From positions 7,258 through 71,257 of the forward strand of contig JAFEBA010000018.1 in assembly GCA_018266105.1 (NCBI GenBank): DNA of 64,000 nucleotides, read 5' to 3'. The notes under the pieces were generated by a model that worked only from the letters and a program-made list of their open reading frames with translations, had not been told where the DNA came from and searched no databases. Shown here piece after piece: positions 1 through 64,000 of the stretch (position 1 is the stretch's first letter; the number at the start of each line of letters is the position of its first letter). This stretch comes from a bacterium. Its GTDB lineage: Bacteria > Vulcanimicrobiota > Xenobia > Xenobiales > JADMJV01. The position numbers and the translations under genes were made by a program.

Positions 1-331
1 CTTTCCAACTGGTGGTGATGCGCATCACGTCCTGCCTTTCTTCCTCTGATAGGGTAGTTTCCACTTCGTGATCAAAGATCCTCATTTCGGCCTGGTTCAG
101 CCGCAGGTAGCTATCCACGAAGCGTGAGATCAGGGCCGACTTCTGCTGGTCTACTCTGAGCGTCGCCAGTAGCCGGAGGCTCTGCACTTTTACCCTTGGC
201 CGGTCTTGCCGCTCAATTTTCATTCTGGCCAACAGCGCGCTGGCTACAGGGTTCTCGCGTTTGGCATAGGTCAGCCAGTCCAGTTGAGCCAGTTCCAGAG
301 AGAGGTCATTGAAGCCGGGCAGCCAGAACAA
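1..331 (-). CDS. Partial ORF running off the left window edge (C-terminal part of a protein; possible TTG start at 331). Hypothetical, with diverse protein-like composition (…LELAQLDWLTYAKRENPVASALLARMKIERQDRPRVKVQSLRLL…EEERQDVMRITTSWK).
   Basis: Hand translation of the reverse strand is open from the in-frame TGA (complement of 359..361) to the window edge. There is no ATG; the only start candidate is TTG. Composition is protein-like. The six-frame track does not list it because it runs off the edge. Confidence 0.3.
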   Translation of the reverse strand, partial: MFWLPGFNDLSLELAQLDWLTYAKRENPVASALLARMKIERQDRPRVKVQSLRLLATLRVDQQKSALISRFVDSYLRLNQAEMRIFDHEVETTLSEEERQDVMRITTSWK

Positions 332-568
332 ACGTTCTCCGGGAATGGCCGCTTCCGTTCAGGAAGCCTTCCCCATGAATCGAGCCAAACGACGACGCCA
401 ACAGCGCGCCCACTGCACCCCTTCGGACCGGGACCTGCTGGAGCTCCGAAGCGAGCGTGCGGAAGCAGGTTTGCTCGGTGAAGCCCGTTTTGGAATTAAT
501 GCCAACGCTTTCCAGCCTCCCAGCCGTGAGTTGCAATCAGCCCTGCGCAACTCGTCGGCCAGGTTGTC

Positions 569-1720
569 GTGAAAGAGAAGGCCTACGCCTGGGCCTTCCG
601 CCCACGATTTCGTAAGGGCGCCTTTGGCTGGAAATCTCAGCCCGCCATCGCACGGGTCAAAGAAGCGGTGACCGAGATCAAAAAGATGTCTCGCACGGAT
701 CCAATGCTGGCGGCTGAGGGCGCTATTCTTTTTCTGGAGAAAGTGTCGAATGCTTTAGAGCATGTCGATAGCTCCTCGGGAGCCATCGGCTCGGCCGTGA
801 ACAAGGCGGTGGCCGAGCTTTGCCGGATCATCGGGGCGGCGCCGGCTCCGCCGGAGGTGCGTTCTGCCTGGATGGAAAGGCTCTGGCAGGCACAGCAGTC
901 GGATGAGATTCCCTATATCGAGTGTCTGGGCGAGGGTTGGGGAACCGCCTGTGGTTCGCCCGAAGTGGCCTCCGCCTGGGCCGACATCTTCTTGCCGGGC
1001 ACGCGTGCCTGCTTCGGGAGCCTGAGAAGCGGCTACTATCAGGGCTGCGCCAATTGTCTATCGAGTTTGCTGGCTGCTGGCCGCTATTCCGAATTGCTGG
1101 AATTGCTCGAGAGTGCGCCCGACTATATGAATCCAGGCCACTGGCGCATGGAGGCGCTGTTGGCCGCCGGGCAAAATGACGACGATTCCGAAGCGGGTTT
1201 GTTGAGACAGGGCCGTAGCCTGGAAGCCTATCAGAGGTTCGGTCTGGTGACCAATCAAAAGTCGACCAATCTGGCCACCTTTCGCGCCATCAAGAAGAAA
1301 TATCCCGAAATTGCTCCGGAGAAAATTCTACGGGATTTGGTGGCGCTACATCCGGAAGGGGCCGGCAAGTGGTTCGCCGCCGCCAAGGATGCCGGACTTT
1401 GGGAGCTGGCCCTCGACCTGGCCGCCCGCAGCGCCTGTGATCCGAAAACTTTGATCAGGGCGGCCGCCGATTTTGAGTTCAGCAATCCGGAATTCGCGCT
1501 GGGGTCAGCTCTGTTGTCCCTCCACTGGTTGGTGGAAGGCTACGGCTACGATATCACCGGAGCGCACGTCATGACCGCTTATTTTGCCGCCCTCAAGTTG
1601 GGCCAGCAGTTGGGGCGTGGAGACGAGGTGAAAGGCCAGGTTCACACTCTCCTGGCCCGGGAGCGCCCGGGTGGCTTTGTGGGCAAAGTGCTGAAGGGCG
1701 TCATCGCCCGGGGTCGCTGA
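569..1720 (+). CDS. Hypothetical protein (383 aa, GTG start).
   Basis: Long ORF with protein-like composition. The overlapping reverse-strand ORFs are short and low-complexity. No recognisable motif. Confidence 0.5.
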   Translation: MKEKAYAWAFRPRFRKGAFGWKSQPAIARVKEAVTEIKKMSRTDPMLAAEGAILFLEKVSNALEHVDSSSGAIGSAVNKAVAELCRIIGAAPAPPEVRSAWMERLWQAQQSDEIPYIECLGEGWGTACGSPEVASAWADIFLPGTRACFGSLRSGYYQGCANCLSSLLAAGRYSELLELLESAPDYMNPGHWRMEALLAAGQNDDDSEAGLLRQGRSLEAYQRFGLVTNQKSTNLATFRAIKKKYPEIAPEKILRDLVALHPEGAGKWFAAAKDAGLWELALDLAARSACDPKTLIRAAADFEFSNPEFALGSALLSLHWLVEGYGYDITGAHVMTAYFAALKLGQQLGRGDEVKGQVHTLLARERPGGFVGKVLKGVIARGR

Positions 1721-2081
1721 GGAAGGCGGTAGGTGTTTGTAGCCCCCCTTTCAATTTGAGCCGTTGGGCCTGATCTGCTTTTAGAGCCAATGATTCGACT
1801 TGATTTAGAAATTGGGGTGTCAGTAGAAGTTGAGGCCAATAGCCAGGCTGGGCCGAAGCCTGGTCAGGATGCTTCCCCGGCTGTACGGGCGCCGAGAATC
1901 TGTTGGCCGCCAGCCAGGTCGGAGAGGTCGTCTGACCAGGCCCCGGCCGTGAGTGCTCTTAAGGCGAGCAGTGCAATACACAAAATCCGGATGGGAACAG
2001 CTTCTTGGGCGGAGGCCAGGTCCCTGGCTCAGGGTCCCGGTTTGGGTATCGAGCAGTTGCTGAGCGCTGGCTGAAGGGCGA

Positions 2082-2411
2082 TTACCAGGAGGGCAGTGGA
2101 TCGCCCCAGTGCCAGCCCGAGGGTGTGGACGGAGCTTCGAGCGGGGTCGTTTTTGGGGCCGGCACCGGCGCGGGGGGGTCGGCCTTTTCTGGAAGTGCGC
2201 TCAGGGGATCCCCCCAGGTCCAACCGGCCGGGAGCGGGTTGGACTCCTTGCGGGCGGGCAGGGCACTGAGAGGGTCACCCCACTGCCAGTCGGCGCCGGA
2301 GAGGGTGAGGCCGTCGCTGGGGCCAGTCTCGGTCTGGGCCCCGGCCCGGGTCTGGTCGGTGGGCCGGGAGTTAAAAACTGGGGCCGTTTGTCCGATTCGG
2401 TTCATCTTCAT
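2082..2411 (-). CDS. Small repeat protein (about 109 aa from the internal Met) with three W-x-W-G-D-P-L(SALP) repeats.
   Basis: The peptide contains WQWGDPLSALPA, WTWGDPLSALPE and WHWGDPLPSW. A GAAGGAGAG Shine-Dalgarno-like motif lies upstream of the internal ATG at 2411. The competing plus-strand ORF 2005..2724 is Gly/Ala/Ser low-complexity. Confidence 0.45.
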   Translation of the reverse strand: MKMNRIGQTAPVFNSRPTDQTRAGAQTETGPSDGLTLSGADWQWGDPLSALPARKESNPLPAGWTWGDPLSALPEKADPPAPVPAPKTTPLEAPSTPSGWHWGDPLPSW

Positions 2412-2592
2412 GGTGGGTTCTGCTCTCCTTCGTTTTTCCAAAGGCTTGGGACTGTGTGAGAGCATACCTGGTCGAGGTGATAGAAAGGTGTTGAGCGGGG
2501 AGAAAGCTCGACCAGTTCTTGAACACTTTTGTGTGGGTCTTGCGATACCGGGCTCGGCAATTAACGTTGGAGATCGGTCTTGGGGACGGACC

Positions 2593-3240
2593 TCAGGGGA
2601 GGAGCTGTACCCCGGTGCGGTCAGCGTCGACCAGGAAGCGGGCTCGACCCAGATCGGTGGCGCAATAAGCCCCTACCAGGGCAGCCCCGCTGACTGGGTC
2701 ATAGGCGACCCGTGTGAAAGATAGCGTTCGGGGCCATTGCTCGGGGGTCGGGTCGGGGGTTAACTGGGCGTAGAGCTGGCCGGGTAGCCCCTCCGAAAGA
2801 GAGAGCTCAATTTCAGGACTACCCATCGCCTCCACCTCCAAGCCCGTCGCTTCAGGGAAAAACTGGACTTTGCCCAGCACCACCCAATCCGTGCGGTTGT
2901 AGGTGAGCTTCAGATGTCTGAGCACCGCCGTGTAGACTTCCAAATCCCTTTCGCAAACCGGCTCCCCCTCATCGCGCCAGGGTTTGACCTCGCGAGTGGA
3001 GACATCCATGGAAAATTCACGACCGTGAGCATCAGCCAGGTAGAGCTGACCGCCCCGGATATCCAGCTCGAGAATCATGGGTGCAATCGCGCTGCCGGGC
3101 TCGGCCCATTCGGGGATAATGTAGTCCCAGAGCAATTTTCCGCTGTTGGCCTCGCGCGCGACCAGCCGACCCCCTTCTGTCCAGGGGGCTTCATAGCGTA
3201 CACCATCGAACTCTATCGGAGGGGGTGGTTCGAGAACCAT
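2593..3240 (-). CDS. Hypothetical protein (215 aa).
   Basis: ORF with balanced composition. No motif recognised. Confidence 0.5.
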   Translation of the reverse strand: MVLEPPPPIEFDGVRYEAPWTEGGRLVAREANSGKLLWDYIIPEWAEPGSAIAPMILELDIRGGQLYLADAHGREFSMDVSTREVKPWRDEGEPVCERDLEVYTAVLRHLKLTYNRTDWVVLGKVQFFPEATGLEVEAMGSPEIELSLSEGLPGQLYAQLTPDPTPEQWPRTLSFTRVAYDPVSGAALVGAYCATDLGRARFLVDADRTGVQLLP

Positions 3241-3358
3241 CCCCTTTGCTTCGCTTTCAACAGCACTTTTACTTCTGGCTCCGCCCCAGCCGGCGCCAGG
3301 AAGTTATGCGAGAGACCCGCGGATCTCAGCCGACTTCCTACGGTCGCCGCTCTGGGCT

Positions 3359-4183
3359 TCAGTCTTTCAGGAAGAACCTGACCGGGGCGGAGCGCACCAG
3401 AATGCCTTTGCTTCCGGTCACCTCGGCTTCCAGGGTGTGATTGCCTTCCTGGGTCAGCTTTTCATAGGGGCGGGGATCCCATTCGATCCGGGAAACCCCG
3501 CCGCGCTGAGTCCTGAGCAGCTTGCCGTCCAGGTAGAGCCGGGCAATGGCGTCGGGATCGTCGGGAGTGAGGGTGGTCTGCACCACCATTTTGTCCTCTT
3601 TCTGCACCCTGGCGTCGGCCGTGGGAGAGGTGATGGTCAGGCTGCGGGGCTGTTTGAGCTCGGCGGCGCTGATTTTGGGCGCCCCGGGCTTGGCCACCGG
3701 GCTGTCGCGGTCGACAAAGGCGGTGATCAGGGTTCCCTGGTCGATGGTCACGTCATCGCCCTCCATAAAGACGAAGAAGACCGAGAGCAGCACGCCGCCC
3801 ACGATGACCCCGGTTTCCTGGTCGTCGCCGGTTTCGTCGCGCACGGCCCGCAAAGGCACCAGCGAACCGTCGGCCGCGTCCACATTGTCCACGGAAATGT
3901 TGAGCGCTCCGGCCCGGCCAAAGAATCCGCTGCCTTCCGATTTGATCACCTTGCCGTAAGCCGTGGAGCCAGACGCAACCAGAATGCGTCCCTGGGCGTC
4001 CAGCACGTCCCGCTCAACCCGATACTTGATCTTGGTTCCCTCGGGGATCTCCCCGGAGACCATTTTCTCTTTGGTGGTCAGCACCAGCGGGGTGCCGTCT
4101 TTGAGGGTGGCGGGGGCCGGCTTGGACCAGCCTCCTTGTGCGATCAGGAGGGTGGTGGCGAGAAGGAAGACCAGTTTTTTCAT
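3359..4183 (-). CDS. Secreted hypothetical protein (274 aa) with N-terminal signal peptide MKKLVFLLATTLLIAQGGWS.
   Basis: Classical signal peptide: basic residues then a hydrophobic core. The mature part has beta-rich composition. Confidence 0.6.
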   Translation of the reverse strand: MKKLVFLLATTLLIAQGGWSKPAPATLKDGTPLVLTTKEKMVSGEIPEGTKIKYRVERDVLDAQGRILVASGSTAYGKVIKSEGSGFFGRAGALNISVDNVDAADGSLVPLRAVRDETGDDQETGVIVGGVLLSVFFVFMEGDDVTIDQGTLITAFVDRDSPVAKPGAPKISAAELKQPRSLTITSPTADARVQKEDKMVVQTTLTPDDPDAIARLYLDGKLLRTQRGGVSRIEWDPRPYEKLTQEGNHTLEAEVTGSKGILVRSAPVRFFLKD

Positions 4184-4306
4184 CCGCCCCAGTTTGCGAT
4201 TGAGGCTATGATTCCCCCCGTTTCATTTTCTTCCACCCAACAGGCTGAGCAGGAGTCCGCAACTGGCAAGGCGCTACCATAAACCCTCCCGAGTTGTCGT
4301 TCTATT

Positions 4307-5056
4307 TTAAGTTTCGCTGCGAAGGGTCAGGGTCTGGGCTTGAGTGGAACCGGGTTCGAGCACGACTTCGTCCAGGGCCGTGCGCAAACGAGCTCTTCCA
4401 TTCCCCAGGCTGGCCTGGATATTGAGGTTGGCCTGGGGGCAGAGCACGGTCAGACTGAGGACAGCTCGCAGTTGTCCGGTGAATTGAAGCTGGTGGGGCA
4501 TGAGCTGCAGGGCGCTGAGCGAGCTTTCGAAACTCGACTGTTGGAAATCGAACAGCAGCAGCGCGTCCGGCACCTTCCAATCGAGATTCAGGGCATCCTC
4601 CAGCACAATGTCGATCCGGGTTTCGAAGTAGCGGGGGTTGGCTTCCGGCTTGAGTTCGTCAGGCCCGGGCCGGCTCAAGCCCCGGCCTGGCTGGCTGAGT
4701 GCCATCAGCAAGTTCAGCTGGTCCTGAGGAGCGGTGAACCGGTCATTGATGCCCGTGCCGATGAAAGTGCTTGTCTGGAGTGGCTCTCGCAGGCTCAGGT
4801 GATTGCCCTGCTGGCGAGTTGTGGTGAGCATCAAGGGATTCCCGATGCTGCGGTCTTCAGCCAGCAATAGGTTGCCCTCAAGCTGACCTGGGGCTGGCAA
4901 TTGGACCCGGAAGCTGGAACTACTCAGGCTGATTGTGGCTGAGGCAGGTAGTTGATTGAGCTGGAGGCCCTGGTAGCTCCAGCCACTAATGAGGTCGAGC
5001 TGAACGACCTGAGCGTCGGATTGGAAACTGAGAAGATACTCATAAAGTTGAATCAT
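4307..5056 (-). CDS. Hypothetical protein (about 250 aa, from the internal Met MIQLYEYLL…).
   Basis: The track ORF 4307..5482 has an Arg/Leu/Pro-rich N-terminal 142 aa that is antisense to a more protein-like plus-strand ORF. I trimmed it to Met143, which is an ATG at 5056 on the minus strand. Confidence 0.45.
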   Translation of the reverse strand: MIQLYEYLLSFQSDAQVVQLDLISGWSYQGLQLNQLPASATISLSSSSFRVQLPAPGQLEGNLLLAEDRSIGNPLMLTTTRQQGNHLSLREPLQTSTFIGTGINDRFTAPQDQLNLLMALSQPGRGLSRPGPDELKPEANPRYFETRIDIVLEDALNLDWKVPDALLLFDFQQSSFESSLSALQLMPHQLQFTGQLRAVLSLTVLCPQANLNIQASLGNGRARLRTALDEVVLEPGSTQAQTLTLRSET

Positions 5057-5131
5057 TCGGTGCGGTTCACGCTGAGTGCTGGCAGTCCTGGTGGCGGCAG
5101 GCTTGGGTCTATTTGTGCGGAAGGTTTCGGG

Positions 5132-5455
5132 ATGCGACAGAAACCTCAGCGACCGCAACCCACTGAGAAGGTTCTCGACTACGATGATGGCGACCCTTAC
5201 TCGTGCATTGCGGCCGGGCGGGAGGAAGAACGACTGCAGCAGCGGCTGCAGCGTTCGGTAGAGGAGTGCTACGGAGAACCGGAGCAGCGCCTGGAGCGAC
5301 TGGCCGAGCAGGACCTGGCCAGCGTGAAAACGGCCCTTTACGATATTTGGGATCGCGAGCGCAGCTCGCAGAGCAATCCGGAGCTGGGGGACTGGGCCGC
5401 GGCCCAGATGGGCCGGCTGGGGGACCGCCGGCTGCTGGACTACGAGCGCCCTTAG
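5132..5455 (+). CDS. Small acidic hypothetical protein (about 108 aa, MRQKPQRPQP…).
   Basis: Internal Met of track ORF 4952..5455 with a GGAAGG upstream. Composition is charged and helical-like (…ERLQQRLQRSVEECYGEPEQRLERLAEQDL…). Its stop overlaps the 5452..5931 gene stop in convergent orientation. Confidence 0.4.
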   Translation: MRQKPQRPQPTEKVLDYDDGDPYSCIAAGREEERLQQRLQRSVEECYGEPEQRLERLAEQDLASVKTALYDIWDRERSSQSNPELGDWAAAQMGRLGDRRLLDYERP

Positions 5456-5931
5456 TTTTTCTTCGGGTGGCGGAAGACCCAAGGGGGGATGGGGTCGGAT
5501 TGGGCCCAGAGGCCGCGATGGCGCTGCTGAGCTTCCGCCTGAATGGGCATCCAGTATTCGGGCGCTCGACAGTAACGCGTGAAGACCCAGGCCTGGCCGT
5601 CGCGGACTTGACGCACATTGAGGTTGGTCCCGTCGGGCAGGTAGAGCTGCCCAAGTATGCGCCCGTAGCGATCCTGTCCCAAAGGAAGCAGATGGACCTG
5701 AGCGCCGTTGGGAATGAGCTGGCGCAGGGCCTGGCGGGATTCTGGACCGCCTGGCTGGCGCTTTTCGGGAGCATCAATGCTGTCCAGCCGCACTTTCTGA
5801 ATGCCCTGTTGGGTCTGTAGTTTGACGGTGTCGCCGTCGGTGACCGACAGCACCCGAGCAGGTAGCAGCGGCTGAGCGGGCACCGCCAGTTGTACGGTCA
5901 GCCAGAGGCCGAGCAGGCGTGTGTGGATCAT
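5452..5931 (-). CDS. Secreted thermonuclease (staphylococcal nuclease / SNase-like) family protein.
   Basis: Signal peptide followed by the SNase hallmarks: VTDGDTVKL, RLDSIDAPE, DRYGRILG and a C-terminal GLW segment. Confidence 0.85.
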   Translation of the reverse strand: MIHTRLLGLWLTVQLAVPAQPLLPARVLSVTDGDTVKLQTQQGIQKVRLDSIDAPEKRQPGGPESRQALRQLIPNGAQVHLLPLGQDRYGRILGQLYLPDGTNLNVRQVRDGQAWVFTRYCRAPEYWMPIQAEAQQRHRGLWAQSDPIPPWVFRHPKKN

Positions 5932-5985
5932 GGTCTACTCAGAATACCGCCTGGAGCGACATTTTTTGTCGCGCTCTTTGAAGGT

Positions 5986-6279
5986 TCAGGGTGTGCGCTG
6001 ACCTCGGCGGTTTTGCAAGCGGGCCCGAATATTCTGCCGTTCCTGCTGGTCGACTTTTCCATCTTTGTTGGTGTCTAGCCGCGAGCGGAGCGCCTGACGG
6101 GCGGCTTCCTTTTCGGCCTCATCGAGCTGGCCGTCGCCGTTGGTGTCGTATTTGGCTTTGAGCTGGGCGCTGGCGGCCTGCCATTCAGCCTGGTCGATCT
6201 GGCCGTCGCCGTTGGTGTCGAGGGTTGTCTGTGCGCTGGCCAGCTGGCAGAGGGTGAGGAAGATGATGAGCTTTTTCAT
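5986..6279 (-). CDS. Secreted EF-hand calcium-binding protein (about 97 aa from the internal Met MKKLIIFLTLCQLASA).
   Basis: Three canonical EF-hand loops: DTNGDGQIDQAE, DTNGDGQLDEAE and DTNKDGKVDQQE. Signal peptide present. The track ORF starts 50 codons upstream, but the signal peptide only makes sense from Met51 (ATG at 6279). Confidence 0.75.
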   Translation of the reverse strand: MKKLIIFLTLCQLASAQTTLDTNGDGQIDQAEWQAASAQLKAKYDTNGDGQLDEAEKEAARQALRSRLDTNKDGKVDQQERQNIRARLQNRRGQRTP

Positions 6280-6387
6280 AGGTGTGAGTTTAGCATGGCT
6301 TTCACGAAGGTTCATGGGGGTTTTGTGAAGAGTCTGTGAAGGTCGAATTCTGCAAGTTTTGCCGCAAGAATGTAGAATGATTGGCTG

Positions 6388-8271
6388 ATGTCCGAACTGA
6401 GCCCCATTTTGAAAACAATCCTGGAGCAATTAGGTCGGCAATTTGGGCAGGACCAGAAGCCAGTGACCACCCTGGCCTTGCTGCGTGAGTTGCGCACTCG
6501 TGGAAATTGCGGGGCCTGGAAAGTGCTTCAGCATGCCGAGCTCTTGTTTTTGGATTTACCTGAGCCTGTGGATGAGGGTGACTCAGGCATCCTGAGCACA
6601 AGCATGAAGGGTGCCTGGGTGAGCGCCGAGTTCCTGGCCAAATCTTCAAGGATGCTGGAGACCCAGCACCTGTTGCGAGGCTTGGCGCGCGAGAAGACGG
6701 GTGCGGCCGGACGCTGGCTTCGAGACAAAGGATTTGAGGAAGACCGGGTGGACTGGAGTCAGTTTTCGGACCCTCGCTCTCCGGCCGAAACACCGCCCGA
6801 TCTGTCGGGTCAACGGATGGTGCATATTTTCGGCACAATCACTTATCTTGCAATGGGTATGGATGATTTGCTGGGGCCCTTCTTTTCACTGATGGGGCTA
6901 TTATTCTTGACGCAGACGGTGGATTTGTTCAGTCGAGTCCGAGGCTGGAAGTTCGATCCAGAGCGATGCGCCCGATGCCGAACTGAACCTGAAATTCCCG
7001 CAATGCTAGATTCTGAGTCAGGCCTGTGCCGAGTTTGTGAACGCAAAGTGTTAAGCATTCCCGGTCGAAATTACCTTTTGCTCTTGCTTTTCCTAACCCT
7101 TACCTCTGCCTTCTATATGCAGCTCTACCAGCCGATTGGACTCGTACTGGCGAATTTGGGTTTGTCAATTTTACTGACCGGAGTGGCGACCTTTGTGCAT
7201 GAATTGGGCCACCTGCTGGCTGGAGTGATTGCAGGCTACCGAGTGGTGTCTCTACACCTGGGGAGCGGCGATTTGCGGAAGGGCTTCAAATTGGGGCCCA
7301 TCTGGATTTATCTGCAGGCCCAGCCTGTAGGCGGCATGGTGATGTCTCTAGCGCCTCGGACTCGAGCCCGACGTTGGCGTTCCGTGCTCTACTCGTTAGC
7401 CGGTCCGGGAGCGAACCTCTTCATGGCCTGGCTGATGTGGAAGAGCCTGGACGGACTTCCTGGACTGAATCTGAGTCAAGCCTGGTGCCAGGGATTGCAG
7501 CCAGCCTTAACCTTCTTTTACGTCAATCTGGCCATGGCCATCAATAACCTGTGGCCGCGCTATTCGGTCGCCGGAAGTCACGGTCAACTGCCCTCAGATG
7601 GTAGAGCCGCGCTCGATGCGCTGCGCGCCGGCAAGCAGGCTTCGCCCAAATTGCTTGAAACGCTCACCCTGCTTCAGGCCGGCATTTACCGGGATTTTGG
7701 CAATCACGAGGCCGAGCTTCTCTTCCTGGATGAAGCGGTGCTGGAGCCTGACCGGGCACAAAAGTTGCATCGGATGTTTCTGCTGGGCGAGTTGGAGCGT
7801 TGGGAGGAAGCTCTCGCGATCTTACCCGAATTGTTGGAGCCGGATGTCACGATGACCCCGGAGCAGCGCAGCGTGGAGTTGAACATGCTGGCCTGGTCTC
7901 AGTATATGTCCGGGGATCTCGAGCAGGCCGACCGTCTCTCCGCCGAGTGCCTGGAGTTGTTTTCGGAGTTATCCAATAATCTGGGCACCCGAGCGGAGGT
8001 GCTGGCCGCCCGTGGTCATCTGGCCGAGGCCAGGCCGATGCTGGAAAAGGCGATTCAGGTCAGCCTTTGTCACAGGTCGACGGCTCACAATTGCAAGGCC
8101 CTGGCGCGGCTGGCAGCTTTGCAGGGGGATCTGGGGGAGTTTGAACGGCTCAGCCTGTTGGGACGCAAGCTTGATCCCGAGAAGGCCGCTTATGCCTCAG
8201 CCCAAGATGCCGTGGAGGACGCCCGAGGTCGCGGCCACTGGGTGCCGAAGGCCGGCGTTGGCCCCCCTTAG
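6388..8271 (+). CDS. Membrane zinc metalloprotease, M50/site-2-protease-like, with a C-terminal TPR-like helical repeat domain (627 aa).
   Basis: HELGH zinc motif inside a hydrophobic segment (FVHELGHLLAGVIAGY). A second membrane motif, AINNLWP…SDG, resembles the S2P NxxP…LDG motif. The C-terminal 200 aa are helical-repeat-like. Confidence 0.55.
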   Translation: MSELSPILKTILEQLGRQFGQDQKPVTTLALLRELRTRGNCGAWKVLQHAELLFLDLPEPVDEGDSGILSTSMKGAWVSAEFLAKSSRMLETQHLLRGLAREKTGAAGRWLRDKGFEEDRVDWSQFSDPRSPAETPPDLSGQRMVHIFGTITYLAMGMDDLLGPFFSLMGLLFLTQTVDLFSRVRGWKFDPERCARCRTEPEIPAMLDSESGLCRVCERKVLSIPGRNYLLLLLFLTLTSAFYMQLYQPIGLVLANLGLSILLTGVATFVHELGHLLAGVIAGYRVVSLHLGSGDLRKGFKLGPIWIYLQAQPVGGMVMSLAPRTRARRWRSVLYSLAGPGANLFMAWLMWKSLDGLPGLNLSQAWCQGLQPALTFFYVNLAMAINNLWPRYSVAGSHGQLPSDGRAALDALRAGKQASPKLLETLTLLQAGIYRDFGNHEAELLFLDEAVLEPDRAQKLHRMFLLGELERWEEALAILPELLEPDVTMTPEQRSVELNMLAWSQYMSGDLEQADRLSAECLELFSELSNNLGTRAEVLAARGHLAEARPMLEKAIQVSLCHRSTAHNCKALARLAALQGDLGEFERLSLLGRKLDPEKAAYASAQDAVEDARGRGHWVPKAGVGPP

Positions 8272-10076
8272 AAGCGGTGGGCGGCGCTGCCGAAGCGGTC
8301 GGAAAGGGCGCTGGCGTGGACGCGCAATCGGTAGGGTTCGGAGCTTGGGGGAATGGGCAGCTCGAGGCTGAGGTAGCCCTGTGCGTCGCTCTGGTGGAGG
8401 CCGAGGTAGAGACCCGGGTTGAGCGGGGGAGGGTCGGGTGGATGCGCGGGTTCGGGTGGGCTGTGAGGCTGGCGGCCGGGCAGTCGGTCGAGGTTGCTGG
8501 TGAGTGTCAGCCAGCACTCGGGTTGGGGCAGGAAGGTGGAGAGGGGGTCGGGGCTTTCCCCAAGGTCTTGTTCAAGCAGGACCAGAAGCTCTGCCGGGAC
8601 CGGGGGATGAACCTGCACCCGGAGTTGCCCGGGGGCGGGCAGGCTGAGGGTCAGCTGGAGGCGGCGGTGTTCATCAGACAGGCCGAGCAGGGCCTGGGCC
8701 TGGAAGTGACCCTGAGCGCAGAAAGCATCGGCTCGCACCAGAACGGCGGGCTCCATGCCCGGCTGGATGGGAAAGCTCCAGTGGCTCCAGGGCTCGTCTA
8801 CGCGGCGGTTCTGGAGTTGCAGCAGGGAGCCGCGCCACAGGCCGAGCAGGACATGGGCGGGCCAGCTCTGGAGGCCCAGGCGCAGGTTGAGGGTCTGGCC
8901 GGGTTGCAGTTGGCCTTCGGGCAGCTCCAGAGCGCAGCTGGGGGTGGGACTTTCGGGCGGGGAATAGCGCTGCGGGCTGGCCTTTGCGCCCAGTTCCAGT
9001 CGGTAGTCTTCGCCTTCCGGGCCGGGAGCCACCAGGCTGAGTTTCAGGCTGCGCGCCTGCCACGGCCAGCGAAAGAGAAAGCCGCCATCGGGGCTGAGGG
9101 GCTGGCGCATCGTCTGGCCCCAGCAGGTCGCTTCCAGATAAGGGGCATAGGCGGGTTCCAGCGGGGAGGCCGGACTGTTCTGGCGGCGCAGCCAGCCGGC
9201 CACCACCAGCTCCTGGCTTTCGTTCAGGTGGGTCTGAAGCAGAAAGAAGCGGCCGCGCTGCCAGCTGGCCTGGGGCGGCTCGGCGTTCTGAACCAGCACT
9301 TCCATCTCCCCCAGGCGCCCCAGCTGAGGGGCTTCGCCATCACCCAGACCGATCCATGAGCGCCCGATTTGATTCAGGTGGTCCAGCATCCCCGAGGCGT
9401 CGCTCTCTCCGCTGGGGAAGACCAATCCGGCACAGGGCCGGGCCTCACTCAGGTGGGTGGCCACCAGGAAGCGGCGGCGGGGCAGATGGTAGTAGCTGAG
9501 CCCCAGATTGCTGACGTCCAGCAGCAGACTCTGGCGCCAGCCGCCCTCGGCCGCCAGTTCCACGGCCACGAATCCGTGGGGGTGGGGCAAGGCGGGCGAG
9601 AGATCAACTTGCACCAGGCCCTCGGGCTGGTTGAGCTGGAAGCAATGCTCCCATTGCTGCAGTAGAAAGTCTTCCTGATTCTCGGTGCCGTCATAAAAGG
9701 GGTCCACCTGCTCGCGGTTGAGACGCTGCAGGCGCACCTGCAACTGGCTCACCTGCTGGCAGTGCACTGGCAGCAGGGGGCGCTGCCAGGGCAGGGTGGC
9801 CTGGCGTGGCGGGGTGGCAAACTGGGCCAGGGGCACGGTCAGGACCAGCTCTTCCAGTTGTTCTTGCTCCTGAGCGTCGCGGTAACGCAGTTGCAGCAGT
9901 TGGGGACCCGCCTGCAGTTCCAGTTCGACCGACCATTGCTCGCGTTTCTGCAGATGCATGTGGCCTAAGCGGCCTTCCAGAATCTCCACGCCTTCACGAA
10001 AATCCAGCAGTGCCCACATGCGAACGCGGCTTTGCTGGCGCTGGAGCCGGAAGCGCTGGTCGGTTACGATGCTCAT
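8268..10076 (-). CDS. Large hypothetical protein (602 aa). Third gene of an ATGA-coupled three-gene operon.
   Basis: Its ATG overlaps the stop of the upstream gene (tcat at 10073..10076). Composition is protein-like and W/Q/L-rich. The antisense plus-strand ORFs are low-complexity. Confidence 0.6.
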   Translation of the reverse strand: MSIVTDQRFRLQRQQSRVRMWALLDFREGVEILEGRLGHMHLQKREQWSVELELQAGPQLLQLRYRDAQEQEQLEELVLTVPLAQFATPPRQATLPWQRPLLPVHCQQVSQLQVRLQRLNREQVDPFYDGTENQEDFLLQQWEHCFQLNQPEGLVQVDLSPALPHPHGFVAVELAAEGGWRQSLLLDVSNLGLSYYHLPRRRFLVATHLSEARPCAGLVFPSGESDASGMLDHLNQIGRSWIGLGDGEAPQLGRLGEMEVLVQNAEPPQASWQRGRFFLLQTHLNESQELVVAGWLRRQNSPASPLEPAYAPYLEATCWGQTMRQPLSPDGGFLFRWPWQARSLKLSLVAPGPEGEDYRLELGAKASPQRYSPPESPTPSCALELPEGQLQPGQTLNLRLGLQSWPAHVLLGLWRGSLLQLQNRRVDEPWSHWSFPIQPGMEPAVLVRADAFCAQGHFQAQALLGLSDEHRRLQLTLSLPAPGQLRVQVHPPVPAELLVLLEQDLGESPDPLSTFLPQPECWLTLTSNLDRLPGRQPHSPPEPAHPPDPPPLNPGLYLGLHQSDAQGYLSLELPIPPSSEPYRLRVHASALSDRFGSAAHRF

Positions 10077-12775
10077 CTGAGTTCCTCGCGAAGCCGGGCG
10101 GCCAGGGTCCAGAGAGCCTTTTCGTCCGGGGGATAGGCCCAGTTCAGACGTTGCTGCAGCTGGTCGGGGGAGATCTGCTGCAGCGGCCTGGGGTCGATCA
10201 GACGCCAGATGGTCAGCTCTTCGTTGCTGGCCACTGCCAGCCGGCTGCGCCGACCTTCGTAGGCATACTCCTGGAGCCAGGAATCGCGCAGGCTTAACAG
10301 CAGCTCGCCGCTCCGGGCTTCCCAGAAGTCTCCATTGCAGCCCAGCAGGCTGTGTTGGTCCTCGAGTAGCAGGCTGATGTTACCGGTGGCTTCGGGGGCT
10401 CGGTAGGAACGACAGACCTGATCGGGGGCCTGGCTGAGCACTACCTCGCCGTAGGAGCTGGCGGCCGCCCACCAGTTGCCGGACGGTGAGCAGGCCTGGT
10501 GGCGCACGTAGAGATGGGTGGGTTGGCCTCGCAGCGTCCATTCCGAATTGCGGTTTTGGATCGGACGGGGTTTGCCATCTTCCCAGTCCAGCCAGCGGTA
10601 CTCGAAGAAGGCCCCGCGCTGGTCGATTTGCAGGTCGCCGCCCGGGTGTTTGAGCTTCCGACACCAGCCGGACCGACCGTCCTCTCGATGGTGCAGAGCC
10701 AGGCACCGGTCTTCATGGGAGGGGCCGCTGAGAACCGCAATCCAGCCGTTGGGTGGAAAATAGAACTGGATGTGCTGATGGGGATGCTTCAGGCGAGTGG
10801 ACCAGAGCATTTCGGTCAGGGCGGCGTCCCAATACTGCACACGGGTGCGGGTGGCCAGCACCAGTCCCGGGCCGCGGGGGTCGGCGGCCAGGGCCACCAG
10901 ATCCGGCCAGTCCCGCCATTGGCGCTCGAAGAAGAGGCGGCTGGCGCGCGCGCCAATGATTGCGAAATCCACTCGGCCCGGGCAAAGGGCGATGTTCTGC
11001 CGGTGCCGCTCGGGCCTGATTTCGGCCAGCAGCTCGGGTTGCAGGGCGCGCAAAGCGGGCTCCAGCAGGTCCTCCCAAGGGCCGGGCAGATCCTTGAGCA
11101 GCGGCAGCGAGCGGCGCAACGGCAGGCGCGGCAGTATGCTGCGCAGTTGCTGAGGTTGGATCCGGCTGAGCAGCTCGGCCCAGTCCGAGGGTGAAAAAGA
11201 GCCGACCTGAGGATTCTCCCAGCGGTTGATGAGTGACAGTTGCTGTCGCTGCACCAGCTGCTGGCGCAGGCGTCGGGCCTGCTCGGGCTGGAGTTGTTCC
11301 AGCAGAGGTCGCAGGTCGCCAGCCGGTTTGCCTTCCAGCCAGTCCAGCAGCGGCAGCCAGGCTTCAGGCCAGGGGTGGCGGCGCAGGCCGGCCACCAGAC
11401 CGGGACGAGGCTGGTCGACGAGCAGCAGTGCCAGGTTTTGGCACCAGGCCGGCGGCAGTTCTTGGGAAAGCAGTTCAAGCAGGGGTTCATCGTCGGGGCA
11501 TTCCAGCAGCCCCGGCCAAATTCGTCCGGGTGGAAAATGAGCCAGATCGTGCCAGCGGCGCTGGCTCACGGCGGCCCAGACCCATTGGCGATGGTCCCGG
11601 TAGGGCTGGCAGTCGGAACTCAAAGAGCGAAGTTCAGGATGCCGACGACTGAGGGCAAAGAGGCACTGACTGCGGTAGGGGCGCACCCGCGGCCAGCAGG
11701 CCTGCAGCAGACCGGCCGCATCGCCCGACGGAGAGTTGCGGCGCAGGCGTTGGTAAAAGTGAACTTCATTGCCCAGGCAGCACACCAACCAGCGGTCGTT
11801 GGGGCTGACCGCCACCCGGCAGTGGCCCTCGTTGGGGGACCGGAAAAACTGCAGCAGCCGGCCGCTGGCGCTGGAGTAGACGGCCAGACCCTCTTGGCAG
11901 ACGGCCAGCACCAGCCGTCCGTCACGGCTGGCGGTGAGATTTTGTCCGGAGTGGGTGCGCAGGCAGGCTCCAAAATCTTGCATCAGGCTGCCGTCTTCCA
12001 GCGACCAGCGCGTGAGCTTGGAGCCGGAAGCAACCAGGAGTTGTTGTTGTCCGGGCAGGTGCAGCCAGGAGGGGGATGGGCCGGCCACCTCCTGGGCTCG
12101 GGCCAGCACGCGGCCGTCCTCCCAGGCGTGGTAGGTCCAGTTGCTCTGAGGGCACCCAAGAACGTAGCCGGCTGCACCGCGGGCGAAGGCGGTGAGGTCC
12201 TCGGGCAGGGGCGCCAGCTCCAGGCCATCCTGCAGCCGATAGAGGCCGGAGGGGCTTTTGAAACGGCTAACCACCACCGCTTCGGATTCGGGCAGCTGGC
12301 CCATGATCTTGTAGCCCCGGGATTGCCAGACCAGCTGGCCGCTGCCGAGGTCAAAGAAGAGGATGTTATCATTTTGCCAGATGGCCAGCCGCTGGCCGAT
12401 CGCCCACACCTCGGACAGGTATTTGATCTCAGGGCTGGCCGCAAAGCGGCGGTGGGGGCGGTGGCGACTGAGGTCCCAGAGCTGCCAGTGTTGGTCTCGG
12501 GTGGCCAGCATGCGGTCGGGGCCGGTCAGCCAGCCGCGTTGGAAATCCAGCTCCACCGGGGTGGCTTCGGGCAGGTCCCAGAGCAGGTTGCCGGTCAGGG
12601 CGTAGTCATCCTCCAGGCTGAGCTGCCAGGTGAAATCGCCGCTTGGGGTCCAGAGGCGCTGGGCGCACAGTTCATAGGCGTCCTCATATTCAGGCGCAGC
12701 CAGCCAGGCGGCTGCCTCTCGGGTCTGGCCGGCCAGTTGCAGCAGTTGACCAAGGTCGCGGTGCCAGTCGCTCAT
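10073..12775 (-). CDS. Very large hypothetical protein (about 900 aa from MSDWHRDLG…), Trp-rich with beta-propeller-like repeat motifs. Middle gene of the operon.
   Basis: The track ORF 10073..13162 begins with 129 Arg/Pro/Ala-rich codons overlapping the upstream gene. Trimming to Met130 gives an ATGA overlap at 12772..12775. Blade-like motifs are visible (…DGRLVLAV…, …SPNDRWLVCC…, …LAIWQNDNILFFDLGSGQLVW…). Confidence 0.6.
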   Translation of the reverse strand: MSDWHRDLGQLLQLAGQTREAAAWLAAPEYEDAYELCAQRLWTPSGDFTWQLSLEDDYALTGNLLWDLPEATPVELDFQRGWLTGPDRMLATRDQHWQLWDLSRHRPHRRFAASPEIKYLSEVWAIGQRLAIWQNDNILFFDLGSGQLVWQSRGYKIMGQLPESEAVVVSRFKSPSGLYRLQDGLELAPLPEDLTAFARGAAGYVLGCPQSNWTYHAWEDGRVLARAQEVAGPSPSWLHLPGQQQLLVASGSKLTRWSLEDGSLMQDFGACLRTHSGQNLTASRDGRLVLAVCQEGLAVYSSASGRLLQFFRSPNEGHCRVAVSPNDRWLVCCLGNEVHFYQRLRRNSPSGDAAGLLQACWPRVRPYRSQCLFALSRRHPELRSLSSDCQPYRDHRQWVWAAVSQRRWHDLAHFPPGRIWPGLLECPDDEPLLELLSQELPPAWCQNLALLLVDQPRPGLVAGLRRHPWPEAWLPLLDWLEGKPAGDLRPLLEQLQPEQARRLRQQLVQRQQLSLINRWENPQVGSFSPSDWAELLSRIQPQQLRSILPRLPLRRSLPLLKDLPGPWEDLLEPALRALQPELLAEIRPERHRQNIALCPGRVDFAIIGARASRLFFERQWRDWPDLVALAADPRGPGLVLATRTRVQYWDAALTEMLWSTRLKHPHQHIQFYFPPNGWIAVLSGPSHEDRCLALHHREDGRSGWCRKLKHPGGDLQIDQRGAFFEYRWLDWEDGKPRPIQNRNSEWTLRGQPTHLYVRHQACSPSGNWWAAASSYGEVVLSQAPDQVCRSYRAPEATGNISLLLEDQHSLLGCNGDFWEARSGELLLSLRDSWLQEYAYEGRRSRLAVASNEELTIWRLIDPRPLQQISPDQLQQRLNWAYPPDEKALWTLAARLREELR

Positions 12776-14964
12776 GACTGCTCCTGGAGGGCCTTGAGCC
12801 AGGCCCGCAGGCGCTCGGGGAGATATTGGTCGGGCTGCGGGGGAGACGAGTCTTGCAGCGGCGAGAACTGCAGCTGGCCGTCTTGCAAGGCCAGCAGCCG
12901 GTCGGGGGCGAGCACGCAGGTCTCGGGAAGGCGGCCCAGCCGCTCGGGCCGGAGCGCGTCCAGCAGCCAGGCTTGCTGGCCGATGGTGACCCGAGCGTAG
13001 CCGTGGCGGGCTTCTTCCAATTGGAGGTCTTCGGCCTCCAGGCGGCCGAGTTCGCGGCCTTCCTGCAGGCTGTAGAGAGCCTGGCTGCCCTGCACGATCA
13101 GACGCGGGCCGTCCTGCACCACCCGGCGCACGGCCGAGAGGTTGCAAAAGCGATGGACGCAATCTCCGGTCTGGGGATCAAACAGGCTGACCGTGGCGTG
13201 CAGGCCCAGCAGAATGGTGCTGCCCAGGCGGTCCAGGCAGCCGGCCGCCAGATAACCGTCGTGAAAGCCGACCCAGCTAACCTGACCGTCCTGTTCGGCC
13301 TGGCAGAGCTGGCCCAGGGTATCGGCTTCCCAGATCTGGATTTTCTCTTTGTGGGTGGTCGCCAGCCAGCGGCCGTCCGGACTCCAGGCCAGAGTCTGGC
13401 GAGCCCAGCTGCCTACGAATACGGGTCCTCTTGAAATAACGGGCTCGGGAAGGTCGGTGGAGCCTAGCAGGGCGGGCTGGTTGCGGCGCAGGCAGAGCAC
13501 CCGCAACTGCTGGCCGTGGGCGTGAGCCAGGCGGGTGGCGCAGGGGGAGAGCGCCAGCGGGCCTTCGGCGATGGCCTGACTCCAGAGGGTGCGACCGCGG
13601 GCGTCGCAGCAGCTGAGCTGGCCGTGGTGACGCAGCAAAAGGCCTTGAGGGAGAAACCAGATTTGTTGAGGTTCTGAGTCCGTCTTGCACTCTCCCAGCA
13701 GGCACAGTTCGGGGTAGCTCCAGATTTGCAAGCGTTTCTCATTCCAGAGCAGCAGCCGGTCGGATTGGGGGCTGAGCTGTAAGGAGTGGGCCGGGGTTTC
13801 CATGAGGCTGTCCCATCGGGGCACAAAGCATCGGATGGGAGCGCCGTCGAGCAGCTTGAGCAGGCGATGAAAGAGGGGCCGATTGTGGCGAGGTTGCCAG
13901 CCGCTTTCGGCCAGTTTCAGCAATTGCTCAGAAGCCTGTCCCGCCGGCAGGGAGCGCAGAGCCTGCCAGCTCACTTCCGGGTTGTTGGCCAGCGGGTCGT
14001 CCAGGCCTCGGCGCTGGAGTTCCTCTTGGACAGGCCGGGAGAACTGGCCGTCGTGCTGCAGCTCCTGGAGTTCCTCGCTGGGAAAGTCTTGCAGACTTTG
14101 ACCTTGGGCCAGAGCCAGCAGCACCCGCAGGCCGGGTTGGTGGGTGGTCCAGCCGCGCTTGAGCCAGTGGCGACGCAGTTGGGGCTGGCGAGTTTGGGCC
14201 CAGAGCCAGAGAATGGAGCCGGGTTCGCCGGCCAGGGCGGCCAGGATCTGGGAGTGGTATTCCGGATAGTGGCGAGCCAGTTCCAGCAGGCCGGCGGCCA
14301 GACGTCCAGGCGGCTTCGGAATTCGATCCCATTCGTTGATTTTGGCGCGCAAGAGCAGGCTCAGGGCGACTTGAAAAGGGAGCCCGACCAGCTGGCGGCA
14401 GGCCAGCTCGCGCCAGTTGGGCTGGCCCAGGTAGTCCAGCAGGCGGGCGGGGGGCAGGGGGCGCCCAGAAAGCAGGCAGCTCTCTGCCCAGCCGGGCTGG
14501 CCTTCCGCCGGTAGCCAGCCCAGGTCCTGCACCAGCTGGGCCAGCTGGGCTGGACAGTCGGGGCTGGCGCTGTGGCTCAGCATTCGGTCGCGCTCGGGGG
14601 TTGGATGGCTGAGGCAGTCCAAGATCTCGGAGTAGTGGTGCTCGAGTTGATGGATGATCAGTCGGTCGGCCCCGCTTTGGAGAAGGCGCTGCCAGGGTGG
14701 GCGGCCCCAGGGGCTCAGGCGATCCAGTCGGCCGGCCTCAAGCTGCTGGCGGGCGGCCAGGCTGGGGGGGCAAAAGGAGCCGGTTTGAAGGGCCTGGAGA
14801 GCGGTGGAGGCGGCTTCGGGGGGCATCCAGCCAAGGGATTCAAACAGCCAGTCCCAACGGGCCTCGTCTCTCCAAAGGGTTACGACGTCGGTCCAGCTCA
14901 CTGAGCCCGCTTCGACGGCCTTTGGGAACCCGCCTGCGGTGCCCAAAGCACCCTTTGGAAACAT
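12772..14964 (-). CDS. Large hypothetical protein (730 aa) with C-terminal WD40/beta-propeller-like motifs. First gene of the operon.
   Basis: The long ORF has WD-like segments (LAWSPDGRWLATTHKEKIQIWEADTLGQL; SPQSDRLLLWNEKRLQIWSY). Its stop overlaps the next gene's ATG. Confidence 0.6.
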   Translation of the reverse strand: MFPKGALGTAGGFPKAVEAGSVSWTDVVTLWRDEARWDWLFESLGWMPPEAASTALQALQTGSFCPPSLAARQQLEAGRLDRLSPWGRPPWQRLLQSGADRLIIHQLEHHYSEILDCLSHPTPERDRMLSHSASPDCPAQLAQLVQDLGWLPAEGQPGWAESCLLSGRPLPPARLLDYLGQPNWRELACRQLVGLPFQVALSLLLRAKINEWDRIPKPPGRLAAGLLELARHYPEYHSQILAALAGEPGSILWLWAQTRQPQLRRHWLKRGWTTHQPGLRVLLALAQGQSLQDFPSEELQELQHDGQFSRPVQEELQRRGLDDPLANNPEVSWQALRSLPAGQASEQLLKLAESGWQPRHNRPLFHRLLKLLDGAPIRCFVPRWDSLMETPAHSLQLSPQSDRLLLWNEKRLQIWSYPELCLLGECKTDSEPQQIWFLPQGLLLRHHGQLSCCDARGRTLWSQAIAEGPLALSPCATRLAHAHGQQLRVLCLRRNQPALLGSTDLPEPVISRGPVFVGSWARQTLAWSPDGRWLATTHKEKIQIWEADTLGQLCQAEQDGQVSWVGFHDGYLAAGCLDRLGSTILLGLHATVSLFDPQTGDCVHRFCNLSAVRRVVQDGPRLIVQGSQALYSLQEGRELGRLEAEDLQLEEARHGYARVTIGQQAWLLDALRPERLGRLPETCVLAPDRLLALQDGQLQFSPLQDSSPPQPDQYLPERLRAWLKALQEQS

Positions 14965-15048
14965 TTTTTAGGGCACGGGTTGTTTTGTGAGGGCCAAGAT
15001 GATAAACTGGAGATCTCGTCGCTCGCGGTCTTCGCAACATTGTTAATT

Positions 15049-15534
15049 CTAACAGCCTCGAAGAATGATTTTGGAAGAGGACGCGACGTGATTGAGCTGA
15101 AAACGCCCGACGGTATTATTAAGTGGAAGTTCGGTAAGCATTTGAAGGGCGAGGATCTGGCGCTGGAAGTCTTTCGGCGCCCCCGTCCGGGCCTCTTTGG
15201 CCGGGAACCCGGTCTCCCCTGTGAAAAGGCCCATCGGCGCCGGGATAGCTTCTTGCATCTGGCTGAGACCATCTGGCCCAATTTCGAAGTGGTGCGGGAT
15301 ACCCACCCCATGGACGCCGGCGGCTAAACGGACGGGGCTGGCCGCCAGCAGGGCCGAGCCCACGCCGTGGCCGACCGCGTCCAGCAGCAAGAAGCAGAGG
15401 ATGTCTTCGTTGATGAGGCAGTTGAAGCAATCGCCGCCCACGTGGAAGGCGGGACGCAGAGCCCCAGATATGGTCCACTGCCCCAGGCTCATGTCTCCGT
15501 GGGGCAGGCCTTCTTCCACCACCAGGCGGGCCAT
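15049..15534 (-). pseudogene. Remnant of a PP2C/SpoIIE-family serine phosphatase. The N-terminal half of the domain is recognisable; the C-terminal half is missing or deleted; an in-frame TGA lies just upstream.
   Basis: …ALRPAFHVGGDCFNCLINEDILCFLLLDAVGHGVGSALLAA matches the PP2C motifs (…PA…VGGDFYD…, DxxGHGVxAALL). Only about 100 residues follow instead of the usual 150 or so, and the conserved PLG…GD…YTDG block is absent. Upstream in the same frame, a 40-codon protein-like segment ends at a TGA only 5 codons before the Met. Confidence 0.4.
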
Positions 15535-15969
15535 CCGAAGCCAGTCGGATCAGACCGCTCCGAAGAGTCGAGGCACGGCCTGCTCAATCAGGGCCACGAT
15601 CGCGGCCGGTTCAAAAAGGTCGATTAACTCCTCGACCAGCTGGAGCAAGAGCTGGGACTGGCCGGGAAAGCAGCCTCAGCCCTGAAGAGTTCGGCCCGAC
15701 CTGCGAGCTTTGGAAGCGGCTTGAACCACCCAGAGCGTGTGCACGTGCGCCTTGGGGTTCAATTTGACCGGCATGTAGCGCCGCCAGCCGGGGAGCTGAT
15801 CGGAGGGAAGCCTGCGAGCGGCTCGGCGGGTGGGGTCCTCAGGTTGGAATGAATGCATGGGCAACCTCATTTCGGCAAAGCCAGGCACCCTGGGAGATGG
15901 CTTGGTTTTAACGGGATATCCAACACCTTTCGTACAGGCGCTCCGCTCTTCCTGCAGCCGGGAGGCTAT

Positions 15970-16557
15970 TTAGGACCTGGGAGCTGGAGCGCCGCATCGG
16001 CCGCAGAAGCGGTGGTCAGGCTCCAGCCTGGCTCTGCAACCAGGACACAGGCGCTCCAGTGGGGTGCCGCAGTGAATGCAGTAGCGGCTTTGTGGCTCGA
16101 CGGTGCGGGCGCAGTGGTGACAGTGTGGGGCGCTTGCGCCCGGACGGGCCCAGGCCAGCTCCAGCGGCTCCAGTCTGACCAGCCAGCTCTGGGCTCCCTG
16201 AAGAAGCTGCAGCTCGTTGCTGGAGCTGAGTTCAAAGATTCGCTCACCGCCGCAACCGCTCCAGGTGCCGCAGAAGAAGGCCCCCCTGGCGTCCTGGCTG
16301 AGGCTGAGGTGATCCTCTCCCTGACTGTTGTGCAAAGCCAGAATTCCGCCAGGTTCAAAAGGGCAGGGCGTCCAACGGCCCTGCCAGTGCGAGCCCTGGG
16401 AGGCGGAGACGCCCACCAGCTGGGCCAGAACCAACAAACCCTCTCGGATAGAGAGGGCGTTCGCCTGCTCCAGGCCCCGACAGAATGCATCCAGGGCCCG
16501 GGCCTGTTGGGGGCTGACTTGACGCGGTTGGCTTTCAAGGGGTTGGGTGCTGTTCAC
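15970..16557 (-). CDS. Double zinc-ribbon domain protein (195 aa).
   Basis: The C-terminus reads CHHCARTVEPQSRYCIHCGTPLERLCPGCRARLEPDHRFCGRCGAP, i.e. two CxxC…CxxC ribbons. It overlaps the upstream gene by 23 nt. Confidence 0.6.
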   Translation of the reverse strand: MNSTQPLESQPRQVSPQQARALDAFCRGLEQANALSIREGLLVLAQLVGVSASQGSHWQGRWTPCPFEPGGILALHNSQGEDHLSLSQDARGAFFCGTWSGCGGERIFELSSSNELQLLQGAQSWLVRLEPLELAWARPGASAPHCHHCARTVEPQSRYCIHCGTPLERLCPGCRARLEPDHRFCGRCGAPAPRS

Positions 16558-19339
16558 GCCAGTCCTCCAAGAATCGCTGTCGCGGCAGGTAGCCGTAAAG
16601 GGCGTGAGATTCGGAGATGCCCTCCTCGGGTTGATAGTAGCGGTAGCCCACGGATGGATCGTAGCGATAGTCGGGGCCGGTATCCAGCTCCACTCCCTCC
16701 AGTTGTCGGGTCAGAAGTTCTGAAATCAGGTCCAATCCGGGGGCCACCGAAAAGCCCAGACTCGCCAGCAGGGTGCGCAACACCACATGGGCGCCGCGTC
16801 CGCTGGCCGTCAACCAGTATTTCCAGCGCAGGAGAAAGCGCCGTTCTCTTTCGTTGCTGTAGAGTCCATCGGGGTGCAGATACTGGTCCTCCCGCCAGTG
16901 CTGTTCCCACCAAGGGTCCAGACCCCGTGGGTCCTGCATGGGGTCCATGCCCGAGAGGAAAATGCCGCTCCAGGCGTGGATGAAGCCAAGCCGGTAGTTT
17001 TCAAACTCGATGGCGTTCATGCTGCTGACCACACCGATCCGGTCGGGGCTTCCGGCCCGGTAGTGGCGTCGGGAGCAGAGCCATTTGCAGATGCGATTGC
17101 GCAGTTCGGAGCAGACGAAGAGGCGGTAGAAGCGGTCCTGGGGTTGGTTGGTGTCGTGGCCGGAAAGAGCGAGGGTTACGTTCCAGAGCGGTCCGCGCAA
17201 GGCCGGCACCAGGTGCAGCAGGGCCAGGCCGACGGCCGAGGCGGTTTGCAGGGTTTGCAGATAAGGGCCGTTTCCAAAACATGGATTCGTCAGCTTTAGC
17301 TGGCCTTCCTCAGCCATCAGGTCTTGCAGCAGGCGGCTGAGGTTGGCGGCCACCTCCAGGCTGAGCGTCAGCGCCGGGCTCTCTTGTTGGTTCGGGCTTT
17401 CCACTTTGAGGGCTAATTGGAAGACGGTTTGGTCGTAGTTGCTCCAATCCAGGCCTGTGTAGGTGAGAACGAACTGGCAGGACCCATCGGGTCCGGTTCT
17501 GGCCTGATTGATGGGCGGGTCCAGGCGGGCCGTTCCGCTCGTCTGGATCTCCAGCCGGAGTTTGCTGTCGGCCAGAGTCTGGCTGGAGTCACCGTGCAGG
17601 AAGAGCAGGCACCAGGCTTCGCTGGTGGCGCGTTTCAGGCCGGGCACCAGCCAGCAGCGCAGGTCCAGGAAGCGTGGTTTGAGAGGCTGGTCGCGCAGCA
17701 GAGGCTGCTTAAGGTAGTTGGCGGGAGCGCTGGCCGAGGTTTCCACCTGCAGATGCAGGATGAGTTCTTGAGAGCGGCGCTCGGGGGCGTCCAGCAGGGG
17801 TTTGGGGGTAAGAAAGGTGAGCAGTTGCCCGCCTTCCTCCAGGCTTTGCGGGGGCAGCCAGTCAAATCCCGGCAGGGCCTCGCCCTGCAGTTTCCATTCC
17901 CAACTCCACCACTCGGGTCGCACCAGCTGGATCAGTCCGATCTCTCGCGTTCCAGGCTTGTCGCTGCGGCAGCAGGCCAGGGCCAGCTGGAGCTGATCCT
18001 CGCCGTCGGTCACCAGCTCGAAGCCTTCCAAAGTCAGATTGCGATAAAAGCGTTGGCAGGGGTCAGGCCAGCCCTGGAGGATCATCTCCAGTTGCGGTCG
18101 GACGCGATAGGACACAGTGGCGGTATAGATCTGACCGTCGGCAGCGCCGATTTTGAGGGTGGCCTGGATGCAGCCGTCGTGGTCGGCCAGGTCCGGGCCC
18201 AGAAAGGTTTCCAGGTCCAGTGGGGCGACCCGCAGGGTCAATTGACCGGGGCCTTGCTGGAGAAACTCCTTGAGCTCCAGAGCGGGGGGCTTAAATTGCA
18301 GGGTGGTGTTACCCGCATGAATTGGAAATCCAGGTTCGATTGGATGGTCTGGTTGGCCGGGCTGATGAAAGCAGGCGATGATCTCGGCAAAATCCCAGCC
18401 CTGGCGATAGAGCACGTCTTGACTGGGGTGGCCGCGGACCCAGGCGCTGAGCACCAGCTGGGGTGGAGTCAGGGTCACCTGAACCTGGGCGCTGGTCCGG
18501 GCCAGACCGGCCACGGCCGTGATCTGAAGTGGGGGGGGCTTTTGTTGGCCTGTCAGCAGCACCTGACAGGTCAGGCTGCCCTGGCCCTGGGCCGGTTGAG
18601 CTTGCAGACCGGGCGGGGCCTGAATGGAGATCAAAGCATCGGGCGCGGCCACAGGTCCGGCTGCAAGGTCAATCCTCCAGGCCGTAATGGTAAGCCCGGT
18701 GCTTTGTCCGGGCGCCAGCTGCAGCGAATCGGAGCTCAACTGTAGGGCGTAGCGTGGGGGATCGTTCTTTGGGTTTTGGCGGGTCTTGAGCTGTCGCCGG
18801 GCGATGGCCACCACGGCCGCTGCTCCTAGAGCGCCGGCTCCGACCACCAGCGTCCAGTCGGGAAGCGAGGACTGACCCGGAAAACCCGGCCGGCAGCCGG
18901 GAAAGAGGTGGGTCAGATAGTCGTCGCGTTCCTGAGCGCTGGCGAAGGCCTGTTCGACCGGAAAGGGTCCCTGCTGGGTGACGCGCTCGGGATTGGTCCA
19001 CTGGAAGGATCCGAAGTTCCAGACTTTCCCCATGGAGTTAAGTCGGCAAAAGCCGTAGCGGGTGGTGGGCGGCTGCTGGCACCGCACTTTCAGGCAGGCC
19101 ACCACGGCGCTGGCTTGGACCGGGTCAGGTATGCGAGGGTCGTGCAGCTTGCGCAGTTGCAGCTCAGAGACCGTCAGGGATTCCCCGATTTCTTGGGATA
19201 GGGTGGGCTGACGGTTCTTCCAGGCGGTCTGGATGTCGGAATCGGTGGGCATGCCCAAGGAGGGCAACCACCAGGGGTCGGCCGCGGCCGCCCAGGTCCA
19301 AGCCAACCAGAACCACAGCAGCACGAGTCGCCTGAGCAC
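16535..19339 (-). CDS. Large single-pass membrane protein (934 aa): signal peptide, extracytoplasmic domain of about 150 aa, one TM helix, and a cytoplasmic domain of about 740 aa. Function unknown.
   Basis: N-terminal MLRRLVLLWFWLAWTWAAAADP, then a hydrophobic stretch WTLVVGAGALGAAAVVAIARRQLKTR. The rest is protein-like with no recognised family. Confidence 0.6.
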   Translation of the reverse strand: MLRRLVLLWFWLAWTWAAAADPWWLPSLGMPTDSDIQTAWKNRQPTLSQEIGESLTVSELQLRKLHDPRIPDPVQASAVVACLKVRCQQPPTTRYGFCRLNSMGKVWNFGSFQWTNPERVTQQGPFPVEQAFASAQERDDYLTHLFPGCRPGFPGQSSLPDWTLVVGAGALGAAAVVAIARRQLKTRQNPKNDPPRYALQLSSDSLQLAPGQSTGLTITAWRIDLAAGPVAAPDALISIQAPPGLQAQPAQGQGSLTCQVLLTGQQKPPPLQITAVAGLARTSAQVQVTLTPPQLVLSAWVRGHPSQDVLYRQGWDFAEIIACFHQPGQPDHPIEPGFPIHAGNTTLQFKPPALELKEFLQQGPGQLTLRVAPLDLETFLGPDLADHDGCIQATLKIGAADGQIYTATVSYRVRPQLEMILQGWPDPCQRFYRNLTLEGFELVTDGEDQLQLALACCRSDKPGTREIGLIQLVRPEWWSWEWKLQGEALPGFDWLPPQSLEEGGQLLTFLTPKPLLDAPERRSQELILHLQVETSASAPANYLKQPLLRDQPLKPRFLDLRCWLVPGLKRATSEAWCLLFLHGDSSQTLADSKLRLEIQTSGTARLDPPINQARTGPDGSCQFVLTYTGLDWSNYDQTVFQLALKVESPNQQESPALTLSLEVAANLSRLLQDLMAEEGQLKLTNPCFGNGPYLQTLQTASAVGLALLHLVPALRGPLWNVTLALSGHDTNQPQDRFYRLFVCSELRNRICKWLCSRRHYRAGSPDRIGVVSSMNAIEFENYRLGFIHAWSGIFLSGMDPMQDPRGLDPWWEQHWREDQYLHPDGLYSNERERRFLLRWKYWLTASGRGAHVVLRTLLASLGFSVAPGLDLISELLTRQLEGVELDTGPDYRYDPSVGYRYYQPEEGISESHALYGYLPRQRFLEDWREQHPTP

Positions 19340-19384
19340 ATGTTAATCCTGGCCGAGGGGGGGGTCAAAGAACTATGACGCGGA

Positions 19385-19816
19385 TCAAGCGGCCTGGCAT
19401 TCCTCCAGCAACTGGTCCACGCGCTGGGCGTGGTCTTCGATCAGCTCGAGGGTGGCGTTGGCGAAGGCGGCACCCCCGGCTTCCAGTTGCCCCAGCAGGG
19501 TGTCCACGGTCCCGGCCAGTTCCACATAGACCTTGGCCGAGGCGGCGATGACGGGGCTGTCACCCAGGGCGTGGAGCTGGTCGGCCACACGCCAGATGCC
19601 GTCCAGGAAGCGTTCGCAAAAGTTGAGCAAGTCGTCGCTGATGTCTCCGTAGGCCACGGCGCTTTCCACTCGCTGGCGCAGTTCCATAACCTTGGCCCGC
19701 ATTGGTTTAGGACCATTGCTCTGGACCCGTTCGTCCACGGTCAGGTCGAGTTGGCCGCTGGGGTTGGCCAGAAACTGGTTTCGGCGAGCCATTTGCTTGA
19801 AGAGTTCGAAGTTCAC
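19385..19816 (-). CDS. Small all-helical hypothetical protein (143 aa), translationally coupled (ATGA) to the upstream papain-fold protein.
   Basis: Its ATG overlaps the stop of 19813..20925. Helical composition, no signal peptide. Confidence 0.5.
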   Translation of the reverse strand: MNFELFKQMARRNQFLANPSGQLDLTVDERVQSNGPKPMRAKVMELRQRVESAVAYGDISDDLLNFCERFLDGIWRVADQLHALGDSPVIAASAKVYVELAGTVDTLLGQLEAGGAAFANATLELIEDHAQRVDQLLEECQAA

Positions 19817-20925
19817 TGGGCCTCCGCGCTTTTGGGTCGATAGACTTTGACATCCGGCAGGTGGTTGTAGGGACCAATTTCGGAATACTCAATGGTCGGG
19901 TTCTTGGCCCGGTCATCGTAGGTGCCCCAGCGGTCATTGGCGGCGTTGTAGACCCACTTGCGTCGGTCCACCCCACCCACTTCGTTCTGGGCGCTGCGGG
20001 TTTTCCAGTCGCCGCCGGCGCCCCAGGAGGAGTCGAGGGTGTAGACATGCACCTCGGCATTGTGGCCGGACCCCTGCCAGAATTCGTTTTTGGAATTGTG
20101 CAGCTTGGCCACTTTGTCGGCGCTCATGGTGGTGTGGTCGTAGACCGAGACCCAGTGGCCGGCTTCACCGGGGCTAGGGTCAGTGAGACGGATGATATCT
20201 CCGGCTCGGGCCCGGATCGGTTTGCCCGCCTGTTGCGGCACGCGGCTGAACTGTTCAGGCGAGAGGCTTTGCTGCAGGGAATCGCCGTTGCGGTTGACTC
20301 CGCCCAGGCCCAGGTCGCGGCCGGCGGCTTTGCTGGCCGCCTGGGCCACGTAGCCGGCGCAGTCGCTGCCCAGACCGAACTCCCATTGGAGCTTGCGAAC
20401 GCGGGCCGAATCGGTGGTATGGTCGCCGCTGGCGGGTGGGAGCTTGCCTGCGTCGATGAGGGCCTGGGTGACCAACTTGAGTTGTTCGGGAGTGGCTCGG
20501 CCCATGCCAGCGGCCGAGGCGGCCGAGCGCAGGGCCGGGTTCTGTTTGATTTCCGGTAAGGCCTCGCCGACCTTCGCCATGGTGTTGATCCGGCCCTTAG
20601 AGGGTTCTTTTCCCTCAGGGTCACTGAGGCCGCCTTCCATTTGGAACTGGGGAAAGACTTTGACGGTGCGTGGGGCCTCGCCGGGAGTATCGGACGGAAT
20701 GGTGTAGGTCGAGCGCATGCTGTTGCGAAAATCGTCCAGCCGGGCCTGGGTCACTTTCTTGTCGTAGGGGGGCACCACCGGAGCGGTGGGAGCCGTGCCA
20801 ACCAGTCCGCCCAGCGCTTCGTTGGCCGCCTGGCGCAATCTTTCGAAGGGATTGAAGCCGGCGCTCTGAGTGGCCTGGAGGCGCTGGACCGGAGAGGTTC
20901 GCTGTTCTGTGTTGATGACCGCCAT
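19813..20925 (-). CDS. NlpC/P60- or CHAP-like (papain-fold Cys/His) domain protein with a disordered N-terminal region of about 190 aa. No signal peptide.
   Basis: …GSDCAGYVAQA… and, about 60 residues later, …GDIIRLTDPSPGEAGHWVSVYDH…. Spacing and context match the NlpC/P60 catalytic Cys and the GD…(G)HVGIY His motif. Confidence 0.5.
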   Translation of the reverse strand: MAVINTEQRTSPVQRLQATQSAGFNPFERLRQAANEALGGLVGTAPTAPVVPPYDKKVTQARLDDFRNSMRSTYTIPSDTPGEAPRTVKVFPQFQMEGGLSDPEGKEPSKGRINTMAKVGEALPEIKQNPALRSAASAAGMGRATPEQLKLVTQALIDAGKLPPASGDHTTDSARVRKLQWEFGLGSDCAGYVAQAASKAAGRDLGLGGVNRNGDSLQQSLSPEQFSRVPQQAGKPIRARAGDIIRLTDPSPGEAGHWVSVYDHTTMSADKVAKLHNSKNEFWQGSGHNAEVHVYTLDSSWGAGGDWKTRSAQNEVGGVDRRKWVYNAANDRWGTYDDRAKNPTIEYSEIGPYNHLPDVKVYRPKSAEAQ

Positions 20926-21026
20926 GGCCTCAGGTTAGCGGCTGAGTGGCCTCTGGAGAGCCAAGCAGATATAAAAAAGCGACAGTGGATGTTGCCAGCA
21001 GGTAAACTGTTGTAAACAGTCCGTTG

Positions 21027-21254
21027 TTAGCAGGCTTCCGGCAGGGGATTGACTTCTCGCGAGCAGCGGGGCAGGCTGGCGGTGAGTTGACTGGCCTGGT
21101 CGGAGGCGCGCAGGATTTCGCGTAGCAGTTCGGCCCGGTCATCATTCGGGTCCAGGTCGAGCAGCAGCAGATCGGCATAGCCTTGGATGACGCTGAGCAG
21201 GTTGTTGAGTTGATGCGCCTTTTGGGCCAGTTCGGAACGAGCGGGTTGTCTCAT
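21027..21254 (-). CDS. HisKA (DHp) dimerisation/phosphoacceptor domain only (75 aa). No HATPase domain follows.
   Basis: ELAQKAHQLNNLLSVIQGYADLLLLDL is a canonical H-box. It is in the same reading frame as the upstream PAS gene, separated by one TGA plus 26 codons. Confidence 0.55.
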   Translation of the reverse strand: MRQPARSELAQKAHQLNNLLSVIQGYADLLLLDLDPNDDRAELLREILRASDQASQLTASLPRCSREVNPLPEAC

Positions 21255-21332
21255 ACTCTGGTTATGCCCTCGAGTTGATCTGTCGGCCTGGTATTTTCGA
21301 CCGACTTGGCCCCCTGGTAGATTTGTAAGAGG

Positions 21333-21893
21333 TCAGCGAGCCACCAGGGCTTCCCGGTCCAGAATTTGGTTGAGAGTTTCAAAAAAGAAGCGGTCGTACT
21401 CGGTTCCGAGGCTGGCCAGCAATCCCAGAAGATGTTGGCAGGAGGCCTCGGCCGCCTTTTTGGGGTTGCTGAAGGTGGCTTCCAGGTCCAGCATTTGTTT
21501 GTAAATGGGCTTGAGGGCCTCGATCATCTGGCGCGGAGGCAGGCGGCGGTTGCTGTGGTAGCCCACCAGCCTTCCGTCAGCGGCGTAACTGGGGGAGACA
21601 TGGGCCAGCACCCAGTAGTGGCAGCCGTCCTTGGCCAGGTTGAGCACGATCGCGAAGACTTCGTGGCCCGCGGCCAATCGGTCCCAAAGGAGTTTGAAGG
21701 CGCCTCGAGGCATGTCGGGGTGGCGGATGATGTTGTGAGGTTTGCCCAGCAGTTCGTGCTCTGGGTAGGCGGCGATTTTGCAGAAGACGCGGTTGGCGTA
21801 AGTGATAATGCCTTTGGGATCGGTCTTGCTGACAATCACTTCTTCGGGTTGGAAGACCCGCTCAATTCCATTTGGGATGACCATACTGTTCAA
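21333..21893 (-). CDS. PAS-domain sensor protein (Aer-like PAS, 186 aa).
   Basis: TDPKGIITYANRVFCKIAAYPEHELLGKPHNIIRHPDMP…KDGCHYWV is the typical PAS pattern found in Aer-type sensors. Confidence 0.75.
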   Translation of the reverse strand: MNSMVIPNGIERVFQPEEVIVSKTDPKGIITYANRVFCKIAAYPEHELLGKPHNIIRHPDMPRGAFKLLWDRLAAGHEVFAIVLNLAKDGCHYWVLAHVSPSYAADGRLVGYHSNRRLPPRQMIEALKPIYKQMLDLEATFSNPKKAAEASCQHLLGLLASLGTEYDRFFFETLNQILDREALVAR

Positions 21894-21942
21894 GTCGGCA
21901 GACTGGGCCAGAGCTTAAGCGCGCGGGGCGCGCGGGCGCAAC

Positions 21943-21966
21943 AAAAAAGCCCCGTTTCCGGGGCTT
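21943..21966 (-). terminator. Rho-independent terminator for the minus-strand gene 21990..22472.
   Basis: The reverse strand reads GCCCCGGAAACGGGGCTTTTTT: a GC-rich hairpin plus a T-tract, immediately downstream of the gene's stop. Confidence 0.6.
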
Positions 21967-21989
21967 TGCGTCAGCCTGGGGGATCGGGT

Positions 21990-22472
21990 CTATCGGGCCA
22001 CCAGGAATTCACCGGTGCATTTGGGGATACCGAAGTCGTCGGTCTGGGGCTGGCCGTCCACCATGACCAGCATATTGGATCCGATCATCCACTGGCCATT
22101 GTCGTGGATGGCGTTGAGGTAGGCGGGCGCGCCGTTGAAGACGGTGGCCATCTCAAAGGACTGCTTGTCACCACCGGTTTTGTGAATCAACACGGTCTCG
22201 GGACCGTCGCCGCAGGCCTCCAGGCTCTGGTAGGGCTTGCCCTGGAGGGCCGCCGCGGTGAGTTTGAGACTGCCTTCGGCCGGGTCATCGTCCATGCCCG
22301 GCTTGTTGTCCAGGCCGCTGATGCGCTGGACTTCTTCCAGGTTGTCGCGCAACGAGATGAACTGCATCAGCTCCATCTCCGGGCCGTGCTTCTCAGCTCC
22401 TTCGCCCAGGCTGCCGGTTTTGCGAAACCGATCGAATGCGTTTTGTACAGGTGCGGGAAGTTGGATTTTCAT
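21990..22472 (-). CDS. Hypothetical protein (160 aa).
   Basis: ORF with protein-like composition followed by its own terminator. Confidence 0.5.
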   Translation of the reverse strand: MKIQLPAPVQNAFDRFRKTGSLGEGAEKHGPEMELMQFISLRDNLEEVQRISGLDNKPGMDDDPAEGSLKLTAAALQGKPYQSLEACGDGPETVLIHKTGGDKQSFEMATVFNGAPAYLNAIHDNGQWMIGSNMLVMVDGQPQTDDFGIPKCTGEFLVAR

Positions 22473-22567
22473 ACTGCCTCCGAAACGATGTGTGTCTGTG
22501 TTCTATTTGTGTAGGCTGTAGTGTAGCGGGGGCAGGTGGCAAAAAGGTGATTTGATTCGAGCGTTTG

Positions 22568-23200
22568 TTAAAAGATTTTTACCGGGTTGGGCATGATTGG
22601 GACAAGACCCTGTTGGGCGGCGCTGTTGATCAATTGGCTTCGGTCCAGGGTGCCAAAAGTCTGGAAGAGTTCGCGTAGTTCCGCTTTGATGGTGCTGCAC
22701 GAGTAGTGCAGGTGGGCGGCGATTTCCTGGTTGGTTTGGCCCTGGGTCATGCCGCGCAAGATGCGCATCTGACGCAACGAGATGTAGCGTTCTTTGCGAC
22801 GCGTGCTGCGCATGGGTGCGGGCTGGCTGACCACGGCCTGAATGGCGGCCATCAGTTGGTGGGCGTCGTTTTCTTTGCTGATCATGGCGCTGGCACCGGC
22901 GCGCATGAGGCTGTGGTAGCTGAGCTGGCTCCAGTTGGGTGTCAGGGCCAGCACCGGCAGTTGCTGGTCCAACTGGCGCAGGCTGTGCAGGACTTCCAGC
23001 CCGGATTGGTCCATCAAATTGAGGGAAAGCAGCAGCAGCGAGGGCTGCAGGCTTTGGATCAGCTCCAGGCAGTGGCTGCCGGAATCGGTTTCGGCCACCA
23101 CCGAAAAACCCTGGCCGGTGAGCAGCCGTGCCAGGCCGGCCCTGAAGAGGCGATGTTCGTCGGCCAGCACCACCCGGGTGAGGCACCTCGGTGGGTTCAT
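22568..23200 (-). CDS. Two-component response regulator, NarL/FixJ (LuxR-type HTH) family.
   Basis: N-terminal receiver domain (VVLADEH…) and a C-terminal LuxR HTH (…LRQMRILRGMTQGQTNQEIAAHLHYSCSTIKAELRELF…). Confidence 0.85.
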   Translation of the reverse strand: MNPPRCLTRVVLADEHRLFRAGLARLLTGQGFSVVAETDSGSHCLELIQSLQPSLLLLSLNLMDQSGLEVLHSLRQLDQQLPVLALTPNWSQLSYHSLMRAGASAMISKENDAHQLMAAIQAVVSQPAPMRSTRRKERYISLRQMRILRGMTQGQTNQEIAAHLHYSCSTIKAELRELFQTFGTLDRSQLINSAAQQGLVPIMPNPVKIF

Positions 23201-23829
23201 ATGGCGTCCTTGAAGAGCGGATGTCTTTCCCGGGGTTGGGTCACCAGGCCCTGGATGGCAGCTTCGCAGGCCAGGTGGGTGCGGTCGGCGCAGCCCAGAG
23301 TCTGAAAGAGGGCGTTAATTTCCATTTTGACGGTGCCGCGCGAGATGTGCAGGTGGGCGGCGATCTGATCGTTGGTCAGGCCGTAAACCACCCCCTCCAG
23401 AATGCGCTGCTGGCGGGAGGTGATGTGACCGGTGCACTCGCGGGCGATGCCGGGAGTGATATAGCGGCCCCCGCCAACCACCAGACGCACGGCTTCCATC
23501 AGTTCTTCGGGGCTGGCGTTCTTGGATAGGAAGCCGTTGGCACCCGCCTCCACCGAGCTTTTGAGACGGAAGGCGGTGGCCGCGCCCGTCACCACCAGAG
23601 TGGGCACGGCCCAGCCCTGAAGGCGCAAGGAACGCAGCACCTGGACCCCGTCCATGTCCGGCAGGGCCAGGTCCAGGATCAAAAGATCGGGCCGATGGCG
23701 TTCGATCAAATCGAGCGCCTCGGCCCCGTAACTGGTTTCAGCCACCAGGTCCACACCCAGAGGGGTGAGGATACTGGCCAGGCTGGCACGCACCAGACTC
23801 TGGTCTTCTATCAGGATGGCGCGGATCAA
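23197..23829 (-). CDS. Two-component response regulator, NarL/FixJ family. ATGA overlap with the downstream paralogue.
   Basis: Receiver motifs (ILIEDQ…LLILDLALPDMDG) and a LuxR HTH (…LTNDQIAAHLHISRGTVKMEINALF…). Confidence 0.85.
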   Translation of the reverse strand: MIRAILIEDQSLVRASLASILTPLGVDLVAETSYGAEALDLIERHRPDLLILDLALPDMDGVQVLRSLRLQGWAVPTLVVTGAATAFRLKSSVEAGANGFLSKNASPEELMEAVRLVVGGGRYITPGIARECTGHITSRQQRILEGVVYGLTNDQIAAHLHISRGTVKMEINALFQTLGCADRTHLACEAAIQGLVTQPRERHPLFKDAI

Positions 23830-24045
23830 GCGGTTCTACCCCCGAACGATTTTGACGGATTGTGGGTTCCATCGCATGCAGCGCAGTTCCCTCGTCTATT
23901 CTGACGAGATTCGCCTCATTTGGCAAAAATGGCGAATTCTTGTTAATCCGTTTGGATGATCCGATACGATGAGATTCACCATATTCGTTCAGGTGGCGCA
24001 GGGCCTTGCAGCTGTCTTGGAAGGGGTTCGTGGTGAAATTATACA

Positions 24046-24921
24046 ATGCGCCCGGCCATGCTTTGGCTGCTGATCGTCCTCTTTTTGACGGTTCCAGCGC
24101 TGGCGCGCGATCTGCCGCCGGTGCTGTTGTTGCTCAACGGCACCGGTTCGGCGGGGAAGTCTTCAATTGGACGGGCTCTGGAGAAGAGCTTGCGCCATGC
24201 CACCTTTTTGAGCGAAGAGCGGCTGGTTTTCCTGGCCTATGCCGAGATTCTCAAGCGGCGTGGGCTGAGGCCCAAGAAACCGCTGCACGACCTGGTGGAT
24301 TTAATGGATTTTCGGGCTCATCTGCCGGCCCTCACCGAGGCCAGTCTGCGTCGGGAGTTTCGCCGCCAGGGTTGCGACTTGATCGGTCAGGAGACGCGTC
24401 GGCAGATCGAGCTGGCTGCTCGTCAGGGCTATGATTTCATTTTGCTGGACGACACCTTGTGGAAGCCCGAGCAGGTGGAGCAGTGGCACCAGCGCTGCCT
24501 GGGCTACCGTAGCTTCCATGTGGTGGTCTACTGCCCGCTGAGCAGTCTGCTGGAGCACGTGAAGCGCCGCAATCAGTCGGTCTACGCCTATGAGCACCGC
24601 GATCTGGCCCTGCCCCTGGAAATGTATTTTTCGATGTATCCGCCCAGTCAGGGGGAGGCCGGCATCGACACTCTCGCGCCGGAACAGTTGGAGCGCGATC
24701 TGCGCGCCTGCGCGGCTTATCAGCGCGAGCTGAAGGGCGAGGACCTACCCATCGGCCAGTATCTGCAGCGGATGAGGGCGGTGGTCAGAATCGCGCCCTT
24801 TTTTCACTATGACCTGATGGTCAATACGGGTCTGAATTCGACCGAACAGTGCGTGGAGCAGATCGAGGTGGAGCTGGCCCGGCGCTTTCAGGGTTCTTGC
24901 ACGATCAAGGCCAGCAAGTAG
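24046..24921 (+). CDS. P-loop kinase of the chloramphenicol-phosphotransferase-like (CPT) family with an N-terminal signal peptide.
   Basis: Signal peptide MRPAMLWLLIVLFLTVPALA. Walker A LLLNGTGSAGKSSIGRAL is very close to the CPT MIILNGGSSAGKS. A later acidic DD motif sits in FILLDDTLW. Confidence 0.55.
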   Translation: MRPAMLWLLIVLFLTVPALARDLPPVLLLLNGTGSAGKSSIGRALEKSLRHATFLSEERLVFLAYAEILKRRGLRPKKPLHDLVDLMDFRAHLPALTEASLRREFRRQGCDLIGQETRRQIELAARQGYDFILLDDTLWKPEQVEQWHQRCLGYRSFHVVVYCPLSSLLEHVKRRNQSVYAYEHRDLALPLEMYFSMYPPSQGEAGIDTLAPEQLERDLRACAAYQRELKGEDLPIGQYLQRMRAVVRIAPFFHYDLMVNTGLNSTEQCVEQIEVELARRFQGSCTIKASK

Positions 24922-25034
24922 GCGAGCGCGGCGCTGACCCCGGTCATCAACAAAATGCCGGCTCCCCGCGTGATGATTAGCGAGAGCACCAGTCCGAAGG
25001 TGGCACCGGCCAGCAAGGCGCGATTTGGTCTCAT
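24893..25034 (-). CDS. Possible small membrane peptide (about 47 aa; MRPNRALLAGATFGLVLSLIITRGAGILLMTGVSAALAYLLALIVQEP). Speculative.
   Basis: Hand translation of the reverse strand. A single glycine-zipper-like TM segment. It overlaps the 3' end of the kinase gene by about 28 nt and is below the length cutoff of the ORF track. Confidence 0.2.
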
Positions 25035-25119
25035 GGGTGTCCCTTCGAGTTTAACATCACGCTAACATTCTTCGAGGGCGATTTGCGTTTTGCTCACGGC
25101 CGGTCTCTAAGCTGAACCG

Positions 25120-25692
25120 ATGGCTGTCGCTACCCTCACTCCTTTCGCTCCGGTCTGGAATCCCAACTGGTCGGCCCTACCCGCCAATCAGGCGGCCGAA
25201 GGCGGAGATGCGGGACCGGTCAGTGAGCCGGGCGACTCGGTCAGTTTGAGCGGATTGGGACCAAGGCTGGCCCAATCCACTTTGGAGGCAGCCGCCTGCA
25301 ATCAAGATTTGAGTCGGCAGCGTTGCTATCATTTCGTGAAAGAAGGCCTGGCGGCCGAAGGCATTGAGTTGACCGGCAAGCCCGCTTATCTGGCCGCCAA
25401 TCAGCTGGCCCGCAATCCGCATTTCCAGGAAGTGCGAGTCCCCCGCGATGAGCTGGCCGATCTGCCCGCCGGCGCGGTGGTGGTGTGGAATCGGAACGTC
25501 AAGGCGGGTCATCGCAACGGCCACATTTCGGTGGCTCTGGGGGATGGTCGCGAGGTCAGCGACCGCATTCGGCCCCAAGTGACCAATTATCGTTCACAGT
25601 ATCGAGTTTTTCTCCCTGAAGGAGCCACACTGGTGGCTCGTAACGGGGATTCGGCCGCCAGCGGCCTGCCGGCGGGTGGCGTGGTCGGCTAA
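25120..25692 (+). CDS. NlpC/P60-like papain-fold domain protein (190 aa), no obvious signal peptide.
   Basis: …RCYHFVKEGL… (catalytic Cys context) and …GAVVVWNRNVKAGHRNGHISVALGDGREVSD… match the GDLVFF…HVGIYLGNG pattern of NlpC/P60. Confidence 0.5.
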   Translation: MAVATLTPFAPVWNPNWSALPANQAAEGGDAGPVSEPGDSVSLSGLGPRLAQSTLEAAACNQDLSRQRCYHFVKEGLAAEGIELTGKPAYLAANQLARNPHFQEVRVPRDELADLPAGAVVVWNRNVKAGHRNGHISVALGDGREVSDRIRPQVTNYRSQYRVFLPEGATLVARNGDSAASGLPAGGVVG

Positions 25693-25707
25693 GTCGAAGG
25701 TTGGGCC

Positions 25708-28700
25708 ATGAGAAAGACTCTTCTGGCCGCCCTGCTTTGTGGCGCCGCGGCCTGGGCTTTACCTGAGGGCGGGCAGGTGATCCAGGGCAATCTTCAGATG
25801 ACCCAGCCCTCGGCCAACATTCTGCAGATTTTACAGTCCAGCCCCAGCGGAATTATCAACTGGAATTCGTTTAGCATCGATGCTCATCAGTTGGTGCAGT
25901 TTCTCCAGCCCAATTCGGCTGCGGCCGTGCTGAATCGGGTCGTGGGGCCGGAGCCGAGTCAGATTTTAGGGCAGCTGCAGGCCAACGGCCGGGTGCTTTT
26001 AATCAATCCCAACGGAATTTTATTTGGACCTGGAAGCGTGGTGGATACCGGCAGTTTCCTGGCCTCCACGCTCTCCATTACGGATTCGGACTTTCTACAG
26101 GGACGCTATAATTTGCAGTGGGATCCCAATACGCCCATGCGGGCGGTGGTCAACCAGGGTGAAATTCGCGTGGCCGACGGGGGTTTTCTGGCGCTGGTTT
26201 CGCCGGTGGTGGACAATCAAGGCTTGTTGGTTGCCCAGGGGGGTCAGGTGGTCTTGGGGGCAACCCGCCAGGCCAGTCTGACGTTGGACGCGCGCGGTTT
26301 GTTGACGGTGGTCATGCCGGACGGTTTTCGAGGACAGAGTTCGGGCCCGCCGGAAACGGTGCTTTTGTCGCAGAACCAGATGAGCGACGCGCTGGCTCAC
26401 GTGGTGAGTCTATCCAAGCAGGCCGAATCGATTGTGGAGACACCCCAGGGAATTCGGTTGGCCGGGGCCGAGGGGCTATTACTGCATCAGGGTGAGATTC
26501 GTGCCCAAGAAGTGCGTATGGATTCCAGTCAGGCCACTTTGCTGGATGCCGACAGCCTGGTGAGCGGCTCGGACCTTCGCATTTTCTCGGCGGGATCGGC
26601 TGTCTCCATGGGGCTTTTGCAGGCTGACTTTGTGGAGCTGAGCGGGGCCAGGGTGAGTCTGACGCGGGCTCCAGAGCTGGCCACGGGTGGGGTCCTGTTG
26701 TTGGATCCGAATAACATTTTTATTCGCGATACCGGCATCGGGCCGGATGTTACCCTGAGCACTTCGCCAGGAGTGGACGTGGATGTGCAGGCCAGCGCCT
26801 TGAACGTGACGGGCGGGGTCCTGCTGCAGGCGGATCAGGATATTTCGGTCGAGGTTCCCATCAACATCGACCGCAATACGCAGTTGCGCCTGGACGCGGG
26901 GCGAAATATCGTGATGCAGCCCGGCACTTCGGTCAATATGACCGATTCGGCAGCAGTTTTTACGGCCAACGCCACCGGGGCCGTGGATGTGCGCGAGCTG
27001 ACGGTCCCAACCGTGCATGTCAATGCCGGCACGTTCGCGCGTTTTGATGGAGGCACGGTGGGGGTGGCGGGCTTGCCCACCCTGGTCAACGTGACGGCTC
27101 CCAGCGTGCGCATCGCCACCGGGAATATCACCAATGTGGTGGGTACGGATGTAAATGTGACCTTTACGGCCAAACCCGCCGCTATTCCGGACGTGGGTTT
27201 GGAGCCAGATTCGCGGCTGAACGTGCTGGGCAGCAACTCCAACAATGTGACTCTGGCGGCCCCGGGTGGCAATGCCTTTCTGGACAGTAACGCCAATCTG
27301 GCGACCAGCAATGTACTCAGCCAGGTGATGGTGAGCGGGGCCAATGTGAATATGGTGACGGGCAGTCGCATCAGCGAGCCCAATGCGGGATCCACACTGG
27401 CTATCAATTCGGTCGACAAGAGCTCGCTGACCAGTTTGGAAGTCCCAAATGTGAATCTGCACGCGGGCAGCTTCATTCAGTTTTTGGGCGGGACGCTGGG
27501 CCAGGCCGCCAGCGACACGCTGATCACGGCCCTGGCGGATACGGGCGTGGTGACCGTGTTCGCCAATCGTCAGGTCGAGGTGGTGGGCCAGAACGCCCGC
27601 CTGGATATGACTTCCACCGGTGCCAATCTGAGCTTTGCCGACAATTCCACCCTGAATTTAAACGGTTCGACCAGCAATCGGCTGAACGCCACGGCCGGGG
27701 GCAATGAGGTTTACATCGGTCAGCAAACCCGCATCAATGCTCAAGGCCCGGCCCAACTGAACTTCAATGCGCCGGCCAGCTTTGTGGTGCAGCGCAATGA
27801 TGGGTCTATCAACATCAATGGCGCTGGCAATGTGAGCATGATGGCGGCCACCAATGTGGTGGTGCAGCCCGGCAGTAGCATCACCGCCTCGCGTTTTGAC
27901 GCGGGCGCGCAGAATGTATCCTTGGAGGGCACAGCCAACGTGCCGGTAGTCAACGCCACCGCCACGGCCCTGGGAGATTTGACTCTTAGCGGACAGGTGG
28001 GTCTGGCTGGTCAGCCCTTGCTCTACACCACCTCCGGCGGAGGCGTGTTTTTACACGACCTGACGCTCCAGGCCAGTCAGGTGGACTGGACCTTGAATTC
28101 CAGCGCGCGCAACATTGAAGTGACCTTGGGAACAGTGCTGGTGGGCGGCTCCAACAACCAGGTCAGCTGGACCTCCAATGCCTTTTTTGCCTTTGACGCC
28201 AACACAGTGGTCAGAGCGGACGGAGCCAGCCGCTTCAATTTTGTGTCCACCACCTCACGTCCAATCATGTCGGCCAACAGTACCATTTCCGCCACCGACC
28301 CGGCTTCCAGCCTTGCCTTTGCCAGTCCCTTTTCGCCTCAGCTGAACCGGGTGGTTTCGGGCGGTCAGCTGACGGTAGTGGCCACCGGTGGGGCGGGGTT
28401 GAACATCACCGACCAGCTGGTGGGCAATCAGGTGAACTTGTCTACCCCGGGCCGTTTGCTGGACGCCCGCACAGACAGCACGCCGGCCATTGTGGCCAGC
28501 AGTTTGCTGAACGTGACAGCGGCCAATATCTCGGGTCCGGTGGATGTGCCCGAAGCGGGTTTGGTGAGCGCACTGGTCTTCGCCACCGGTTCCGGGGCTC
28601 AGGTGCGCTTCAATGTGACGGGTCCCAACAACACCACCCTTGGCAATCGGGCCGCCAACCTGTTTTATGCATTTCCTCAGAGCAGCGACGTGCAGATCGT

Positions 28701-29127
28701 TCATCCTTCCGGGGATGTGCTGATCTACAGCCAGCCGCCTCCGGCCAGCAGCTCGGCTCAGATGATTCGGACTCGAGATGATTTGACGGCGGCTCAGTTC
28801 CAGCAAGTCACACAACAATCGGCTCAGGCTCAGGTGCAGTTGTCGAGTTTGTTTTCGGTGGCCGATCTTCCGGCTCTCAATGATGTGTTACTGCTGGAGT
28901 ATGAGAACCCTGGACTGACCGGGCCTTATTCCATCAGCTACATGACTTCGGCGGTGGTGGAGCGGGTGGTGCTGAGCCCTGAAGATGCGGCTCGCCAGCT
29001 TGGGCGCCGCGATCGGGATCGCCTGGACCGCTCAGATGCGGTCCTGATCGCGGGCAATGACGAAGATGAGGAACTGCTTTATTGGCGGCGCCTCATTCAG
29101 GGCTTCATCATCTGGGAAGACGAGTAG
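25708..29127 (+). CDS. Two-partner-secretion exoprotein (TpsA/filamentous-haemagglutinin-like) with an N-terminal TPS secretion domain and a beta-helical repeat body (1139 aa).
   Basis: Signal peptide, then LPEGGQVIQGNLQMTQPSANILQILQSSPSGIINWNSFSIDAHQLVQFLQPNSAAAVLNRVVGPEPSQILGQLQANGRVLLINPNGILFGPGSVVDTGSFLASTLSI, which is the haemagglutination-activity (TPS) domain. The remainder is a long T/N/V/G-rich repeat region typical of beta-helix passengers. Confidence 0.85.
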   Translation: MRKTLLAALLCGAAAWALPEGGQVIQGNLQMTQPSANILQILQSSPSGIINWNSFSIDAHQLVQFLQPNSAAAVLNRVVGPEPSQILGQLQANGRVLLINPNGILFGPGSVVDTGSFLASTLSITDSDFLQGRYNLQWDPNTPMRAVVNQGEIRVADGGFLALVSPVVDNQGLLVAQGGQVVLGATRQASLTLDARGLLTVVMPDGFRGQSSGPPETVLLSQNQMSDALAHVVSLSKQAESIVETPQGIRLAGAEGLLLHQGEIRAQEVRMDSSQATLLDADSLVSGSDLRIFSAGSAVSMGLLQADFVELSGARVSLTRAPELATGGVLLLDPNNIFIRDTGIGPDVTLSTSPGVDVDVQASALNVTGGVLLQADQDISVEVPINIDRNTQLRLDAGRNIVMQPGTSVNMTDSAAVFTANATGAVDVRELTVPTVHVNAGTFARFDGGTVGVAGLPTLVNVTAPSVRIATGNITNVVGTDVNVTFTAKPAAIPDVGLEPDSRLNVLGSNSNNVTLAAPGGNAFLDSNANLATSNVLSQVMVSGANVNMVTGSRISEPNAGSTLAINSVDKSSLTSLEVPNVNLHAGSFIQFLGGTLGQAASDTLITALADTGVVTVFANRQVEVVGQNARLDMTSTGANLSFADNSTLNLNGSTSNRLNATAGGNEVYIGQQTRINAQGPAQLNFNAPASFVVQRNDGSININGAGNVSMMAATNVVVQPGSSITASRFDAGAQNVSLEGTANVPVVNATATALGDLTLSGQVGLAGQPLLYTTSGGGVFLHDLTLQASQVDWTLNSSARNIEVTLGTVLVGGSNNQVSWTSNAFFAFDANTVVRADGASRFNFVSTTSRPIMSANSTISATDPASSLAFASPFSPQLNRVVSGGQLTVVATGGAGLNITDQLVGNQVNLSTPGRLLDARTDSTPAIVASSLLNVTAANISGPVDVPEAGLVSALVFATGSGAQVRFNVTGPNNTTLGNRAANLFYAFPQSSDVQIVHPSGDVLIYSQPPPASSSAQMIRTRDDLTAAQFQQVTQQSAQAQVQLSSLFSVADLPALNDVLLLEYENPGLTGPYSISYMTSAVVERVVLSPEDAARQLGRRDRDRLDRSDAVLIAGNDEDEELLYWRRLIQGFIIWEDE

Positions 29128-29130
29128 AGT

Positions 29131-29718
29131 CTACTTTTTATACAGGGCCATATAGTCGAAGATGACTTTGCGCCCGGCCGGCCGGAGATCTTGTTTGAGC
29201 TGCTTGTCGGCGAAGACCGGGGCCACGTAGCTCCACAGCGAGGTGCGGCCCCCAAAGTTCTTTTGCGCTTCAATGAGTTCGGTGACGATGGCTACGGTGA
29301 AGCTGGGGCCGAGCTTGCGGCGGGCCTGTTGAGCCAGGGCCAGGGCTCCGTCCACGTGATTGTAGTCGTCCAGCGCGGTGAGGTAGGCCAGGCAGAAGCG
29401 CTCTTCAGGATTGAGGCGCTTCTGGATTTCAGCCGGGTCGGTGGTCTTGTATTTCTGTGCGAGGATCTCCAGGAAGAGTTTGGCGTTCTCTTTGTTGTTG
29501 ATGTTCCAGCTCAGGGCGTTGATGACGGCCGCCTTTTTGTCGATGGGGGCTTTGGAGGTCAGGTAGATTCCCAAACGAGTGTTGAGGCGCTCAATGTCGT
29601 GTGCCATCACCACTTCGGGGACGTCTTTGTAGGAGGTCCAGAAATCGGTGGAGGTGAGGGGAGAATCGGCCCAACCGCAGGTGGGGGCCAGCATACACAG
29701 CAACAGAAATTTCTTCAT
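29131..29718 (-). CDS. Secreted or lipoprotein-like hypothetical protein (195 aa).
   Basis: N-terminal MKKFLLLCMLAPTCGWA: signal peptide with a Cys near the cleavage site. Confidence 0.55.
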   Translation of the reverse strand: MKKFLLLCMLAPTCGWADSPLTSTDFWTSYKDVPEVVMAHDIERLNTRLGIYLTSKAPIDKKAAVINALSWNINNKENAKLFLEILAQKYKTTDPAEIQKRLNPEERFCLAYLTALDDYNHVDGALALAQQARRKLGPSFTVAIVTELIEAQKNFGGRTSLWSYVAPVFADKQLKQDLRPAGRKVIFDYMALYKK

Positions 29719-29769
29719 GGGAACCTGTTCTGCGCTGCATCGTCCCTTTACCTTCAGGCCTTCGTGGCC

Positions 29770-30264
29770 TTATTTAGGAGGCTTGAACTCCCAGAGTATC
29801 CGTCGGTTGAGGTCGACCACGTCGACCGGGCGACACATTTTTCCCAGAGCCGGGGCGGTGTCTTTGTGTTCTTTGAAGTAGTTGGGGTTGGCGCAGATTT
29901 CGTAGCAAATCCTCATCCAGTTGTTGGGCACGGCCATCCAATTGGAGGGCTTTTCTTCTGTCTCCAGTCTTCCGTCCTTAAAGATACGGTAGGCTTTGTA
30001 GGTGCGTAGCTCCTTCGACTGGGTGTTGAAGTCCATGGTGAAGACATAAAAGTCCACGTTCTGAGGGTGATTCTCGAATTGTTCGATCACCCTGAGTCGG
30101 CTGGTGCCGTCAGGCAGTTGCTGAATCTTCGGATCGGCCGTAATCAGGATGCGGTTGGGGGCTTCGCCAGCGCCGAAGACCAGATGCCAGGTGGTCACGC
30201 CTTCGGGAGCCGCCAGGGCCAGTTTCCCGCTGAGCAGAAATGCGAAAAGAGTCAGGCGTTTCAA
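29770..30264 (-). CDS. Secreted hypothetical protein (164 aa).
   Basis: Signal peptide MKRLTLFAFLLSGKLALA. ATGA overlap with the upstream gene. Confidence 0.55.
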   Translation of the reverse strand: MKRLTLFAFLLSGKLALAAPEGVTTWHLVFGAGEAPNRILITADPKIQQLPDGTSRLRVIEQFENHPQNVDFYVFTMDFNTQSKELRTYKAYRIFKDGRLETEEKPSNWMAVPNNWMRICYEICANPNYFKEHKDTAPALGKMCRPVDVVDLNRRILWEFKPPK

Positions 30265-30950
30265 TCGAAGGTCCCCAGGTCGGTCACGGGCTGGTCGGCC
30301 TCCACCGTGACCATTCGTACGATGTAGTGGTCCAGGTCGATCTCGCGACTGGGCCCGTCTTTGTAGATGCTTTCGCTTGAGAATCCGATGGGCACGTTAT
30401 TGAGGTAGGTTGTAGTGGTCATTTCCCCCTGGTATTCGTGATTGTAGACTTCCGTTTTGTAGGGGATGGTGGCCATCAGCAGATACTTGCCGGGCTTGAG
30501 AGCCCGGAAGCGAAAGTTTCCTTCTTCATCCGTCATCACGCGCGCCGACCAGCCTTCGGCCTGTGGGTCCAACTTGCTCAACACCACGTAGAACAGCTGG
30601 TCGTCGGCAACCCCCTCGGTGACGGCCTTGACGTGACCGGTCATGGGTAGCAGATAGACCACGAGGTTGTTGCCATACTTGCGTTTCTCGAAGAACGAGA
30701 TGAGGGCTTTGCGACCATTGGTGACGGTGAAGATGCGCCCCGTCAGGCTGGCTTCGCCCGGCGCTAACAGCTCCTCGGCCTCGGCCGGGTTGAAGAGGGG
30801 TCTGGTGGAGGGTTGAGCCTGGACGCTGGCCAGACAGGCCAGGACGAGGAGGCCCGCCGCAAGGTTTCTGAGTGATGCTTTCACGGTTGTAGAGTTTAGC
30901 AAAGGCGTGGGCTCAGCACAAGAAACCTGGAGCTGACTGTGCCTTCGCAT
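30261..30950 (-). CDS. Secreted protein with a carboxypeptidase-regulatory-like (CarbopepD_reg) beta-sandwich motif.
   Basis: …DEEGNFRFRALKPGKYLLMA… matches the DxxGxFxFxxLxPGxYxL motif. A hydrophobic signal segment lies near the N-terminus. Confidence 0.5.
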   Translation of the reverse strand: MRRHSQLQVSCAEPTPLLNSTTVKASLRNLAAGLLVLACLASVQAQPSTRPLFNPAEAEELLAPGEASLTGRIFTVTNGRKALISFFEKRKYGNNLVVYLLPMTGHVKAVTEGVADDQLFYVVLSKLDPQAEGWSARVMTDEEGNFRFRALKPGKYLLMATIPYKTEVYNHEYQGEMTTTTYLNNVPIGFSSESIYKDGPSREIDLDHYIVRMVTVEADQPVTDLGTFD

Positions 30951-30953
30951 CGA

Positions 30954-31955
30954 CTAGCCGACAAAAGCCCAGAGTCCGTCCAGCTTGTCGCCGATGGTAT
31001 TGGTGTTGTTGAATTTCTGGGCTCGGCCATAGTGGTCGGTGTGATTTTGGTCGACATAGACCACGTGGTGGCCGCCGTGGGCGTAGACTCCGTCGTATTT
31101 GTTGATCTCGGAGGCCTTGATGGCTTTGACGTGGCCTTCCAGGCCCAGGTATTTAACGGCGCTACTGGCGCTGTAGCCGTCGCCCATATCCTGGAACGCG
31201 TCAGCCAGACTGATGTGGCGACTGCGGGCCTCGCGCTTGGCGATGACTGCGTAGCAAAGGGTGGCCATGGATTTGACCTCGGAAGGCTTGCCGTCGTAGT
31301 TGGTGGCGTGACCGGCCTGGCGCAGTTCGGCGTGGGAGATGTGGACGCTCGAGCCATTGCGCAGGCGCACCTTGTAGCCGTCGCTGTCTTTGCTGACGTG
31401 GTCGAAGACTTCGCCCTCGAAGTGGTCGAGTGCGGCCTTGATGACTCCGGTGGAGACGCAATTGCCAATGTTATTCTGTCCGAACTGGCTGAAAATCGCG
31501 TCAAATCCTGCCTGTTCGCGTTCGCTACCGTGACCGTTGGCCACCCCCTGGATGGCTTTGTCAAGCATTTGTTCGTCTTGCACACCCCATTCGCCCAGGT
31601 GTCCCAGCGAGCGTCCGTGCAGGCCGGTGCTGTGATCAATCGGCCCGGGTGACTCGGGCCTGGTTTCGCGCTGAGGGGCGACTTCCGTCACAGCCGCCTG
31701 CGTTTTGGCCTGGGGGATGGCGGCGTTGGGAACCGGGTTCATCAGACCGGCGAGCAGGGCGGCCAGCTGGTCGGCGATTTGCAGCATCACGGTCTGGCTG
31801 TCGATCATCAGGGCCTGAGGTAGAATGGGTGACACCTGCGGTGCGGGCTGGGCGCTGAGTATAGATGGAATCCAGACCACCGGGGTATTGCCGTAGACCG
31901 GAACCGTGTTGCTGACAAACATTCTTTGTGCCTCCTCGAGTTTCTCTGGCATCAA
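30954..31955 (-). CDS. Hypothetical protein (333 aa), possibly a Cys/His hydrolase. First gene of a four-gene minus-strand operon of exported proteins.
   Basis: GNCVSTGVIKA… and a distal …AHGGHHVVYVDQNH…D. The Cys–His spacing is longer than in NlpC/P60, so the fold assignment is uncertain. Confidence 0.45.
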   Translation of the reverse strand: MMPEKLEEAQRMFVSNTVPVYGNTPVVWIPSILSAQPAPQVSPILPQALMIDSQTVMLQIADQLAALLAGLMNPVPNAAIPQAKTQAAVTEVAPQRETRPESPGPIDHSTGLHGRSLGHLGEWGVQDEQMLDKAIQGVANGHGSEREQAGFDAIFSQFGQNNIGNCVSTGVIKAALDHFEGEVFDHVSKDSDGYKVRLRNGSSVHISHAELRQAGHATNYDGKPSEVKSMATLCYAVIAKREARSRHISLADAFQDMGDGYSASSAVKYLGLEGHVKAIKASEINKYDGVYAHGGHHVVYVDQNHTDHYGRAQKFNNTNTIGDKLDGLWAFVG

Positions 31956-32044
31956 AGTAACTTCGAGGTTGGGGCGGGACCTGGGCGATAACCTTCGCAG
32001 GTTAGCGATTTGTAACTGGATGGTGAATAAGTTGTGTCAGCGCT

Positions 32045-32758
32045 TCAGGTTTGGGTCACCCACAAGTAGAAGACGCCGCCTAGGATGGCGCAACCCATGA
32101 GGGCGAGGAAGACGCCAAAGAATTTGAAGCACCCATCCAGATTGCCGGCTGAGGCCGGATCGCGTGGGGAGGCTGGAGCACATCCGATTGAGACTTTTCC
32201 ATCGGGACCGAGAGTGGCAACCATGGTGCCCACCTGCACGCCGCAGTCGAAGTGATCAAGTCCGAGCGTACTGGCGATCTCTTTGGACCTTTCCAATGGA
32301 GGGATCGGGTCGAAGGACGAAACGCGCACCATCTGGGCGGATTTGGTCACCAGGCAGACGGCGTAAAGCCATTGTCGGCCGGCCTTGCTGTCCCACCAGT
32401 GGCTCATGACCCCGGCTGCGTAGAGTTTGGAGAATTCGCAGACGCGGGTCTTAAAGACCTTTCCGAAAATGTTGCGCACAATTTCCAGCTGTTGGGTGTG
32501 GGGATTCAGCTGGTAGCGCACGTCGTAGTTGACTTTGAGCCAGTAACCGACGGCCCAGATGCAGGTCATGGCCGCAATGAACGGCATCAGAGGAAAATCA
32601 GCCCAGATGGGAGGGCGTCCGTTTTTGCCTGGACAAACAAAGAGAAACCAGATTCCAAAAGTGGTGAATGCCATGCTCGGGGCCGAGCCCAGAAACCCAA
32701 AGACTTGCTCCAGCGGACTGTCGTAGTCCAGGTCGATCACTTCGCCAGCGTTGCTCAT
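32045..32758 (-). CDS. Integral membrane hypothetical protein (237 aa).
   Basis: Several hydrophobic helices (FTTFGIWFLFVCPG; FIAAMTCIWAVGYWL; FFGVFLALMGCAILGGVFYLWV). Confidence 0.5.
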   Translation of the reverse strand: MSNAGEVIDLDYDSPLEQVFGFLGSAPSMAFTTFGIWFLFVCPGKNGRPPIWADFPLMPFIAAMTCIWAVGYWLKVNYDVRYQLNPHTQQLEIVRNIFGKVFKTRVCEFSKLYAAGVMSHWWDSKAGRQWLYAVCLVTKSAQMVRVSSFDPIPPLERSKEIASTLGLDHFDCGVQVGTMVATLGPDGKVSIGCAPASPRDPASAGNLDGCFKFFGVFLALMGCAILGGVFYLWVTQT

Positions 32759-32829
32759 GGTTCGTCTCGATTCGACGCAACCATGAGTTTTTCCCGGGCC
32801 CTCTCTACCGCCTCCGGGAGTCGAGCAGT

Positions 32830-33177
32830 TTAGAGTTCCACCAAAATTTGGAAGCCGCCGTAGATCATTCGATTCCCGTCAAAAGGCATCGGCATGCACT
32901 TCATGCGCTCATCCTCCATGAACTTCTTCATTCCTTCATCGCGCACGCTTTTGGAGGGCCAGCGAACCCAGGAAAAGACAACGTTCTCTTGGGGTTCCAA
33001 CTGCACAGCCAGGGGGAAAGATGTCCGCTGGCCCGGCGGCACGTCCTCTCCCCAGGCTTCCACCACGCCCAGGGCGCCATATTCTTTGAAGATGGCGGCG
33101 GCGGTTTGGGCCAGTTGGCGGTATTCTTCCTTCTGGGCGGTGGGCACGGGCACCACGAATCCGTCGATGTAGTCCAT
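32830..33177 (-). CDS. DUF1428 family protein (about 116 aa from MDYIDGFV…).
   Basis: MDYIDGFVVPVP…FKEYGALGVVEAWGEDVP…VVFSWVRWPSKSVRDEGMKKFMEDERM…MPFDGNRMIYGGFQ follows the DUF1428 consensus closely. The track ORF has 27 extra N-terminal codons. Confidence 0.7.
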   Translation of the reverse strand: MDYIDGFVVPVPTAQKEEYRQLAQTAAAIFKEYGALGVVEAWGEDVPPGQRTSFPLAVQLEPQENVVFSWVRWPSKSVRDEGMKKFMEDERMKCMPMPFDGNRMIYGGFQILVEL

Positions 33178-33297
33178 ATCGTTCTCCTTCACAATCGGGT
33201 TGATGCGAAGTGGTCGAACGAGGGCGGTGCTAATCGACATTCGCTCGCAGAGGCGCACCCGCCCTACGGAGCAGAACCGTTTTTGAACTCCTTGTGC

Positions 33298-33741
33298 CTA
33301 CTGGGTGATTGTGATTTCCAGGGGGGTGGCTAGGTGACTTCCATTGGAGGCCCGGATAATTCTCATCCAATAGCGGCCGGGCACCGCGTAGGGAATGAAG
33401 GCGAAGGCCAGGGACTTGGAATCCATACTGCCACCGATACGTTGGTTCTGAAGCTCAACCTCGGAACCATCTTCTTTTTGCTGGACCCAGGAGACATGGA
33501 TGCCGTCACTGCGATCCAGGCTGAGCGGAGGATTGAAGTCGATCCAAAAAAGCAGCCGATTTCCGTTGATTGAATTGAGCTGGTAGGTGTTTCCCGAGTG
33601 CGGCGTGCCCGCACCCAGAGCATAGCTGACCACATCCGTGGGCGAATCCTTGTCCTTCACCTTAAAGCTGTCGCACCAGGTTAACCTGCCGTCGGCGAAT
33701 GCAGAGACGGTCAGGGCCAGACAGAGTAAATACTTCAGCAT
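33298..33741 (-). CDS. Secreted hypothetical protein (147 aa).
   Basis: Signal peptide MLKYLLCLALTVSAFA. Confidence 0.5.
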   Translation of the reverse strand: MLKYLLCLALTVSAFADGRLTWCDSFKVKDKDSPTDVVSYALGAGTPHSGNTYQLNSINGNRLLFWIDFNPPLSLDRSDGIHVSWVQQKEDGSEVELQNQRIGGSMDSKSLAFAFIPYAVPGRYWMRIIRASNGSHLATPLEITITQ

Positions 33742-33802
33742 ACGGGCGGGTTCGAAGGATAACGTGCAAAAGCCTGGCTGCTACGGGAGCGAGGGGGAAA
33801 CA

Positions 33803-33834
33803 AAAAAGCCTCCCCTGGGGAGGCTTTTCGACCC
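33803..33834 (-). terminator. Hairpin plus T-tract terminator downstream of the tRNA-Gln pair (GC-rich stem readable on both strands).
   Basis: The plus strand reads aaaaaaGCCTCCCCtggGGAGGCtttt. The reverse strand gives the hairpin followed by TTTTTT. Confidence 0.5.
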
Positions 33835-33854
33835 GTTGACTGGTCTTTTGATGG

Positions 33855-33929
33855 TGGCTGCCCAGGTAGGGATCGAACCTACGAATGACGGATTCAGAGA
33901 CCGTTGCCTTACCACTTGGCTACTGGGCA
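33855..33929 (-). tRNA. tRNA-Gln(CTG): tRNA-Gln (anticodon CUG), with CCA encoded.
   Basis: Reverse complement: TGCCCAGTAGCCAAGTGGTAAGGCAACGGTCTCTGAATCCGTCATTCGTAGGTTCGATCCCTACCTGGGCAGCCA. The acceptor stem pairs, the T-arm reads GTAGG-TTCGATC-CCTAC, and the anticodon loop CUCUGAA gives CUG. Overall layout parallels E. coli tRNA-Gln. Confidence 0.8.
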
Positions 33930-33948
33930 ATATGACGATGTAAAAGAC

Positions 33949-34020
33949 CTGGCCAGGTTGGGATCGAACCAACGAATGCCGCTTCCAAAGAGCGGTGCCT
34001 TACCACTTGGCTACTGGCCA
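33949..34020 (-). tRNA. tRNA-Gln(TTG): tRNA-Gln (anticodon UUG).
   Basis: Reverse complement: TGGCCAGTAGCCAAGTGGTAAGGCACCGCTCTTTGGAAGCGGCATTCGTTGGTTCGATCCCAACCTGGCCAG. Anticodon stem CCGCT/AGCGG, loop CUUUGGA giving UUG, T-arm GTTGG-TTCGATC-CCAAC. Confidence 0.8.
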
Positions 34021-34061
34021 ACGAGTTGACCACGCCATACTAATGATTTTCCCCCTTCAGG

Positions 34062-35855
34062 TCAAGGCCCGCTGTGGGAGCAATTTTTGAGGATTCCGGC
34101 GACCTGGTTTTGGAGCTGGGCGGGGGTGAAAGGTTTGGCCAGGAAGTTGGCTTCACCGCGGTCGATGCCGAAGGGGGCGAGGCGGTCGTCGGTATAGCCC
34201 GAGATGAAGAGAACGGGGAGTTCGGGGCGGAGTTCTTGGGCGGATTGGGCCAGGCGGCCGCCGTCCATTTCGGGCATGACGGCGTCGGTGATGAGCAGGT
34301 CGCAGGGCCTGTGTTCGGAGAGCCAGCTGAGGGCTTTGTTCCCGTTGGCGAAGGCCTGGACGTCATATCCGAAAAGGCGCAAAAGGCGGCTGGTGAGAGC
34401 GCGAACCTGGTCGTCGTCTTCGACCAGCAGCAGTCGTCCGGAGGCGGTTTTGGGGAGCGGCTGATTGGAGCCGCTCAGGGATTCTGAGCCGTTGGGGTTG
34501 AGGCAAGGCAGGCTGAGGGTGAAGGTTGAGCCTTGGCCGGGTCGGGAGCTGACGGAGATTTTGCCGGAGTGCATGCTTACGATGCCGTGGACGGTTGAGA
34601 GGCCGAGACCGGTGCCTTCTCCCAGGGGCTTGGTGGTGTAGAAGGGTTCAAAGATGCGCGCCGCCGTGGCTTTGCTCATTCCGCAGCCGGTGTCGGAAAC
34701 GGTCCAGACCAGTTCGTCGGGCTGGCCGTAGTCCAGGCTGATGGTGAGTTTGCCGCCGGAGGGCATGGCGTCGCGGGCATTGACCACCAGGTTGAGCAGC
34801 ACCTGTTGCAAGCGCATGTTGTCGCCTTCGACCTGGGCGTTGGGGCAGTTGAGATGGCTGATCAACTGGATGTCCTCTCCAATCAGGCGGTGCACCATCT
34901 TGAGAGAGTCTTGCAGCAGTTTTTGGAGCTTGATGGGCCGCATCTTGAGCACTTCTTTGCGGCTGAAGGCCAGCAGGTGTCCGGTTACCTCGGCTGCACG
35001 TTTGGCGGCCGATTCAGCGTCGTCGATGTATTCACTCGACTCGGATTGCTCCGGGGTACAGGTGCGGATGAGTTCCAGGTTGCCCATGATCACGGTGAGC
35101 AGGTTGTTGAAGTCGTGGGCCACGCCGCCGGCCAGGCGGCCGAGCGACTCCATTTTTTGGGACTGGGTCAGCTGATCTTGGAGTTTCTGCTGGTCCTGGT
35201 GGGCGGCGTGTAGTTCGGCGGTGCGTTGCTCGACCCGGGAATCCAGGGTGCGGCGCATGGTTTCGGATTCCTCCAGAGCCGCACCCAGGTCGCGCACCAG
35301 GTTGAACTGGCGCACCGAGATGCGTAACCGCAGAGCCATGGCGGTGATGGCCACCAGTTGAATGCCGACCAACTTGGTGACTTCGGCCAGCAGTTCGCTA
35401 AAGGGTAGGGAGTGGAAAACGGCCAGCCAGCACAGCCAGACCAGGACCCAGCTCAAGATGGACCGTTTCCAGGAGATTTCAGCAAAGGCCACGCCCAGGA
35501 GCATGACGGTGCAATAGACGCCGAAAGGCCCGCTGAGACCAGCCGCCGCCGTGCATAAGCCGGAGATGAGACAGGCCACCAGCAGGACCGAGGCATATAG
35601 ATCAAAGCGTTGCACGGGGAAGCGACGGGCGCTGAGATGGCGGGCAAAGAAAATCGCCCCCAGGATGAACGTGATTTTTTGGGCGACCAGCAGGTAGAGA
35701 AATCGCTGTGGAGCGGTCATGACCACCACCACGGTGGCGAAAGCAAAATAGAAGGCAGCCGCGATCACCAGTGGGCGAAGTCCGTCCAGGCCGACCGAGC
35801 GCATGTAGTCTCGCGGGCAGGTCAGATTCTGCTGACTGAATTTGCGCAAGCTCAC
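34062..35855 (-). CDS. Hybrid sensor histidine kinase: multi-TM sensor, HisKA, HATPase_c and a C-terminal receiver domain.
   Basis: H-box VAHDFNNLLTVIMGNLELI; G-boxes DTGCGM and GLGLS; receiver LLLVEDDDQVR…DLLITDAVMPEMDG…ISGY; several N-terminal TM helices. Confidence 0.9.
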   Translation of the reverse strand: MSLRKFSQQNLTCPRDYMRSVGLDGLRPLVIAAAFYFAFATVVVVMTAPQRFLYLLVAQKITFILGAIFFARHLSARRFPVQRFDLYASVLLVACLISGLCTAAAGLSGPFGVYCTVMLLGVAFAEISWKRSILSWVLVWLCWLAVFHSLPFSELLAEVTKLVGIQLVAITAMALRLRISVRQFNLVRDLGAALEESETMRRTLDSRVEQRTAELHAAHQDQQKLQDQLTQSQKMESLGRLAGGVAHDFNNLLTVIMGNLELIRTCTPEQSESSEYIDDAESAAKRAAEVTGHLLAFSRKEVLKMRPIKLQKLLQDSLKMVHRLIGEDIQLISHLNCPNAQVEGDNMRLQQVLLNLVVNARDAMPSGGKLTISLDYGQPDELVWTVSDTGCGMSKATAARIFEPFYTTKPLGEGTGLGLSTVHGIVSMHSGKISVSSRPGQGSTFTLSLPCLNPNGSESLSGSNQPLPKTASGRLLLVEDDDQVRALTSRLLRLFGYDVQAFANGNKALSWLSEHRPCDLLITDAVMPEMDGGRLAQSAQELRPELPVLFISGYTDDRLAPFGIDRGEANFLAKPFTPAQLQNQVAGILKNCSHSGP

Positions 35856-35951
35856 AACTCAATTATCGCCCTTGGGACCGGTGGATTGAATGGTGCGTAT
35901 GCACCACCGGGCTTGATACTTTTTGCAGGGTTCCGAAAGGAGAGTCTTTTG

Positions 35952-36236
35952 TTGAACCTAATTCAAGCTGCAAAGCAGCAAAGGAGCAGAACAGCGTTGG
36001 CCAGACGTGGAAACCCTTACGCTATGGTGAGGCTGGAGCCTCACGTGATGAACCTGATCCAGCAGCGCAGCGAGCCGGCCGAACGCGGACGCGGCGGTGG
36101 TGTGAGTCAATATCTGCGCCGGTTGGTCTATGATCATCTGGGATTGGGGGAGCCGCCCTGCTTTGCCAGCCCGGAGCTGGAGGTGCCCGAACTTCCCCGG
36201 CGCAGCGAGCCCCACGCCGCCCCCGAACTGGCGTAG
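35952..36236 (+). CDS. Possible small ribbon-helix-helix-like DNA-binding protein (about 94 aa from TTG; about 70 aa from ATG at 36024). Transcribed divergently from the hybrid kinase.
   Basis: AAAGGAGAG lies 7 nt upstream of the TTG. The peptide …PYAMVRLEPHVMNLIQQRSEPAERG…VSQYLRRLVYDHL has a beta-strand then two helices, as in CopG/RHH proteins. The N-terminal MNLIQAAKQQRS is repeated internally as MNLIQQRSEP. Confidence 0.35.
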   Translation: MNLIQAAKQQRSRTALARRGNPYAMVRLEPHVMNLIQQRSEPAERGRGGGVSQYLRRLVYDHLGLGEPPCFASPELEVPELPRRSEPHAAPELA

Positions 36237-36339
36237 CGAAAAGGCTTGCTCTGTCCCGGCGTCTGAGGCGAGCTTTGTTGTGTGCGCCTGGCCCCGATTG
36301 TGGCAGCAGAAGAGCACGGTTACGAAGCTCTGGCGTTCT

Positions 36340-36460
36340 TGGACTGGAATTGAGTTTGTTAACGGGAGGTTGAATTTGTAAACGGGATGTGAATGACTTG
36401 GCGGCGCGTTAACAACTTGTTCATAAGTTGAGCGGAAATTTGTCATAATATCGGGCCACA
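36340..36460. promoter_or_regulatory. AT-richer intergenic region with direct repeats (AACGGGA-GT-GAAT twice) and an extended -10-like TGtcATAATAT ahead of the 36499 gene.
   Basis: Sequence: gtTAACGGGAGGTTGAATttgTAAACGGGATGTGAATGA…cgcgTTAAC…aaatttgTCATAATATcg. GC content is locally depressed relative to the flanking genes. Confidence 0.3.
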
Positions 36461-36498
36461 GAAGACGCAAGAGTGTCTTCACTGATTGGAGCTCGTGC

Positions 36499-36873
36499 AT
36501 GGCGCAGGCCCTGGCAATGGGGATGACGGAAATGTTCCGGTTTGCCCCGATAGTTGATTTACGAACGCCGCGTTCAACTTGGGACACGTACTGTCGAGCT
36601 ATCTTGACGGAGCAGCCGACGTGTCTGTGGGAGACGATCCATCCGAATTTGCGGGCGATGATGCAACGCCGCCTGCAGTTGGAAGGGTCCACCCGCTTCT
36701 TCCAGAGGATGAAGCCGATTATATCGGGTCCGTGGGGACGGTTGCGGTTGGGTGAAGCACACGAGGTGAGCCATTCGGCCGTGGTCTGCGAACTGTTTCG
36801 CGGCACCCAAGAAGTGGGTAAGGCGTGGTTTGCGTTTCACAATCGACAATGGGTGCTGAGTCAACTGAGTTAG
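36499..36873 (+). CDS. Hypothetical protein (124 aa).
   Basis: ORF with protein-like composition. The overlapping minus ORF 35958..36806 is low-complexity. Confidence 0.45.
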   Translation: MAQALAMGMTEMFRFAPIVDLRTPRSTWDTYCRAILTEQPTCLWETIHPNLRAMMQRRLQLEGSTRFFQRMKPIISGPWGRLRLGEAHEVSHSAVVCELFRGTQEVGKAWFAFHNRQWVLSQLS

Positions 36874-37658
36874 AGCCGCAAAACTGGCTCGCCATTGATG
36901 CGGGTGCCACTCGAATCCGGGTGGCACCTATTTGCTTTTCCGGAACTGCCCGTCTCTGTGGTCCGGTGGCGGTGGAAAATTTCGACTCCTCCCAGGGGCC
37001 CTCGCGGGTGGCACAGGCAGCCCGTTTGATTCGTTCGGTGGGCGAGGCGGCGGGCTGGACTCCGCCTTTTCGGGTGGGATTGGCCTGGGCCGGGGCACCC
37101 TCGGCCGACGGCCTGGGCACGGTGGCGGCACGCTATGGTCCGGCCATTCCCGACTTGGTGCCGCGTCTGGCCGAGTTGGTGCCGCTGGAGGGGTTGCCCT
37201 GTCTGCATAGCGATGCGCGCGCTGCTCTGGAAGGGGCGGCTTTAATTCACAAGTTTTCTTCCGCCTATGCGCTGATCGCGGGTTCGGGGCTGGGCGAGGC
37301 CTACTTTGAGAACGGTCGCAGCTGGAGCCGCGAGGAACTTCAAGCGCGCCTGGGGCGCGCGGCCAACTGGGAATACAAGGGTCGAGACGGCGAAGCCTGG
37401 CTGCGAGCGGCGGCCTGGCGCAATGAACGCCCCCGGCCTTTTCAGGAAGCGCTGCTGGCGCTGGTGGCGCAGCGTCTGCAGGTGGTTCGGCCGGAGGTGC
37501 TGGCTCTGGGGGGGCACTTTGGTCAGTGGTTTGAGTGGGGTTGGGTGAATCCAGAGGAGATCCGCGAGAAGTTTGGCCTGAGCCTGTTGCGGCTGGATCC
37601 TGAGGAAGCCCTGCTGGGCTGTGTTCAGATGGAGAGACGTCGTATACAGAAGGGCTAA
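36849..37658 (+). CDS. ASKHA-superfamily ATPase (BadF/BadG/BcrA/BcrD or N-acetylglucosamine-kinase-like).
   Basis: Phosphate-1 motif LAIDAGATRIRVA and a later …LIAGSGLGEA… (adenosine/phosphate-2-like) motif. The start is probably the internal Met (MGAESTELEPQNWLAIDAG). Confidence 0.5.
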   Translation: MGAESTELEPQNWLAIDAGATRIRVAPICFSGTARLCGPVAVENFDSSQGPSRVAQAARLIRSVGEAAGWTPPFRVGLAWAGAPSADGLGTVAARYGPAIPDLVPRLAELVPLEGLPCLHSDARAALEGAALIHKFSSAYALIAGSGLGEAYFENGRSWSREELQARLGRAANWEYKGRDGEAWLRAAAWRNERPRPFQEALLALVAQRLQVVRPEVLALGGHFGQWFEWGWVNPEEIREKFGLSLLRLDPEEALLGCVQMERRRIQKG

Positions 37659-37678
37659 GGCTCTGCTAGACTGGGCCC

Positions 37679-38239
37679 ATGAGGTGCCTTCTTTGTCTAT
37701 TGCTACTGGCTCTCCCGCTGGTTTGTGAGGCTCGCGGTCGCCACTGCCACGTGGGACGAAGCCACTTTATTCGCACCACTTCGTTCTATCGACCGCGCAC
37801 TTCGTTCTTTGGTCGACTCTTCTACTCGGCGCCGCTGCAACCGCTGCAATACAACGGTCAGAGCGCGACCGATCTGTTGGAGATGGACGGCGCCTACACC
37901 CGGGATTCTTTAGTCAAGGGCCTGGCGCTGGCTCTGGCTCCTAAGGGCAACCGTATGCTGCCTTGTGTTCTGGACTTTGATGAGGTGATTCGGCAGGGCG
38001 GCTTTGAGCGCTTTCTGGCGGATTGGGAGCCACCCGCCCGTCAGGAGCTGTTGGGATATCTGCAGCAAATCGAGTGTGAGGACACGTTACGCATCACCAA
38101 TGAGGTGCTGGCGCGCACCAATCCAACTCAAGAGGAGCTGGCCCAGGCCACTCAGGAGCTGCTGGATGACGGGAATAATCTTTACGACGCCCTTTGGGAT
38201 TATTGCTACGATCACCGCGAGGCGGTGGCCGGCCTTTAG
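37679..38239 (+). CDS. Secreted hypothetical protein (186 aa).
   Basis: Signal peptide MRCLLCLLLLALPLVCEA. Confidence 0.5.
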   Translation: MRCLLCLLLLALPLVCEARGRHCHVGRSHFIRTTSFYRPRTSFFGRLFYSAPLQPLQYNGQSATDLLEMDGAYTRDSLVKGLALALAPKGNRMLPCVLDFDEVIRQGGFERFLADWEPPARQELLGYLQQIECEDTLRITNEVLARTNPTQEELAQATQELLDDGNNLYDALWDYCYDHREAVAGL

Positions 38240-38592
38240 AGGATTCCGGTCAGCTTGAATCCTGAGGGGTCTTTGCGGAAACGGAAGCGGCCCAGGAAGT
38301 AGTGGCTGCCCTGGCGCCGCGGCCTGAGTCCTTGCAGTTGAGGGTGCTGGCCGGCCATGGTCACCAGGAAAGCCTTGCGGAAGGCGGCTTGTTGGGTGGC
38401 GCTGAGCTGGCCGTAGTGGGGCAGGTCAGGGGCTTTGCGGACTTCTAGCGCAGACCAGTCGATTTGTTGCTGGGCGGCGGGCCGGCCCCGAAAAAGATTG
38501 TCCAGCACGCTTCGCATTTCTTTTTCTTGGCCCAGGGTTTGGCCCGAGCAGGTCCGGTAGAGCAGCCAGGTGAGCAGCAGAGCTCGGTGCAT
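38236..38592 (-). CDS. Small hypothetical protein (118 aa), possibly exported.
   Basis: ORF convergent with 37679..38239 (4-nt overlap). N-terminal hydrophobic stretch MHRALLLTWLLYRTCSG. Weak evidence. Confidence 0.3.
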   Translation of the reverse strand: MHRALLLTWLLYRTCSGQTLGQEKEMRSVLDNLFRGRPAAQQQIDWSALEVRKAPDLPHYGQLSATQQAAFRKAFLVTMAGQHPQLQGLRPRRQGSHYFLGRFRFRKDPSGFKLTGIL

Positions 38593-38637
38593 TGGGTCAG
38601 ATTCTCCCTGGGGTTGGAGAAGGCCCGCTTCCTACCC

Positions 38638-41600
38638 ATGAAGAATCGCGCCCTCATGGCACGCAAAAAGCGCAAAACGAACGATCCTACTGACGGGGGC
38701 GGCGAATCCGCCGTGGCCGTGGAGGAAGAAGAGTTGACTGACTTTGAGGCCGTCCTGGACCAGGACCCGAACGGGTTGTTGGTGGTGGAGACGGAGACTC
38801 GTCAGGTCTTGTGGGCCAACCGCAGCGCTGAAAAGCTGCTCAAGAAGAAGCGTGAGAAGCTGCTGGCCGAGCCTTTTCCTGAGGAGTTGGAAGAGGGGCC
38901 CATGCGTACGCTGGACCTGAATCGCAAGGTTTCCACCTTGAGCTGGCAGGGTCAGGAAGCCAGCATGCTGGTTTTGACCGAGATTAGCGGGAATTCAGCC
39001 TCCTTTTCCACGGAATGGCGTCTGGAGGCGGCCGAAGAGCGGGCCCGTGAGGCCGAAGAGCAGGTCAGTCAGTTGCAGGCGCTGCTTCAGGAGGCGCGCA
39101 AGGCCGCCAAGGCGGCGGGTGGCGGCGACGCCAAGGAGCTGGCCGCTCTCAAGGAGCAGCTGGCTAAGGCTGAGGAGCGGGCTCAGGCGGCCGAAGCCTT
39201 GCTGGATGAGGCGTCCAGCGGCAGCAGCGAGCTGCAGGCTCTGCGTGAACACGAGCAGGAGCTGAAGGCCGAGTTGGCCGCCGCCCAGCAGCGCATGGAG
39301 CAGGTCGAACAAGAATTGCGCGCTGTGGAGAGTCGTGTGGACCTCTCCGAGCAGCGGGCTCGCGAAGCCGAGCAACTGATGGAGGAGGCGGAATCGCAGT
39401 CGCGCGAGACCGAGCGCCATCTGGAGGATGTCCAGGACAGCGTGCGCCATGTCGAGGAGCAGCTGGAGCAGGCACAGGCCGAGCTGGCTCAGGCTCGGGC
39501 CGATCTGGCCGCCGAGCGGAAGGCGCGCGAGCAGAGCGGGGCCGAGTCCAAGATCGCCGACCTGGCCGAGCAGGTTGAGATTCTAACCGAGGAGCTGGAG
39601 TCGGCTCGTACCCGGTTGTCGGCTTGGGACGAAAAGCAGGCCCAGTGGTCCACCCGCGAGAGCGAGATCGAGGAGTTGGAAGGTGTTCACCTGCAGGTGA
39701 TCACCGAGTTGGAGCAGCTGCGCGAAGAGCGGCAGAACTGGCAGGAAGCCCAGGCCGCCGAGACGGTAGAGCCGGGCGAGCTGGAGAAGCTTCAGGAGCA
39801 GCTGCGCGAAACCCAGGAGCGGGTGGACTTCCTGGAGGTGGAGCGCTCTGAGCTGGAAGAGAAGTGGCTGGAAGCTCGGGCCGAGCTGGAGACGGCTCAG
39901 CAGCAGGCGGCTGATCAGGACGCTGCGGCTCAGTTGACCCAATCCCAGCATGCGGAGGCTCAGGCCGAGCTACTGGGCCGCCTGGAAGAGCTGACCGCCG
40001 AGCTGGATCAGCTGCGTGCCGCGCAGAGCGGCGCGGCCGAGGGGCTGCAGGCCGAACTGCAGGCGGCTCAAGAGCAGATCAGTCAATTGACCGGTCAACT
40101 GAGCGCCTCTCAGGACGAGTGCACGACGGTCCAGGTTGAGCTGGCCACGGCTCAGGAGAATTGGGCCGAGTCGCAGAGTCAGGTGAATGAGGCTCAGACC
40201 GCTCTGCTGCAGGCACAGGCCCAGATTCAAGATATTCAGGCCCAGCTGGCCGAGGCCCAGGCCCATGTTAGCGAAACTCAAGGACAGCTGGGCGAGGCCC
40301 AGGCTGAAGCAGGGCAGTTGCGTTCGGAGCTGGAGAGCCTTCGACAGGCTGAGGGTCAGGACAAGACACTGGCGGCTCAGTTGGAGGAGCAGCTGGCTGA
40401 ATTGCAGCTGGAGTCGGCCGATCTCAACGAGAAAAACGCCGATCTGGCTCTGCAGTTGAGTGCCAGCGAGAGCAAAGCGGCCACGGCTGAGGAAGCTCTG
40501 GCGCAGGTGCGCAAGGAGCTGGAATCGCTGCAGGCGGTCAGCGGCGACCTGGACGATGTGCAGCAGCACCTGGTTTCGGTCGAGAAGGAACGCGACGAGC
40601 TGTCGCGCCATCTGGACGAGGCCGAGAGCGAGCTGCAGAAAGTGCGCGATCAGCTGGAGGAGAAGACGGCCGAGGCCGAGGCCCAGGCTGCCGCCCTGAG
40701 CGATTTGGAAAGTCAGCTCAACGAGAGTCTGGATGCGGTTGAGGAGGCCAAAAAGCCTTCGGCCGAGCTGGAGGCGCTCAAGGCCAATCTGGCTGCGGGC
40801 GAGGAGAAGGCCCGGCTGTTGCAAGAGCAGCTGGACGAGATGCTGGAGCGGATGGAGCAGGCCGACAAGCTAGAGACGGAAGTCTTTTTGCTTCGCGGCG
40901 CAGCCGACGAGCAGTCTTCGCGTTTGAAGGAGCTGGAAGAAGCCCATCAGGCTCGCGTCACCGAGCTGGAAGCGTTGCTGGCCGAGGCCCAGAGCCCGAG
41001 TCCACAAGCGCTCGAGGACGCCGAGGCCCGGATTGCGGCCGAGGAACGAGTCTCCGAGCTGGAGGCGGCTTTACAGGCGGCTCAGGGCCCCAATCCGGAA
41101 CTGCAGGCTCAGGAAGCCCGTTTGGTCGAGCTGCAAGCGCGGGTGAGCGAGTTGGAAGCGGCTCTGGCTGATGCTCAAGCCCCGGACCCTCAGCTGGAGG
41201 TGATGGAAGCTCGCGTCATGGAGTTGGAGCTGGCTCTCTCAGATGCGCAGACGGCTCTGGCCAGTGCCCAGGCACCCGATCCAAAACTGGCCGAGCAGGA
41301 GCAGTTGCTGGCCGAGGCCGAGAATCTGGTGGCCGAGCAGGAGGCGGCTCTGGCCAGCGCTCAGGCGGCCCGTGCGGCAGCCGAGGCTCGGGTGGCCGAG
41401 TTGGAAGCCGCTCTGCAAGAATCCAGTTCAGCGGCCCCAGCCACGGCCGAGGTGGATGCTCGGGTGGCCGAGCTGGAAGCGGCTTTGAGTCAAGCTCAGG
41501 GCGCCGCAGTGCAGCTCAGCGAACTGGAAGCGGCCTTCACGCAGTACAAGACGGACGCGGATGAGCGCGTGACTGAGCTGGAAGATCTGTTGGAGCAGGC

Positions 41601-43290
41601 CAGTCATTTTGAGCCAGAAGTGGCGCGTTTGAAGTCAGAACTGTCGGCGGCTCTGGCCGGGTCGAGTACACCCGATCCGCGAATTGCTGAGTTGGAGCTG
41701 GCCCTGGCGGCTTCACAGGAGGCCCTGGCCGAGGCTCAGCCCAAGCTGATGGAGCTAGAGTCGGAGCTGTTGCGACTGCAGCAGCTCACCCCCGAGCCCT
41801 CCGCCGATGGCGCTCGAATGATTGAGCTGGAGGCCGAGGTTTCTCGGTTGCAGGCCGAGCTGGATACGGCTCGGGCGGCCGACACCACCGCTGAGGTCGA
41901 AGCTCTGCAGGCACAATTGAACAGTCTGCAGCAGCAGCAGGCGGTGGCTCCGACCGGCGAGGGCGCGGATAAGCAGACCGAGCAGCTGGCCTTTGAAGAT
42001 AATCTGACCAAGCTGCCCAATCTGAATCTGTTGAAGCGCTATCTGGGCTTCTCCTTGAAGCAGGTGGAGCGCTATGATCGGAAGTGCGCGCTGGTGCACG
42101 TGGACGTGGACCGTTTCCAGGCCATCAACGAGGCCTTGGGGCCGGAGGCGGGCGACGAAGTCCTGCGTCAAGTGGGCGAGCGTCTGCAGAAGGTGGTGCG
42201 CACTTCGGATGTGCTGTGCCGCAAGGGCGAAGACGATTTCCTGATCTTGCTGAGCGAGGTGGCCGGCGAGGCTGATGCCCCTCAGTCCATTTCCATCGTG
42301 CTCAAGCGCATCCAGGAAGTGCTGGCGCCACCGATGATCGCCGGCAACCAGCCGGTTGTGGTGACGGCCTCGGTGGGCGTATCGCAATTCCCCAGCGATG
42401 CTGAGGACGGCGACAAGATGATGGCCCACGCTTATGAGGCGATGCGCCGGGCGAAGGAATTGGGCCGCAATCAAGTTCAGTTCTACACGGATGAATTGCA
42501 GAAGCGCCACGAGGCCCGGGCGACCCTGGAGGCGGAGCTGCGCAAGGCAGTGGAGGCGCGGCAGTTCCAGCTGCTGTATCAGCCGATCGTGCACCTGGCT
42601 ACGGGCGCCATCAAGGGTGTAGAGTCTCTGCTGCGCTGGGCTCATCCGTCCTACGGTGTACTGACGCCCGACTACTTCCTGGAAGTCGCGGACGAAGCCG
42701 GAGTTATGGTGCCACTTGGCCGCTGGGTGATTCTGCAGGCCGCTCAACAGCTTTACGAATGGTCGCGTCAGGGTCTGGATTTGTTCGTGACCGTGAACCT
42801 GTCCACGCGTCAGTTCTTGCAGGCCGATCTGGTGGATACGATTCGGCGAGCGCTGGAAACCACGGGCGCTCCGGCCCACAACTTTGTGCTGGAGATTCCC
42901 GAGTCGGTGCAGATGCTGGATATTCAGCGGGTGCAGACGATTTTGCTGGCGCTTCGTCAGGCGGGTGTGCGAGTGGCCTTGGACCGCTTCGGCTCCGGCT
43001 TCTCCTCGCTGGAGCGCATTCACAGCGAACTGACCACCTTGATCAAAGTCGACCGCAAGTTCCTGTTCCATTCGGCCTCCAATGCGGCCGCGCTGAACGT
43101 GACGGCGGCGGCTATGGCTCTGGCCCGCGTGTTGCGCGTGCGTCCTGTGGCGGTGGGCGTGGAAAACGCGGCCCAACTGTCACTTTGTCGTCAGTTGGAG
43201 TGCGAGTATGTCCAGGGCAATCTGGTCTATATTCCCACGGATGCGGCCCAGATCAGCGAGCTGGCTCGCGCCGGCCGCCTCTTGCGTTGA
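38638..43290 (+). CDS. Large c-di-GMP signalling protein: N-terminal PAS-like region, coiled coil of about 1,100 aa with tandem repeats, degenerate GGDEF domain (GEDDF), and EAL domain (about 1,550 aa from Met59 of the track ORF).
   Basis: I took the start at ATG 38638, with GGAGAAGG upstream. The GGDEF region reads …LTKLPNLNLLKRYLGF…VHVDVDRFQAINEALG…RKGEDDFLILL…. The EAL region reads …QLLYQPIVHL…VESLLRW…EVADEAGVMVPLGRWVIL…DRFGSGFSSLERI…KVDRKF. The central 1,100 aa are E/A/L/Q-rich heptad coiled coil. Confidence 0.85.
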   Translation: MKNRALMARKKRKTNDPTDGGGESAVAVEEEELTDFEAVLDQDPNGLLVVETETRQVLWANRSAEKLLKKKREKLLAEPFPEELEEGPMRTLDLNRKVSTLSWQGQEASMLVLTEISGNSASFSTEWRLEAAEERAREAEEQVSQLQALLQEARKAAKAAGGGDAKELAALKEQLAKAEERAQAAEALLDEASSGSSELQALREHEQELKAELAAAQQRMEQVEQELRAVESRVDLSEQRAREAEQLMEEAESQSRETERHLEDVQDSVRHVEEQLEQAQAELAQARADLAAERKAREQSGAESKIADLAEQVEILTEELESARTRLSAWDEKQAQWSTRESEIEELEGVHLQVITELEQLREERQNWQEAQAAETVEPGELEKLQEQLRETQERVDFLEVERSELEEKWLEARAELETAQQQAADQDAAAQLTQSQHAEAQAELLGRLEELTAELDQLRAAQSGAAEGLQAELQAAQEQISQLTGQLSASQDECTTVQVELATAQENWAESQSQVNEAQTALLQAQAQIQDIQAQLAEAQAHVSETQGQLGEAQAEAGQLRSELESLRQAEGQDKTLAAQLEEQLAELQLESADLNEKNADLALQLSASESKAATAEEALAQVRKELESLQAVSGDLDDVQQHLVSVEKERDELSRHLDEAESELQKVRDQLEEKTAEAEAQAAALSDLESQLNESLDAVEEAKKPSAELEALKANLAAGEEKARLLQEQLDEMLERMEQADKLETEVFLLRGAADEQSSRLKELEEAHQARVTELEALLAEAQSPSPQALEDAEARIAAEERVSELEAALQAAQGPNPELQAQEARLVELQARVSELEAALADAQAPDPQLEVMEARVMELELALSDAQTALASAQAPDPKLAEQEQLLAEAENLVAEQEAALASAQAARAAAEARVAELEAALQESSSAAPATAEVDARVAELEAALSQAQGAAVQLSELEAAFTQYKTDADERVTELEDLLEQASHFEPEVARLKSELSAALAGSSTPDPRIAELELALAASQEALAEAQPKLMELESELLRLQQLTPEPSADGARMIELEAEVSRLQAELDTARAADTTAEVEALQAQLNSLQQQQAVAPTGEGADKQTEQLAFEDNLTKLPNLNLLKRYLGFSLKQVERYDRKCALVHVDVDRFQAINEALGPEAGDEVLRQVGERLQKVVRTSDVLCRKGEDDFLILLSEVAGEADAPQSISIVLKRIQEVLAPPMIAGNQPVVVTASVGVSQFPSDAEDGDKMMAHAYEAMRRAKELGRNQVQFYTDELQKRHEARATLEAELRKAVEARQFQLLYQPIVHLATGAIKGVESLLRWAHPSYGVLTPDYFLEVADEAGVMVPLGRWVILQAAQQLYEWSRQGLDLFVTVNLSTRQFLQADLVDTIRRALETTGAPAHNFVLEIPESVQMLDIQRVQTILLALRQAGVRVALDRFGSGFSSLERIHSELTTLIKVDRKFLFHSASNAAALNVTAAAMALARVLRVRPVAVGVENAAQLSLCRQLECEYVQGNLVYIPTDAAQISELARAGRLLR
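41040..41525 (+). repeat. Intragenic tandem repeats (units of roughly 28–29 codons) in the coiled-coil region of the GGDEF-EAL gene.
   Basis: The protein repeats …RVSELEAALQAAQGPNPELQAQEARLVEL / QARVSELEAALADAQAPDPQLEVMEARVMEL / ELALSDAQTALASAQAPDPKLAEQEQLL… / ARVAELEAALQES…AEVDARVAELEAALSQAQ. The DNA repeats gagctggaagcggct…gctcaggc…cccgatcc accordingly. Confidence 0.5.
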
Positions 43291-43727
43291 ACTGTCCCCG
43301 CTGCCCCGGGGAGCTGCGCGAGGTTAAGGTCGGGCGTGGCCTGGCCCATGTTTGCCGGGGTTGCGAAGGCTGCTGGTTTGACGGCAAGAACCTGGAGCGC
43401 ATACTGGACGGGGAGCAAATCGTGGGCACTCCGCTGGGCGTGAGTCTGGTGGGGGAAGAGCACGGTGTGGCCCTGGAGGCCCCGGTGCACTGTCCCCGTT
43501 GCGCCCGGCTGATGCGCCGCTATGAATACGGCGGTGACAGCCAGGTGATTCTGGATGCCTGTCCCGATCATGGCGTCTGGCTGGACGACGGAGAGCTCGG
43601 TTCATTGCTGGAATACGTGGCCATTCGCGAGGGAGAGTTTTACGATTTGCCCGGAGGCGCGGCCTTGCCTCGAATTCCGCCGGCCTTCTGGCACTGGTTG
43701 GGAAGCTGGTTTCGGAAGTTAACCTGA
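43287..43727 (+). CDS. Protein with two zf-TFIIB-like zinc-ribbon domains (about 146 aa), translationally coupled to the GGDEF-EAL gene. Start uncertain: TTG at 43287 overlapping the TGA stop, or GTG at 43200.
   Basis: Two copies of CPRC…(V)C…C…G(V/C)W(F/L)D…(E/N)L…(I/L)L: CPRCPGELREVKVGRGLAHVCRGCEGCWFDGKNLERIL and CPRCARLMRRYEYGGDSQVILDACPDHGVWLDDGELGSLL. There is no ATG before the first ribbon, so the start must lie at or upstream of the upstream gene's stop. Confidence 0.55.
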   Translation: MNCPRCPGELREVKVGRGLAHVCRGCEGCWFDGKNLERILDGEQIVGTPLGVSLVGEEHGVALEAPVHCPRCARLMRRYEYGGDSQVILDACPDHGVWLDDGELGSLLEYVAIREGEFYDLPGGAALPRIPPAFWHWLGSWFRKLT

Positions 43728-43759
43728 CGTTCAGATCTGCTCCGGGGCTTTGGCATAGA

Positions 43760-44167
43760 GTGGCGGGTATGAAGCTATCAGGCTGGACTGGCATCCCTTA
43801 TGGAACGGTGTTCCACGGGAATTTCGCGGGCCACCCGTCGGTGGACGAGATCCACTCGGACGGCGCGGTGGATCCGTCTTTTTCGCAGCCGGGCGATGAT
43901 TTTATTCCTTCCATTCAGGATCAGCGCGTCAAGGACTTTTTGTTGACCGGACTGGCCCCGCATCAGGGCTGGCAGCATCAGGAAGACGGTTCCTGGGCGT
44001 TTGATCATCAGCGCCTGTCGGCCTGCAAGGGTCTGGTCACCTTAAAGTCCTGGATTTGGGAAAGTGGCTCCAAGGTAACCCATCATATAGAGGCTCCTTA
44101 CAAGTGGGACACGGGCAAGGTGGGCCTGAAAGAGAGCACCGAGGGCTTTAAGATCACGGCCAGCTAG
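43760..44167 (+). CDS. Hypothetical protein (about 135 aa).
   Basis: ORF with protein-like composition. No motif. Confidence 0.4.
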   Translation: MAGMKLSGWTGIPYGTVFHGNFAGHPSVDEIHSDGAVDPSFSQPGDDFIPSIQDQRVKDFLLTGLAPHQGWQHQEDGSWAFDHQRLSACKGLVTLKSWIWESGSKVTHHIEAPYKWDTGKVGLKESTEGFKITAS

Positions 44168-45648
44168 GGCGTGCGCACCAGCCAGCGAGGCTGAAGTTTG
44201 CCCACCAGAGGTGGCTCGGCCTCCTTCGGCAACGAGACCAGCAGTTCGATTTTGAAGGCCTCGGCCACCTGTGCTGAGGCGGTGATGAGACGGTCGTGTT
44301 CGAAACTGGGCTTGGCGGGAACGGGAATTTTCAGCATCTTCGGCTGGAGTTTGCCCAGCACGGCCAGGCTCTGCAGTCCGCGCGAGCTGCATTTGAGAAT
44401 CCAGTGGAGCCCTCGCTCCTGGAGATGCAACAGACTTTCCAGCCGGTAGCGGTGATGCAGCAGGCCTTCGTCCACTTCCCAGAGCCAGCCGGGCTGCAGC
44501 AAGAAGCTTGTGTCCACCCCTGGGTTGAGCCAGGCTGAAGCCAGCGGCGCCAGGCGGGTGGCTTCCCCTCTCTGGTTCTCCAGGTAGGTTTTCTCCCATC
44601 GGGCCCAGAGGCCCTGGACCCCTGCTGAGTCCACCAAGTCGAGTACTTCCGGTCCTTCAAGCTGCTGACCGGGCCAATCCGGCCAGTAGTGCTCGAGCGG
44701 CTCGGGCCCGAGTACGGGCAGCCAGCGAAAACTGAGGGAGTCGCCGCGCAGTGCTTCTTCCAGGGCGGCGTGCCGTTCTTTTTTGAGCTGGTGGCTTTGT
44801 TTGAGGGCTTCGGCGTAAAGCTCGCAGCTGTCGCCGCCGTTCTCTTTAGCGCGCTTGAGAGCGAGTTCGGCCACCTCCATCCACTCGTTGGTGAGGCGGG
44901 CGTCTTCAGGGCAGACGGCCACGCCGATGGAGGCGGAGCATTTGACCTGGGCTTCGGCCACGGTGAAGGGCTGGCGGAAGGCGGCGATCAAGCGGTTGGC
45001 CACAACGGCCGCTCGACCGCGCACGGGCAGGTGACCGGAGTCACTGCCGCGGGTGCTGGTTCCGCCGCGGTCGGCCGTGAGTTCGGTGAGCAACACCAGG
45101 AATTTGTCGCCTTCTAAACGGCCCACGATGTCGGAGCTGCGCACGTTGTTTTGCAGGCGTTGGGCCGCCTGAATCAGGACTTCGTCGCCGGAACTGCGCC
45201 CGAGTTCGGAATTGACGTGGCGCAGGTGGTCCAGATCAACGCGCAGCAGAGCCGAGGAGCGCATGTAGCGCTGGGACTGGCTGCAGCTGTGTTCGACAAA
45301 TTGGGCCAAAATGTTCCAGTTGGGGAGACCGGTGAGCGGGTCCTCAAACGCCATTCGTTCCGTGTCTTCGGACACCCAGGCTACCTGGGCGTCTTCTCGG
45401 AAGATGTACAGGCGCTGGTTGGAGGGAGCCTCCACCACATCCACCACCCAGCCGGCCGAACCGGCTTCCGGGCTGGGCAGGCGATGCTGGCCCGAGGGGA
45501 GGTGATGACTGAAGTGGCTGCCCTTCTCCGCCTGGCTGCCAAAGAAGCGGCGCGCCTCGGGGTTGGACCTTTGCACATAATGCTGAGAGTCCAGCACCAG
45601 CACGGCGTAAGGCAGGCTGTCGAGCAGCCAGTCGGGCGGATTTACCAT
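44164..45648 (-). CDS. GGDEF-domain protein with a degenerate active-site motif (LEGDKF) and an N-terminal PAS-like region. Probably a non-catalytic or regulatory diguanylate-cyclase homologue.
   Basis: …FEDPLTGLPNWNILAQF…RVDLDHLRHVNSELGRSSGDEVL…RLEGDKFLVLL…ASIGVAVCPED…ALKRAKENG. The GGDEF fold is present but the signature reads EGDKF. Confidence 0.75.
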   Translation of the reverse strand: MVNPPDWLLDSLPYAVLVLDSQHYVQRSNPEARRFFGSQAEKGSHFSHHLPSGQHRLPSPEAGSAGWVVDVVEAPSNQRLYIFREDAQVAWVSEDTERMAFEDPLTGLPNWNILAQFVEHSCSQSQRYMRSSALLRVDLDHLRHVNSELGRSSGDEVLIQAAQRLQNNVRSSDIVGRLEGDKFLVLLTELTADRGGTSTRGSDSGHLPVRGRAAVVANRLIAAFRQPFTVAEAQVKCSASIGVAVCPEDARLTNEWMEVAELALKRAKENGGDSCELYAEALKQSHQLKKERHAALEEALRGDSLSFRWLPVLGPEPLEHYWPDWPGQQLEGPEVLDLVDSAGVQGLWARWEKTYLENQRGEATRLAPLASAWLNPGVDTSFLLQPGWLWEVDEGLLHHRYRLESLLHLQERGLHWILKCSSRGLQSLAVLGKLQPKMLKIPVPAKPSFEHDRLITASAQVAEAFKIELLVSLPKEAEPPLVGKLQPRWLVRTP

Positions 45649-47657
45649 ACGCGATTGCGCGGGTTGCGCACCATGGGCGAGTTCTCCGGGATCTGGAAGG
45701 CCTTTTGGAATTCCGGCATGTTGGAAAGCGGCCCGTTGACGCGGAAGCGCGGGTTGGGGTGGGGATCGGTGTTGACCTGGAGGCGCACGTACTCGTCCCG
45801 CATATTCATGGCCCAGATGCGAGCGTAGGCCAGGAAAAAGCGCTGCTCGGGTGTGAAGCCGTCGAGCGTTTTTGGAGTTTTGCCAGCTTGGGAAGCCTGG
45901 TAGGCTTCCCAGGCGAGCTTGAGCCCGCCGAGGTCGGCGATGCTTTCGCCCACCACCAGTTTGCCCTGGATGTGCAGTCCTGGCGCCACTTCATAGCCGC
46001 TGAACTGATCCACGATGGCTTTGGAGAGAGCCTGGAATTTCTTGAGGTCCTCGGGTTTCCACCAGTTGCGAAGGTTGCCTTTGGGGTCAAACTGAGCACC
46101 CTGATCGTCGAAACCGTGGGTGATTTCGTGGCCAATGACCACGCCCAGTGCGCCGTAGTTGACCGAGTCGTCCGCTTCCATGGAGAAGAACGGGGGCTGC
46201 AGGATGCCGGCGGGGAACACGATTTCGTTGTTTTGGGGATCGTAATAGGCGTTGACGGTGGGTGGAGTCATGTACCATTCATTGTGGTCCATGGGTTTGC
46301 CGATTTTCTTGAGGTCGCGCTGGACTTCGAAGGCATCGGCGTGCTGGACATTGGCCAGGTAGTTACCCGGGCTGATGCTCAGGCTGGCGTAATTGCGCCA
46401 GCGCTCAGGGTAGCCGATCTTCTGGTGGAAGGAGGCAAGCTTTTCCTGGGCCGCCTTTTTGGTTTCGGGCGTCATCCACTCCAGCTCGTTGATGGTGTTC
46501 TTGAGAGCACCGCGGATGTTTTTGAGCATATCTTCCACTTTGGCCTTGGCGGCCGGAGGGAAGTGGCGGTCCACGTACTTGTGGCCGAGGGCGTCACCCA
46601 TGTCCCCGTCGATTTCTTTGACTACCCGGCGCCAGCGAGTGGTGATCTCCTGGGCGCCGGTCAGTGTCTTGCCGTAGAAGCCAAAGAAAAGCTGAGCCCA
46701 GTCTTCAGTCAGGTAGTCGGCAGATTTGCGCAGCACGTTCCATTGCAGGTAGGCTCGCTGGGCCTCCAGCGGGGTGGTTTTGAGGATGGCGCCAAGCAGT
46801 TTGAAGAACTTGGGCGAGGAGATGTTGACCGACTTCAGAGCGGGAGCGCCGAGTTCTTTGAAGTAGCGCGGCCAGTCCAGGCCGGGCGCTTCTTTGGCCA
46901 GTTGGGCCACGCTGACGGGATGGTAGGTGGCCTTGGGGTCGCGCTGCTGGACCAGCGTCATGCTGGCCCGGGCCAGGCGGGTCTCAAGTTCAAAGACCTG
47001 CTTAGCCTTCTTCTCGGCCGTGGCGGCGTCGTCTCCCCATTTTTTAAAGACCTCCACCAGGAAGGCCTGATACTGTTCCCGGATTTTTTGTGATTTTTCG
47101 TCCGTCCGGGTGTAGTACTCGGATTCGGGCAGGCCCAGGCCGCCCTGGTTGAGCTGGCCGATGACCAGACTGCTGTCTTTTGAATCCTGGGCCGAGCCGA
47201 AGCTGAAGTAGGGGTGGCACGCCTGCCGGTGGCGTTGGGTTAACCAGCCTTGAAGGTCTTTGGTTTTGGCCAGTTCGTCCAGCTCTTGTTTGACCAGGTT
47301 GATGCCGGCCGCCTGGCCGGCTTCGGTCATGCCGCTGGTGTAGAAGTAGCCCAGCTTTTTGCCCTCGGCGTCGCTGGGGTTTTTGGCTTGTTCTTCCAGG
47401 ATGGTGTGAAGTTTGTCCTGATTTTCTTCCAGCAGCTTGTTGAAGGTGCCCCAGCGGGGTTTGTCAGAGGGAATGGGGTTGGCTTTGAGCCAGCCGCCGT
47501 TGGCGTATTGGAAGAAGTCCTGGGCGGGATTTGCGCTCCGGTCGAGGTTGTTGAGGTCCAGGCCGCTCTGCGAGGGTTCGGCGGTTGCGGCAATGGAAAG
47601 CAAAAGAGCCAGGCCGAGGTGGGCCAGGCTCTTTTTGAGAGAGTACGGGTGGGTCAT
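45642..47657 (-). CDS. Secreted M13-family zinc metallopeptidase (neprilysin/PepO-like endopeptidase).
   Basis: Signal peptide. HExxH in VIGHEITHGFDDQG. Distal GESIADLGG (ExxAD) motif. NAYY and overall M13 length and architecture. Confidence 0.9.
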   Translation of the reverse strand: MTHPYSLKKSLAHLGLALLLSIAATAEPSQSGLDLNNLDRSANPAQDFFQYANGGWLKANPIPSDKPRWGTFNKLLEENQDKLHTILEEQAKNPSDAEGKKLGYFYTSGMTEAGQAAGINLVKQELDELAKTKDLQGWLTQRHRQACHPYFSFGSAQDSKDSSLVIGQLNQGGLGLPESEYYTRTDEKSQKIREQYQAFLVEVFKKWGDDAATAEKKAKQVFELETRLARASMTLVQQRDPKATYHPVSVAQLAKEAPGLDWPRYFKELGAPALKSVNISSPKFFKLLGAILKTTPLEAQRAYLQWNVLRKSADYLTEDWAQLFFGFYGKTLTGAQEITTRWRRVVKEIDGDMGDALGHKYVDRHFPPAAKAKVEDMLKNIRGALKNTINELEWMTPETKKAAQEKLASFHQKIGYPERWRNYASLSISPGNYLANVQHADAFEVQRDLKKIGKPMDHNEWYMTPPTVNAYYDPQNNEIVFPAGILQPPFFSMEADDSVNYGALGVVIGHEITHGFDDQGAQFDPKGNLRNWWKPEDLKKFQALSKAIVDQFSGYEVAPGLHIQGKLVVGESIADLGGLKLAWEAYQASQAGKTPKTLDGFTPEQRFFLAYARIWAMNMRDEYVRLQVNTDPHPNPRFRVNGPLSNMPEFQKAFQIPENSPMVRNPRNRVW

Positions 47658-47675
47658 GCCCGCCGCGTTCGCTTT

Positions 47676-48128
47676 CTACTCGAAGGACCCCTCCGGGGCC
47701 TGGGTGGCTTTGATGAGGTTGTGCAGCTCCTCGAGCAGAGTCTCGAGGGCCTGGGGGGTGGGTTGGAGGCCGTCTTTGATGAGGCGGTACTCTTTGTGAG
47801 TGAGCTCCAGTTCCAGGAAGGGGTCTAAGCTGGCCAGGGCTTTGCGCACATCTGGGTTGGCCAGCATTTCTTTGGCTTCGGGCGTCTCAGCGCGGATGAC
47901 GTAGTTGTCGTCCAGGTGGGGGTCGCCAACTTTGGTCTCGTCGGAGATGCCCATTTTGTCGAGCTGCTTGGTGTAGTCGCTTTCAGCCGAGAGCCGCAGG
48001 CGGGCGGCCGGTCGGGCGTGCAGGACCACCAGCCATTGTTGTTCTCCCAGGGCTTTGAGGGCGAGCGGAATGCCGTGGTATTCATTGCCAAAATGATTGA
48101 GGATCGATTCATCGATAGTAGTCATCAT
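47676..48128 (-). CDS. Hypothetical protein (150 aa).
   Basis: ORF with protein-like composition. Confidence 0.45.
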   Translation of the reverse strand: MMTTIDESILNHFGNEYHGIPLALKALGEQQWLVVLHARPAARLRLSAESDYTKQLDKMGISDETKVGDPHLDDNYVIRAETPEAKEMLANPDVRKALASLDPFLELELTHKEYRLIKDGLQPTPQALETLLEELHNLIKATQAPEGSFE

Positions 48129-48282
48129 GGGTTAGAGTATACTCGACACTAATTCAAGCTCCTCTTTATTTGGTGTGTTGCGCTGAGGTTTGGGCTCCAG
48201 GTCCAGGGCTGAATTCGGGCTGGTCCCGACGTAGGAACATCCGTGGGGGTGAAAGAAGCGGCGCGCCTCTGGAGGTATAGAG

Positions 48283-49692
48283 ATGATGAGTGTTGAGACC
48301 GCTCAGGTGCGTCAGGAATCCGATACGATGGGGACGATTGAGGTCGCCAACGATCGTTACTGGGGTGCTCAGACCCAGCGTTCTTTGAAGTATTTTGCCA
48401 TCGGCGAGGACAAGATGCCGCCGGTATTGATTCGGGCCTTCGGGATTCTTAAGCGTTCGGCGGCTGAGGTGAATGCGGAGCTGGGGCTGTTGAAGCCGGA
48501 GCTGCGCGATTTGATCGTTCAGGCCGCCAATGAGGTGATCGAGAATAAGTTGGATGAGCACTTTCCGCTGCGCATCTGGCAGACGGGCTCGGGCACACAG
48601 ACCAACATGAACACCAATGAGGTGATCTCCAACCGGGCCATCGAGCTGGCGGGCGGACAGATGGGCTCCAAGAAGCCCGTTCATCCCAATGATCATGTCA
48701 ACATGTCTCAGTCCTCCAATGATACCTTCCCCACCGCGATGCACATCGCAGCGGTGGAGGTGCTGCACAAGCAGTTGGTTCCCGCCATCAAGCATCTGCG
48801 TGATGTGTTGGCTTCGCGTCAGCAGAAATTCGAGCACATTGTCAAGATTGGGCGTACTCATCTGCAGGATGCGGTGCCGCTGACGATGGGTCAGGAATTT
48901 GGCGGCTACGTGGCCATGTTGGACCAGGATCTGCAGCGCATCGAGATGGTTCTGCCTCATCTGTATGAGCTGGCGGCCGGGGGGACGGCGGTCGGTACGG
49001 GTCTCAACTCGCACCCGGATTTCGCCGTCAAGGTCGCCGAGCGGATTGCCAAGATTAGCGGATTCGCCTTTGTGACCGCGCCCAACAAGTTTGCCGGTCT
49101 GGCCTCCCACGATGCGCTGGTGATGGCCAGCGGGGCGCTGAAGACACTGGCATGTTCGTTGATGAAGATCGCCAACGACATTCGCTGGTTGGCTTCGGGT
49201 CCTCGCTGTGGTCTGGGTGAACTCGTGTTGCCTGAAAATGAACCGGGTTCATCGATTATGCCGGGAAAAGTGAATCCCACTCAATCTGAAGCCATGACCA
49301 TGGTGGCCGTGCAGGTGATGGGCAATGACGCGGCCATCGGTTTTGCGGGATCGCAGGGCAATTTTGAGTTGAATGTGTTCAAGCCGGTCATCATCCACAA
49401 CTTTTTACATAGTGTTCGCCTGCTGAGCGATACTTGTCGCTCCTTTGCCGACCATTGTGCTGTGGGTATCGAGGCCGACGAAGAGGTCATCGCGGGCTAT
49501 GTTCGCGACTCGCTGATGTTGGTGACGGCGCTGGCGCCGAAGATTGGCTACGACATGGCGGCCAAGGTCGCCAAGCAAGGCCACAAAGAGAAGAAGAACC
49601 TTAAGCAGGTTTGTCTGGAGTTGAAATTGTTGACCGAGGAAGAGTTTGACGAGGCCCTCCAGCCTCTGAAAATGTGCTTCCCGGGAGTGTAA
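48283..49692 (+). CDS. fumC: Fumarate hydratase class II (fumarase C).
   Basis: Fumarate-lyase signature [31 protein letters not shown] (fumarase-type rather than aspartase). Overall FumC length and conserved blocks. Confidence 0.95.
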
Positions 49693-49815
49693 AAAACCAT
49701 GGTTAATCCGAGTAAAACACTCGAGATTTACTTGTGGTTCAGGTCGGAAGGAGTCAAGGGCACCTTGTAAAAGGGCCTTTGAGAAATTTTTCACAAAGTC
49801 TACGGCGCCGGGGGA

Positions 49816-50394
49816 ATGAGCGCCGATCGTAGGAGTCGAGACAGAATGGCACCAGAGCAGAAACTATTGGCCAGTATCAGGAGCATCGTTTTGATTGCCC
49901 CTATCATCTTGATGGCCACGTTTATCGGGGTCTATCAGTATAGCTGGCGGGTGAAAGCGCAGCCTTTCCCGTTTAATCACAAGTATCATGCCGGTGACCG
50001 CGGCATCGATTGTAAGTATTGTCACCGCGGAACGGATAAAGGCTATATGGCCGGCGTTCCGTCGGTGTCGGATTGCTGGGCCTGTCACCAGAATCTGACC
50101 GATAAGGGTCAGTTTGGTGCGCCGGTGATTGAGCGTCCCGACGTGCAACGTCTGCTCAAGGACTACGTCGAGACCAAGAAAGAGATCAAGTGGTACAAGG
50201 TTTATGACATGCCCGAGCATGTCAAATTCCCTCACAAGGCGCACATCAATGCTGGTTTGCAGTGCACCGAGTGCCACGGCAAGGTGGAGAATATGCCGGT
50301 GGTGCAGATGAACCAGGTTCCCCATATGGGCTGGTGCGTCGGCTGTCATCGTCAGAAAAATGCTCCCGTCGATTGCACGGTTTGTCACTACTAG
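49816..50394 (+). CDS. actA: Pentahaem c-type cytochrome, the ActA subunit of alternative complex III.
   Basis: Five CxxCH motifs (CKYCH, CWACH, CTECH, CVGCH, CTVCH) and an N-terminal membrane anchor. It lies immediately upstream of the MopB/FeS/NrfD genes. Confidence 0.8.
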   Translation: MSADRRSRDRMAPEQKLLASIRSIVLIAPIILMATFIGVYQYSWRVKAQPFPFNHKYHAGDRGIDCKYCHRGTDKGYMAGVPSVSDCWACHQNLTDKGQFGAPVIERPDVQRLLKDYVETKKEIKWYKVYDMPEHVKFPHKAHINAGLQCTECHGKVENMPVVQMNQVPHMGWCVGCHRQKNAPVDCTVCHY

Positions 50395-50406
50395 GCGGAG
50401 GATTCA

Positions 50407-52668
50407 GTGTCACTTACACGTCGTAACTTTATTAAATGCGGTCTGATGACCGGGGCGGCAGTTTCGCTCACGGCCTGTCAGCGCAATGTCGAGCACGGGG
50501 TCGTCTCGCAGTATGTGATGCCGGAATATGCGATTCCGGCTCAACCTCTTTATTGGGCCACCACTTGCGGTGAATGTATCGGGGGCTGCGGCGTAGCCGT
50601 CAAGACGACCGATGGTCGCGCCATCAAGTTGGAGGGTTTGCCTGAGCACCCGCTCAGCCGGGGCCGGCTTTGCGCCCGCGGTCAGTCTGGACTGCAGGTG
50701 ACCTATCACCCCAGTCGCCTGAACGACATCACCGATGGTTCCGGCAAGGTTCTGTCGCGGGACTGGGGTGAGTTCTTCAAGAGCACTCTGGATAAGTCCA
50801 ATCTCACCGACAAGCAGCCTTTGTTTGTGGTTCGCTCACTGGGCGGCACGTTGGGTGGGCTGTTGATCGAGTTGGCCAAAGAGACCAAAGGTAAAATCTG
50901 GTTGCTGGATTACCCCAGTCGTCTGGCTGAGCGCCAGGTGATGAAGGCTCTGACCGGCAAGGCCGAGTTGCCCTTCTATCGTTTTGAAGACGCCGACTAT
51001 GCCGTCACCTTCGGTGGCGACTTGCTGGCCCTGGGTCACAACATCGTGCGCTCCGGGTGGGGTTACGGTGAGTTCCGTCAGGGACGCGGTCGTGACCGCG
51101 GCACTCTGGTGTCTGTTTCCTCGCGCATCAATATGACCGCAGGCAACTCCGACCGCTGGCTGCCCACCCGTCCGGGTGCTGAGGGCTGGGTGGCGCTGGC
51201 CGTGGGCAATATCATCGCCGCCAAGAAGGGCGGATCTGTCTGGCCCGCCTGGGCCAAGAGCGTGTCGCTGGAGAAGGCGGCCGAGGCTTCGGGCCTGGAG
51301 GCTTCGCTGATCGAGCGTCTGGCCGCCCAGCTTCTGAAAGCCAAGAAGCCCTTGATCGTAGCCGACAGCGATGCCGGTAACTACATCAATGGGGTAGACT
51401 CGCTCTATATCATTCACTCGCTGCAGAAGCTGTTGACCGGCAGCATCGAGACCTTCGAGCCGGAGAACGTTCTGGGCGTTAAGGGCGGCGTGCCCAAGGG
51501 CCTGATCGTAAATACGGCCGAGGCGATGAAGCATCTGGACAGCACCAACTGTCTGGCGACCTGGATTTTCGATCTGGATGTGGTCAATTTGATGCCGGCC
51601 TCCATCGACGCCAAAGCTCAGCTGGCCAAGGGCGGCAATCTGGTGGTGTTCTCCACCTTTGCCAGCGAGACCAGCAAGCTGGCCAAAGCGGTGGTGCCTA
51701 TCCTGAATTGGGTTGAAGAATTTGGCGACCAGCGCATCACCGGCGCCGGGCTGGATATCTACAATGTGCAGCAGCCGGCCATCCGGCCGCACTGGGAGAA
51801 CGCCCGCTCGCTGGGCGACATCCTGACGGCCATCAAGGTGGGCGACCCCATTGGTCTGGGCGTGATTCCCAATGGAGCCGCCGATGGCGCCTCCAAGGGC
51901 AAGACCTTCCACGACTTGATCAAAGGCGACGCTGACCAGACCCGCTGGGAAGCCCTGCTGGCTCGTGGCGGTTCCTATAAGGAAGAATCTCTGGCCTCGG
52001 ATATCTACAAGCATCGCGTGGCCACTCCGCCCAAACTCGTGGCTGATCCCGGTAAGCCACCGGCAGGCGTCAACCCCTACGAGGGATTGGAGCCGGCCAG
52101 CGTGACCGCCTGGACGGAGACCTTTGTGGAGGGGCCCGTGCTGGTGCCCATCGCCACTCTGGCTCTGCGCGACGGTAGTCTTGGCAACCGGCCCTGGATG
52201 CAGGAGTTGCCCGACCCCATGACTACCTCGGTCTGGGGCGGCTACATCGAGATGAGCCAGACCCTGGCCGACAAGCTGAAGGTCAAGCGTCACGACGTGG
52301 TGCGCGTCACGGTGCCCGGCGTCGAGAAGGCGATTGTGGGTCCAGCCCTGCCGTCGGCCTCGATGCACGAAGACTTTATCGGCGTGCCGGTTGGGGCTGA
52401 GAATCCGGATTACTCGGGTTGGTCGAACCTGAACTACGGTCTGGGCAGCAAGGTGTTTGGCCGCTATGGCTACACCAACGCCAACTATAGTAAGGGCGGT
52501 ATCAATCCGCTCACCAAGATCAAGGCTGAGATGACCAAGGCGGGTGAACCCCAGTGGGTTGGCGCCAAGGTTGAGGTAGCCAAGGATCCTGAAAACAAAG
52601 TTGACATGATTACAGCGATGGATATCCGCGTGTTTGAACTGCCGCGCGAGATTCTGCCGTTTCAGTAA
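50407..52668 (+). CDS. actB1: Molybdopterin-oxidoreductase-like large subunit with a Tat signal (ActB1 module of ACIII, encoded separately from the FeS module).
   Basis: Twin-arginine signal MSLTRRNFIKCGLMTGAAVSLTAC. N-terminal CGECIGGCG…C cluster-binding motif. MopB-like length. Confidence 0.8.
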   Translation: MSLTRRNFIKCGLMTGAAVSLTACQRNVEHGVVSQYVMPEYAIPAQPLYWATTCGECIGGCGVAVKTTDGRAIKLEGLPEHPLSRGRLCARGQSGLQVTYHPSRLNDITDGSGKVLSRDWGEFFKSTLDKSNLTDKQPLFVVRSLGGTLGGLLIELAKETKGKIWLLDYPSRLAERQVMKALTGKAELPFYRFEDADYAVTFGGDLLALGHNIVRSGWGYGEFRQGRGRDRGTLVSVSSRINMTAGNSDRWLPTRPGAEGWVALAVGNIIAAKKGGSVWPAWAKSVSLEKAAEASGLEASLIERLAAQLLKAKKPLIVADSDAGNYINGVDSLYIIHSLQKLLTGSIETFEPENVLGVKGGVPKGLIVNTAEAMKHLDSTNCLATWIFDLDVVNLMPASIDAKAQLAKGGNLVVFSTFASETSKLAKAVVPILNWVEEFGDQRITGAGLDIYNVQQPAIRPHWENARSLGDILTAIKVGDPIGLGVIPNGAADGASKGKTFHDLIKGDADQTRWEALLARGGSYKEESLASDIYKHRVATPPKLVADPGKPPAGVNPYEGLEPASVTAWTETFVEGPVLVPIATLALRDGSLGNRPWMQELPDPMTTSVWGGYIEMSQTLADKLKVKRHDVVRVTVPGVEKAIVGPALPSASMHEDFIGVPVGAENPDYSGWSNLNYGLGSKVFGRYGYTNANYSKGGINPLTKIKAEMTKAGEPQWVGAKVEVAKDPENKVDMITAMDIRVFELPREILPFQ

Positions 52669-52694
52669 CTGAAAGCGCTCGAAAAGGAGAGAGT

Positions 52695-53435
52695 ATGGCT
52701 GATACAAAGCCCCCTTGGGGCGTAGTTCAGTGGGGGATGGTAGTGGACGCAGACCGCTGCACGGGCTGTAAAGCCTGTGTTGTTGCCTGTCGTTCCGAAA
52801 ATAATATAGCCACCGTAGGTGCGGAGGCGAGCGCCATGGGGCGCATGATGGACTGGATCCGCATTGAGCGCATGTTCCACGGCGAGTATCCTGACATTCA
52901 GACGATGTTCGTTCCGATGCTGTGCCAGCACTGCGGCTCGGCTCCTTGCGAATCCGTCTGCCCCGTGTTCGCCGCCGTGGGTACCCACGATGGTCTGAAT
53001 GCACAGATTTACAACCGTTGCGTGGGCACTCGACTGTGCGCCAACAACTGTCCGTATCACGTGCGTATGTATAACTTCGTGCAGCCCAAGTGGCCGCCCT
53101 CAATGGAGTTGCTGCTCAATCCCGACGTGTCGGTGCGTAACGAAGGCGTGATGGAGAAGTGCACGATGTGCGTCCAGCGCATCCGCCGCGCTGACCTGGA
53201 CGTCAAGGTGAGCAAGCGCCCCTACGCCGATGGTGAGCTGCGCACGGCCTGCGTGCAGAGCTGCCCCTCGGGCGCGCTGGTGTTTGGCGACCTCAACGAT
53301 GAGGAGAGCACCATCAGCAAGCTGGTGAAGCACGAGTCCAACCGTACTTACTACATCGGGCATGTCGAATATCACACCGCTCCTAACGTGATCTATCTGC
53401 GTCCGGAGAAGAACGCGGAGGCCCTGGGCGAATGA
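52695..53435 (+). CDS. actB2: 4Fe-4S ferredoxin-type iron-sulfur subunit (ActB2 / PsrB-NrfC-like).
   Basis: Several Cys clusters: CTGCKACVVAC; CQHCGSAPCESVCP; CVGTRLCANNCPYH; CTMCVQR. Confidence 0.8.
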   Translation: MADTKPPWGVVQWGMVVDADRCTGCKACVVACRSENNIATVGAEASAMGRMMDWIRIERMFHGEYPDIQTMFVPMLCQHCGSAPCESVCPVFAAVGTHDGLNAQIYNRCVGTRLCANNCPYHVRMYNFVQPKWPPSMELLLNPDVSVRNEGVMEKCTMCVQRIRRADLDVKVSKRPYADGELRTACVQSCPSGALVFGDLNDEESTISKLVKHESNRTYYIGHVEYHTAPNVIYLRPEKNAEALGE

Positions 53436-54820
53436 GCCACGAGAATCTGAACTTCCGCGCGGCGGAGATTTCCATCCCGGAAATCTACAACGCCGCTTTC
53501 GAGCCCATCGGGCGCTCGGGATGGCGGAGCAATCTGGTGATTGCCTTCTGTATCCTGCTGGTGCTCACCGCCGGTTTCGCATTTGCCCGTCAGGTCTTCT
53601 GCGGCTTCTGGGTGACCGGGCTGCACATCCCCGTTTACTGGGGCTACTTCATCATCACATTCGTTTTCTGGATTGGTGTAGCTCACGCCGGAGCGCTGAT
53701 TTCAGCCCTCTTGCGACTGTGCGGCGCTGAATGGAAATCAGCCGTAACCCGCGTGGCCGAGGTGATCACTCTGTTCACCCTGCCGGCCGCCGCCTCGTTC
53801 CCGCTGATTCACGTCGGCCGCACGGAAGCAGCCTACTACTGTTTACCGTTCCCCAACCACCGTCTGCTGTGGCCCAACTTCAAATCGATGTTGGTGTGGG
53901 ACGTATTCGCGATTTCGACCTACCTGACCGGTTCGGTCATCTTCCTGTATGTCACCACGGTGCCCGACCTGGGCATCGCGCGCCCGCGTATGAAAGGCTG
54001 GCTGCGCACGCTGTACACGCTGATGAGCTGGGGCTGGCGCGGCACCGCCGAGGAATGGAAACGAGTCAAGGAAGCCGCCGCGCTCTACTCGGTCATCATT
54101 CTCCCGGTGGTTATCTCGGTGCACACCATCGTTTCTTGGGACTTCGCAATGCAGGTGGTGCCCGGATGGCACTCTGAGGTCTTCGGTCCCATCTTCTTCG
54201 TCGGCGCTCTCTACTCGGGAACGGCCGCCGTGTTCACGATGCTGTGCATCCTGATCTGGACCTACCCCTCCTTCCGACTGCTGATCACCCAGGTTCACTT
54301 CGATATGCTGGGCCGCGTCTGGCTGGTGCTGGGTCTGGCCTGGGCCTACCTGTTCTTCAACGACTTCCTGCCTGCTTACTACGCCCACAAGGCGGACAAG
54401 ATGGACTACCTCTACTACAACGCCTTTGGTGCTTACGCTCCTCACTGGTGGATGCTCGTCATCGGTAACTTCGTGGTGCCGCTGATGTGCCTGGCCTTCC
54501 AAGAGTTCCGCCGCAGCATCATCCCGATGTTTATCCTGTCCATCATCGTCAACATCTGTATGTATCTCGAGCGCGTGGTCATCATCATCCCGGGCCTCGA
54601 GATCTACAACAAACTCAACTACAACATTCTGCCTTACTCGATCAGCCCCACCGAGTTCGCCATCGTGTGCGGAACTTTCGGCTGGGTTATCGGTGGACTG
54701 ACGACCTTCTGTCGCATCTTCCCGATTCTCCCTTACTGGGAGCTGGCCGAGACCAAGTCACGTCAAATTGAGCGCGAAGTAGCCGGCGTCAACGTTGCCT
54801 ACTTCCAGTCGGGTGAGTAA
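53432..54820 (+). CDS. actC: NrfD/PsrC-like polytopic membrane quinol-interacting subunit (ActC).
   Basis: 462 aa, about 10 TM helices, NrfD-like composition. ATGA overlap with actB2. Confidence 0.8.
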   Translation: MSHENLNFRAAEISIPEIYNAAFEPIGRSGWRSNLVIAFCILLVLTAGFAFARQVFCGFWVTGLHIPVYWGYFIITFVFWIGVAHAGALISALLRLCGAEWKSAVTRVAEVITLFTLPAAASFPLIHVGRTEAAYYCLPFPNHRLLWPNFKSMLVWDVFAISTYLTGSVIFLYVTTVPDLGIARPRMKGWLRTLYTLMSWGWRGTAEEWKRVKEAAALYSVIILPVVISVHTIVSWDFAMQVVPGWHSEVFGPIFFVGALYSGTAAVFTMLCILIWTYPSFRLLITQVHFDMLGRVWLVLGLAWAYLFFNDFLPAYYAHKADKMDYLYYNAFGAYAPHWWMLVIGNFVVPLMCLAFQEFRRSIIPMFILSIIVNICMYLERVVIIIPGLEIYNKLNYNILPYSISPTEFAIVCGTFGWVIGGLTTFCRIFPILPYWELAETKSRQIEREVAGVNVAYFQSGE

Positions 54821-54823
54821 ACG

Positions 54824-56014
54824 ATGAGAGTCTGTGCTGAATTCGAAGAACACTTCACCGCGCTAGCTGCTCACAAGCATCTGGTGGATGAGGGTCTGGA
54901 CCCCCAAGAAATTGAAATCCGGAGCCCCTATCCGCTGCCTGAGCATCCCATCCCTCCGCATCGCAGCGGTCCCTACAACATGCGTGCAGTCGTGCGTTTT
55001 ATGTGGGCCGTGGCCGTGCTCTGCGGCTTCTCCTTCGTGACCTTCACTCAGTATGAGTGGGCGCCGGTTTCGGTGACCAACGGCCATCCGTTGATTCCGA
55101 TTCCAATCACCATGCTGGTCACCTACGAGTGCGGTATGATCACCGCCATCCTGACCACCACCTTTATGTTCTTCTTGGAAACCTTCAAGTTTCGCCAGCT
55201 GGTTCCGCCGCTGGAAGAGGACATGCCGGTCGCCATCGGTTACGTGGCTCTGGTTGTGGGCGGACGCTCCGCCGACCGGGCCACCAAACTGCTGGAGGGC
55301 AAGGGAGCCCGCTCGATCGTCTCTTACGCCTTCATGTTCGCCTTGCTGGGGATGTTGACGGGCTGCGCCCAGTTCAATATGCGTAAGCAGGACGTCATCA
55401 AGAGCACCGAGGCTGCGGCCGAACTGGCCCCGCCGCTGAGCGTGCGGATGCCCAGCGCGGCCGAGCAGGTTGTGCCCGCGCCTCCCACCATCGGTCTGCA
55501 GGGTGTGGCTGGCGACGAGAAGCTATTCTATGACTACCGCGCCTCGCTGGCACGGGCCATGCGCCAGGCTGGCGCCAAGGACCCCGGCGCCGCCGATACG
55601 ATGAAGGTCATGAACGAAGCCGAGGGCAAGCTCAAGGCTGAGGGTCAATACCCCAAGATGTACGAACTGAAGAACCGCCAGGCTGAGGTCGAAGCGAGTA
55701 TTGCCGGCTGGGTCAACCCGGTCAAGGCTACCGAAGAGAACCTTAAGCGCGGCGAGCAACTGTTTGCAACCAACTGCGCTCTGTGTCACGGTGACAAAGG
55801 CGAAAAGCCCGGCAAAGTAGGTGAAGTCTGCCTGCCCAAGCCCCCCGCCATCGGCACCAAGACGGCCTACCCGAATGCCAGCAAGCCGGACGGCTACTTC
55901 TACTACAACATCTATTGTGGTAAGAACAATATGCCGCCCTTCGGCTATAAGCTGACTCCCGAGGAAATCGCCCAGATTGTGCTGCACGTGCGCAAGCTGC
56001 AGAGCGCTCAGTAG
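54824..56014 (+). CDS. actDE: Fusion of ActD (DUF3341 membrane subunit) and ActE (monohaem cytochrome c) of ACIII.
   Basis: N-terminal …AEFEEHFTALAAHKHLVDEGLDPQEIEIRSPYPLPE… matches the ActD/DUF3341 start. Two TM helices, a lipobox-like LTGCAQ, then a C-terminal CALCHG haem site. Confidence 0.7.
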   Translation: MRVCAEFEEHFTALAAHKHLVDEGLDPQEIEIRSPYPLPEHPIPPHRSGPYNMRAVVRFMWAVAVLCGFSFVTFTQYEWAPVSVTNGHPLIPIPITMLVTYECGMITAILTTTFMFFLETFKFRQLVPPLEEDMPVAIGYVALVVGGRSADRATKLLEGKGARSIVSYAFMFALLGMLTGCAQFNMRKQDVIKSTEAAAELAPPLSVRMPSAAEQVVPAPPTIGLQGVAGDEKLFYDYRASLARAMRQAGAKDPGAADTMKVMNEAEGKLKAEGQYPKMYELKNRQAEVEASIAGWVNPVKATEENLKRGEQLFATNCALCHGDKGEKPGKVGEVCLPKPPAIGTKTAYPNASKPDGYFYYNIYCGKNNMPPFGYKLTPEEIAQIVLHVRKLQSAQ

Positions 56015-56067
56015 AGTCCGACCTTCGGGTCGAAAAAAGCCTCCGCCCTCGGGTGGGGGCTTTTTTT
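56015..56067 (+). terminator. Rho-independent terminator after the act operon (GC hairpin plus T7 tract), immediately before dinB.
   Basis: aaaaaaGCCTCCGCCCtcGGGTGGGGGCttttttt, with a second small hairpin CCGACCttcGGGTCG just upstream. Confidence 0.6.
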
Positions 56068-56068
56068 C

Positions 56069-57097
56069 ATGATTGCGCATATCGATATGGACGCTTTTTA
56101 CGCCTCGGTGGAGCTGCGGGATCACCCGCGCTGGAGGGGCAAGCCTTTGGTCGTGGGCTATCATGGTCCGCGCGGAGTGGTGGCGGCGGCTTCCTACGAG
56201 GCCCGTCGCTATGGCGTCTTTTCGGCCATGCCCATCGCTAAGGCGTTGCGTCTGTGCCCCGAGCTGGTGGTAGCACCACCGCGCTTTTCGGTGTATTCGG
56301 AGATCTCTCAGGGGCTGCGCCAGCTGTTCGCCGAGTATACCTCGCGAGTGGAGCCCCTGGCGCTGGACGAAGCTTACCTGGATTTGAATCACCTGGACGG
56401 GCCGGGGCGAGTTGTTGCCGAGATTCGCTCTCGCATTCGCAGACTGTTTCAGTTGCCGGCCTCGGCCGGAGTCGGTCCCAACAAATATGTGGCCAAGGTG
56501 GCTTCGGGCAAGGCCAAGCCGGACGGGCTTTTGCTGGTTTCTGAAGAGTCGGTGCTGGGGTTTTTATGGCCGCTACCGGTTTCAGAGCTTTGGGGGGTGG
56601 GGCCAGTTTCTGCCAGCAAATTGCGCAACCACGGCCTGGTCACGATCGAGCAGGTAGCTCACTCCTCGGTGGAAGAGCTGACCCGAATCGTCGGTCGTTC
56701 GGGGGGGGATTTGCACCGCATGGCCTGGGGCCGGGACGATCGCCCGGTGGAGACGGATTTCGAGGCCAAGTCCCTGTCTTGTGAGCACACCTTTGAGCGC
56801 GACTGCGAGGATGTAGAGGAGTTGCGTGCGGTGCTGGAGCGTCAGGCGCTGCGGTTGCAAGAGCGGTTGGTGCGTCAGCGCCTACGGGCGGGGCTGGTCG
56901 TGGTCAAGCTGCGCTGGCCGGATTTCAGAACCGAGACGCGCTCGCTGCGTCTGCGTCCCGGAGCGCTTTTGGCCGAGGTGGCCTGGGGGGTGTTGCAGGA
57001 GCGGCTGCGGCTGGTGGGACAGCCCGTACGCCTGTTGGGAATGGGAGTCGCTGATTTAAGCGGTGACGACCAGCCGGTGCAGCTGGAGCTATTTTAG
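56069..57097 (+). CDS. dinB: DNA polymerase IV (Y-family translesion polymerase).
   Basis: MIAHIDMDAFYASVE…GKPLVVG…GVFSAMP…LDEAYLD. Canonical DinB/UmuC motifs. Confidence 0.9.
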   Translation: MIAHIDMDAFYASVELRDHPRWRGKPLVVGYHGPRGVVAAASYEARRYGVFSAMPIAKALRLCPELVVAPPRFSVYSEISQGLRQLFAEYTSRVEPLALDEAYLDLNHLDGPGRVVAEIRSRIRRLFQLPASAGVGPNKYVAKVASGKAKPDGLLLVSEESVLGFLWPLPVSELWGVGPVSASKLRNHGLVTIEQVAHSSVEELTRIVGRSGGDLHRMAWGRDDRPVETDFEAKSLSCEHTFERDCEDVEELRAVLERQALRLQERLVRQRLRAGLVVVKLRWPDFRTETRSLRLRPGALLAEVAWGVLQERLRLVGQPVRLLGMGVADLSGDDQPVQLELF

Positions 57098-57144
57098 GGG
57101 CTGGCTCTCGAAGGCGCTCTGGCGGCTCGGTCGAATCCTGAGAG

Positions 57145-58062
57145 ATGGAAAGCGCACCTTTAGGTTCTGATACTTCCCCCCCTCTCAAACCCGGCCCGGC
57201 CGGTCCGTTGCCCACCACGATTCGCTTGGCGGGCGTGGCCTTGCTGGTGATGGCGGGTTTGAACTTTGTGTTGATGGTCACCCTGCCAAATAGCAAGGGC
57301 CACGGTGGCTCCGGTATTCTGGATATCGTCCTGGGATTGATGCTGGCCTCAGGCAATCGCTCCGGTTTGGGTTTTGCGCAACTGCGGGCCTGGCTGGGCT
57401 TGCTGCTCGGGGTTCCGGCCATGGCTTTGATGGGTGGGGCTCCCGAGGCCATCGCCCAGGGGGTGTGGTCGTTGGGGATGCTGGCTCTGCTGAAAGAGGG
57501 AGCGGGTAAGCCCCGAGTCATTTTGGGCGGAATTTTGGTCTGTGGCACGCTGGCCGTGGGTGGCCTGGCGGCACTGGTGCTCAATGTGGGCCCGGGGTTG
57601 ATCGCCTATCGCGGCCAGACCCAGCCACTGCCGGCCGACGGGCGGGTTCAGTGCAGCAATTCCAAGCTTTTGGTGAAGGTCAGTGCTCCAGGCTGGGAGC
57701 AGATGAAAGCCGAAGAAGTCAAGAAGGAGAACGATCTCTTTGATTTCTGGCTGGTTCACCCCGCCAAAGACCTGCATTTTGCCGTGCTGCCCGAGACCAG
57801 TGAGGCCGGAGTCAGCCTGCAAGCCTACACCGATGCCGTGGTCAAGGTGACGGGGTCCGAGCCGGTTTCGCGACAGGACCATCGGTTGGGCAAGATGCTG
57901 CGCTTCCACCAGAAGCTGGAGGATCTAGAACTGGAGAGGCTGGTGCTGGTGATTGTGCGGGGCCAGGATCTGTATCAGGTCCACGCCTGGTGTCTGGCCG
58001 ACCAGTTTCCGCTCCGAGAGGCGGAGCTGCGCCAGTTGTTGGATGCGGTCGAGCTGAAGTAG
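57145..58062 (+). CDS. Membrane hypothetical protein (305 aa).
   Basis: Four or five hydrophobic helices in the N-terminal half and a soluble C-terminal domain. Confidence 0.5.
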   Translation: MESAPLGSDTSPPLKPGPAGPLPTTIRLAGVALLVMAGLNFVLMVTLPNSKGHGGSGILDIVLGLMLASGNRSGLGFAQLRAWLGLLLGVPAMALMGGAPEAIAQGVWSLGMLALLKEGAGKPRVILGGILVCGTLAVGGLAALVLNVGPGLIAYRGQTQPLPADGRVQCSNSKLLVKVSAPGWEQMKAEEVKKENDLFDFWLVHPAKDLHFAVLPETSEAGVSLQAYTDAVVKVTGSEPVSRQDHRLGKMLRFHQKLEDLELERLVLVIVRGQDLYQVHAWCLADQFPLREAELRQLLDAVELK

Positions 58063-58082
58063 CTGCTAAAGTTGGGGGAAAG

Positions 58083-58571
58083 ATGAGATTTGTTCCGGTT
58101 TTATTGTTACTGCTGTCGGCTCCGCTCTGGGCGGACCCGGAAACCAATGTTTACAGCCTGATCGTGGAAGACCTCAAGGGGGTCGAGGCAGATGTGCGCA
58201 CCCTGGATCGGCTGCTGGAGAAGAAGGTCGGATACACCACTCGAGACCTGGATACAGCTCGGGCCAAGTATGCCGAGCTGAAGTCCCTCTACGAAGGCGA
58301 GCGTAAGAAGATTCAGCAGTTTCGGAGCAGTGCTCATCCTGAGGCCAAAGAAACGGTTCTCAAGCTGGTGGATAGTCAGGACAAGTGGACCTGCAATACG
58401 GTGTTCGTGATCGACATGGAAGTTCGCGGCAACGACTATTTTAAGGGCAAGTCGGTCAACTATGATCCTGATCGCGGGCCGGCCATGTCCGGCAATGCTC
58501 GGGCGGAGGCGGTGGCGGCTCGTCAGCTGTACGGCAACCTCAAGGCGGTTGTGGCCGAGAAGTTGAAGTAG
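58083..58571 (+). CDS. Secreted hypothetical protein (about 162 aa from MRFVPVLLLLLSAPLWA).
   Basis: Internal ATG at 58083 preceded by GGGGGAAAG. Signal peptide present. The track ORF is extended 31 codons upstream. Confidence 0.5.
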   Translation: MRFVPVLLLLLSAPLWADPETNVYSLIVEDLKGVEADVRTLDRLLEKKVGYTTRDLDTARAKYAELKSLYEGERKKIQQFRSSAHPEAKETVLKLVDSQDKWTCNTVFVIDMEVRGNDYFKGKSVNYDPDRGPAMSGNARAEAVAARQLYGNLKAVVAEKLK

Positions 58572-58576
58572 TCCGG

Positions 58577-59335
58577 ATGGAGATTGGAAGCGGCCCGTTG
58601 CCCTTGACTTCGCAAGCCACCCTGCAGGCCTATGCCCAGGCAGCCCCGGCCGCGGCCGGTCCGGCCGAGGTGGTGGATTCGGTCGAGCTCAGTGCCGCCC
58701 CGTCTGCCCGGCCGGTGAAGAGGTCAGGCGAGATGGGCGACTGGAAGGATACGCTGCGGGCGGTGGACCGCTTCCGCGGAGCTGTGCTGGTGCTGGGTTT
58801 TGGCAACAAGGGTCAGTACAAGGATCCGGCCGGGGCCAAGCTGGCTCTGGATCAGCTGGCCGACCAGTTTGATGCTCAATACGGCAAAGGCCGGTGGCTG
58901 GCCGTCTTTGGCGGTGATGCCTACAAGCAGGACGCGCCCGACGTAGCCCATTTGGTGCGCCATCTGCAAGAGCAACGGGCCGTGCCGGCGCTGGCTATTC
59001 AAAGCGATAAGGTCAAGGAGTGGGGTGGAGTGGACAAGCAGATCGATCTGGTCCATTACGTGCCCACCACCTTAGGGGCGGACGGTAAGATCGTTTGGGG
59101 CGGTTTCGTGGAAGGCAAGCCGGTGGGTCCGACGGCGGCCTACCTGGGTGAGGATTTTATCGGGGGCCAGAGCCCTCGCCTGAAAGCGGTGGTGGCTGTG
59201 GGCGGAGGGGAAATCGCCGGTCAGGAGGCCGTTTACGCTCGCCAGCACGGCATTCCCGTGCATTACGTGCGGGCCGAAGCTCGCTATGAGGTGCCAGGTG
59301 GTCGGTTTGGCGCCATCGATTCGATGCTGGTTTAG
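58577..59335 (+). CDS. Hypothetical protein, possibly a SLOG-superfamily (LOG/DprA-like) Rossmann-fold protein.
   Basis: …AVLVLGFGNKG…WLAVFGGDAYKQ…KAVVAVGGGEIAGQEAVYARQHGIPVHYV… is an arrangement of Gly-rich loops reminiscent of LOG/DprA Rossmann folds. This is a weak call. Confidence 0.35.
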   Translation: MEIGSGPLPLTSQATLQAYAQAAPAAAGPAEVVDSVELSAAPSARPVKRSGEMGDWKDTLRAVDRFRGAVLVLGFGNKGQYKDPAGAKLALDQLADQFDAQYGKGRWLAVFGGDAYKQDAPDVAHLVRHLQEQRAVPALAIQSDKVKEWGGVDKQIDLVHYVPTTLGADGKIVWGGFVEGKPVGPTAAYLGEDFIGGQSPRLKAVVAVGGGEIAGQEAVYARQHGIPVHYVRAEARYEVPGGRFGAIDSMLV

Positions 59336-60672
59336 CGGTTGGAAGAAGCCCAGCGATTGAGCCAGGTCCTTTTCATTTCCTGAAACTCGGTGTGCAAAGA
59401 GCGCTCCAACATGCCTTCGGAGCTGACTCCGACCAGCATTGTGGAGAGCACGCTGCCGACGATACCGCTGCTGGCGATGATTTCGGCACCGATGGGGTCG
59501 GGAGCGTTGAAGGCCAGGTAGGCGCCAAAAGTGGTGATGGCGGCGCCGATGCCGTAAATGCGACGCAGCACTCCTCGGATGTAGCCGGTGCCGGCGAAGT
59601 TCATGGCGCGCAGGCTCGGGCAGGCGGCTCGGCAGGCAATTTCGCGTCGCCTCTCCATTTCTGGAGATTTGATGGGTTCGAATCCGGTCAGGTCGACGGC
59701 CAGCCCTTCGGCGTTGACGAACAGGCCCAGCGAGACACATCGGAAGTGGTTGTCCAGTTGCTCGCGTTTGATCACGATGCCGTCGCGCACCCAGCTGATG
59801 GCGCAGGGGCGGCGCAGGGGGAGCTCACCCACGGATTGGGGTTCCATCGTGACCGCCACCAGCACAGCCAGGTTGACCTGGGGAGGGACCTGAGCAAGCG
59901 GTTGATAGACATTGTTGAGTTTGGATGTTCCCGGGTTGACCGGCTTGTAGCCGCCAGCGGTGAGTTGGGCCACCGGCAGTTCGGGCAGATCGGCAGGGCC
60001 GAGAGCCAGGCGAATGGGATAGCTGATGGGGCTGAAGCCGTGCATGGGACAGCCGAGCAGCGAATCCAGGCGCTGACCCGCCACCGTCAGTGGGATAGGG
60101 CAGGTGAAGCAGTGTTCGCGTAATTCTTTGCGCAAGTCGGTGTTGACCTGGCCGGCATCCAGAGCAGCCTTGATGTTCAGCGGTCCGGCCAGGCAGTTGC
60201 GATTGGAGATCGCAAGTTCTAGATTCGGGCCGGGAGGAGCCGCACGTCGTCGCAGCTTGCTGCCGTCCCAGAAGAGAATTTCTGAGACTCCCGGTAGGGC
60301 CAGGCGGAAAGGACGTTTGTTTTTGATGGCCGTCGGCCAGAGGCCGCGCTTGAAATGGTCGAGGGCCAGGTCGGAGCTGACCTGGGGATCGTAGAAGGCA
60401 GCTTCAACCTGGCTCAGAGTCCACTTGAGCGAAGGTTTCTCGAAGACGAAGACGTTTTCGCCATTGGTCTGGCGCACGCTGAGACTGTGTGCGCCTCCCA
60501 CCACAGCCGACTGCACGAGTTTGCAGGCCCAGGCGTTTTCTCGCGGCAGCTGAAAGGCGGCCAGTTTTTCCAGGGCCTTCTCGCCGGCGATGGTAAAGGA
60601 GCCGGCCGAGTCTAGCCGGGCTTCATCCAACTGGTCGGAGAGCAGGCGATCGAGCTCGGAGAGTTCGTCCAA
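59332..60672 (-). CDS. Hypothetical protein (about 446 aa if started at TTG 60672) with a C-terminal hydrophobic segment.
   Basis: The first 96 codons of the track ORF overlap the upstream M48 gene. There is no ATG until residue about 300. The first start candidate after the upstream stop is a TTG two codons downstream. Confidence 0.4.
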   Translation of the reverse strand: MDELSELDRLLSDQLDEARLDSAGSFTIAGEKALEKLAAFQLPRENAWACKLVQSAVVGGAHSLSVRQTNGENVFVFEKPSLKWTLSQVEAAFYDPQVSSDLALDHFKRGLWPTAIKNKRPFRLALPGVSEILFWDGSKLRRRAAPPGPNLELAISNRNCLAGPLNIKAALDAGQVNTDLRKELREHCFTCPIPLTVAGQRLDSLLGCPMHGFSPISYPIRLALGPADLPELPVAQLTAGGYKPVNPGTSKLNNVYQPLAQVPPQVNLAVLVAVTMEPQSVGELPLRRPCAISWVRDGIVIKREQLDNHFRCVSLGLFVNAEGLAVDLTGFEPIKSPEMERRREIACRAACPSLRAMNFAGTGYIRGVLRRIYGIGAAITTFGAYLAFNAPDPIGAEIIASSGIVGSVLSTMLVGVSSEGMLERSLHTEFQEMKRTWLNRWASSNR

Positions 60673-60674
60673 GG

Positions 60675-61577
60675 CTAGAAATTCTCGGCTCGAGCGAGTC
60701 GCTGGCTCAGAGGCGGGTGATCCTGGTCGGTGGCCGGTTTGTTGAAGGCCGTTTCGATCATCTGCAGAGCCACCAGCATGTGCTTGAGGTTTTGCTTGGG
60801 GTAGCCGGCTTTTTCGAGTAGCTGTGAGCCCCTCTGGTCGGCCCTGAATTCCTTTTCCCAGTTGGAGTTCTGCAGGGCCTCGGGTAGCTCCATCAGCAGA
60901 GTGTGGCCGGGTCCCTGGGTTCCGCACATTCCCAGCTGTTCGGTGAGGACCTGTTGACCCCAACTGGCGGCAATGTCTCGATGCTCGATGTGAGCCACCT
61001 CGTGGGCCAGCACCGCAGCCAGAAGGTCTTCGCTTTGCAGGCCGTGCTCACGCATATAGTCGTGGAGAGCCCGGGCCGGCTGCTGCTGGGGCTGAGTGGG
61101 GCCGCCGGCCTGGTCGAAGAGTTCCACCATCCCCATGGTGATATTGATCAGTCCTCCGCCCTGGGCCTGGGCGTTGATGGCGCTGCGCTCCTCGAGGATG
61201 GGACTGAGCTTGAGGTCGCCCAGAGTGGAGGCATCAGCCAGTTTCTTACAGATGGATTCCAGTCGGGGGTTGATGCTGCTTTCGTAAGTGGAATTGGCGA
61301 AAGCCACCCGCGAAGCCCATTTGGATTCCTGCTGAGGAGTGACCAGTTCTTGCCCGACCTGTTCGGCCAATCCGACCAGCAGTCCGCAGCCTTGGGTGCC
61401 AAATTGGGTCTGCCAACGGGCCAGTTGGGGCAACCAGCTGGGGGTGCCGGCTTTGCCACTGAATTCCAACTGGTCGGCAGTTGGGGCGGCCTCAGGCGGA
61501 GCGGCCGCGGCTGTGGTCGGGCTCAGGCGTTGGGGCATGACCTCGGCCAGGCGCTGACCGAATTGGATCGCGAGCAT
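60675..61577 (-). CDS. M48-family zinc metalloprotease (HtpX/BepA-like).
   Basis: LAHEVAHIEHRD (HExxH) and distal EFRADQRG (ExxAD…G). Start taken at the internal Met, i.e. the ATG within the CATG at 61575..61578. Confidence 0.65.
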   Translation of the reverse strand: MLAIQFGQRLAEVMPQRLSPTTAAAAPPEAAPTADQLEFSGKAGTPSWLPQLARWQTQFGTQGCGLLVGLAEQVGQELVTPQQESKWASRVAFANSTYESSINPRLESICKKLADASTLGDLKLSPILEERSAINAQAQGGGLINITMGMVELFDQAGGPTQPQQQPARALHDYMREHGLQSEDLLAAVLAHEVAHIEHRDIAASWGQQVLTEQLGMCGTQGPGHTLLMELPEALQNSNWEKEFRADQRGSQLLEKAGYPKQNLKHMLVALQMIETAFNKPATDQDHPPLSQRLARAENF

Positions 61578-61674
61578 GGGAAGGTTTTCGACTTCATTGT
61601 GGTCTGAACCTGTGAAGCCAAGTCGGCCGGAGTATGCTACACTATGCTTTAACACACCGGACAGCGGGGACGAA

Positions 61675-63501
61675 TTGAACTCTAAACAGAACCGGCGAGC
61701 GATCGCTTTGATCACCACCCTGATGATGTCGGTGGTGCTATTGATGATGCTGGTCTCCCTGGTCAGGGCGGTAACCACTCAAGACTATCTGACGCGGGGC
61801 TATCACGACAATGTGGCGGCTATGTACGTGGCTGAGTCTGGCCTGGCCGACGTCATGTCCCATCTGGAGATCGACGGGAGCTGGCAGGAGGGCTTCAACG
61901 GCGAGCCGATGCAGAACCGCCCTGGCAAATACTGGGTGAAGTTCTTCAGCGGCGGGGGCCAGGTGCCGGATGATGCTTCGATCAATAACATTATCGGCAA
62001 CACCGCCCGGCCGGGACCACGTGGAAGGGTGGTCCCAAAAGGCTCGGCTCTGATTGTGGTGACGGCCCGAGTGGGAGCAGCCCAGCGCCAACTGGAAGCC
62101 ATCATCAACAGCTCGGGCGTGATCAATGTGGAGTACCCTTTGATGACCTCCGGCAACATCGAGCTCAAGGGGGCGGTCACCATCGACGGCATTCACAGTC
62201 TACAGGGCTATGAACGCGTGGCTGCGGGAATTCACTCTAATTCCCGCGGTTCGGGCACAGCCAGTGTGACCTGGGAACCATCCAATGCCACCGATAAGGC
62301 CGTGGTCACGGGTAAGGTGAGCTCGGCCGATTCTCGTCCGGTGGGCGTGGGCATCGATTTCGGCTCGGACGCCAGTCGTTACGACGTGGGTGCCTTTGAG
62401 CGGGCGGCGGCCCAGAAGCAGTTTCCAGGAGTGGGCGATATCGACCGGCAGGTCAGCCTGCACGCGGGCGATCCCGCTCCCACTATTCAAACAGCCGGGA
62501 CCACCACCTTGCCGGCGGGTAAGTATCATAAGTCCGGCAACTTGAGCGTTAATGGGGATCTGGCCCTGGACGGCGGGGAATTGTTCGTGGACGGTGACCT
62601 GACCATCAATGGCGGGATTTCTGGCCAGGGGGCCATCTGGGCTTCGGGCAAGGTGACCTTTAAGGGGGATGCCACTCTGCAATCGAGCGAGAAAGCAGCG
62701 GTGATGTCCAAGCAGGGGGTGAATCTGCTGGGTTTCAACGGAGAGGAATACATGGAGGCTTTTGCACAGAGCGACCCGGAGGTTCGGGTGCTCTGGGATG
62801 CCACCAAGCAGGCTCTGGGAGACACTCAGGATTTGCTGCAGAACGGTGACCCGGCCACGATTGTGGGAGCCGGCGGGCCGCTGGACGTGCAGGCTCGCAA
62901 GCTGGCTTACTATCCGGATAGCGCCGAGCTTCCCATTCCCGTGGTCAATCCTGAGGATGCCCTGGTGGGAGGCAACTACTTGGGCAAACTGCAAGAGAAG
63001 CTGTCTGCCCAAAGTCAGGGCCCCTCTCGAGACTTCATGATTCGCAAGCTGGGTGGCTACAAGGACTTCTTCGGAGCCAACACGGCCGGGACGGATGCCA
63101 CCGTGGCCAATCAGTTTTTCAATCGCCCGCGGGTGATGCCGGGGGCCTTTGCAGCTGTGGTCAATTCCTCACGAGTGGATGCTCTGAGCAAGTTGACCTT
63201 ACAGGTTTCCAATGTAAGCTATGCAAAAGCCGGCAGCTCTTACTTTCAGGGAGTGATTTATACCAATGGCCATGTCTTCGCCGCCAACAGCGTGACCACG
63301 CTGGGCGCGATCATGGTGGATGGCCGCGGTCGAACTGATGTCCAACCGAATCCTCTTGATCCTTCGGAGACTTTCAAGCCCGGTCAATTGGTGATGCGGA
63401 AGGGAGCCAACCTGACCTTCGTCGAGGAGTTTTTCGAAGACGGCGACAACGCTCTGCGAATTCGGGGGCCGGTACGGGTGCGCACATGGGCTTCCCGTTA
63501 A
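61675..63501 (+). CDS. Large pseudopilin-like protein (GspK/PilX-like N-terminus), about 608 aa from a TTG start.
   Basis: N-terminus MNSKQNRRAIALITTLMMSVVLLMMLVSLVRAV…AAMYVAESGL resembles GspK/PilX minor pseudopilins. GGGGA lies 4 nt upstream of the TTG. The track ORF starts 33 codons earlier at the shared CATG. Confidence 0.5.
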   Translation: MNSKQNRRAIALITTLMMSVVLLMMLVSLVRAVTTQDYLTRGYHDNVAAMYVAESGLADVMSHLEIDGSWQEGFNGEPMQNRPGKYWVKFFSGGGQVPDDASINNIIGNTARPGPRGRVVPKGSALIVVTARVGAAQRQLEAIINSSGVINVEYPLMTSGNIELKGAVTIDGIHSLQGYERVAAGIHSNSRGSGTASVTWEPSNATDKAVVTGKVSSADSRPVGVGIDFGSDASRYDVGAFERAAAQKQFPGVGDIDRQVSLHAGDPAPTIQTAGTTTLPAGKYHKSGNLSVNGDLALDGGELFVDGDLTINGGISGQGAIWASGKVTFKGDATLQSSEKAAVMSKQGVNLLGFNGEEYMEAFAQSDPEVRVLWDATKQALGDTQDLLQNGDPATIVGAGGPLDVQARKLAYYPDSAELPIPVVNPEDALVGGNYLGKLQEKLSAQSQGPSRDFMIRKLGGYKDFFGANTAGTDATVANQFFNRPRVMPGAFAAVVNSSRVDALSKLTLQVSNVSYAKAGSSYFQGVIYTNGHVFAANSVTTLGAIMVDGRGRTDVQPNPLDPSETFKPGQLVMRKGANLTFVEEFFEDGDNALRIRGPVRVRTWASR

Positions 63502-63926
63502 AGAAGAAGTGTCTGGCCGTTACGGTGGCCGAGGTCATCATGGCTTTTGGCATTGTGGCCGTGGCCATTCTGGCCATTGTATCGGGTTTCATGGGGGCGA
63601 TCGAACTCAACGCTCAGTCTGTGGATATGGCGGTGGCCTCTCAGGTGGGTCGAGATTTTCTAGAGCGGGTTCACGAGTTGGGCTACGACAGTGTACCCGA
63701 GGGGACGTTCGTGTTCGATGGCTCCCGCAATGACCCGCCCAATGCGGATGGGTTCCCGCCCGCCCCTTACCCCAAGGTGACGGCCAACGGCAAGGACCAT
63801 TTTCTTCAGGTGCGAGTGGGCACCAAGGGCGCGACTTTGAAAGTGGTGGTGGTGGAAGTGGTCAACAGTCGGCACGGTCGCGCAGTTTTTGAGACTTACT
63901 TATACCCGGGGTTTTCGACGACCTAG
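63486..63926 (+). CDS. Type IV pilin/pseudopilin-like protein (146 aa) with a non-canonical prepilin leader.
   Basis: …KKKCLA|VTVAEVIMAFGIVAVAILAIV has a hydrophobic N-terminal helix with Glu at +5 relative to a putative cleavage after Ala (canonical is Gly). Confidence 0.45.
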   Translation: MGFPLKKKCLAVTVAEVIMAFGIVAVAILAIVSGFMGAIELNAQSVDMAVASQVGRDFLERVHELGYDSVPEGTFVFDGSRNDPPNADGFPPAPYPKVTANGKDHFLQVRVGTKGATLKVVVVEVVNSRHGRAVFETYLYPGFSTT

Positions 63927-63938
63927 TGATTGCAACCA

Positions 63939-64000
63939 GGCACGAGCGACGGGGGATGAATCTGTTGGACCTGGTTGTGGCCATGGGCTTGCTCATGATG
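63939..64000 (+). CDS. Start of a further pilin-like gene (MNLLDLVVAMGLLMM…), truncated by the window edge.
   Basis: ATG at 63939 followed by a hydrophobic pilin-like N-terminus. Only about 20 codons are visible. Confidence 0.25.

Follow-up and report, generated by a model that had tools for sequence, protein, structure and literature searches.

A degenerate GGDEF–EAL protein with a very long helical rod, a candidate c-di-GMP receptor in the Vulcanimicrobiota

Organization of the locus

The window analyzed here, a stretch of 64,000 nucleotides from an uncultured soil-type bacterium of the phylum Vulcanimicrobiota/Eremiobacterota, harbors on its forward strand a gene (38638..43290) whose translated open reading frame yields a protein of 1,550 aa comprising an N-terminal PAS-like domain (aa ~35-125), a helical rod (aa ~130-1100) and C-terminal GGDEF and EAL domains. 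The open reading frame as such spans 38464..43290 (+) and the ATG at 38638, from which the 1,550 residues are counted, is the first within it; the exact same protein is also present, as a called gene, on a Logan contig. The ATG at 38656, which precedes a polybasic stretch (MARKKRK), may be the true start of the gene, since the corresponding Met7 is invariant across the family alignment. The protein lacks a transmembrane segment (maximum KD19 of 1.43). The PAS-like domain (aa 35-125; 38740..39012, +) was assigned from the Pfam PAS match together with other family members: the match in the window protein is weak (aa 35-108, E-value of 0.0086, under cutoff), other members pass the PAS cutoffs, and weaker matches correspond to multi-PAS proteins. 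The junction helix between this domain and the rod (FSTEWRLEAAEERAREAE; 39004..39057, +) presents eight columns, F123, E126, W127, E130, E134, A136, R137 and E140, that are invariant in 16 sequences.

The next open reading frame, to which the initial annotation had attributed two zinc ribbons, proves to be a real gene. It codes for 146 aa (43287..43727, +) and matches the Zn_ribbon_TFIIB family (PF13453) over two stretches, ribbon 1 (43290..43409, +) and ribbon 2 (43485..43607, +), with an E-value of 3.4e-17 and a score of 62 bits where the cutoff is 22. Its 39 homologues keep the invariant Cys and GVWLDDGEL columns and, over the 18 ribbon sequences aligned, conservation extends to C23, C26, C69, C72, C92 and the HGVWLDDGELG segment from H95 to G105 (V97 in at least 90%). 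The AF2 model of the protein has a pLDDT of 80.7, and its best PDB match is ZifS (TTHA0897, PDB 8yoz), with which it shares a CPxC…CxxC ribbon followed by a GxW(L/F)DxxEL helix; sequence identity is 39-41% over 41-51 aligned residues, and Foldseek reports a probability of 0.96-0.99 with an E-value of only 0.12. Unlike ZifS, the ribbon protein has two tandem ribbons and a Trp-rich C-terminal helix (PPAFWHWLGSWFRKLT; 43677..43724, +; tail muH ~0.6), through which it is perhaps membrane-seeking. Our literature search found no functional papers for ZifS, TTHA0897, zf-TFIIB or PF13453, and the ribbon protein had no match on the plasmids searched.

The TTG start of the ribbon gene overlaps the TGA stop of the large gene in the tetranucleotide TTGA (43287..43290, +). 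Of the two starts initially considered, this TTG stands, whereas the in-frame GTG at 43200, 87 nt upstream, was rejected: the latter is excluded, and no other start is possible, because the ribbon frame of relatives carries in-frame stops 30-33 nt upstream. Gene callers picked the same TTG, unlinked ribbon homologues start with MNCPRC and the overlap is conserved as GTGA in seven related loci (L002-L007, L011), the exchange between T and G preserving the start codon and the Arg codon alike. Since the TTG overlaps the TGA of the large open reading frame, synthesis of the ribbon protein is probably coupled to termination of the latter. The ribbon protein is not, for all that, an obligate partner of the EAL protein, for its gene has been deleted in two orthologous loci (L009, L010) and is absent in three others (L012, L013, L022); judging from this distribution, it is an accessory partner in the lineage of the window, real but optional.

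A lineage-specific orphan gene for 132 aa (43769..44167, +), detected by tblastn at 71-79% identity in L002-L011, is kept throughout the close orthologous loci, even where the ribbon gene was lost. It has only nine homologues and no Pfam match, and its AF2 model (pLDDT 86.8) returns no PDB fold match (TM <= 0.28). Convergent to it is a gene for a paralogue-like protein of 494 aa (44164..45648, -), composed of a PAS-like N-terminus, a GGDEF domain (Pfam E-value of 2.3e-34) with an EGDKF signature and an intact RxxD, and an unrecognizable EAL remnant. This is the most widely conserved neighbor, occurring in L002, L006, L010, L022 and the distant L021. Its C-terminal half is not recognized by Pfam even at E <= 10; an EAL ancestry for this half is suggested only by alignment to the L021 homologue, in which GGDEF and EAL are both still recognizable. 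The ribbon protein, the product of the orphan gene and the convergent protein with its GGDEF domain count here as neighbors of the large protein and not as output partners. Scanning metagenomes with the family profile of the N-terminus yielded just four short contigs, none long enough to cover the downstream genes. At the nucleotide level, an Rfam E-value scan of 36000..46000 returned chance-level miRNA and lncRNA matches only, with no riboswitch or other RNA element, and nothing over shuffle expectation was found in a promoter and terminator scan.

The helical rod and its repeats

The first 1,100 residues of the large protein had initially been described as almost pure heptad coiled coil. A strong heptad coil is indeed present over aa ~150-715, but aa 1-125 correspond to the polybasic N-terminus and the PAS-like domain, and xPxP kinks interrupt the final third. 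The near-continuous coil was delimited to aa ~130-715 (39025..40782, +) by comparing a/d occupancy with shuffled sequences; best-register occupancy exceeds the 95th percentile of the shuffles almost continuously over aa ~148-714 only, and the coil contains no more than two prolines. Phasing is weaker over aa 715-1090, which holds 15 of the 17 prolines found in aa 130-1100. A heptad coil of ~590 aa thus gives way to a repeat region of ~350 aa with proline kinks. Provided that a single coiled coil forms, the segment of aa ~130-715 would be ~87 nm long, and the whole rod of ~970 aa is predicted to reach ~90-140 nm, on the order of 100 nm.

Within the rod, motif counts, a 93-nt spacing and alignment gaps define a segmented repeat zone (aa 762-1060; 40921..41817, +). 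The repeat unit, RV(S/T/A)ELEAAL..AQxPxP, is 31 aa long (93 nt), with copies at aa 773, 804, 835 and 866, beyond which the array continues as diverged copies with irregular spacing. The proposal of at least four tandem units is borne out, the repeated motif being far above chance, but not the unit length of ~28 aa put forward for them. The motif [RK][VIL]x[ED]LE was counted 10 times over aa 762-1036, compared with 0.10 +/- 0.31 when the rod was shuffled 2,000 times, and xPxP six times where 0.27 are expected. The idea that the array may expand or contract by slippage fares differently in this genome and in its relatives. Here slippage is unlikely because the copies are only 48-60% identical in DNA; no exact repeat within the gene exceeds 16 nt, and a slippage-prone (contingency) array was rejected by an exact-repeat search and by Tandem Repeats Finder, which does not report the array. 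Relatives, on the other hand, do differ in the number of units, and some carry near-perfect repeats, such as the 105-nt units of L004, with exact repeats of 36 nt. Orthologues vary in length mainly in the repeat zone, the columns of which are 94-100% gapped in an alignment of six, and a gap of ~115 aa (aa 775-915) against L006 exemplifies the indels of the rod.

Other long coiled coils were also considered. Matches of the rod to SMC, Rad50, JetC and LmuB are confined to the coiled-coil arms of these proteins and, by their location and scores far below cutoffs, are compositional. Membership of the SMC/Rad50 group was accordingly rejected, the NCBIfam matches being restricted to arms and no hinge or head domain being present. 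The same applies to anti-phage defense, since the PADLOC matches reflect coiled-coil composition only and the neighboring genes have no PADLOC match.

Catalytic residues of the GGDEF and EAL domains

The GGDEF domain (aa 1119-1279; 41992..42474, +; Pfam E-value of 1.3e-34) has a degenerate A-site, GEDDF (aa 1197-1201; 42226..42240), whereas the I-site RxxD is intact as RTSD (42199..42210). The sequence departs in this way from the GG(D/E)EF expected of a diguanylate cyclase; 118 outgroup proteins mostly have GGDEF. When aligned with MorA and further GGDEF domains, the sequence proves to have kept the DvDrF..iN…GD and AK..GrN segments, including the residues that we take to be D327, N335, D344, K442 and R446 in PleD numbering. 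By sequence, then, the domain conforms to the PdeA type, in which a degenerate GGDEF still possesses the GTP-binding residues. The initial reading of the signature as GEDDF, and likely inactive, is hence supported, and its degeneracy in all 16 family members shows that it is no sequencing error.

The EAL domain (aa 1299-1530; 42532..43227, +; Pfam E-value of 1e-54) was analyzed through alignments to TBD1265, MucR and MorA. These and RocR are its best solved-structure matches (E-values of 1e-47 to 1e-44) and share with it the ExLxR, N, ExxE, KxD and QG elements. ESL, N, ExxE, KxD and QG are retained in the window protein, as is D1449, the first of the two Asp in DDFG; E1329/R1333, N1387, E1419/E1422, K1470/D1472 and Q1526/G1527 match both the consensus of the 118 outgroup proteins and the solved enzymes. 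It differs from the latter in two residues. Where DDFG has its second Asp, the window protein has Arg1450 (42985..42987), giving DRFG in the full motif DRFGSGFSS, and where EGVE has its first Glu it has Val1506 (43153..43155), giving VGVE; in the alignments, these motifs face the DDFG and EG(V/I)E of TBD1265, MucR and MorA, and RocR likewise has DDFG and EGVE. In other words, all the nucleotide-contact and metal-1 (M1) residues of the pocket are present, and two residues linked to metal 2 (M2) have been lost. Of the residues expected in an active EAL phosphodiesterase, ExLxR, Asn, ExxE, KxD and QG are accounted for, but the Asp pair of DDFG is incomplete and the first Glu of EGVE is missing.

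The lost Glu corresponds to E703 of TBD1265 and E352 of RocR, and the E703A change has been reported to abolish the activity of TBD1265, whereas E706A does not (PMC12943098). In PA3825, Asp161 ligates M2, as does the Asp of KxD, and Glu217 contacts a Ca2+ ion in the M2 position and, when the M2 site is empty, replaces the phosphate contacts of M2 (PMC5301497). In BlrP1, a metal is coordinated by both Asp302 and Asp303 (PMC3989770). Of the 118 GGDEF–EAL proteins that form the nearest outgroup, 110 have the second Asp and 103 the Glu; five of the eight proteins without the second Asp have Val at the Glu position, a co-loss that would be expected from inactivation of the M2 site.

Full-length orthologues were recovered by an exhaustive search with the N-terminal domain, having been missed by a word-indexed search with the GGDEF–EAL module. 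They define a family of 16 proteins with the same PAS, coiled-coil, GGDEF and EAL layout, ranging from 712 to 1550 aa, the named members of which belong to Vulcanimicrobiota/Eremiobacterota metagenome-assembled genomes (MAGs). Importantly, all 16 lack both M2-site residues and carry a degenerate GGDEF: the second Asp position is occupied by R, N or S and the Glu position by V or T, while the GGDEF signatures include GEDDF, NEDDF, SEDDF, GEDEF and AEDEF, among others. The same 16 proteins, with EAL identities of ~33-89%, keep Q, E, N, E, E, the first Asp, K and Q; the Arg of ExLxR is present in 15 and RxxD in 14. No other part of the large protein is as strongly conserved as the GGDEF–EAL module: among six orthologues, 78-98% of columns over the EAL region are invariant, versus 0-36% in most windows of the rod. 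The last 150 codons of the EAL gene show 97% amino acid identity with a third-position identity of 57-59%. The nearest outgroup protein, P0042 (44% identity), combines GEDEF with DDFG and EGVE, as in the PdeA type. One family member is located in a dcw cluster, after ftsW.

Receptor, enzyme or filament

Because both signaling domains look catalytically disabled, a receptor is favored here over a phosphodiesterase. We consider it somewhat probable that the large protein is a cytoplasmic c-di-GMP receptor or effector borne on a very long helical rod, and not an enzyme that makes or breaks c-di-GMP. Under such a mechanism, the protein would form a parallel dimer through its PAS domain, rod and EAL domain; c-di-GMP would be bound, but not hydrolyzed, in the EAL pocket and perhaps also at the RxxD site that the GGDEF domain has kept intact, and occupancy would alter the way in which the module carried by the rod engages partners or assembles. 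In this manner, the protein would serve as a tether or scaffold, some 90-140 nm in length, that responds to c-di-GMP, and its rod would evolve through gain and loss of repeat units and not by ongoing slippage. Precedent for such a role exists in LapD-like proteins, which have both domains degenerate and act as c-di-GMP receptors (PMC3032553). With GEDDF and DRFG/VGVE, the window protein resembles LapD and FimX in having both catalytic signatures degenerate, in keeping the EAL fold as a likely c-di-GMP pocket and in its predicted receptor role. The route to inactivation is nevertheless different: LapD (KVL) and FimX have lost M1 ligands or DDFGTG, whereas in the window protein the whole M1 site and every substrate contact remain, the only losses being the two M2-site residues, Asp2 of DDFG and Glu1 of EGVE. 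It also lacks the HAMP and transmembrane segments of LapD and the REC domain of FimX, has a rod of ~970 aa where these have a short signaling helix, and matches the FimX EAL weakly (E-values of 1e-18 to 1e-22, compared with 1e-47 for TBD1265).

The initial annotation had instead proposed a probable phosphodiesterase, with its activity or localization set by the stalk. On an enzyme reading of this kind, the EAL domain would be active, the degenerate GGDEF would serve as a GTP-sensing activator, as in PdeA (CC3396) of Caulobacter, and the rod would set localization. PdeA does present the same order of PAS, degenerate GGDEF (second Gly to Glu) and EAL, and its GEDEF is akin to the GEDDF of the window protein, which has also kept the guanine and phosphate contacts of the GGDEF domain. 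The EAL of CC3396 (3u2e) is a strong sequence match (E-value of 1.4e-42), the window protein has the ESL, N, ExxE, KxD and QG elements as well as the first Asp, the closest outgroup protein couples GEDEF to a canonical EAL, and the top NCBIfam partial matches are phosphodiesterases, though far below their cutoffs (336 versus 980 bits). Yet PdeA has a canonical, active EAL and no rod of ~970 aa parting its PAS from its GGDEF, and the window protein has Val at the Glu whose change to Ala kills TBD1265 and Arg at an Asp that ligates M2. These losses contradict the proposal: both are fixed in the 16 family members over a broad range of EAL identity, and they co-occur in outgroups in the manner that M2-site inactivation predicts. 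We regard an active phosphodiesterase as unlikely on these grounds, even if weak or unconventional hydrolysis by the EAL may persist, given that nothing is missing from the M1 site and that both the catalytic Lys and the Asp of KxD are still there.

Two further explanations center on the rod. Crescentin, FilP, Scy and SMC-type arms likewise consist of hundreds of heptad-phased helical residues rich in Ala, Glu, Leu and Gln, and the protein could conceivably be a cytoskeletal or filament-forming coiled coil of this type, with a GGDEF–EAL module that is vestigial or a purely structural dimerization end. The ~970-aa rod with its heptad phasing, the freedom of its length to vary, as seen in the total sizes of family members, and the location of one member in a dcw cluster would all fit. 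Homology to these proteins is nonetheless absent beyond composition and none of them is known to carry a c-di-GMP module. This explanation is made improbable by the fact that the module is the best-conserved part of the protein, with every c-di-GMP-contact and M1 residue retained across the family, which is hard to explain without ligand binding. There is, similarly, a slim chance that the rod folds back, as in SMC or Rad50, and brings the PAS domain against GGDEF–EAL for direct control. The invariance of the PAS domain and of its junction with the rod throughout the family would suit this arrangement, as would the matches to SMC, Rad50, JetC and LmuB, were these not restricted to arms and explained by composition. 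It is further at odds with the absence of hinge and head domains and with large indels between orthologues, such as that separating the window protein from L006, which are not mirrored between the two halves of the rod.

Among c-di-GMP receptors, degenerate GGDEF–EAL proteins form an established class, the known members of which use short linkers to connect with membranes (LapD), with pili (FimX) or with RNA decay (CsrD). What differs here is a degenerate module placed on a rod of ~1,000 residues and an unusually clean inactivation, in which only two M2-site residues are gone, in a pattern conserved across a family from a phylum with almost no experimental biology. Our literature search turned up no c-di-GMP protein reported to contain a long coiled coil. 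These results also correct the annotation habit of labeling any protein with a degenerate GGDEF and an EAL as a phosphodiesterase. If the receptor reading is true, the family would provide a natural binding-only EAL design, useful for probing the role of metal 2, a first handle on spatial c-di-GMP signaling in the Vulcanimicrobiota and an example of repeat-driven length evolution in a signaling scaffold. More tentatively, we propose as a possibility that the family as a whole consists of c-di-GMP-sensing rods, 20 to 140 nm long, so far seen only in Vulcanimicrobiota/Eremiobacterota-type MAGs, which would place or bridge cellular machinery as c-di-GMP dictates, through a non-hydrolyzing EAL whose M2 site was lost with Arg or Asn at the Asp ligand and Val at the Glu, and which would have their length tuned from one species to another as units of 31-35 aa are gained or lost. 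The envelope or division apparatus may be one target, given the position of one member between ftsW and the remaining dcw cluster. Such a sensing rod would amount to a tether or ruler controlled by a second messenger, for which there is no described counterpart.

The large protein and its rod

The large open reading frame occupies positions 38464..43290 of the forward strand, with a first ATG at 38638 that yields a protein of 1,550 aa, in which Pfam identifies a GGDEF domain (aa 1119-1279, E 1.3e-34), an EAL domain (aa 1299-1530, E 1e-54) and, below threshold, a PAS domain (aa 35-108). This protein and the double zinc-ribbon protein encoded just after it are called as exactly the same pair of genes on a public Logan contig. 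Since open reading frames, domains, TTGA junction and gene calls are all confirmed, the initial annotation was right as to the existence and placement of the ORF, its GGDEF and EAL domains, its GEDDF signature, the ribbon gene and the TTGA overlap. Its view of the N-terminus as coiled coil has to be amended, since coiled coil is absent from the first ~125 residues. With aa 1-145 as query, an exhaustive search identified 15 cluster representatives (712-1458 aa) that carry the same domain at their own N-terminus, together with weaker, multi-stretch matches within multi-PAS histidine kinases, and some members of the resulting family pass the Pfam PAS cutoffs. In the family alignment the Met at residue 7 is invariant and, hence, the true start is probably the ATG at 38656 (Met7), which in the closer family members is followed by a polybasic MA(R/K)KKRK stretch. 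The PAS-to-rod junction, F..EW(R/K)(L/I)E(A/S)A.ERAR.AE, is likewise invariant. The large protein is cytoplasmic, its hydrophobicity profile (maximum KD19 1.43) having no window near transmembrane level.

Between aa ~148 and ~714 of the rod, 70-100% of the large hydrophobic residues fall at a/d positions of a single register in 42-residue windows (shuffle mean 0.49, 95th percentile 0.67), and this segment contains only two prolines. Heptad phasing is weaker in aa ~715-1090, where 15 of the 17 prolines of aa 130-1100 are located. Coiled coils rise 0.1485 nm per residue, and the continuous part would measure ~87 nm if it forms one coiled coil, with the segmented part adding up to ~57 nm. The reported repeated motif, RV(S/T/A)ELEAAL…AQxPxP, is genuine: the pattern [RK][VIL]x[ED]LE occurs 10 times versus 0.10 expected, always in aa 762-1036, and the copies at aa 773, 804, 835 and 866 are spaced by exactly 31 aa (93 nt), later copies being irregularly spaced. 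The four tandem units share only 48-60% DNA identity, the longest exact repeat within the gene is 16 nt and the array is not reported by Tandem Repeats Finder; therefore, the proposed expansion or contraction by slippage is unlikely to operate in this genome today. Comparison of repeat number among relatives nonetheless places the differences between orthologues in this very zone. In an alignment of six orthologues the columns for aa 775-873 are gapped at 94-100%, the protein from related locus L006 lacks ~115 aa there, and the one from L004 has a 35-aa unit in three nearly perfect copies, with exact DNA repeats of 36 nt. Thus, the rod grows and shrinks by repeat units over evolutionary time.

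Residues and constraint in the GGDEF–EAL module

All orthologues of the large protein read GEDDF, as in the window, or NEDDF at the GGDEF signature, so that its degeneracy is no sequencing error. The wider family of 16 proteins has further degenerate forms, SEDDF, GEDEF and AEDEF among them, and the 118 nearest outgroup GGDEF–EAL proteins mostly display GGDEF. The RxxD I-site (RTSD), five residues upstream of GEDDF, is intact in the window and kept in 14 of the 16 family members. The D, N and D of DxDxF..IN…GD and the K and R of AK..GRN also align as conserved, and we take these positions, in PleD numbering, to be the GTP contacts of active cyclases.

The best solved-structure matches to the EAL domain are active phosphodiesterases, led by TBD1265 (1.4e-47) and followed by MucR, MorA, CC3396 and DosP. 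In five alignments these enzymes read DDFGTGYSS and EG(V/I)E, the exception being an engineered MorA variant with NNFG, and the window domain reads DRFGSGFSS and VGVE. Among the 118 outgroup proteins, the second DDFG position is Asp in 110 and the first EGVE position is Glu in 103; the two losses are correlated, with Val at the Glu position in five of the eight that lack the second Asp. The equivalent second Asp of PA3825 (Asp161) coordinates metal 2 and its Glu217 contacts the site of this second catalytic metal, M2 (PMC5301497), while Asp302 and Asp303 of BlrP1 coordinate metal (PMC3989770). In TBD1265, activity is abolished by E703A, at the first Glu of ExxE, and not by E706A (reported in PMC12943098). 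All 16 family members have replaced the Asp by Arg, Asn or Ser and the Glu by Val or Thr, and have kept the residues for the first metal (M1) and the substrate; in the window protein every remaining catalytic or substrate position (Q1315, E1329, R1333, N1387, E1419, E1422, D1449, K1470, D1472 and Q1526) agrees with the outgroup consensus.

Invariant columns among six orthologues make up 78-98% of the EAL region versus 0-36% of most rod windows, and the last 150 codons of the gene combine 97% amino-acid identity with 57-59% third-position identity. The EAL pocket is intact save for two M2-site residues, a loss fixed family-wide in a strongly constrained module, which is under strong purifying selection. 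Two hallmarks of active EAL enzymes and one of cyclases are missing from the large protein. The initial annotation had postulated a phosphodiesterase; because the domain is highly conserved, keeps its ligand pocket and is devoid of both M2-tied residues, a binding-only EAL is the reading that fits it best.

The ribbon gene and the surrounding loci

The product of the ribbon gene (43287..43727, forward strand) is 146 aa long and matches PF13453 (Zn_ribbon_TFIIB) in two stretches, scoring 62 bits where the cutoff is 22; at NCBI it is named 'zf-TFIIB domain-containing protein [bacterium]'. Two starts had been put forward for the gene: the TTG of the TTGA at 43287..43290, which overlaps the TGA of the large gene, and a GTG 87 nt upstream. 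The former is upheld by the 39 ribbon homologues, of which those unlinked to an EAL gene begin MNCPRC, right at the first ribbon, and by seven related loci where this junction reads GTGA, the exchange of T and G preserving both an NTG start and the Arg codon. The GTG at -87 is ruled out because ribbon-frame stop codons lie 30-33 nt upstream of the NTG in L002, L004, L006 and L011. Start/stop overlap is a classical arrangement for translational coupling, and translation of the ribbon gene would be coupled to that of the large gene. The ribbon gene is dispensable and its proposed coupling a lineage-specific add-on. Locus L009 lacks the gene and L010 keeps only GTGAACTGC before the sequence diverges; its place is taken in L012 by another ORF, read on sequence alone as a putative Mug-like glycosylase, and in L013 by a 1,066-aa ORF. 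In L022 the convergent gene directly follows the large gene, and no ribbon gene is present in the distant family loci L019, L020, L021 and L023. The AF2 model (pLDDT 80.7) presents two ribbons, a helix after each and a C-terminal helix. Its sole structural neighbour, by a weak match, is ZifS, a small zinc-finger protein of Thermus (8yoz; E 0.12, probability 0.99, 41 columns), for which no functional literature was found. The tail FWHWLGSWFRKL is conserved and Trp-rich, with a moderate helical hydrophobic moment (~0.6), and a membrane-seeking role for it is speculation.

Directly downstream of the ribbon gene, a 132-aa orphan protein (43769..44167, forward strand) is encoded in all close orthologous loci (71-79% identity), including those where the ribbon gene is deleted. 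It has only nine homologues and, although AF2 models it with confidence as a beta-meander (pLDDT 86.8), no Pfam or PDB fold match. Of the neighbours of the large gene, conservation is widest for the convergent gene (44164..45648, reverse strand), the 494-aa product of which has a PAS-like N-terminus and a degenerate GGDEF domain with EGDKF and an intact RxxD. Its C-terminal half, an unrecognisable EAL remnant, aligns to the recognisable EAL of a homologue at the distant locus L021, in which the GGDEF is also still recognisable, and the protein looks like a paralogue of the C-terminal module of the large protein. Upstream, a 277-aa ORF without Pfam match (36825..37658, forward strand) has a counterpart of 53-83% identity in each of the six orthologous loci and is conserved more widely than ribbon or orphan. 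The 186-aa ORF just upstream of the large gene (37679..38239, forward strand) has a borderline DMP19-like Pfam match (24.9 bits versus 25) and, since tblastn detects no counterpart in L002-L007 and L009-L013, it looks like a lineage-specific insertion. A 118-aa ORF called as a gene (38236..38592, reverse strand) adjoins the large gene on its upstream side; it is conserved with 41-50% identity in L006 and L009-L012 and no Pfam or PADLOC match. Elsewhere in the window, a 1,139-aa ORF (25708..29127, forward strand) is judged on sequence alone to resemble a filamentous-haemagglutinin-like repeat protein. Synteny with L002, L010 and L022 holds for the genes for an M13 peptidase (45642..47657, reverse strand) and a class II fumarase (48283..49692), and for an ORF cluster (49816..54820) that looks like one for a multihaem cytochrome/molybdopterin oxidoreductase (alternative complex III-like). 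No RNA family, promoter, terminator or defence-system match was found around the large gene.

Family origin and proposed function

Full-length orthologues came out of a one-per-species genome scan: three are from MAGs that carry the label Vulcanimicrobiota, and two others are labelled just 'bacterium' and 'uncultured Burkholderiales'. The 277-aa gene found upstream in the Vulcanimicrobiota loci also occurs in the last of these (L013), the label of which is therefore probably wrong; a run of N (~9900..10380), an assembly gap, lies inside the near-identical rod repeats of L013. One family representative is annotated as Candidatus Eremiobacteraeota. Family members, 712-1550 aa long and with the window protein as the longest seen, share a constant order of PAS, rod and degenerate GGDEF and EAL domains. 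The best GGDEF–EAL match outside the family, outgroup protein P0042 (44% identity), has GEDEF, DDFG and EGVE, which suggests that the family may descend from a PdeA-like enzyme and then have lost the M2 site. A distant member, P0165 (1,089 aa; L020, 6001..9270), lies within a division/cell-wall cluster with the order murE-murF-mraY-murD-ftsW-[PAS–rod–GGDEF–EAL]-972-aa unknown protein, which may hint at a connection with division or envelope synthesis.

Domain order, a heptad rod with proline-kinked repeats, a degenerate A-site and a kept I-site are established features of the large protein, and for this uncultured organism all functional statements about it are ones that we infer. With moderate confidence, we favour a rod-mounted c-di-GMP receptor that would not hydrolyse its ligand. 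An active GTP-stimulated phosphodiesterase, set against the family-wide loss of both M2-tied residues, seems unlikely, and is given what credit it has because K1470, D1472 and the whole M1 site are retained and the family probably had an enzyme of this type as its ancestor. Still less probable, and about equally so, are a purely structural filament and a PAS-regulated design in which the rod folds back.

The proposed receptor would dimerise in parallel and bind c-di-GMP in the EAL pocket and/or at the RxxD site, the ligand controlling partner engagement or self-assembly at the end of the long rod, and the ribbon protein would serve as a co-translated accessory. As a predicted doubly degenerate GGDEF–EAL receptor it would resemble the LapD/FimX class (PMC3032553), from which it differs in an EAL disabled in another way, in having no HAMP/TM or REC domain and in its roughly thousand-residue rod. 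The literature searched yielded no description of a c-di-GMP protein that has a long coiled coil; this architecture is unusual, as is so clean a loss confined to M2, and both can be tested.
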